Shown here one piece after another: positions 1 through 32,000 of a stretch of 32,000 nt of DNA. Positions within the stretch are counted from its first letter, which is position 1; each line of letters opens with the position of its first letter. Made by a program: the position numbers and the translations under genes. Source of the DNA: Pseudomonas aeruginosa. Lineage in GTDB: Bacteria > Pseudomonadota > Gammaproteobacteria > Pseudomonadales > Pseudomonadaceae. Where the stretch lies: the NCBI RefSeq assembly GCF_001457615.1, contig NZ_LN831024.1, positions 4,710,001 through 4,742,000 of the forward strand, written 5' to 3'. The notes beneath the pieces were generated by a model. The model did not search any database. It worked only from the letters and a program-made list of their open reading frames with translations, and was not told the origin of the DNA.

Positions 1-120
1 TCTGATTATTAAGCTGGGCTAACGAGTGCATCCCCCGCGCAGCGGTTTATCCCGGCGAGCGCAGGGCGGATGATGCTGATCGACGCCGCTCTGCGGCATT
101 TCTCGAACGGAAGGTGCAGC

Positions 121-762
121 ATGAAAATCGCCCTGATCGGCGCCACCGGCCACGTCGGCCACTATTTCCTCAACGAAGCCCTGCAACGCGGCCACGCGGT
201 GACCGCCCTGGTCCGCGACCCGGGCAAGCTGGCGGCGCGCGACGGCCTCTGCGTAGTGCAGGCGGACGTCAGCGACCCGGCCCAGGTGGCCAGCGCCGTG
301 GCAGGCCACGAGGTGGTCATCAGCGCTTTCAACGGCGGCTGGGGTAGCGCCGACCTCCGCGCCCGCCACGCCGCCGGCAGCCAGGCCATTCTCGACGGCG
401 TGAAACGCTCCGGCGTGCCGCGCCTGCTGGTTCTCGGCGGCGCCGGGAGCCTGGAGATCGCCCCCGGCCAGCGCCTGGTGGACAGCCCGGAATTCCCCGA
501 GCAGTGGAAGCAGGGCGCCCTCGGCGCCGCCGACGCCCTCGACCAACTGCGCGGCGAGCAACGACTGGACTGGGTGTTCCTCAGCCCGGCGATGCTCCTC
601 GAACCCGGCCAGCGCAGCGGCAAGTTCCGCCTCGGCGGCGACCAGGTCCTGTTCGACGCCAAGGGCGAGAGCCGGATTTCCCTGGAAGACCTGGCGGTAG
701 CCATGCTCGACGAGGCCGAGCAGCCCCGTCATCATCGCCAGCGCTTCACCGTGGCCTACTGA
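121..762 (+). CDS. NAD(P)H-binding NmrA/atypical-SDR family protein
   Basis: Same frame as track ORF 70..762. I trimmed the start to the ATG at 121, which is preceded by GGAAGG. The N-terminus MKIALIGATGHVG is a Rossmann GxxGxxG motif. Confidence 0.75.
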   Translation: MKIALIGATGHVGHYFLNEALQRGHAVTALVRDPGKLAARDGLCVVQADVSDPAQVASAVAGHEVVISAFNGGWGSADLRARHAAGSQAILDGVKRSGVPRLLVLGGAGSLEIAPGQRLVDSPEFPEQWKQGALGAADALDQLRGEQRLDWVFLSPAMLLEPGQRSGKFRLGGDQVLFDAKGESRISLEDLAVAMLDEAEQPRHHRQRFTVAY

Positions 763-769
763 AAAGACC

Positions 770-790
770 AGGCGCCCCTCTCGGGCGCCT
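770..790. terminator. Hairpin between convergent genes (possible bidirectional terminator)
   Basis: AGGCGCCC (770-777) pairs perfectly with GGGCGCCT (783-790) around a 5-nt loop. It lies between the stop at 762 and the sdsA1 stop at 797. No clear T-tract follows. Confidence 0.4.
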
Positions 791-796
791 TCGTCG

Positions 797-3790
<2,994 letters not shown>

Positions 3791-3793
3791 GGC

Positions 3794-3982
3794 TCAGCGC
3801 CAGCGAGCGTCGTCGCGGCGCTCCTGCCAGGGACGGTTCCAGTCGCGCCCGCGGTTGTCACGGTCGCGGTCGTGATAGCGCTCGTAGCGGTAGTCGGGAC
3901 GATGCCGGTGGTCGTTGCGGTCGTAGACCACGCAGGCCGACAGCGGCAGGACGAGGATCAGCAGGGAAAGCAAACGACGCAT
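3794..3982 (-). CDS. Small lipoprotein, Arg/Asp/Tyr/His-rich (62 aa)
   Basis: ATG at 3982, preceded by AGGAGG. MRRLLSLLILVLPLSAC is a signal peptide with a lipobox. The mature part is low-complexity R/D/Y/H. Confidence 0.6.
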   Translation of the reverse strand: MRRLLSLLILVLPLSACVVYDRNDHRHRPDYRYERYHDRDRDNRGRDWNRPWQERRDDARWR

Positions 3983-4104
3983 GGCGCCTCCTGTGCGGTT
4001 CCGGCCTCTCCTGCGGATGCGGGAGGATTGCCTGTTCCGGAACCTGCACATCGGACTGCGCGGCGCGCGGGCGGTGCCCGCGGCGAGAGTAAAGCCTGGG
4101 TAAA

Positions 4105-4350
4105 TCAGCCGAGGCTACGCAGGTGCAGGACGCCGAACAGCAGCACCTGGAGGCGCTCCAGCCAAGGTGCCGGGCGCGCCTTGAGACGCCCGTTGAGCAG
4201 CAGGATCTCGGCGGCATGGACCAGCACCAGCACGCCGGACAACAGCAGGATCGGTCGATGCAACTCGCCCAGCGGGTAGGCCAGGTTGACCAGCGCGACG
4301 AGCCAGAACATCGCCAGGGCGCCCTTGGCGAACGACAGAAAATGACTCAT
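4105..4350 (-). CDS. Small integral membrane protein (81 aa, DUF1145-like)
   Basis: ATG at 4350, preceded by GAGGAGG. MSHFLSFAKGALAMFWLVALVNLAY... contains two or three hydrophobic helices. Confidence 0.6.
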   Translation of the reverse strand: MSHFLSFAKGALAMFWLVALVNLAYPLGELHRPILLLSGVLVLVHAAEILLLNGRLKARPAPWLERLQVLLFGVLHLRSLG

Positions 4351-4466
4351 GGGAACCTCCTCGTTTCGGTATCGGCAGAGTGTGCCGAGCAAATGCGCCA
4401 AGAGGGTCCGCACTTTCGACTGGAAAGCACGACGGCGCCCGCAGGCGCCGCCTTTCCTTGCGCACC

Positions 4467-4922
4467 TCAGTTGCGCCAGCGAGGTGTCCCGCCCTGCTGG
4501 CCCTGGTGTCCCGGACGATCCTGCCGACCGTGTTGTTGCCAGCGTTGCGGAGAATGCCCGCGCCATTGCGGCTGGCCGCCGCGCTGCCAGTTGCCCGGAT
4601 GCCGCTCGCCACGATGGGCCGGGCGCGATTCGTGGTAGCGCTGCTGGTAGCGATATTGCTCGCGCCGGTAGTCGCGGTGGCCATCGTAGCGGCGTGGCGC
4701 CGGGTAGTAGCGTTGGTCGTAGTAGCGCGTCGAGTAGTAGCGCCGTTCGCTGCGCCAGCCATCGTCATACACGCGATAGCGCGGCACTTCGTAGGCGTAG
4801 CCGTAGGGCTGGCCGCGATAGTGGCGCCAATCGCCGTCATCGTAGTCGTAGTCATACACCGCGCAGCCACCCAGGCTGGCGAGAAGCAGAAGAAGCGGGA
4901 CTCTCAGGAATGTGCGCCACAT
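4467..4922 (-). CDS. Lipoprotein, Tyr/Arg/Asp/Gln-rich low complexity (151 aa)
   Basis: ATG at 4922, preceded by AGGAGG. MWRTFLRVPLLLLLASLGGC is a signal peptide with a lipobox. The mature region has repeated RYY/DY/QRW motifs. This is the 3' part of track ORF 4467..5630. Confidence 0.6.
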   Translation of the reverse strand: MWRTFLRVPLLLLLASLGGCAVYDYDYDDGDWRHYRGQPYGYAYEVPRYRVYDDGWRSERRYYSTRYYDQRYYPAPRRYDGHRDYRREQYRYQQRYHESRPAHRGERHPGNWQRGGQPQWRGHSPQRWQQHGRQDRPGHQGQQGGTPRWRN

Positions 4923-5017
4923 GGCAGCCTCCTGCGGCCCCGCTGCCGACCGGCCGGACGACCGGCGACGCCGCGAGGCGCGCATACGACGTGAAGACTC
5001 GGGAAATGGAAGTGGGC

Positions 5018-5191
5018 TCAGCACCAGCCTTTCTTGGCGTGGCCCGGAGGACAATGGGGCGGGCCGCCGCGATCGTAGCCGTAGTAGCCATCGTCGAACG
5101 GATCCAGTTCGACGTAGGCGCCCGGCACCCGAACGCTGCAACCGCTCATCAGGAAGGCCGCCAGTAGCAGCCCGAACAATCGCATGACCAT
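5018..5191 (-). CDS. Small lipoprotein (57 aa)
   Basis: Not in the track because it is under 60 aa. My hand translation is MVMRLFGLLLAAFLMSGCSVRVPGAYVELDPFDDGYYGYDRGGPPHCPPGHAKKGWC. AAGGAGA lies 7 nt upstream of the ATG. The lipobox is LMSGC. Confidence 0.45.
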   Translation of the reverse strand: MVMRLFGLLLAAFLMSGCSVRVPGAYVELDPFDDGYYGYDRGGPPHCPPGHAKKGWC

Positions 5192-5429
5192 CAGCATTCT
5201 CCTTCATCGCAGAACGCAGCCGAACCACGCCTGGACAAGATCCCGATGGAGCGGGAAGCCGGTTGCGGCGGTTGCAACCCGGCTGCAATAGAGACCGAAG
5301 GAAAAAACGGAAATTCCCTGAATCCGACCAACGACACGGGCCTCCAGAACGTGACCGCAGCCGGCGTTTCTCGGTAGAGTGCGCGGACCAAGGACTGCCG
5401 GCCCCGCCGGAACCGCTCAAGGAGCATGC

Positions 5430-6506
5430 ATGCAACCCATCGACCGCGCCCAGGCACAGCAGCGCGCCAACGACATCCTGGTATTCCAGCGCGAGCTGCA
5501 ACGCCTCGACCAGGAGCAGGCGTTCCGCCTCGAACCGGCCCAGGCCCGGCAACTCGCCGACTATCACCTGGCCCTGCTGGACAGCTACCGCGACCGTTTC
5601 GACATCGACCACGACCTGCGCAGCCAGCAACTTTCGCTGGGCATGCGGGTAGCCTCGTTCTTCGGCGCCCTGGCCTTCGCCGCCAGCGTGTTCCTGCTGT
5701 TCTATCGCTTCTGGGGCCTGTTCCCCACCGTCGCCCAGGTGGCGATCCTGATCGGCAGCGCCTTCGCCGCGTTCTTCGCCACGCTCTGGGTCCAGGCCAA
5801 GGACGCCTCGGGCTACTTCAGCAAGCTGGCGGCGATGGTCGCGTTCGCCTGCTTCGTCCTCGACCTGACCATGCTCGGGCAGATATTCAACGTCACCCCC
5901 AGCGACCTGGCGCTGGTGCCCTGGGCGCTCTACGCCCTGCTCCTGGCCTACCTGTGCAACGCCCGCCTGCTGCTGGCGGCGGCGATCCTCTGCGTGATGG
6001 GTTTCATCGCCGCGCGCGTCGGCACCTGGGGCGGCGGCTACTGGCTGAGCGTAGGCGAGCGACCGGAGAACTTCTTCCCCGCCGCCGCGCTGATCTTCGC
6101 CGTGCCGCTGTGCTTCGATCAGCGCAACTTCAGCGGCTTCGCCGTGATCTACCGGGTGTTCGCCCTGCTCGGCCTGTTCCTGCCGATGCTGGTGCTGGCC
6201 AACTGGGGCTCAGGCAGCTACCTGGCGTTACCGTCGGCGCTCATCGAGGGGCTCTACCAGGTCGCCGGCTTCGTCGCCGCCGCCCTTGTGATCTGGCTCG
6301 GCGCGCGACGCAACTGGGCGGACGTGAGCAATACCGGGATCACCTTCTTCGTCATCTTCCTCTACACCAAGTTCTTCGACTGGTGGTGGGAAGCGATGCC
6401 GAAGTACCTGTTCTTCCTGGTGCTCGGCCTCAGCGCCCTGCTGATCCTGCTGGTCCTGCGCCGCCTGCGCACGCCCCTGGGCATCGCCGCGAGGACTGAC
6501 GCATGA
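5430..6506 (+). CDS. Multi-pass inner-membrane protein with soluble N-terminal domain (DUF2157-like)
   Basis: Track ORF 5379..6506, with the ATG at 5430 following AAGGAG. About 85 soluble residues are followed by many hydrophobic helices. Confidence 0.75.
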   Translation: MQPIDRAQAQQRANDILVFQRELQRLDQEQAFRLEPAQARQLADYHLALLDSYRDRFDIDHDLRSQQLSLGMRVASFFGALAFAASVFLLFYRFWGLFPTVAQVAILIGSAFAAFFATLWVQAKDASGYFSKLAAMVAFACFVLDLTMLGQIFNVTPSDLALVPWALYALLLAYLCNARLLLAAAILCVMGFIAARVGTWGGGYWLSVGERPENFFPAAALIFAVPLCFDQRNFSGFAVIYRVFALLGLFLPMLVLANWGSGSYLALPSALIEGLYQVAGFVAAALVIWLGARRNWADVSNTGITFFVIFLYTKFFDWWWEAMPKYLFFLVLGLSALLILLVLRRLRTPLGIAARTDA

Positions 6507-7318
6507 ATCGCAACCGTCGCAACGCCCTGATCGCCGGCAGCCTCCTGCTGCTGGCGGCGAACCTGGCCGCCCTCGGTGGCGTCGCCTGGAACCGGTCCGG
6601 CGAGGCCGAAAGCAAGCTGGTGCTCAGCCAGCGCGAGCTCCAGCGCAACTGGTCCTACGGTTTCTGGAGCGAAGAGAACAGTGGCGTCGAACTGCGCCTG
6701 GAGCTTCGCTCGCCGAGCAGCGAGCCGCCCAGTGACCTCGCTCCCCCGCTGCCGCCCGAGCAGATGCGCGCCCTCGGTTTCAGCATCCCGGACGCGCTCG
6801 ACGAAGAGAGCGTACGGCGCTACCGCCGCCAACAGGAAAAACAGGTGCTGCTGGTCCTGGAGCTCGACGGCCCGGCCTATCGCCGCGAAGTACGCCTGGC
6901 CGAGGAGCGCCTGGCCGAGGCCAGCGCCCGCAGCAAGGCCCTGCCCAAGGACGAAATGCTGTCCAGCCAGATGGAAGCCGCTCGCCACCAACTGAAGCAT
7001 GAGCAGGGAGAGGCCAGCCGACTGTTCATCGTCGACGCCGGCCTCGACCTGGCCGCCCTGCGCCAGCGCTACCCCGAGCGCCAGCGCTACGCCATCGTCA
7101 AGGGCCGGGTGCGTCCCTGGTCCGCGGTCGACGAAGGCAGGACGCTGGTCGGCGGCTACATCAGCCGTACCGACCTCGCCGCGATCAACGTGCCACGACA
7201 ATGGCACGCGGTATTCGCCAAGGTCGACGGACAAAACTACCGGCTAGCGCCGCTGGAACTGCACCTCAGCTTCGGCCAGCGCCTGGAGCCCTGGATCACC
7301 AACGCCGTTCGCCGCTGA
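6503..7318 (+). CDS. Membrane-anchored hypothetical protein, translationally coupled to upstream gene
   Basis: Shares an ATGA start/stop overlap with the previous gene. It has an N-terminal anchor, MNRNRRNALIAGSLLLLAANLAALGGVAW. Confidence 0.7.
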   Translation: MNRNRRNALIAGSLLLLAANLAALGGVAWNRSGEAESKLVLSQRELQRNWSYGFWSEENSGVELRLELRSPSSEPPSDLAPPLPPEQMRALGFSIPDALDEESVRRYRRQQEKQVLLVLELDGPAYRREVRLAEERLAEASARSKALPKDEMLSSQMEAARHQLKHEQGEASRLFIVDAGLDLAALRQRYPERQRYAIVKGRVRPWSAVDEGRTLVGGYISRTDLAAINVPRQWHAVFAKVDGQNYRLAPLELHLSFGQRLEPWITNAVRR

Positions 7319-7398
7319 AACGCCCCGCCCGGCGCGCGATGCTTGCATCCGCGCGCCGGGCGCTGCACCCTGGGCACCCGCCAGCCATCCACCGCGCC

Positions 7399-7611
7399 AT
7401 GAACAGCGAAATCGACCCCGGCCGCTGCCCGCTGTGCCAGCAATCCAACCGCTGCACCCTGGCCGATCCCGCTAGCGCCGCCCAGGCTTGCTGGTGCTTC
7501 ACCACGGAAATCAATGCGGCCGCGCTGGAGCGGATTCCCGCCGAGCTGCGCCGCCGTGCCTGCCTCTGCCCGCGCTGCGCGCAACTATTGCCGCCCGACG
7601 CCGACGACTGA
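7399..7611 (+). CDS. Cysteine-rich CWC family protein (70 aa)
   Basis: Internal ATG of track ORF 7201..7611. It contains CPLC...C...CWC...CLCPRC cysteine motifs. Its stop overlaps the next start (TGATG). Confidence 0.6.
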   Translation: MNSEIDPGRCPLCQQSNRCTLADPASAAQACWCFTTEINAAALERIPAELRRRACLCPRCAQLLPPDADD

Positions 7612-8303
7612 TGCGCCTGGACCGCTTCCTCGCCAACCTGCCCGAACTCAGCCGCCGCGACGCGCAGATGCTGATCGCCGGTGGACGCCTGCGCGTGGAC
7701 GGCCAGGTGGTGCGCGACGGCACCCACGAAGTGCGTGTCTTCAGCCGGGTGGAACTGGACGAGCAGCTGCTCCAGGCTGGCAAGCCGGCGCGCTACTACA
7801 TGCTGCATAAACCGATGGGCTGCGTCAGCGCCACCCGCGACCCGCAACACCCGACCGTCCTCGACCTGTTCCCGGAAGACCTGCGCGACGACCTGCACAT
7901 TGGCGGTCGTCTCGACTACAACACCACCGGCCTGATGCTGCTGACCAACGATGGCCAGTGGTCGCGCCGCCTGACCCTGCCGGGCAGCCGGCGCGACAAG
8001 GTCTACTACGTGGAAACCGAGGCGCCCATCGACCAACGCTACGTGGATGCCTTCGCCGCCGGCCTCCACTTCCGCTTCGAAGACCTGGTCACCCTCCCCG
8101 CGCAGCTCGAACCGATCGGCCCACGCTGCGCCCGCCTGACCCTGCACGAAGGCCGCTATCACCAGGTCAAGCGCATGTTCGGCCACTTCGACAACAAGGT
8201 GCTGCGCCTGCACCGCGAGCGCATGGGCGATATTTGTCTCGACCCACAGTTGCCGCCGGGTGCCTGGCGCCCCCTGAATGCTGAAGAAATCTGTTCGGTG
8301 TGA
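7611..8303 (+). CDS. RsuA-family rRNA pseudouridine synthase
   Basis: MRLDRFLANLPELSRRDAQMLIAGGRLRVDG is an S4 domain. The GRLDYNTTGLMLLTNDG catalytic motif and HEGRYHQVKRMF are present. Confidence 0.85.
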   Translation: MRLDRFLANLPELSRRDAQMLIAGGRLRVDGQVVRDGTHEVRVFSRVELDEQLLQAGKPARYYMLHKPMGCVSATRDPQHPTVLDLFPEDLRDDLHIGGRLDYNTTGLMLLTNDGQWSRRLTLPGSRRDKVYYVETEAPIDQRYVDAFAAGLHFRFEDLVTLPAQLEPIGPRCARLTLHEGRYHQVKRMFGHFDNKVLRLHRERMGDICLDPQLPPGAWRPLNAEEICSV

Positions 8304-8438
8304 AACCCCGGCGCCCGCCGCCTGTCCACCGAAAGAGGCCGGACCGCAGGGGTTTGGCCGGCCGTCGCGAGCGACGCTAAGCTGAATGGCATCTGTCGGA
8401 GCGACAGCCTTTCCCGCATGGAGCAAGAGAAAGCGCCA

Positions 8439-9482
8439 ATGAAAAGATCCCTTGCCGTACTGCTGCTGGCCTTCGCCGTCGGCAGCCTCCACGCGGCGCC
8501 CGCCAGCCCAGCGAACGCGCCTTTGCCGCCGGCCGACATCAAGGCGCGGCTGAAGAGCATGAAGCCCGGCGAGTACCTCTGGTACCCGGAGGTTTCCCCG
8601 CAGGGACCAGTGACCATCGTGGTCAGCCTCACCGAACAGAAGGCCTACATCTACCGCAACGGTATCGCCATCGGGGTCAGCACCCTCAGCTCCGGCAAGA
8701 AGGGCCGGGAGACCCCGACCGGAGTGTTCTCGATCCTGCAAAAGAGCGTCGACCACAAGTCCGACCTCTACAACAGCGCGCCCATGCCCTACATGCAGCG
8801 CCTGACCTGGGACGGCATCGCCCTGCACGCCGGCAACCTGCCCGGCTATCCCGCCTCCCACGGCTGCATCCGCCTGCCCATGGCGTTCGCCAAGAAGCTC
8901 TACGGCATCACCGGATTCAGCTCCACCACGGTAATCATTTCCAACGCCAGCAGCGCGCCGAAGGAAGTCGACCACCCCGGCCTGCTGGCACCGACGGTAG
9001 CGGACGGGCGACCGGTGACGCTGCCGGTGGAGCCCGGAGAAATCGCCTGGAACGACCCCGGCGCGGAACGCGGTCCGTTGTCGGTGCTGATCAGCCGCGC
9101 CGACCAGCGCGCCTATGTCTATCGCGGCGGCCAGCGCATCGGCACCGCACCGGTGCAGTTGCCGGCACGCCCGCAAACCGGCATGGCGGTGTTCTCGCTG
9201 CTGGAAAAGCCGACCCCGGAAGAAATCAGCGAGACCTCGCCGAACCTGCGCTGGTCGGTGGTCCAGGTGAGCAACCCGGGACAGGGCCTGACACCCTCCG
9301 AGCAACTGGGCAAGATCCGCATGGACCCGACCTTCGTCCGCGAAATGCTCGGTGCCATGGACGTCGGCAGCACCCTGGTGATCACCGACTGGGCCTCGAC
9401 CCGGGACACCCACAGCGACTCCGATTTCACGGTGATCGCCACGGAAACACCGAACAATCCGACGAAATCGCTTAAAAAGTAG
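8439..9482 (+). CDS. L,D-transpeptidase (YkuD domain), secreted
   Basis: Signal peptide MKRSLAVLLLAFAVGSLHA. The YkuD core TPTGVFSI...HGCIRL contains the catalytic His/Cys motif. Confidence 0.85.
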   Translation: MKRSLAVLLLAFAVGSLHAAPASPANAPLPPADIKARLKSMKPGEYLWYPEVSPQGPVTIVVSLTEQKAYIYRNGIAIGVSTLSSGKKGRETPTGVFSILQKSVDHKSDLYNSAPMPYMQRLTWDGIALHAGNLPGYPASHGCIRLPMAFAKKLYGITGFSSTTVIISNASSAPKEVDHPGLLAPTVADGRPVTLPVEPGEIAWNDPGAERGPLSVLISRADQRAYVYRGGQRIGTAPVQLPARPQTGMAVFSLLEKPTPEEISETSPNLRWSVVQVSNPGQGLTPSEQLGKIRMDPTFVREMLGAMDVGSTLVITDWASTRDTHSDSDFTVIATETPNNPTKSLKK

Positions 9483-9561
9483 TCGGCAAGTTGTTCAAAA
9501 ATCGAGCACAATGCCTCTCATCCGGTAAAAACCACACTGAACCGATGGGAATACTGCTCGT

Positions 9562-10299
9562 ATGCCAACCTTCCTCCGTGCCGCCCTGCGCAGGCTGAGC
9601 CTGGCGGGCGCCACCCTTTGCGCACTGGCCAGCGGGCCGGTATTCGCCATGCCACTTCCCTCCGCCAAGGACCTGCAGAAACTCGCTCCACAGGCCAGCC
9701 TGCCGACCCTCGAACTGGCCCTTACCGCCTATGCCTGCGCGAGTGCCAGCCAGGGCGGCGACAACGGCCTGCTGACGGTGATCGACTACTCGCGGCCGTC
9801 ACGCGACAAGCGTCTCTGGGTATTCGACCTGAAGACCCGCAAGCTGCTCTTCGAAGAGTGGGTGACCCACGGCAAGAACAGCGGCGATGACCTTGCCACC
9901 TCCTTCTCCAACCGGCCGAACAGCTACCAGTCGTCGATCGGGCTGTTCCAGACCGGCCAGCTCTATACCGGCAAGCACGGCCAGTCGCTGCGCCTGGTTG
10001 GCCTGGAGCCGGGCTTCAACGACAAGAGCGAAGAACGCGCCATCGTCATGCATTCCGCTGCCTACGCCGATCCCAGGGTGGTTCCCGGGCTCGGTCGCCT
10101 GGGCCGCAGCCAGGGCTGCCCTGCGGTACGCCCGGCCGTGGCGGCCCGGCTGATCAACACCCTCAAGCGCGGCAGCTACGTGTTCGCCTACTATCCGCAG
10201 CCGAAGTGGCTGGAGACCTCGCGCTTCCTCGCCCCGCAGAGCTGCGCCGTGGCACGTGCGGCGCGTACGCCGGAAGTCATCGCCAGCCTGCTCAAATGA
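9562..10299 (+). CDS. Murein L,D-transpeptidase catalytic-domain family protein (YkuD_2-like), secreted
   Basis: Signal peptide ...LCALASGPVFA. VTHGKNSG...SIGLF...VMHSAAY...GRSQGCPAV resembles the L,D-TPase-like family. Confidence 0.7.
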   Translation: MPTFLRAALRRLSLAGATLCALASGPVFAMPLPSAKDLQKLAPQASLPTLELALTAYACASASQGGDNGLLTVIDYSRPSRDKRLWVFDLKTRKLLFEEWVTHGKNSGDDLATSFSNRPNSYQSSIGLFQTGQLYTGKHGQSLRLVGLEPGFNDKSEERAIVMHSAAYADPRVVPGLGRLGRSQGCPAVRPAVAARLINTLKRGSYVFAYYPQPKWLETSRFLAPQSCAVARAARTPEVIASLLK

Positions 10300-10434
10300 A
10301 CCGCCGGGGCGGCGGCCGCGCCGTCCCTTTCCTTCCCGGCATCCCGAAATCGCAGCATCGGTACTTGCCTCGCGGCATTTCGTCGGATTCCAGCCCCCCT
10401 TCCCCCATCCAAAAGCGAAACAGGGCTTGCAGTC

Positions 10435-10450
10435 CGGCACGCCGGCTGCT
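10435..10450 (+). promoter_or_regulatory. Candidate sigma-54 (-24/-12) promoter upstream of phaG
   Basis: CGGCACGCCGGCTGCT has GG at 10436-10437 and GC at 10448-10449, with a 10-nt spacing. This matches the core of TGGCACG-N4-TTGCW. It would give a leader of about 290 nt. Confidence 0.3.
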
Positions 10451-10750
10451 TAACTGACGCTCACGTTGTGACTGACCAGTCACAAACGACTTCCAAGAAA
10501 GCCCGCGTGACTGCCCGCGCTTCGGCGCCGGCCTTTCCTGCCCGGCCAATAGCCGCTTCGCCAAAATCCGAGAGGATTTCGGACGCTCTCTATTTGCCTG
10601 TAAGTCGTTGAAAATCAAAAGTTTATCAAATCCATCCGAATGACATTCAACTGTCATTGGGAGGCGCTTTCATCTGCCCATGAGCATTTTGTATTCGCCG
10701 CGACAAGCAGGTCGCCGCGTTCCCATCGAACGATTCCAGGAGGAAGCGAC

Positions 10751-11653
10751 ATGAGGCCGGAAACAGCCATCATCGAGATCCACGGGCAATACAGGATTCA
10801 CACCGAGTTCTACGGCAACCCCGCGGCGCAGCAGACCATCATCCTGGTCAACGGCTCGCTGTCGACCACAGCGTCCTTCGCCCAGACCGTGAAGTACCTG
10901 CAGCCGCATTACAACGTGGTGCTCTACGACCAGCCGTATGCCGGCCAGTCCAAACCCCATAACGAAAACCGCACGCCGATCAGCAAGGAGTGCGAGGCCA
11001 GGATCCTGCTGGAACTGATCGAACGCTTCCGTGCCGACGTAGTGATGTCGTTCTCGTGGGGCGGCGTCGCCACCCTGCTGGCCCTGGCGCAGCGTCCCGG
11101 ACGGATCCGCAGGGCGGTGGTCAACTCATTCTCGCCTCAGCTCAACCCGGCCATGCTCGACTACCTGCATCGCGGCCTCGACTACCTCGCCGCCTGCGAT
11201 CGCACCCAGGTCGGCAACCTGGTCAACGAAACCATCGGCCGCTACCTGCCACAGTTGTTCAAGCGCTACAACTTCCGCCACGTCAGCAGCCTGGACGAGC
11301 ACGAATACCACCAGATGCACTTCCATATCCGCGAAGTGCTGCGCCTGAACGCCGATAGCTATACCGAGAGCTTCGCCGGCATCGAGATCCCGGTGCTGTT
11401 CATGAACGGCGAGCTGGACATCTACACCACGCCCCACGAAGCCCGCCAGTTCGGCCAACTGATCCGCGGCGCGGAATTCCACACCATCCGCAATGCCGGC
11501 CACTTCATCGACGTCGAGCACAAGGCCGCCTGGCAACAGACCCAGGACGCCCTGCTGGCCTTCCTCCGCCCGCAGCGCACGCAGCCGCTCAACCCGATCT
11601 ACCGCCCCCAGCCCAACGGCGCCAGCGTCCCCCTCGCCGCCCTCGCCAGCTAA
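10751..11653 (+). CDS. phaG: 3-hydroxyacyl-ACP:CoA transacylase PhaG (RhlA paralogue, alpha/beta hydrolase)
   Basis: ATG at 10751 after AGGAGG. MRPETAIIEIHGQYRIHTEFYGNP...ILVNGSLSTTASFAQT...MSFSWGG is recognisably PhaG (PA0730) and is collinear with RhlA. Confidence 0.9.
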   Translation: MRPETAIIEIHGQYRIHTEFYGNPAAQQTIILVNGSLSTTASFAQTVKYLQPHYNVVLYDQPYAGQSKPHNENRTPISKECEARILLELIERFRADVVMSFSWGGVATLLALAQRPGRIRRAVVNSFSPQLNPAMLDYLHRGLDYLAACDRTQVGNLVNETIGRYLPQLFKRYNFRHVSSLDEHEYHQMHFHIREVLRLNADSYTESFAGIEIPVLFMNGELDIYTTPHEARQFGQLIRGAEFHTIRNAGHFIDVEHKAAWQQTQDALLAFLRPQRTQPLNPIYRPQPNGASVPLAALAS

Positions 11654-11783
11654 CCGCCACCGCCACGGGGAGCCCCGCTCCCCTGGCGGAAAAACCCAGC
11701 GAAATCAACAAAAACCCCGCCCCGGGCTTCACCTGCCGCCGCGCATCTGGTAAAAAGGCGCCCTGGCCGCAAAAGCCATCCGA

Positions 11784-11857
11784 GCGGGCGTCGTATAATG
11801 GCATTACCTGAGCTTCCCAAGCTCATGACGAGGGTTCGATTCCCTTCGCCCGCTCCA
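11784..11857 (+). tRNA. tRNA-Gly (anticodon UCC), encoded CCA
   Basis: Hand-folded cloverleaf. Acceptor stem GCGGGCG/CGCCCGC. Anticodon arm TGAGC-TTCCCAA-GCTCA. T arm GAGGG-TTCGATT-CCCTT. Total 74 nt. Close to E. coli glyT. Confidence 0.95.
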
Positions 11858-12037
11858 GTATTTCCGGGCCTTCCAGCCGCCCAGGCGCATCGAGCGCAAG
11901 TGCTGGGGGCCGTTTCGGGGGCCGTTTGCGTGCGTCACTGGCAAGTGCGCGCGGAGAGTGAACAAACGGCAGAGAGCCAGGTTCCAATGCCCGCCCCGCC
12001 TGGCAACCCCTCGTTTTATGTTGACCCATCGAAATTG

Positions 12038-12311
12038 GGTAATTTTGGTAATTCGTTTTCAGAACTGCCATTTCATCCTTTAAATTCAATAGCTTACAGA
12101 AGCTTTTTAAAGGTAATAATAGGGTAATTTTGAGGTAATCGAATTACCTTTGTGCTGGGTAAGCTCGCCGATTTATGAACCCCTTATAAATCAATGGCTT
12201 ACAAAAAAATTACCTTTCCAATTACCCTAAATTACCTTTCAAGGTAATTGCTGAAAGCCAGTAACCACGCGGCATACAGCCCGCTTAGAACCCCAAATTA
12301 CCGAAATTACC
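12038..12311. repeat. Array of 12 GGTAAT(T)/AATTACC heptamers in both orientations
   Basis: Plus orientation at 12038, 12047, 12112, 12123, 12134 and 12243. Minus orientation at 12142, 12208, 12220, 12230, 12296 and 12305. The extended 11-mer AAATTACCTTT occurs 3 times exactly. The region is AT-rich and non-coding. Confidence 0.85.
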
Positions 12312-12491
12312 TTTTTCCGAGGGGTCAACAGAAAAACGCCCCCAGGAAGGCCCCTTGCCGCCCTCAGAAAAGGGCCTCTGGTGCAGGGATTCGCAGGGAT
12401 TTCCGAGTTCGGAAATCGGAAGGTAGCGCCCAGCCTGGGCCGTTGGCGGCGCTGTGCAGAAGTGCAGAAAAAGAGGTCTATTTAGAGCGGA

Positions 12492-12510
12492 GGCGTGGCG
12501 GGGGGACGAC
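12492..12510. other. Candidate cos (cohesive-end) site
   Basis: GGCGTGGCGGGGGGACGAC. Its first 12 nt equal the 186 cohesive end as I recall it (GGCGTGGCGGGGAAAGCAT); the P2 end is GGCGAGGCGGGGAAAGCAC. Short tandem repeats and a palindrome flank it. Confidence 0.45.
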
Positions 12511-12645
12511 TGCGCGCGCCGAGCGGAATTGCGCAAAAACCATTCATTTTTCCTTTAAAATGGCATTTCTCGATAGAGAAAGCTGATTGGCGCCAACCGG
12601 TGGTTGTAGGCGAGATTTGAGCTGTGATGGGTGACAGGAGGTCCC

Positions 12646-13371
12646 ATGCCGTTAAGCGCTGAGGAGCAGGCAATTTGCGATGGCGCCATCGCGTTCGCCA
12701 GAGCGAACAAGAAGTCCATTGCAAAGCGGCTAACAAGCCCCCAGATATATGCTCGAGAGGAAAACCCCGTGTCAGTTTTCATGGCCGGGTCCCCTGGAGC
12801 AGGCAAGACAGAAGCCTCGATCGAACTCCTGTCTCAGTTCGACGAGATCGGGTCAAAGGTTCTACGGATCGATCCAGACGAATTGCGGTCTGAGTTCGAA
12901 GGGTACACGGGAGGGAATTCCTGGCTGTTCCAACCTGCCGTCTCTATTTTGGTAGAGAAGATTCATGATTTGGCCCTGGATCAGCGACAGTCATTTCTCT
13001 TGGACGGCACGCTAGCCAACTACGAGATAGCAGAGCGGAACATCCAGCGATCCTTGCGCAAGGGCAGGACTGTGCTAATCCTGTACGTGTACCAGCGGCC
13101 TGACCTTGCATGGGAATTTGTCCAAGCTCGAGAGCGAGTAGAGGGAAGAAAAATCCCGATCGAAGAGTTTGTGAGACAGTATTTCGCGGCGAGAGACGTC
13201 GTGAATCGGCTCAAGCAACGCTTCGGAGGGTCGATAGAGGTGGATCTGCTGCTGAAAAACAACGACGGATCCCACCGTGTTTACGAGGCGAACATAGACC
13301 GGATTGACAGCCATGTCCCCGAAACCTATGATCGCGCGTCCCTTGAGCAGATGCTTTTACAGCGAGGCTAA
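12646..13371 (+). CDS. Zeta-toxin-like P-loop kinase (prophage cargo)
   Basis: ATG at 12646 after AGGAGG. Walker A is FMAGSPGAGKTE. RIDPDELRSEF and LLDGTLAN are collinear with the IDGDxFRxxH and EGTLR motifs of zeta/PezT. G+C looks lower than the flanks by eye. Confidence 0.75.
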   Translation: MPLSAEEQAICDGAIAFARANKKSIAKRLTSPQIYAREENPVSVFMAGSPGAGKTEASIELLSQFDEIGSKVLRIDPDELRSEFEGYTGGNSWLFQPAVSILVEKIHDLALDQRQSFLLDGTLANYEIAERNIQRSLRKGRTVLILYVYQRPDLAWEFVQARERVEGRKIPIEEFVRQYFAARDVVNRLKQRFGGSIEVDLLLKNNDGSHRVYEANIDRIDSHVPETYDRASLEQMLLQRG

Positions 13372-13379
13372 GGATTGAA

Positions 13380-13538
13380 ATGAGCATTTTTACAGTGAAA
13401 AAGCCGGGCACAACCACGAAATTCTCTGAATTCGTTCGTAACGCGTCTTCCGAAGAGAAGAAGCGTGTATACAAAGTCGTGATGAAGAAATCCACCGAGC
13501 GCCAATGCAAGGTGCTAGCAGCAGCTGCTGCAGGCTGA
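13380..13538 (+). CDS. 52-aa hypothetical protein, operonic with the zeta-like gene (possible cognate partner)
   Basis: Hand translated as MSIFTVKKPGTTTKFSEFVRNASSEEKKRVYKVVMKKSTERQCKVLAAAAAG. AAGGA lies 5 nt upstream. It starts 8 nt after the upstream stop and is followed by a strong terminator. Confidence 0.5.
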   Translation: MSIFTVKKPGTTTKFSEFVRNASSEEKKRVYKVVMKKSTERQCKVLAAAAAG

Positions 13539-13553
13539 ACTCAAAGAGATTCG

Positions 13554-13585
13554 AAAAAGCCCTCATCAAGTGAGGGCTTTTTTTT
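13554..13585. terminator. Bidirectional rho-independent terminator
   Basis: GCCCTCA (13559-13565) pairs with TGAGGGC (13571-13577) around a 5-nt loop. It is followed by a T8 run and preceded by an A5 run. It lies between the convergent cargo operon and the portal gene. Confidence 0.85.
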
Positions 13586-13661
13586 GCCTCGCGCAAAAGC
13601 TCGGTAGATCAACGGAGCGAAGGCAGGCCCAAGGCAGTGAACCTCACAACCTCCTCCCCGA

Positions 13662-14663
13662 TCAGCTCATTGACCTGCTGCAGGCGCGCCTGCATTGGCT
13701 CCAGTTCCAGGCTGGCCCAGACCACTGCCGCGTCGCTGATGGATCCGAACCCACCGGCGTTCTGCGGCACCACCCCATCAGCTGCGGATAGACCCGTAGG
13801 CCGGCGAGCTGGTCGTCGCGGCTGATGTTCTTGATCGAGCCGAACTCGTCCTTGGCCGCCACCTCGCTGACCGGGATCAGTTGGATCCCCTCCTTCTTCC
13901 CGTTCGGCGCGTAGACGAACAGGTTGCGGAAATTGCCAGGCCCCTTCGCAGTCTTCAGCGCCGTGCGCAGCGCGTCGATGTCTTCCTCATTCTGTGCGGC
14001 GTCGGTCATGTAGAGGATGAAGCCGGCGTGGCTCCCGTTGTTGTAGTACTTACGCCGGAACAGCGTGGCCGACTCGTTCAGCAAGGCGCTCTGCAAAGCG
14101 CAATACCACTCCGGTACCCCGTAGATTTCTTGGCTGATGTCGGCCTCGCGCAGCTGGATCACGCTGCCCTTCTCGAATTCGTGCTCATCCTTCCAACTGC
14201 GCACCTGGTAGAACGTCTCCAGATCGGTGCCGCGGCGCATGTACTTGGCCAGCGGCGCCTGCAGCGGCATCCGCGTACCCAGGCGAGAACGAGGCTGCTC
14301 GAGGTAGGCCGAGCCGAATGTCAGCCAGTCCAGGGAGAACTGCTCGAACGTCGCCCGGCTGAGCAGGCGGTGCGGGATGAAGGTCTTGGCCAGCATGTTG
14401 CGCTTGAACTTCAGACCCGACTGCAGGTAAACGCTCGACCCCACCGCCTTGGCCAGCCCCTCCATGGACAGCGGCGGCTCGTACCACCGCCCGTTCGACC
14501 AGCACTCGAGATAGTCGAGGATGCCCCGGCCGTCGAGCACTGGCATCGGGTCACCGAAGGTGAAGGCCTCGGCACGGCCGCCCTGGCGCGGGATGAACTC
14601 GCCTTCCTGGGCGGACTGGACTGTAACCGGCTGCTGGCGGCGGTGGCTGCGACGTTTGCTCAT
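13662..14663 (-). CDS. Phage portal protein (P2 gpQ family); C-terminus apparently frameshifted
   Basis: Track ORF with P2 gpQ-like sequence and position. After ...YPQLMG the frame turns into a Cys/Trp/Arg-rich tail. The adjacent frame continues with a typical portal C-terminus down to 13609 (see findings). Confidence 0.85.
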   Translation of the reverse strand: MSKRRSHRRQQPVTVQSAQEGEFIPRQGGRAEAFTFGDPMPVLDGRGILDYLECWSNGRWYEPPLSMEGLAKAVGSSVYLQSGLKFKRNMLAKTFIPHRLLSRATFEQFSLDWLTFGSAYLEQPRSRLGTRMPLQAPLAKYMRRGTDLETFYQVRSWKDEHEFEKGSVIQLREADISQEIYGVPEWYCALQSALLNESATLFRRKYYNNGSHAGFILYMTDAAQNEEDIDALRTALKTAKGPGNFRNLFVYAPNGKKEGIQLIPVSEVAAKDEFGSIKNISRDDQLAGLRVYPQLMGWCRRTPVGSDPSATRQWSGPAWNWSQCRRACSRSMS

Positions 14664-16423
14664 CAGAAAATCTCCATGCGCCCGGTATTCGCGGGGGTCT
14701 GCCCCTCGAGCGGCTCGTTCTGCAATGCGTGGAATAGCGCCCAGGCCAGATCGGCGTGGCCGGTGTTGTCGTTGCGGCCGGCGGTATAGGTGAACTGGCG
14801 CCCACCGGCCGTGATGGTCTTGCGGATAGCCATCAGCGCCTGGGCCAGGTCGGTCCAGCCGGCGTCGAATTCGAGGCGGCCGTTCTTGATCACCGACCAG
14901 GCCTTCATGACCAACTGCGTCTTCACCTCGGGCGAGTAGCTGAAGGTGCGCACCCCCGGGAAGAACTGGCGCACCAACTGCGCGACGCCAGACCCCATGC
15001 CGGTGGTGTCGACGCCGATGTAGGTGACCCAGTAGCGCTGGGTCACCTTGCGGATGAACTCGGCCTGCTCGGCGAAGTCCTTGCCGCGGAACTGATGGCG
15101 CTCCAGCACGCGGAACTTGCCGCCCGGTACCGCCGGCGGCGCCACCACCACCAGACCCGCGGTGTCGCCCGTCTCGGCGGGGTCATAGCCCAGCCACACC
15201 TGGCGATCACCGAACGGCCGCAGCGCGAACGGCTTGTAGTCCTCCGACCACAGATCCCAGCTATCGACCATGCACGGCTGCAGCATGGTCAGCGGGAAAA
15301 TGCTCGCGCCGTCGTCGACGAACTGGCACATCAGCAGGTTCTGGAAAGCCTCGGCGTCATACTCGAGACGCAGCTCGTCGATGTCGAACAGGTCGCAGCC
15401 ACGGGCCTCGGCATCGAGGATCGTGACGATCTGGCGCCAGATGCGGTCCTCGCACAGTCGCCCTTGCTGCAGGGCGTCATGACTTACGTCGATCTTGATG
15501 CGATCGGCGGCCGGCTTGCCCTTGTTGAAGCGCTCGCCAGTCCAGAATGTGTAGGCCTCATGCGCCATCGAGCTGGGCGTCGAGAAATAGGTCCGCCGGT
15601 AGCGCTTCTGCATCGCCATACCGCTGGCGACCTTGTTCAGCTCCTTGAACTTGAACGTCCAGAAGAACTCGTCGAAGTAGAAGTTACCGTGGTAGCCCTG
15701 GGCAGTCCGCGCGTTGGTACCGAGGAAGTGCAGTTCCGCACCGTTCGGCAGGATGATCGGGTCGCCCTTCAGTTCGACACCTACCGCATCGCGCGCGAAG
15801 GCCTGGATATACGCCTTGAAGATGTGCGCTTGGGCCTTGCTGGCCGACAGGAATATCTGGTTGCGCCCCGTTTCCAGCGCGTCGATCAGCGCCTCGCGGG
15901 CGAAGTAGAACGTGGCGCCGATCTGTCGCGACTTGAGAATCACGCGGGTTCGCTGATTACCCGCGCGGTACCAGTCTTTCTGGTAGTCGAAGCAACCGTC
16001 GAGGAAGGCCTCGACCAGTTTCTCGGTCAGTTCCTCGCTGATGTCGTTGCGCTTCGGTTTGCGCTTGGGACCTTCGTTACGCTTGGCAAGCTCGGGGTTC
16101 AGGTCGGTTTCCGTACCACCGCCCTGGTAGCGCTGGATCCGCGCCTGGCGCTCAAGCTGCCGATGCAGCAGGTCGATTTCCTTGTAGTCACCGCCGGTCT
16201 TCCCGTCCTTCAGGATCAACTGAACCAACCGGGCTTCCAGGGCGCCCCCGATCCGTTCTACGCTGTCTGCCCGGTCCCATCCGTCGCGGTCCTTCCATGA
16301 GTGAAGGGTCTTGTCCTTCTCGCCCAGGTGGTCGGCGATGTCGCAGACACGCCAGCCCATCCAGTACAGGAATTTGGCCTGGCGGCGATTGTCACGGATG
16401 GGAATTTCGACGGCAGCGTTCAT
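14663..16423 (-). CDS. Terminase large subunit (P2 gpP family)
   Basis: Track ORF 14663..16444; I prefer the ATG at 16423, with a GTG at 16444 as the alternative. Its stop overlaps the portal start (TGATG). Size and position match gpP. Confidence 0.85.
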   Translation of the reverse strand: MNAAVEIPIRDNRRQAKFLYWMGWRVCDIADHLGEKDKTLHSWKDRDGWDRADSVERIGGALEARLVQLILKDGKTGGDYKEIDLLHRQLERQARIQRYQGGGTETDLNPELAKRNEGPKRKPKRNDISEELTEKLVEAFLDGCFDYQKDWYRAGNQRTRVILKSRQIGATFYFAREALIDALETGRNQIFLSASKAQAHIFKAYIQAFARDAVGVELKGDPIILPNGAELHFLGTNARTAQGYHGNFYFDEFFWTFKFKELNKVASGMAMQKRYRRTYFSTPSSMAHEAYTFWTGERFNKGKPAADRIKIDVSHDALQQGRLCEDRIWRQIVTILDAEARGCDLFDIDELRLEYDAEAFQNLLMCQFVDDGASIFPLTMLQPCMVDSWDLWSEDYKPFALRPFGDRQVWLGYDPAETGDTAGLVVVAPPAVPGGKFRVLERHQFRGKDFAEQAEFIRKVTQRYWVTYIGVDTTGMGSGVAQLVRQFFPGVRTFSYSPEVKTQLVMKAWSVIKNGRLEFDAGWTDLAQALMAIRKTITAGGRQFTYTAGRNDNTGHADLAWALFHALQNEPLEGQTPANTGRMEIF

Positions 16424-16469
16424 GGCGCAGATGCTGCCGCCCACCCTCGCCCCTCAGTAGCGCCGCCCC

Positions 16470-16490
16470 TTGTAGCTCCGCGCTCTACAA
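16470..16490. promoter_or_regulatory. Late-promoter dyad TTGTAG-N9-CTACAA (Ogr-type activator site candidate)
   Basis: Perfect 6-bp inverted arms in the divergent gpP/gpO intergenic region. The same dyad type recurs at 23467 and 28633. Confidence 0.5.
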
Positions 16491-16578
16491 TCCCGCTTGA
16501 TTGCTGGGCCGCGCGCGCGTCCCGAACATGCCCCTCATTGCCATGCACCCCGCATCAGCCGCATTGAGGACTCCCGGC

Positions 16579-17400
16579 ATGAAGAAATTCCGCAGCAAAT
16601 GGTTCCGCATCGCCGTCGAAGGGGCGACCACGGACGGCCGCAACATCGAGCGCGACTGGATCGAGCAGATGGCCGCGCAGTACGACCCGAACACCTACGG
16701 CGCGCGGATCAACTGCGAGCACATCAAGTGGGCATGGCCGGCTGGTGAGTTCGGCGCCTATGGCGACGTGCTGGCGTGCAAGGCGGAAGAGATCGACATC
16801 AACGGGCAGAAGAAGCTCGCCCTCTTCGCCCAACTGGAGCCCAACCAGGCGCTGCTGGAACTGAACAAGCAGCGGCAGAAGGTCTACACCTCGGTCGAGA
16901 TCGATCCCAAGTTCGCCGACACCGGCAAGGCCTACTTGGTCGGCCTGGCCATCACCGACTCACCCGCCAGCCTGGGCACCGAGGCGCTGTCTTTCAGCGC
17001 CAAGAACGGGACCCTCGCCAGCCGCAAGACCAACCCCGACACCCTGTTCAGCGCTGCCGAAGAGGGCACCCTCGAGTTCGAGGAATACGAGGACAAGCCC
17101 TCGGTCGGCGCAGCGCTGTTCACCAAGGTCAAGGAACTGCTCAAGGGCAAGGAAGCCCGCACCCAAGCCGAGTTCGGCCAGGTCGGCGAGGCCGTCGAAG
17201 CGATCGCCGAGCACAGTCGCGACCTGGGTGAGCAACTCGGCGAGCAGAAGAAGCAGACCCAGCAACTGGCCAGCCAGCTGGACAAGGTCACCAAGGAACT
17301 GGAGGACCTCAAGAGCACCCTCGATAGCACCCGGGACCACAGCCAACAGCAGCGGCCCCCGGTCACCGGTGGCGGCAGTGTCGCCCTGACCGACTGCTAA
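16579..17400 (+). CDS. Capsid scaffolding protein (P2 gpO family)
   Basis: The ATG at 16579 gives MKKFRSKWFRIAVEGATTDGR. This is collinear with the P2 gpO N-terminus, and the later YTSVEIDPKFADTGKAYLVGLAITDSPASLGTE matches too. Confidence 0.9.
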   Translation: MKKFRSKWFRIAVEGATTDGRNIERDWIEQMAAQYDPNTYGARINCEHIKWAWPAGEFGAYGDVLACKAEEIDINGQKKLALFAQLEPNQALLELNKQRQKVYTSVEIDPKFADTGKAYLVGLAITDSPASLGTEALSFSAKNGTLASRKTNPDTLFSAAEEGTLEFEEYEDKPSVGAALFTKVKELLKGKEARTQAEFGQVGEAVEAIAEHSRDLGEQLGEQKKQTQQLASQLDKVTKELEDLKSTLDSTRDHSQQQRPPVTGGGSVALTDC

Positions 17401-17435
17401 CCGTCCCCCGCCCCGGTATCCAAAGGAAAAGCACC

Positions 17436-18452
17436 ATGCGCAACGAAACCCGCAAACAGTTCGACGCCTACCTGGCGCAGCTCGCCAAGCTCAACGGCGT
17501 GAACTCCGCCGTCCAGACCTTCGCCGTCGAGCCGAGTGTCCAGCAGAAGCTGGAGCAACGTATTCAGGAGTCCAGCGAGTTCCTGAAGCAGATCAACGTC
17601 TACGGCGTCGACGAGCTGCAAGGCGAGAAGATCGGCATCGGCGTCAGCGGCACCATCGCCAGCCGTACCGATACCACCGGCGACGGTGTACGCAAGCCGC
17701 GTGACGTGTCCGCGCTCGACAACCAGCGCTACGAGTGCAAGCACACCGATTTCGACACCGCCATCACCTACGCCATGCTCGACGCCTGGGCCAAGTTCCC
17801 GGAGTTCCAGGCCCTGCTGCGCGACGCGATCCTCAAGCGCCAGGCCCTCGACCGCCTGATGATCGGCTTCAACGGTACCAGCGCCGCGGCTACCACCAAC
17901 CGCGCCGCCAACCCGCTGCTGCAGGACGTGAACATTGGCTGGTTCCAGCAGTACCGCAACAACGCTCCAGCACGGGTACTGAAGGACGGGAAGACCGCCG
18001 GCAAGGTGGTAGTCGGCAACGGCGCCGACGCCGACTACAAGAACCTCGACGCCCTGGTGTTCGACGTGGTCAGCAGCCTGATCGATCCCTGGCACCGCCG
18101 CGACCCGGGCCTGGTGGTGATCCTCGGCCGCGAGCTGGTCCACGACAAGTACTTCCCGATGGTGAACAAGGACCAGCCGGCAACCGAGAAGATCGCCACC
18201 GACCTCATCCTGTCGCAGAAGCGCATGGGCGGCCTGCCGCCGGTGGAAGTGCCCTACGTGCCCGAGAAGGGCCTCATGGTCACCACCCTGAAGAACCTGT
18301 CGCTCTACTGGCAGATCGGCGGTCGCCGCCGTTACCTGAAGGAGGTACCGGAGAAGAACCGCATCGAGAACTACGAGTCCAGCAACGACGCCTACGTCGT
18401 CGAGGACTACGGCCTCGGCTGCGTGGTCGAGAACATCGAAGTCGCGGAGTAG
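17436..18452 (+). CDS. Major capsid protein (P2 gpN family)
   Basis: MRNETRKQFDAYLAQLAKLNGV...EKIGIGVSGTIASRTDT...VENYES...VVEDY is collinear with P2 gpN. Confidence 0.92.
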   Translation: MRNETRKQFDAYLAQLAKLNGVNSAVQTFAVEPSVQQKLEQRIQESSEFLKQINVYGVDELQGEKIGIGVSGTIASRTDTTGDGVRKPRDVSALDNQRYECKHTDFDTAITYAMLDAWAKFPEFQALLRDAILKRQALDRLMIGFNGTSAAATTNRAANPLLQDVNIGWFQQYRNNAPARVLKDGKTAGKVVVGNGADADYKNLDALVFDVVSSLIDPWHRRDPGLVVILGRELVHDKYFPMVNKDQPATEKIATDLILSQKRMGGLPPVEVPYVPEKGLMVTTLKNLSLYWQIGGRRRYLKEVPEKNRIENYESSNDAYVVEDYGLGCVVENIEVAE

Positions 18453-18457
18453 ATGAC

Positions 18458-19159
18458 ATGGCCTTCAGTCCCGCCAAGGCGCACTTCCTGCGCGTGACCG
18501 CCGCTCAAGAGGCGGCGGCCACTGCCCCGCACCAGGGCATGGAAGGCGCGAACGCCTATGAGCTGCAGCTCGCCCAGCTGTATCAGGATCGCAGCCGCCT
18601 GAAGAACATCCAATCCGGCGAAGGCAAGGCAGCGCTCAAGGTCGAGCTGCTGCCGGCCTACCAGCCGTACATTTCCGGTGTGCTGCAGGCCGGCAAGGGC
18701 GCCCAGGACGAGGTGGTCACCACTGTCATGCTCTGGCGCATCGATGCCGGCGATTACGCCGGTGCCCTGGACATCGCCGACTACGTGCTCGCACACGACC
18801 TGGTCATGCCCGACCGCTTCGCGCGTACCTCCGGCTGCGTCATCGCCGAAGAGATCGCCGAGGCCGCGCTCAAGGCACAGAAGACCGGCGGCAGCTTCGA
18901 CCTTGCGACCTTGCATCGCACCCTCCTGCTCACCGACCAGGCCGACATGCCCGACGAAGCCCGCGCGAAGCTCTACCTCGCCGCCGGCCATGCCACCCTG
19001 GAAGGCCTTTCTGTGGAGAGCCCCGGGCAACCCGGGCAGGTGCAAGCCGGCATCGATCTGCTCAAGCGCGCGATCCAGCTGCACGACAAGTGCGGCGGGA
19101 AGAAGGATTTGGAGGCCGCCGAACGGCTCCAGAAGAAACTGACCGCCTCTGGCGGTTGA
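18458..19159 (+). CDS. Terminase small subunit / endonuclease subunit (P2 gpM family)
   Basis: Internal ATG of track ORF 17735..19159. GKGAQDEVVTTVMLWRIDAGDYAGALDIADY and ADMPDEARAKLY match gpM motifs. Confidence 0.85.
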   Translation: MAFSPAKAHFLRVTAAQEAAATAPHQGMEGANAYELQLAQLYQDRSRLKNIQSGEGKAALKVELLPAYQPYISGVLQAGKGAQDEVVTTVMLWRIDAGDYAGALDIADYVLAHDLVMPDRFARTSGCVIAEEIAEAALKAQKTGGSFDLATLHRTLLLTDQADMPDEARAKLYLAAGHATLEGLSVESPGQPGQVQAGIDLLKRAIQLHDKCGGKKDLEAAERLQKKLTASGG

Positions 19160-19262
19160 CCGAGCGTACCCCGCGCCCCGCCGGCTCGGGGCCGATCTGC
19201 CAGGTCCTCTCCTTCCTGAGCAGTGACGCCCCGACCACCGGCGACCTCAAGCGAGCAGCAGC

Positions 19263-19724
19263 ATGAGCGGATTCATCGCCAACGGCCCGGTCCCAGGCGG
19301 GCACATCAACAGCGATCCCTTCTGGCCCACCATAGAGCTCGAGCATGTGCGCGCGAACCTGCGCATCGACTCCAGCGTCGACCCGGCGCGCCTTGAAGTC
19401 GCGGTCATTGCCGCGGTGATCAGCGTCAACCGCGAGCTGCGGGCCTGGCGCCTTGAGAAGATCGCGGCCGGCTATGCCGAACTCGCCCAGGTGCCGTCCG
19501 ACAAGGTGCGGGACACCTCCGAACTGGTGCAGCTGTATCTGCGCGCAGTGCAGTCTGCCACCGCCGCCGAAGTGGCCGAGCGCTACCGCTGGTACGACAC
19601 CACCACCAGCGGCAACGACAAGGCCCAGGACATCGCAACCACCATCGACGACTACCGCCGCGACCAACGCTGGGCGATCCGCGACTTTCTCAAGCGTCCC
19701 CGCACGACGGTGGAGCTGATCTGA
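19263..19724 (+). CDS. Head completion/stabilisation protein (P2 gpL family)
   Basis: Position after gpM, 153 aa in size, and gpL-like sequence. Confidence 0.8.
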   Translation: MSGFIANGPVPGGHINSDPFWPTIELEHVRANLRIDSSVDPARLEVAVIAAVISVNRELRAWRLEKIAAGYAELAQVPSDKVRDTSELVQLYLRAVQSATAAEVAERYRWYDTTTSGNDKAQDIATTIDDYRRDQRWAIRDFLKRPRTTVELI

Positions 19725-19936
19725 TGGCCGCCGTCGCGATCGCCCACCAGAACGACACCGTCGAGGCGCTGTGCTGGCGGCACTACGGTCGCACCGCCGG
19801 CGTGACCGAGGCGGTCCTCGAGGCGAACCACGGCCTGGCCGACCACGGCCCCACCCTCCCCCCTGGCCTCAAGGTCACCATGCCGGACATTCCGACAGCC
19901 GCCCCGGAACGGCAGATGGTGAACCTATGGGACTGA
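19724..19936 (+). CDS. Tail protein X (P2 gpX, LysM-like)
   Basis: 70 aa, with a TGATG overlap onto gpL. DTVEALCWRHYGRT...VLEANHGLA is the gpX signature. Confidence 0.85.
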   Translation: MAAVAIAHQNDTVEALCWRHYGRTAGVTEAVLEANHGLADHGPTLPPGLKVTMPDIPTAAPERQMVNLWD

Positions 19937-19960
19937 CCACTTTGCAAGGAACCACCCCGC

Positions 19961-20314
19961 ATGGCTGACCTCACCACCACCGCCACGGCCGGCGCCATCA
20001 TGGGCCTCGGCCTGGGCGTAACCCTTCCGGTTGACGGCGGCATGCTGTTCGGCGCACTGCTCGGCGCCTGGCTGGCCACCGGCACGAAGCAGGACCTGAA
20101 GGCCTGGTCGCGCCTGCTGTCGCTGATCCTGCCGACCTGCGTCGGCTACCTGTTCGCCGATGTCGCCCTCGCCCGCGTGCCCTGGCTGACCAACCTGGCC
20201 TTCTCTGCCTTCGTCTGCGCCCTGGTGGTCATTCCTCTCAGCCTCAAGGCGGTCGCCTGGGTCGACAAGGTCGACTTCGACGACCTCTGGCGCCGCATCC
20301 GAGGAGGTCGCTGA
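19961..20314 (+). CDS. Putative holin (three hydrophobic helices)
   Basis: 117 aa with three hydrophobic segments and a charged C-terminus (DDLWRRIRGGR). It is the first gene of the lysis cassette. Confidence 0.65.
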   Translation: MADLTTTATAGAIMGLGLGVTLPVDGGMLFGALLGAWLATGTKQDLKAWSRLLSLILPTCVGYLFADVALARVPWLTNLAFSAFVCALVVIPLSLKAVAWVDKVDFDDLWRRIRGGR

Positions 20315-20315
20315 C

Positions 20316-20588
20316 ATGCTCATGACTACCGTTCCATTGATCGCCGCCCTGGCCTACATCGCCGCCGCGCTGCGCCTGGTCTGCTACCAGCGCTGCGGCG
20401 CTCGCTTCCGCCGCAGCGTCTCGTTGCTCGCCAGCCTGCTCGGCGCATCCATGGCCATCTGCGGCCTGGAAATCCTGCTCTACCGCCCACCGGTCAGCAT
20501 CTGGCACGCCATCGTCGCCGCCCTGCTGTGCCTGCTGATCTTCCGTTCCCGCGGCAACGTCGCCGCCCTGCTGAGGCCATCCGCATGA
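20316..20588 (+). CDS. Small membrane lysis-accessory protein (holin/antiholin, LysA-like position)
   Basis: 90 aa with three hydrophobic helices. It lies between the holin and the endolysin and overlaps the endolysin start. Confidence 0.55.
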   Translation: MLMTTVPLIAALAYIAAALRLVCYQRCGARFRRSVSLLASLLGASMAICGLEILLYRPPVSIWHAIVAALLCLLIFRSRGNVAALLRPSA

Positions 20589-21391
20589 CCCTTCGATATG
20601 GTGACCGTTCTCAAGAGGTCCTCCAGCTTCAGCGTCGACTGAACACCTGGGCCGGCGCCAATCTCTACGAGGACGGCCACTTCGGCGCCGCCACCGAGGA
20701 CGCGGTGCGTGCCTTCCAGCGTTCGCATGGACTGGTCGCCGATGGCATCGCTGGCCCGAAGACACTGTCCGCCCTCGGCGGCGCTGACTGCTCGCACCTG
20801 CTGCAGAACGCCGACCTCGTCGCCGCCGGAGCTCGCCTCGGCCTGCCGCTGGCGACGATCTATGCGGTCAATCAGGTCGAGTCGAACGGGCAGGGGTTCC
20901 TGGGCAACGGCAAGCCGGCAATCCTGTTCGAACGCCACATCATGTACCGCCGTCTCGCCGCCCACGATCAGGTCACCGCCGACCAGTTGGCCGCACAGTT
21001 CCCCGCGCTGGTGAATCCTCGCCCAGGCGGCTATGCCGGTGGAACAGCCGAGCACCAGCGCCTGGCGAACGCGCGCCAGATCGACGATACCGCCGCACTG
21101 GAGTCGGCCAGTTGGGGGGCCTTCCAGATCATGGGGTTCCACTGGCAACGCCTGGGCTACATCAGCGTGCAGGCCTTCGCCGAGTCCATGGGGCGCAGCG
21201 AGTCGGCCCAGTTCGAAGCGTTCGTCCGCTTCATCGACACCGACCCGGCGCTACACAAGGCGCTGAAGGCTCGCAAATGGGCCGACTTCGCCCGCCTCTA
21301 CAACGGCCCCGACTACAAGCGGAACCTCTACGACACCAAGCTCGCGCGGGCCTACGAGCAACACGCCAACTGCGCCGAGGCCAGCGCGTGA
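20585..21391 (+). CDS. Endolysin: peptidoglycan-binding domain + N-acetylmuramidase (DUF3380-type) domain
   Basis: ATG at 20585. GDRSQEVLQLQRRLN...DGHFGAATEDAVRAFQRSHGLVADGIAGPKT is a PG_binding_1 domain. The C-terminal ...SWGAFQIMGFHW...YNGP.YKRN is the muramidase family. Confidence 0.85.
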   Translation: MTLRYGDRSQEVLQLQRRLNTWAGANLYEDGHFGAATEDAVRAFQRSHGLVADGIAGPKTLSALGGADCSHLLQNADLVAAGARLGLPLATIYAVNQVESNGQGFLGNGKPAILFERHIMYRRLAAHDQVTADQLAAQFPALVNPRPGGYAGGTAEHQRLANARQIDDTAALESASWGAFQIMGFHWQRLGYISVQAFAESMGRSESAQFEAFVRFIDTDPALHKALKARKWADFARLYNGPDYKRNLYDTKLARAYEQHANCAEASA

Positions 21392-21849
21392 GCCTTCTGC
21401 GCCAGGTGCTGTACAGCGCCGCCCTGCTCGGTGCCCTCGGCTTGCTCCTGTGGGTACAGCAGCAGCGCATCGACCTGGCGCAGGCCCGCCTGGCCCAGGC
21501 CGAGTTGGCGAGGAAAGCCAGCGACGCCCAGCTTTCCCGCCAGGCCGGCACCATCACGGCCCTCGAGGCCGCCCTTTCCCGCGAGCGCCAGGCCCAGGCC
21601 GACCTGGACCAACAGCGGCAGCAGCTGCGCCAGGCGCTGGCCATCCGCGAACGCTTGATCGAGGACCTGAAACGTGACGATGAACCCTATCGCCAGTGGG
21701 CTGACCAGCCTCTGCCTGATGCTGCTCGTCGGCTGCAACAGCGCCCCGCTATCACCGGAGCGGCCGCTTATCATCAGTGGCTGTCCCGCCGTGACGCCCT
21801 GCAGCCTGGAGTCAGCGGCACCGAAGGACAACGGCGGCCTACAGACTGA
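21388..21849 (+). CDS. i-spanin (Rz/LysB-like)
   Basis: The GTG at 21388 overlaps the endolysin stop. It has an N-terminal TM helix (LYSAALLGALGLLLWV) followed by a coiled-coil rich in Q, A, R and L. Confidence 0.7.
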   Translation: MSLLRQVLYSAALLGALGLLLWVQQQRIDLAQARLAQAELARKASDAQLSRQAGTITALEAALSRERQAQADLDQQRQQLRQALAIRERLIEDLKRDDEPYRQWADQPLPDAARRLQQRPAITGAAAYHQWLSRRDALQPGVSGTEGQRRPTD

Positions 21850-21946
21850 AGTCGAGCGTATCGGCCTGGCCTGGGCCGAGTGCGCCGCGAAGGTCGACAT
21901 GATCATCCGCACCCAAGGGGCTGCTACCCATGAACAAGCCCGATAG
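21674..21946 (+). CDS. o-spanin lipoprotein (Rz1/LysC-like), overlapping Rz in another frame
   Basis: MTMNPIASGLTSLCLMLLVGC is a lipobox signal. The gene starts inside Rz and runs past its stop into the gpR start. Confidence 0.7.
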   Translation: MTMNPIASGLTSLCLMLLVGCNSAPLSPERPLIISGCPAVTPCSLESAAPKDNGGLQTEVERIGLAWAECAAKVDMIIRTQGAATHEQAR

Positions 21947-22466
21947 TCTGAAGGCACATCTGCTCGCCGCCGTGCCGGAACTCAGGAACAACGGCGACCG
22001 CCTGGTGATATTCATCGACAACGGCCGGGTCCGCAGCACCTCGGCCGAGAGCCTGTCCTTCGAATACGCCTATGACCTGCAGGTGATCCTCACCGACTTC
22101 GCCGGGCACCCCGACAGCGTGTTTCTGCCGCTGCTCGGCTGGCTGCTGGTGAACCAGTCGGATCTGCTGGCCAACCTCACCAAGGTGCAGGACGGCATCA
22201 CCTTCGAGGCCGACATGCTCGACCGCAGCAAGGTCGACCTCGGTATCGTCCTGCCACTGACCGAGCGTGTCGTCGTCAAGCGTCGCGAGGATGGCCGCTA
22301 CGATGTGAGTCACCCGGAAGAGCCCCAGCTCACCGAGGCCATCGAGGTCGATGGGCCGATGCAGATGCTCGCCAACGGCGAGCTGCTGGCCGAGTGGACG
22401 CCGCCGACGCCTACCGAGGCCGTCATGCTCGAGACGCCGCAGATCAGGCGCCCGGCCAATGGCTGA
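21930..22466 (+). CDS. Tail completion protein (P2 gpR family)
   Basis: MNKPDSLKAHLLAAVPELRNNGDRLVIFIDNG...SLSFEYAYDLQVILTDFAG is collinear with P2 gpR. Confidence 0.88.
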   Translation: MNKPDSLKAHLLAAVPELRNNGDRLVIFIDNGRVRSTSAESLSFEYAYDLQVILTDFAGHPDSVFLPLLGWLLVNQSDLLANLTKVQDGITFEADMLDRSKVDLGIVLPLTERVVVKRREDGRYDVSHPEEPQLTEAIEVDGPMQMLANGELLAEWTPPTPTEAVMLETPQIRRPANG

Positions 22467-22917
22467 CAGCCTCCAGGTTCTGGAAGACTGGGCAGGGCCG
22501 ATTCTCCGCGCCCTCGAGCCAGGCCCTCGTGCTGCCCTCGCGCGTTCGCTCGCCCGCGATCTACGGCGCAGCCAGCAGAAGCGCGTAATGGCACAGCGCA
22601 ACCCCGACGGAAGCGCCTACGAGCCACGCAAGAAGCGCGAACTGCGCGGCAAACAAGGCCGTATTCGGCGCAAGATCAAGATGTTCCAGAAGCTGCGCAC
22701 GGTGCGCTATCTGCGCGCCAAGGGCGACGCCCAGGCGATTACGGTTTCCTTCGCTGGTCGGATCGCACGCATCGCGCGGGTTCACCAGTACGGGCTGAGG
22801 GACCGTGCTGAGCCTGGCGCTCCTGAAGTCCAATATGCGCAGCGCTCCCTTCTAGGGTTCACCGCCGCGGATCTAGACAGCATCCGCAGCGGTGTCCTAA
22901 AGCATCTCCCCCCCTGA
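22459..22917 (+). CDS. Virion morphogenesis / tail completion protein (P2 gpS family)
   Basis: Internal ATG at 22459 of track ORF 22351..22917, overlapping the gpR stop. Position and size match gpS. Confidence 0.8.
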   Translation: MADSLQVLEDWAGPILRALEPGPRAALARSLARDLRRSQQKRVMAQRNPDGSAYEPRKKRELRGKQGRIRRKIKMFQKLRTVRYLRAKGDAQAITVSFAGRIARIARVHQYGLRDRAEPGAPEVQYAQRSLLGFTAADLDSIRSGVLKHLPP

Positions 22918-22926
22918 CATCCAACA

Positions 22927-23355
22927 TCAATCCCACTGCCGATGGCGCTCGGCAAATTTCAGTACGTGTTCGTTGTAAGGCTTCCGCTTGAAGCGAGTAC
23001 GGTGAATGTACTGGCGGCCAGTCTCGCGACTCACAGCCATGGAGCTGATCTCATACTCCCCCTGTCCTTGCTCCCTGAGGTTCAGGAAGGTGTCACTCGA
23101 AACGACATCCAACGGCGCTTGGTTATCGTCAACAACCACAAGCAGCTCGCGCTCATCAGTCGGAGTGATGCCATGGGTGATCTTGTAAACAAAGAGCTCC
23201 CAGGACGCTTCCGGCATTTCGCGCTGGCCGGACTCCCAGAGTTCCCAGGTGCGTTTGGAGACATGTACCAGCTGCGCAGCTTCCGCTGTGCTAGCTCCGA
23301 GAACTGATCGCGCTTTACGCGCTAACTCTCCCCTTTTCGCAGAATCGCTGTTCAT
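22927..23355 (-). CDS. Reverse-oriented cargo gene: XRE/YdiL-like HTH N-domain + unknown C-domain (142 aa)
   Basis: ATG at 23355, with AGGAGG 6 nt upstream. The HTH region is STAEAAQLVHVSKRTWELWESGQREMPEASWELF. I recognise no family for the C-terminal ~80 aa. G+C looks lower by eye. It is inserted between the gpS and gpV late operons. Confidence 0.7.
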   Translation of the reverse strand: MNSDSAKRGELARKARSVLGASTAEAAQLVHVSKRTWELWESGQREMPEASWELFVYKITHGITPTDERELLVVVDDNQAPLDVVSSDTFLNLREQGQGEYEISSMAVSRETGRQYIHRTRFKRKPYNEHVLKFAERHRQWD

Positions 23356-23457
23356 AAAAGCCCTCCTGGGCATCATTGAATAACCGCTCAAAACAAGCGG
23401 ACAGAGAAAAAAATACGCCATAACCCCAATGCTGCGCAAGAGCGAATTCTTGTGAAT

Positions 23458-23487
23458 ATATAACCTTTGTACGCAAGGCTCGTACAA
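23458..23487 (-). promoter_or_regulatory. Candidate sigma-70 promoter for the reverse-oriented cargo gene
   Basis: On the minus strand, TTGTAC (23487-23482), then 18 nt, then TTATAT (23463-23458). The -35 lies inside the 23467-23487 dyad. Confidence 0.35.
23467..23487. promoter_or_regulatory. Late-promoter dyad TTGTAC-N9-GTACAA upstream of gpV
   Basis: Perfect inverted arms. Same architecture as the dyads at 16470 and 28633. Its centre is 56 bp upstream of the gpV ATG. Confidence 0.5.
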
Positions 23488-23532
23488 GCCCCGCTGCCCG
23501 CATCCTTTCCCATAACAGCACATGCTTAGCGC

Positions 23533-24105
23533 ATGGCTGACTTTGCGACCCTCTCCCGCATGATCGAGAACCTGATCCGCCTCGGCACCATCGCCGCGGT
23601 GGACCATGCCGCGCAGCGCGTCCGTGTGTTGACTGGTGACCTACTGACCGGCTGGCTGCCCTGGGCATCGCCGCGGGCCGGCGCCGACCGCGAATGGAAC
23701 GCCCCCACCCTGAACGAGCAAGTACTGCTCTTCAGCCCATCCGGGCAGACCGCCAATGGCGTGGTCCTGACCGGCTTGTTCAGTGACCTGATCCCGCCCA
23801 ACGGCGACCGCGACGCCCTGCATCGCACCACCTACCGCGACGGCGCGGTTATCGAGTACGACAGCGCAGCCCACCACCTGCGCGCAGTTCTTCCCGCCGG
23901 CGGTACCACCGAGCTCATCAGCGACGGCGGCATCCGCATCGTCGGCGACATCACCCACCAGGGCGACTACATCCAGACCGGCAACCAGACCGTCACCGGC
24001 AAGGTCACCGTGAGCGTCGACGTGATCGCCAAGGGCATCAGCCTGGTCGGTCATACCCACGGCGGCGTCATGCCGGGCGGCGCTACGACGGGGAAACCGC
24101 AATGA
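23533..24105 (+). CDS. Baseplate assembly protein / spike (P2 gpV family)
   Basis: MADFATLSRMIENLIRLGTIAAVD...RVRV..G.L.T.WLPW is the gpV signature. The C-terminal ...GHTHGGV motif is present. Confidence 0.9.
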   Translation: MADFATLSRMIENLIRLGTIAAVDHAAQRVRVLTGDLLTGWLPWASPRAGADREWNAPTLNEQVLLFSPSGQTANGVVLTGLFSDLIPPNGDRDALHRTTYRDGAVIEYDSAAHHLRAVLPAGGTTELISDGGIRIVGDITHQGDYIQTGNQTVTGKVTVSVDVIAKGISLVGHTHGGVMPGGATTGKPQ

Positions 24106-24446
24106 ACGCCCACACCGGCGGCGCCATCGACCGCTTGGCACACATCCGCCAGTCGATCGCCGACATCCTCACCACTCGCATTGGTAGCCGCGTCATGCGG
24201 CGCGAATACGGCAGCCAGTTGCCGGAGCTGATCGATGCTCCGTTCAACGACACCACCCGCCTGCAGGTCTATGCCGCCACCGCCATGGCCCTCATGCGCT
24301 GGGAGCCGCGCATCCGCCTGAGCCGTGTCCAGATCACCGGCCAGAACCTGGCCGGCCAGGTGCTCATGGAGATTAACGCCACCCTGGTGGACAGCAACGA
24401 ACCGCACAACCTGAGCATCCCCCTGCAGATGGGCGCCAGCGCATGA
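24102..24446 (+). CDS. Baseplate protein (P2 gpW / GPW_gp25 family)
   Basis: ATGA overlap with gpV. SIADILTTRIGSRVMRREYGSQLPELID is the gp25-like motif. Confidence 0.9.
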   Translation: MNAHTGGAIDRLAHIRQSIADILTTRIGSRVMRREYGSQLPELIDAPFNDTTRLQVYAATAMALMRWEPRIRLSRVQITGQNLAGQVLMEINATLVDSNEPHNLSIPLQMGASA

Positions 24447-25357
24447 CAACGAACTTCGTCGCCATCGACCTCAGCCAGTTGCCACCACCACACGCGGTGG
24501 AGCAGCTGGACTACGAGCAGATACTCGCCGAGCGCAAGGCCTACGCCATCAGCCTCTGGCCGGAGGATCAGCAGGCGGAAATCTCCGCCCGCCTCGCCCT
24601 GGAGTCCGAACCGCTGACCAAGCTGCTCGAGGAAAACGCATACCGCGAAATGCTCTGGCGCCAGCGGGTCAACGAGGCGGCTCTCGCCAACATGCTGGCC
24701 AGCGCCCAGGGCGCCGACCTCGACCAGCTCGCCGCGAACTACAACGTCAAGCGCCTGGTCATCCAGCCCGGAGATCCGTCGAAGGTGCCGCCCGTACCGG
24801 AACTGCTCGAGTCCGACGACAGCCTGCGCGAGCGGGCGCAGATGGCCTGGGAAGGCCTCAGCACCGCGGGACCGCGTAACAGCTACATCTTCCACGCCCG
24901 CGCCGCCGACGGTCGCGTCGGCGATGCCTCAGCCGTCAGCCCATCACCTGCCGTTGTCGTGGTGACGGTGCAGGCCGCCCAGGGCAACGGCAGCGCCCCG
25001 GCGGACCTGCTGGCCATCGTCGACGCCTACCTCAACGATGCCGACCGTCGCCCCGTCGCTGATCGCCTGACAGTCCAGTCCGCCCAAGTGCTCGAGTACC
25101 GTGTCGACGCGACGCTCTACCTGGCCACCATCGGCCCGGAATCCGAGCCGATACTCGATGCCGCCCGGGCCCGTTTGACGGCATACGTCCATCAGCGTCG
25201 ACGCCTGGGCATGGAGGTGTCCGAGTCGGCGGTGCATGCGGCCTTGCACGTAGAAGGCGTGCGCAAAGTCACGCTCAGCAACTGGTCGGACATCGCCGCT
25301 ACACCGGCCCAGGCGCCCTACTGCACCGGAATTACGCTGACGCTGGGGGATGAGTGA
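24443..25357 (+). CDS. Baseplate wedge protein (P2 gpJ family)
   Basis: ATGA overlap with gpW, 304 aa, and gpJ-like sequence and position. Confidence 0.88.
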   Translation: MTTNFVAIDLSQLPPPHAVEQLDYEQILAERKAYAISLWPEDQQAEISARLALESEPLTKLLEENAYREMLWRQRVNEAALANMLASAQGADLDQLAANYNVKRLVIQPGDPSKVPPVPELLESDDSLRERAQMAWEGLSTAGPRNSYIFHARAADGRVGDASAVSPSPAVVVVTVQAAQGNGSAPADLLAIVDAYLNDADRRPVADRLTVQSAQVLEYRVDATLYLATIGPESEPILDAARARLTAYVHQRRRLGMEVSESAVHAALHVEGVRKVTLSNWSDIAATPAQAPYCTGITLTLGDE

Positions 25358-25893
25358 TGCCCAGCTTGCTCCCACGCAACGCCACCGAGCTGGAGCGCCT
25401 GGCCGCCGAAGCCCTGGCGCAGATCGAGCGGGTACCGATCCCATTGCGCCAACTGTGGAACCCCAGCACCTGCCCGGTCGCCCTTCTGCCGTACCTGGCC
25501 TGGGCGTTCTCCGTCGATCGCTGGGACAGCACCTGGCCGGAGCGTGTGAAGCGCCAGGTCATTCGGGATGCCTACCTCGTCCACTCCCACAAGGGAACCT
25601 TGAGCGCCCTGCGCCGCGTGGTCGAACCCGTCGGCTCGCTGACCGACATCCTCGAGTGGTGGCAACAGACCCCCGCCGGCGTCCCCGGCACCTTCGAAAT
25701 CACCGTCGACGTCAGCGACAACGGTCTCGACGAGGAGACCGTGCTCGAGCTCGAGCGCCTGCTCGACGACGTGCGCCCAGTCAGCCGACACCTGACCCGC
25801 CTGGACCTGCGCATCACGCCGGACATCCTGGCCCGCCACGGCCTGGCGACGATCGACGGCGACACCCTGGAAATCAGCCCCTGGAAGCAGTGA
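25357..25893 (+). CDS. Baseplate/tail protein (P2 gpI family)
   Basis: The ATG at 25357 overlaps the gpJ stop; a GTG at 25354 is the alternative. LWNPSTCPVALLPYLAWAFSVDRWD is collinear with P2 gpI. Confidence 0.88.
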   Translation: MPSLLPRNATELERLAAEALAQIERVPIPLRQLWNPSTCPVALLPYLAWAFSVDRWDSTWPERVKRQVIRDAYLVHSHKGTLSALRRVVEPVGSLTDILEWWQQTPAGVPGTFEITVDVSDNGLDEETVLELERLLDDVRPVSRHLTRLDLRITPDILARHGLATIDGDTLEISPWKQ

Positions 25894-25894
25894 T

Positions 25895-28183
25895 ATGACG
25901 ACTCCCAAGTACGGCGGCCTGCTCACCGACATCGGCGCGGCAGCGCTGATCGCGGCGAGCGAAGCCGGGAAGAAGTGGCAGCCCACCCATATGCTCATCG
26001 GTGACGCCGGCGGCGCGCCCGGCGAGACGGCTGACCCCATCCCCTCGGCCGCTCAGACCAAGCTGATCCGCCAGCGCTACCGCGCTCAACTGAACCGTCT
26101 GTTCGTCTCCGAGCAAAGCGCAAACGTGCTGGTCGCCGAGCTGGTACTGCCGATGGCCATCGGCGGCTTCTGGATACGGGAGATCGGCCTCGAGGACGCC
26201 GATGGGAAGTTCGTGGCGGTCGCCAACTGCCCGCCCAGCTTCAAGGCCAGCGTCGAGAGCGGGAGCGCGCGCACCCAAACCATCCGCGTGCAGATCATCC
26301 TATCCGGCATGGAGCACGTCGAACTGATCATCGACGACGGCATCGTCTACGCCACCCAGGACTGGGTGACGGCGAAGGTTGCCGCGGACTTCAAGGGACG
26401 CAAGGTGCTGGCCGGCAACGGCCTGGTCGGCGGTGGCGATCTGTCTGCAGATCGCACCATCGCCTTGCCAGCCTCCGGCGTGGGTGCCGGCACCTACCGC
26501 GCGGTCACCGTCAACGCCAACGGTATCGTCACCGCCGGCAACAACCCGACCACGCTGGGCGGCTACGGCATCACTGACGCACTGCATGCCAGCGAGGCGG
26601 TCACCACCCCGACGGCGAACAAGCTGCTCAGGCTGAACGCGGCCGGACTACTACCGGCCTCGATTACGGGCAACGCAGCCACTGCCAGCCGGCTTGCAGC
26701 GCCCATCACGCTCAGCGCGAGCGGCGATGCAACGTGGTCAGCTCGGTTCGATGGGGCCACAAACGTCAACGGAGTCCTGACGCTGGCCAACTCCGGCGTC
26801 ACCGCCGGGACCTACGCGAAAGTCACGGTGAACGCCAAAGGACTGGTTACCGGAGCCAGTGGGCTTGTAGCGAGTGATATTCCGGCCCTTGATGCAGGAA
26901 AAATCACCTCCGGCATCTTACCTGCTGCCAGAGGCGGTACCGGCAATGGTATTGGTCAGGCTGCAACGGCGGTCAAACTCGCCGCCCCTCGCACGATCTA
27001 CCTCGGTGGGGACGCCAGCGGCTCGACAACGTTCGACGGTAGCTCAAACGCTGGAATCACGGTCACGCTGGCGAACTCGGGCGTAAATGCCGGCTCCTAC
27101 CCCAAAGTCACCGTTAACGCCAAGGGGCTGGTTACGGCTGGCGGTGGCCTGACGGCAGCAGACATTCCTGCGTTGGATGCTTCGAAGATTGCTACCGGCC
27201 GACTCGATCTTGAACGCTTGCCGTTGGTGTCGCAGGGACTGGCCACGGCTGTGCATACCAGCGTTGATCCCAACTCGGTAGTCATTCCGCTGGTACTGAC
27301 CAATCACGCGAATGGCCCAGTGGCTGGCCGCTACTACTACATCCAGACGATGTTCTATCCGACCGTCGAAGGCAACGCGACGCAGATTGCAACCGGCTAT
27401 GCCGGCGTGGCTGACATGTACGTTCGTTATGCCTACGCTTCCCCCGCAACGACCGATTCGTCCAAGCGGGAGTGGTCAGCCTGGGTCCGCTGCGATCTGG
27501 GCGGTGCCTTCGCACACGCGCCCGATGGTGAGCTGGGTGGCTATGTCAATCTGGACTCGATGATTGCTTCGGGCTGGTGGCATCAACCGTTCACCGCAAA
27601 CGCCAAGAACGGGGAGAACTATCCCGTAGGCGAAGCAGGTTTATTGACGGTTCATGCTCCAACCGCCTCGATGATCTATCAGACCTATCGTGGCTACGCC
27701 GCCGGCGGTCTGTACTGGCGCTGCCGCTACAACGGAACATGGTCAGCTTGGTATCGTGCATGGGACTCCGGCAACTTCAACCCGGCCAACTATGTGGCCA
27801 AGTCGGAATACTCCTGGGCGTCCTTGCCTGGGAAACCATCGAATTTCCCACCCAGCGCGCACGTTCACTCTGCAGCGAGCAGGGGCGTGAGCGGCTGGTA
27901 CAAGAACAACGATACGGGGGTGATATTTCAGTGGGTGAACCTGTCTATCGGTGACCACCCTGGGGGAGTTATCGATCGGGTCGTGACGTTCCCCATTGCC
28001 TTCCCGAATGCCTGTCTACATGTCGTTCCAACTGTTAGAGAAAACGGCCGTCCTGCCATTCCCGCCTCAACTGTAACGGTTGCAGAAAAAGCCAGAACGG
28101 CGACCAACTGCACCATCGTTTCAAGTGAGTACATCGGGAATGTGCAGAACTTCGGCATCAATGTTTTCGCAATTGGCTATTGA
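25895..28183 (+). CDS. Tail fibre protein (P2 gpH / R-pyocin fibre family), mosaic
   Basis: The N-terminus MTTPKYGGLLTDIGAAAL...KWQPTHMLIGDAGG matches P2 gpH and R-pyocin fibre N-domains. It has three SGV.AG.Y..VTVNA.G.VT fibre repeats. The C-terminus is knob/lectin-like with different codon usage. Confidence 0.9.
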   Translation: MTTPKYGGLLTDIGAAALIAASEAGKKWQPTHMLIGDAGGAPGETADPIPSAAQTKLIRQRYRAQLNRLFVSEQSANVLVAELVLPMAIGGFWIREIGLEDADGKFVAVANCPPSFKASVESGSARTQTIRVQIILSGMEHVELIIDDGIVYATQDWVTAKVAADFKGRKVLAGNGLVGGGDLSADRTIALPASGVGAGTYRAVTVNANGIVTAGNNPTTLGGYGITDALHASEAVTTPTANKLLRLNAAGLLPASITGNAATASRLAAPITLSASGDATWSARFDGATNVNGVLTLANSGVTAGTYAKVTVNAKGLVTGASGLVASDIPALDAGKITSGILPAARGGTGNGIGQAATAVKLAAPRTIYLGGDASGSTTFDGSSNAGITVTLANSGVNAGSYPKVTVNAKGLVTAGGGLTAADIPALDASKIATGRLDLERLPLVSQGLATAVHTSVDPNSVVIPLVLTNHANGPVAGRYYYIQTMFYPTVEGNATQIATGYAGVADMYVRYAYASPATTDSSKREWSAWVRCDLGGAFAHAPDGELGGYVNLDSMIASGWWHQPFTANAKNGENYPVGEAGLLTVHAPTASMIYQTYRGYAAGGLYWRCRYNGTWSAWYRAWDSGNFNPANYVAKSEYSWASLPGKPSNFPPSAHVHSAASRGVSGWYKNNDTGVIFQWVNLSIGDHPGGVIDRVVTFPIAFPNACLHVVPTVRENGRPAIPASTVTVAEKARTATNCTIVSSEYIGNVQNFGINVFAIGY

Positions 28184-28191
28184 GGTGGAAT

Positions 28192-28638
28192 ATGTTCTTT
28201 TATTGCCCGAAGACTGGCGGCTTTTACTCTCCAGAGGTACATGGTGAACAAATGCCAGCGGAATCGGAGCTTTGGCCTCTGACGGATGAAGAGTACGAGG
28301 CACTGCTCGACGCTCAGGGCCAGGGACTGTTGATCGTCGCTGGCAAGGATGGACAGCCGGTCGCCACGCCACCACCACCTCTCGGAGACGAGGCTCTGGC
28401 AACGATCGAGCGCGATTGGCGCGACCGCCAGCTCGACGACACCGACGCCCTGGTCGCACGTCACCGCGACGAGCTCGAGGTTGGTACCACGACGCTCAGC
28501 ACTGAGCAGTACCAGGCGCTGCAGGCGTACCGCCGCCAACTGCGCGACTGGCCGGAGTCTGGTGAGTTTCCGCTCGCAGAACACCGGCCGGCCGCACCGG
28601 ACTGGCTCGAAGCCCTCTTCGCAGATGGCATCTTGTAG
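28192..28638 (+). CDS. Tail fibre assembly chaperone (P2 gpG family)
   Basis: ATG at 28192 after GAGGTGG; the track start at 28180 is a TTG. MFFYCPKTGGFYSPE... is typical of gpG-type chaperones. Confidence 0.85.
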   Translation: MFFYCPKTGGFYSPEVHGEQMPAESELWPLTDEEYEALLDAQGQGLLIVAGKDGQPVATPPPPLGDEALATIERDWRDRQLDDTDALVARHRDELEVGTTTLSTEQYQALQAYRRQLRDWPESGEFPLAEHRPAAPDWLEALFADGIL

Positions 28639-28653
28639 CTTCACGCCGTACAA
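28633..28653. promoter_or_regulatory. Late-promoter dyad TTGTAG-N9-GTACAA upstream of sheath operon
   Basis: Its arms match the dyads at 16470 and 23467. It overlaps the gpG stop codon. Its centre is 86 bp upstream of the sheath ATG. Confidence 0.5.
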
Positions 28654-28728
28654 GCTTCCCGCCTCGCCCCTTCGCCGCGCGCGCGGCAGCCTGTGCAGTG
28701 TCATCCAACCACTGCACAGGCACACCCC

Positions 28729-29904
28729 ATGGCCGCTGACCAATATCATCACGGTGTCCGGGTCCAAGAGATCAATGACGGGACCCGCCCCATTCGCACC
28801 ATCGCCACCGCGATCATCGGCCTGGTAGCCACCGCCGAAGACGCCGACGCCACCGCCTTTCCACTCGATACGCCGGTACTCATCACCAACGTGCAGGCTG
28901 CCATCGGCAAGGCGGGCACCAGCGGTACGCTGCCCGCAAGCCTGCAAGCAATCGCCGACCAGGCCAACGCCGCCACTGTGGTGGTGCGGGTGAAGCCGGG
29001 CGAGGATGAAGCCGCGACCAATAGCGCGGTCATCGGCGGCGTCAGCGCCGATGGCAAGTACACCGGCATGAAGGCCTTGCTTGCCGCCAAGGCCCGCTTG
29101 GGCGTGGTACCGCGCATCCTCGGCGTGCCGGGCCTGGATACCCAGCCGGTCGCTACCGCACTCATCGCCATCGCCCAGCAACTGCGCGCCTTCGCTTATG
29201 TCTCCGCCAGCGGCTGCAAGACAAAGGAAGAGGCCATCGCCTACCGCGAGAACTTCGCCGCGCGCGAAGCCATGGTGGTCTGGCCGGACTTCCTGACGTG
29301 GAGCACCGTGGTCAACCAGACCGTGCCTGCGCCAGCTGTTGCCCAGGCACTGGGCTTGCGCGCCCGGATCGATCAGGAGGTCGGTTGGCACAAGACCCTG
29401 TCGAACGTCGCCGTCAACGGCGTGACCGGCATCAGCGCCGACGTGTTCTGGGACCTGCAGAGCCCCAGCACCGACGCCAACTACCTCAACGAGAACGAGG
29501 TCACCACCCTGGTGCAGGAAGGCGGATTCCGTTTCTGGGGCTCGCGCACCTGCAGCGATGATCCGCTGTTCGCCTTCGAGAACTACACCCGCACCGCCCA
29601 GGTGCTGGCCGATACCATCGCCGAGGCGCACATGTGGGCGGTCGACAAGCCCATGCACCCGTCGCTTGTGCGCGACATCCTCGAGGGCGTGAACGCCAAG
29701 TTCCGCGAGCTCAAGGGACTCGGCCTGATCATCGACGCCCAGGCCTGGTACGACCCCAACGTGAACGACAAGGACACGCTCAAGGCCGGCAAGCTGCGCA
29801 TCACCTACGACTACACCCCGGTGCCGCCGCTCGAGGACCTGACCTTCTTCCAGAAGATCACCGACAGCTACCTCGTCGACTTCGCCAGCCGCGTCAACGC
29901 CTGA
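28729..29904 (+). CDS. Contractile tail sheath protein (P2 gpFI family)
   Basis: Internal ATG at 28729 of track ORF 28693..29904. MAADQYHHGVRVQEINDGTRPIRTI... is a sheath N-terminus. 391 aa. Confidence 0.92.
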   Translation: MAADQYHHGVRVQEINDGTRPIRTIATAIIGLVATAEDADATAFPLDTPVLITNVQAAIGKAGTSGTLPASLQAIADQANAATVVVRVKPGEDEAATNSAVIGGVSADGKYTGMKALLAAKARLGVVPRILGVPGLDTQPVATALIAIAQQLRAFAYVSASGCKTKEEAIAYRENFAAREAMVVWPDFLTWSTVVNQTVPAPAVAQALGLRARIDQEVGWHKTLSNVAVNGVTGISADVFWDLQSPSTDANYLNENEVTTLVQEGGFRFWGSRTCSDDPLFAFENYTRTAQVLADTIAEAHMWAVDKPMHPSLVRDILEGVNAKFRELKGLGLIIDAQAWYDPNVNDKDTLKAGKLRITYDYTPVPPLEDLTFFQKITDSYLVDFASRVNA

Positions 29905-29960
29905 CGCCCAGCGCTCCCCGGACGGGGAGCCGACCCACCTGATTCCCGGAGAGCCCTACC

Positions 29961-30476
29961 ATGGCCATGCCGCGCAAGCTCAAGAACATGAACCTTTTCA
30001 ACGATGGCGGTAGCTACCAGGGCCTTGTGAAGTCCTGCACCCTGCCCCCGCTGGCCCGCAAGATGGAGCCCTTCCGCGGGGGCGGCATGAACGGCCCGGT
30101 CAAGGCCGACCTCGGCCACGACGACGACGGCATCCAGTTCGAGTGGACCGTCGGGGGCCTGGAGCTGACCGTCCTCAAGCAGTACGGCGCAGTCAGCGCC
30201 AGCGGCGTGATGCTGCGTTTCGCCGGCGCCTACCAGCAGGACGATACCGGCGCGGTCACGTCCGTCGAAATCGTCGTTCGCGGCCGGCACGAGACCATCG
30301 AAATGGGTGACGCCCAGCCCGGCGAAGACACCGAGCACAAGATCACCACCACCTGCAGCTACTACAAGCTCGTCGTCAACGGTGAGGAAGTCATCGAGAT
30401 CGACCTGCTGAACTTCGTCGAGAAGGTCAACGGCAAGGACCTGCTCGAGGCACAGCGCAAGGCCATCGGCCTGTAA
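29961..30476 (+). CDS. Tail tube protein (P2 gpFII family)
   Basis: 171 aa. MAMPRKLKNMNLFNDG.SY.G is the tube signature. It lies directly after the sheath gene. Confidence 0.92.
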   Translation: MAMPRKLKNMNLFNDGGSYQGLVKSCTLPPLARKMEPFRGGGMNGPVKADLGHDDDGIQFEWTVGGLELTVLKQYGAVSASGVMLRFAGAYQQDDTGAVTSVEIVVRGRHETIEMGDAQPGEDTEHKITTTCSYYKLVVNGEEVIEIDLLNFVEKVNGKDLLEAQRKAIGL

Positions 30477-30530
30477 TCCCTTCCCGCCGGCCCGACCGGC
30501 GGTTCCTCTCCCCCTTGGATACCGACGCCC

Positions 30531-30860
30531 ATGAAAACCGAACAGACTCCCGCTGACCTGCAGAACGCTCCCGACAACGTCGTAACCCTCGACCAGCCGA
30601 TCAAGCGCGGCGCCCAGTCCATCGAATCGCTCACCCTGCGCAAGCCCTCCTCTGGCGAACTCCGCGGCCTGCACCTGCTCGACCTGCTGCAGTTCGACGT
30701 GGCTGCGACCATGAAAATCCTGCCGCGCATCAGCCAACCGACCATCACCGAGCCCGAGGCCGCCGGCATGGACCCGGCTGACCTGCTCGCCTGCGGCCAG
30801 GTGATCGCCGGTTTTTTGCTGCAGAAGCGGGCGAAGGCGGCAGCCTCCCTGATCGCGTAG
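30531..30860 (+). CDS. Tail assembly chaperone (P2 gpE family)
   Basis: 109 aa, in the position before the tape measure. It contains the T TTT TTG slippery site near its 3' end. Confidence 0.85.
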   Translation: MKTEQTPADLQNAPDNVVTLDQPIKRGAQSIESLTLRKPSSGELRGLHLLDLLQFDVAATMKILPRISQPTITEPEAAGMDPADLLACGQVIAGFLLQKRAKAAASLIA

Positions 30861-30988
30861 AAAACGCCATGGCCGACCTGGCCGTGACGTTTCACTGGGC
30901 GCCGGACCATATGGACCGGCTCTCGCTCACCGAACTGATGGAATGGCGCGAACGCGCCCGGGTACGGAGTTCCGCCGATGGCGAATGA
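30531..30988 (+). CDS. gpE+E' -1 programmed-frameshift product
   Basis: The slippery heptamer T TTT TTG sits at 30812-30818 in the gpE zero frame. The -1 frame stays open to the TGA at 30986-30988. It encodes ...LAVTFHWAPDHMDRLSLTELMEWRERA, which is typical of gpE'. Confidence 0.75.
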
Positions 30989-32000
30989 CCTGCAGCTGCG
31001 CGTGCTGCTCAGCGCGATCGACAGAGCCACCGCTCCCCTGCGTCGCATCATGCAAGGCAGCGATGCGACGGCCCGGGCGCTCAAGGCAACTCGCGAGCGC
31101 CTGAAGCAGCTCAACGCTCAGCAGAGCGACGTACGCGCGTTCCGTACCCAGCGCGGCGCTCTGGAGCAGGTCAGCACCGCGCTGGCCGCGCAACAGGCCC
31201 GGGTGAAAGCGCTGGCCCAGCAGATGGCCACCGCCGGCAACCCCACCCGTGCGCTCACCCGCGACTACAACCGGGCCATCCGTGAAGCTGGTTTCCTCAA
31301 GCAGCAACACCTGCAGCAGAGCCAAGCCCTGCAGCAACTGCGCACGCGCCTCAGCAACGCCGGCATCAGCACCCGCAACCTCGGCCAGCATGAGCGCGAC
31401 CTGCGCGCGCAGATCCAGGCGGCCAACGGCGCCATCAACAGCCAGGCGCAGCGCTTGCGCAACCTCAGCCAGCAGCAGGAACGCCTGACCCACGCCCGAA
31501 ACACCTACAGCCGCGGCATCCAGAGCGCCGCCGCGCTGGCCGGCACCGGCATGGCGGCGCGCGCGACGGGCATGTACACCGGCGACAAGCTGCGGCAGAT
31601 GCTCGGCGTGGGCTACGAGTTCGACGCAACGATGTCGGCGACCCAGGCGGTGACCCGCATCGAGCGCAAGGACGATCCGCAGATGCAGGCGCTGCGGCAA
31701 CAGGCCCGCACCCTGCCGCTGTCCAGCAAATTCACCGACAAGGAAGTCGCCCAGGGCCAGTATTTCCTGGGCCGCACCGGCTACAACGCGAAGCAGATCC
31801 TCGGCGCCATGCCCGGCATGCTCAACCTGGCCGCCGCCGGCGACATGGACCTCGGCGACACCGCTGACATCGCCTCGAACATCCAGACGGCGATGGGTAT
31901 TCCGGCCGAGAAGATGGACCAGGTGGCCGACGTACTGACTGCGGCGTTCACCCGGAACAACGTCGACATCCGCATGCTCGGCGACTCGCTGAAGTACTCC
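30978..32000 (+). CDS. Tail tape measure protein (P2 gpT family), 5' partial (runs off window)
   Basis: The ATG at 30978 overlaps the E' end. The frame is open to the window edge. It is helical and Q/A/R-rich, followed by ...FDATMSATQAV...LGRTGYNA..., which are tape-measure motifs. Confidence 0.85.
   Translation, partial: MANDLQLRVLLSAIDRATAPLRRIMQGSDATARALKATRERLKQLNAQQSDVRAFRTQRGALEQVSTALAAQQARVKALAQQMATAGNPTRALTRDYNRAIREAGFLKQQHLQQSQALQQLRTRLSNAGISTRNLGQHERDLRAQIQAANGAINSQAQRLRNLSQQQERLTHARNTYSRGIQSAAALAGTGMAARATGMYTGDKLRQMLGVGYEFDATMSATQAVTRIERKDDPQMQALRQQARTLPLSSKFTDKEVAQGQYFLGRTGYNAKQILGAMPGMLNLAAAGDMDLGDTADIASNIQTAMGIPAEKMDQVADVLTAAFTRNNVDIRMLGDSLKYS

Follow-up and report, generated by a model that had tools for sequence, protein, structure and literature searches.

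A one-gene cargo cassette between gpS and gpV of a phiCTX-like prophage encodes a predicted Aca10-class helix-turn-helix protein with an additional conserved domain

The junction between the late genes gpS and gpV of phiCTX-like phages is a swap site for accessory genes, and the Pseudomonas aeruginosa prophage analyzed here holds in it a 550-bp cassette whose entire payload is one non-structural cargo gene. The gene lies antisense to the late operons and encodes a 142-aa protein. As judged from sequence comparison, its N-terminal 60 residues are a helix-turn-helix (HTH) of the Aca10/Aca2 class that keeps the DNA-contact and dimerization residues of Aca10, and in the predicted structure its C-terminal 80 residues are a confidently modeled beta-plus-helix domain that belongs to no described family. 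We lean, with slightly better than even confidence, toward a reading in which the cassette represses its own transcription, is steadily expressed in the lysogen, acts through its C-terminal domain, and has a role in conflicts that involve mobile elements.

Prophage setting and variants of the S|V slot

Host chromosome occupies the left ~12 kb of the window (the whole 32,000-nt stretch of DNA that was analyzed), and Pfam matches in the window confirm the late genes of a prophage (terminase, scaffold, sheath, and others). Positions 21900–25400 are 97 per cent identical to Pseudomonas phage Sirocco and, outside of the S|V gap, 93–97 per cent identical to phages phiCTX, BR319a, Dobby, and D14A; all five phages are members of the genus Citexvirus (family Peduoviridae). 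Sirocco, the near-identical phage, comes from a cystic-fibrosis isolate, and its publication makes no mention of the 142-aa protein. The features of the locus are collected in Table 1.

Table 1. Features of the S|V junction in the prophage (coordinates are those of the window)
Feature	Coordinates	Strand	Remarks
gpS, tail completion	22459..22917	+	convergent left neighbor; last ~20 codons vary among cassette variants
Hairpin with 13-bp arms, inside gpS 3' end	22860..22894		33 nt beyond the cargo-gene stop; z = -2.7
Cargo cassette, 550 bp	22918..23467		between gpS stop and pV activator site; measured against the empty D14A site
CDS, 142 aa plus stop (143 codons)	22927..23355	-	ORF and translation, homologs, dN/dS; Aca10-like HTH plus C-terminal domain
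C-terminal domain, residues 66–142	22930..23160	-	predicted five beta-strands and C-terminal helix; AlphaFold2 pLDDT 94–98 for residues 70–140
N-terminal HTH, residues 1–62	23170..23355	-	predicted Aca10/Aca2 class
Shine-Dalgarno AGGAGG	23362..23367	-	6 nt ahead of ATG; read from sequence
5'-UTR stem-loop CCGCTTGTTTTGAGCGG	23384..23400	-	weak evidence; hairpins of homologs at the same place, different in sequence
Candidate -10 GTATTT	23411..23416	-	homologs have GAnTAT 17 nt past the -35; anchored upstream comparison
-35 TTGCGC	23434..23439	-	N17 to the -10; seen through comparison with homologs
Candidate palindrome TCGCTCTTGCGC (TCGC-N4-GCG)	23434..23445	-	includes -35 TTGCGC; candidate autoregulatory operator
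TGTAC-N9-GTACA dyad, TGTACGCAAGGCTCGTACA	23468..23486	+	Ogr-type late-promoter activator site of pV; cassette boundary, outside of the cassette
gpV, baseplate spike	23533..24105	+	right neighbor; first gene of the V operon

Close relatives show the S|V junction in four or more states. In D14A the slot is empty, with the S stop codon 3 nt from the pV dyad; in phiCTX and Dobby it holds orf15 (242 aa, plus strand); in BR319a it holds a DUF2971 gene that matches the PADLOC candidate defense system PDC-S31 (E = 2e-28); and in Sirocco and one IMG/VR contig it holds the same HTH gene as the window (96 per cent identity). The accessory, antisense layout proposed in an earlier reading of the sequence alone (hereafter, the sequence-only reading) is borne out by this survey, in which some relatives lack the gene and others carry another in its place. 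As in morons, the gene is absent or replaced in close syntenic relatives, and its base composition differs from that of the phage backbone: G+C content is 52–58 per cent over 22800–23600, compared to 65–69 per cent in both flanks. No flanking repeats, a sign of transposition, were found around the cassette in the window.

According to the sequence-only reading, the S|V gap is free of genes in P2 and phiCTX. This is incorrect, since the P2 record places Orf30 there (261 aa, antisense, nonessential) and phiCTX has orf15; its premise of novelty fails for the same reason. The S|V junction is thus an already established cargo slot, known from P2. In a survey of 1511 P2-like prophages, accessory and defense hotspots were found within the late genes (bioRxiv 10.64898/2026.02.27.708500); neither of two papers on P2 hotspots names orf30, gpS, or gpV.

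A diverged phiCTX-like phage, with R and S proteins 60 and 73 per cent identical to those of the window and DNA ~76 per cent identical, has a homolog with 65 per cent identity (P0009) at this junction, oriented as in the window. The tie of the 142-aa gene to the slot is therefore old in one sub-lineage.

The cargo gene and its family

The gene is convergent with gpS, and the two stop codons are 9 nt apart. Its start is the ATG at 23355, as the conservation among homologs starts at the methionine encoded there. A 226-aa ORF in the window and a 164-aa NCBI model (P0002) are over-extended, with conservation beginning only at this methionine. Two database gene models are corrected by these comparisons: the model in Sirocco is truncated, and the NCBI model is over-extended.

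Ten close homologs align over the full length with 45–99 per cent identity. In pairwise comparisons of the gene with its homologs, pN is 0.11–0.25 and pS is 0.64–0.93 (saturated); where dN/dS could be computed, it is 0.08–0.14, with similar values for residues 1–62 and 63–142. These substitution patterns indicate that the 142-aa ORF is a real gene under strong purifying selection on both of its halves. The sequence-only reading therefore stands in its description of a 142-aa minus-strand gene in the S|V gap, preceded by a perfect AGGAGG ribosome-binding site (23367–23362) and set in a stretch of lowered G+C.

An exhaustive search with a family profile retrieved 835 cluster representatives at E <= 1e-3, the majority of which match the HTH only. 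In the same search, ~70 cluster representatives make up the full-length family, which comprises a class of 135–160 aa and a class of 215–240 aa, the longer one with a helical C-terminal extension.

Downstream of the gene, a strict terminator scan of 22700–23700 found no canonical terminator; only the hairpin within gpS is present there. This hairpin is present in the window and Sirocco only and is not followed by a U-tract; it may end or stabilize the antisense transcript.

An Aca10-class HTH fused to a domain of no described family

The closest known relative of the HTH is Aca10 (PDB 7XI5), the anti-CRISPR-associated repressor of Pseudomonas citronellolis (PMC9410881). The BLASTP alignment of the two (58 aa, 45 per cent identity) takes in nearly all of Aca10. 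Foldseek superimposes the AlphaFold model on 7XI5 with an rmsd of 0.7 Å (46 per cent identity), and a search of the PDB with the family profile retrieves 7XI5 at E = 7e-17, Aca2 at 5e-8, and HigA2 at 7e-7. Aca10, a protein of 65 aa, dimerizes and binds an inverted repeat that overlaps its own promoter; R34 and R44 contact DNA and E52 lies at the dimer interface (PMC9410881). The equivalent residues of the window protein (R35, R45, and E53) are invariant or nearly so among close homologs. In Pfam, only HTH_31 and Aca2_YdiL are matched, both below threshold, and PF08965 (Aca2_YdiL) is touched by 18 of the 73 family members. The top NCBIfam match is XafT/VC1465 (NF040522; E = 2e-7), by way of the shared HTH. 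The assignment to an XRE-type, YdiL/Aca2-like HTH, which the sequence-only reading made from a residue pattern, is thus upheld by Pfam, profile, and Foldseek comparisons alike.

The AlphaFold2 model, built from a 73-sequence alignment (mean pLDDT 95), has four helices followed by strands at residues 71–75, 81–86, 90–97, 100–108, and 115–123 and a helix at 129–138. Family-wide, the only near-invariant residues of the C-terminal domain are F122, N128, and W141, the last of which is located at the C-terminal end, just beyond the modeled helix. Residues 64–142 match no Pfam family, also when a profile of the C-terminal part alone is used, and have no relative among PDB sequences, Acrs included, whether a single sequence or a profile is searched. 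Nor is any catalytic, enzymatic, or membrane signature visible in the domain. A Foldseek search of the full model against the PDB and BFVD returned HTH proteins only, and one with a first, poorer model (in which the HTH was misfolded) gave weak matches to PTB/PH folds (E = 0.06–0.4, probability <= 0.54). The F122/N128/W141 pattern may be reminiscent of PH-like folds, which we treat as a lead and not as an assignment. Remote homology searches thus place the HTH in the Aca10 class and yield weak PTB/PH-like fold matches for the ~80 C-terminal residues, which had gone unrecognized in the sequence-only reading as well.

Six proteins that seemed to consist of the C-terminal domain alone all start at a conserved internal methionine (Met47), as expected of truncated gene calls. 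With these six taken as probable artifacts of gene calling, the C-terminal domain is always fused to the HTH in the sequences examined.

The promoter and the adjacent late-promoter site

The candidate sigma-70 promoter of the sequence-only reading is not confirmed. A strict sigma-70 scan of 22700–23700 found no promoter, and a weak TTGCGC-N17-GTATTT (23439–23411), in which the -35 scores 3/6 and the -10 is poor, emerges only through comparison with homologs. In the anchored upstream regions of homologs from unrelated contexts, the layout consists of TCGCTnTTGCGA, a palindrome TCGC-N4-GCGA that includes a TTGCGA -35, and GAnTAT 17 nt farther on; the palindrome of the window has GCGC in place of GCGA as its right arm. 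Many homolog loci have an additional TGCGA that abuts the -10, and in the more distant loci L015, L020, L026, and L029 the spacer between -35 and -10 contains a similar palindrome of 17 bp, TGCGAAA-N3-TTTCGCA.

The window and loci L006–L014 and L020 each have a single exact copy of the motif TCGCTNTTGCGM, 84–91 nt ahead of the ATG. Within the window this one exact match is at the promoter of the gene itself, and the three one-mismatch matches are no more than expected by chance. Since the element is kept in at least six independent lineages in which synonymous sites are saturated, it is under selection. As read from these alignments, the conserved cis element moves with the gene into unrelated contexts, and the mobile unit is one gene with its promoter. 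We infer negative autoregulation through the candidate TCGC/GCGA operator, although the conserved element could be a promoter only, with no operator in it. A hairpin in the 5'-UTR was rejected as a conserved RNA element: it is present in most loci, but its z-scores against shuffled sequence are only -0.1 to -1.9.

Another site close to the gene belongs to the phage. The sequence-only reading offered the dyad at 23467–23487 as the operator of the HTH protein, a candidate that we reject, as the dyad (23468–23486) is conserved in D14A and BR319a, both without the HTH gene, and recurs at other late promoters. Its center lies 56 nt before the ATG of V, which matches the geometry in P2, whose record places an activator-binding site centered ~55 nt before the pV transcription start, this start being the first base of V. 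The window contains four occurrences of TGT-N13-ACA, and three of the four sites share TGTA...TACA: those before O (16471–16489), before V, and before the FI sheath gene (28634–28652). We take these to correspond in position to the late promoters PO, PV, and PF of P2, as established for P2 and annotated in its record. Retention in phages without the gene, the pV geometry, and recurrence at late promoters together identify the dyad as an Ogr-type late-activator site.

No ORF intervenes between the ATG and the promoter element 79–90 nt ahead of it, and no upstream gene is conserved in the contexts of homologs, in agreement with the sequence-only reading, which had found no small upstream ORF that could be an anti-CRISPR partner. 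One small upstream ORF was considered as an Acr partner and rejected: the 62-aa ORF annotated in Sirocco, whose equivalents in the window are ORFs of 41 and 117 aa. It extends across both the conserved promoter and the pV activator site, and it has no counterpart in the homolog contexts.

Genomic contexts of homologs

No neighboring gene is conserved in the homolog contexts examined. Among phages and phage-like contigs, the gene is found at the S|V junction in two lineages of phiCTX-like phages, antisense within another viral contig beside a gene weakly similar to a terminase small subunit (Pfam E = 1.3e-4), and co-directional with its neighbors in phage-like contigs of 165–287 kb. Elsewhere it is located on a conjugative plasmid of Pantoea, with a KAP NTPase, an integrase, and DUF2726 nearby; in an island that bears an integrase, with dynamin-like GTPases and a WYL regulator around it; in Rhodanobacter, beside a large helicase operon; beside a WYL/WCX regulator; and in an island with DUF4238, a domain that protects against T7 (PMC9122126). 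In Zoogloea the long form adjoins genes for NERD and ImmA/IrrE proteins; in P. syringae its neighbors are IS66 TnpB and an MNT-type nucleotidyltransferase. In Bergeriella denitrificans, the gene stands alone between rnhB and lpxB, flanked by inverted Neisseria-type DNA uptake sequences.

Possible roles of the cassette

In the reading that we favor, the protein would dimerize and bind TCGC/GCGA half-sites over its own -35, and the bound dimer would repress its own sigma-70 transcription. Expression would then be low and steady in the lysogen and independent of the adjacent Ogr-activated late promoters. The C-terminal domain, which Aca10 does not have, would be a partner- or ligand-binding module that either couples DNA binding to a signal or binds a foreign or host protein; because Aca10 alone already dimerizes and binds DNA, this extra domain most likely provides the functional output, which may be defense, anti-defense, or plain regulation in trans. 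We place the role in conflict between mobile elements (defense or counter-defense) and not in morphogenesis, because the gene recurs in phages, on a conjugative plasmid, and in defense-type islands without a fixed partner. The PDC-S31 match of the slot occupant in BR319a and the homologs near dynamin-like GTPases and WYL, the helicase operon, WYL/WCX, DUF4238, NERD with ImmA/IrrE, and the KAP NTPase with DUF2726 point the same way. Several observations weigh against such a role: the 142-aa protein has no significant match among the defense models of PADLOC-DB v2 (the single match is at noise level, E = 0.044); the homolog between the housekeeping genes rnhB and lpxB shows no link to conflict, nor does one that lacks the motif in a co-directional run of a large phage-like contig; and association with defense islands is guilt by association.

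A more specific version is tentative, and we give it limited credence. Here the cassette would be a minimal, self-regulating conflict module of ~550 bp, in which an Aca10-type autorepressor is joined to a new, small PH-like effector that directly neutralizes either a component of host defense or a protein of an invading phage, and which spreads, as a single gene, through phages, plasmids, islands, and bare chromosomal sites.

Among the alternatives, single-gene defense or superinfection exclusion fares best and is nevertheless unlikely. The protein would repress the early promoters of heterologous phages, or its C-terminal domain would bind a phage protein. Such a role would suit a gene that is antisense and has its own promoter, a layout fit for expression in the lysogen, that shares its slot with the candidate defense gene of BR319a, and that has homologs beside defense-type genes; P2 late genes are, moreover, known to harbor defense hotspots (bioRxiv 10.64898/2026.02.27.708500). 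No foreign target site was found, however, and the protein has neither an enzymatic nor a membrane signature, with just three near-invariant residues in its C-terminal domain. A known defense system is disfavored because no PADLOC model is matched.

We regard as decidedly unlikely a fusion for anti-defense, in which an Aca10-type autorepressor would carry an inhibitor domain by analogy with AcrIIA1 or AcrIF24. The HTH has as its closest known relative the regulator of acrIC6/acrIC7 in Pseudomonas, the promoter of the gene is overlain by an operator-like palindrome, a feature shared with acr-aca operons, and the family has a patchy distribution on mobile elements; the payload is fused, and not encoded by a separate gene, and no partner gene is conserved. 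Yet the C-terminal domain is unlike any solved protein, Acrs included, the candidate operator is not that of Aca10, some homologs are in chromosomal, non-mobile contexts, and anti-defense genes were found in just 28 of 1511 P2-like prophages (bioRxiv 10.64898/2026.02.27.708500).

It is very improbable that the gene is a regulator intrinsic to the phage, which would tune the late or lysis genes of the prophage; it might, for instance, damp pV or exert antisense interference on the O operon. Its position would allow this, as it is back-to-back with the pV activator site ~30 bp away and convergent with gpS, and the same slot is held in the diverged relative. Phage-intrinsic control is nonetheless disfavored, because close relatives with identical late promoters lack the gene or have another in its place and its homologs occur also outside of phages; in the window, the exact motif is found only at the promoter of the gene itself.

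Least probable of all is an orphan antitoxin, or a remnant of a toxin–antitoxin or Xer-activation (XafT-type) module: the HTH resembles the antitoxins HigA2 and MqsA and has VC1465/XafT as its top NCBIfam match, but no toxin-like neighbor was found in any context examined (in the window, the neighbors are gpS and gpV), which disfavors an antitoxin, the XafT match (31 bits, cutoff 70) is below cutoff and confined to the HTH, which disfavors that identity, and the strong constraint on both domains counts against a decaying remnant.

If the C-terminal domain is an effector, the family would be a new and compact family of self-regulated defense or anti-defense proteins. A single gene of 429 bp, together with a defined promoter and a candidate operator, provides a genetic handle on it, and the family occurs in clinically relevant P. 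aeruginosa prophages. Aca-class HTH regulators and the S|V cargo slot are known; this well-delimited two-domain family is uncharacterized.

Comparison with known systems

As a cargo gene in the S|V slot, the 142-aa gene resembles P2 Orf30, phiCTX orf15, and the DUF2971 gene of BR319a, and with Orf30 it also shares the antisense orientation. These three proteins are, however, unrelated to it in sequence, are longer (240–260 aa), and have no HTH.

The similarity to XafT/VC1465 (NF040522) amounts to 31.2 bits, below the cutoff of 70, and is confined to positions 2–44 of the 111 in the profile. Aca2 and YdiL (PF08965) are of the same HTH subclass, to judge from the motif R-x-W-x2-W-E-x-G common to both, although the score of the 142-aa protein (12.8 bits, over residues 16–49 only) falls short of the 23.8-bit cutoff, and the C-terminal domain aligns nowhere to Aca2.

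Aca10 is closest, with its HTH identity, the 0.7 Å superposition of the fold, the retained residues, and, in both systems, a palindrome over the gene's own promoter. The two differ in that Aca10 is a 65-aa single domain, whereas the 142-aa protein has an extra, fused, and conserved domain of 80 aa; in that Aca10 is encoded downstream of acrIC7-acrIC6, whereas the 142-aa gene has no acr-like ORF upstream; and in the operator, which is ATACGCTCATTGAGCGTAT in Aca10 (IR2), unlike the TCGC-N4-GCGA palindrome of the cargo gene. AcrIIA1 and AcrIF24, which are carried by phages and prophages, each combine an autorepressing HTH and a second functional domain in one gene. The 142-aa protein, with no similarity to solved proteins outside of its HTH, would resemble them in architecture.

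Homologs of the HTH gene

In four distant homologs of the HTH gene (loci L015, L020, L026, and L029), the upstream region carries a TGCGAAA-N3-TTTCGCA palindrome between the -35 and -10 elements, which is related to, yet distinct from, the palindrome of the window type. Together with the three alternating half-sites located upstream of the L020 and L029 homologs, these palindromes hint that TTCGC/GCGAA is the recognized half-site. The L029 homolog (5805–6381), from Bergeriella denitrificans, stands alone between rnhB and lpxB and has the Neisseria-type DNA uptake sequence ATGCCGTCTGAA on both sides, in inverted orientation, an arrangement that suggests gain through transformation.

A long-form subfamily of 215–240 aa (P0035, P0050, P0166, and others; alignment A6) has an added C-terminal extension, helical and ~85 aa long, in which the motif NP-x-L-x-ELK is conserved; it occurs in Zoogloea, Pseudomonas, Ralstonia, Burkholderia, Xanthomonas, and Stenotrophomonas.

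Two database gene models of the HTH gene look wrong: in the annotation of phage Sirocco (L001, OR683410; 2525–3101), it is cut down to 114 aa, and both the pV activator site and the conserved promoter are covered by an annotated 62-aa "hypothetical protein"; NCBI protein P0002 is over-extended, at 164 aa.

The S|V slot and the late promoters

In phage BR319a (L003), the slot between gpS and gpV holds a gene (1674–2438) for a DUF2971 protein that matches PDC-S31 (E = 2e-28), a candidate defense system of single-gene type in PADLOC; phiCTX orf15 and P2 Orf30 matched nothing. Only the window and Sirocco have the hairpin at the 3' end of gpS (see table); D14A (a close relative with an empty slot), phiCTX, and the diverged phiCTX-like relative L010 lack it. 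The gpS 3' end appears to have been swapped along with the cassette, and the hairpin may end or stabilize the antisense transcript.

By analogy with P2, the three TGTA-N11-TACA dyads are the expected late-promoter activator (Ogr-family) sites. A fourth match, to TGT-N13-ACA, falls within host DNA (9492–9510) and is probably due to chance.

Features of the window outside the S|V cassette
Feature	Position	Remarks
Host chromosome flank	1–12000	
Alkyl sulfatase	797–2857	host flank
YkuD L,D-transpeptidase	9562–10299	host flank
Alpha/beta hydrolase	10640–11653	host flank
Small ORF	12248–12586	upstream of Zeta-toxin family gene
Zeta-toxin family gene	12631–13371	Pfam E = 3e-41
TGTA-N11-TACA dyad	16471–16489	immediately upstream of gpO
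Strong hairpin, 13-bp arms	22860–22894	within last ~20 codons of gpS; z = -2.7
TGTA-N11-TACA dyad	23468–23486	immediately upstream of gpV
TGTA-N11-TACA dyad	28634–28652	immediately upstream of FI sheath gene

The left end of the prophage

The junction of host DNA and prophage falls somewhere in the interval of roughly 11.7–13.6 kb. At this left end, beside the portal and terminase genes, the Zeta-toxin gene and its small upstream ORF (12248–13371) may form a second cargo module, of the toxin–antitoxin type; phiCTX carries ctx at the same end.
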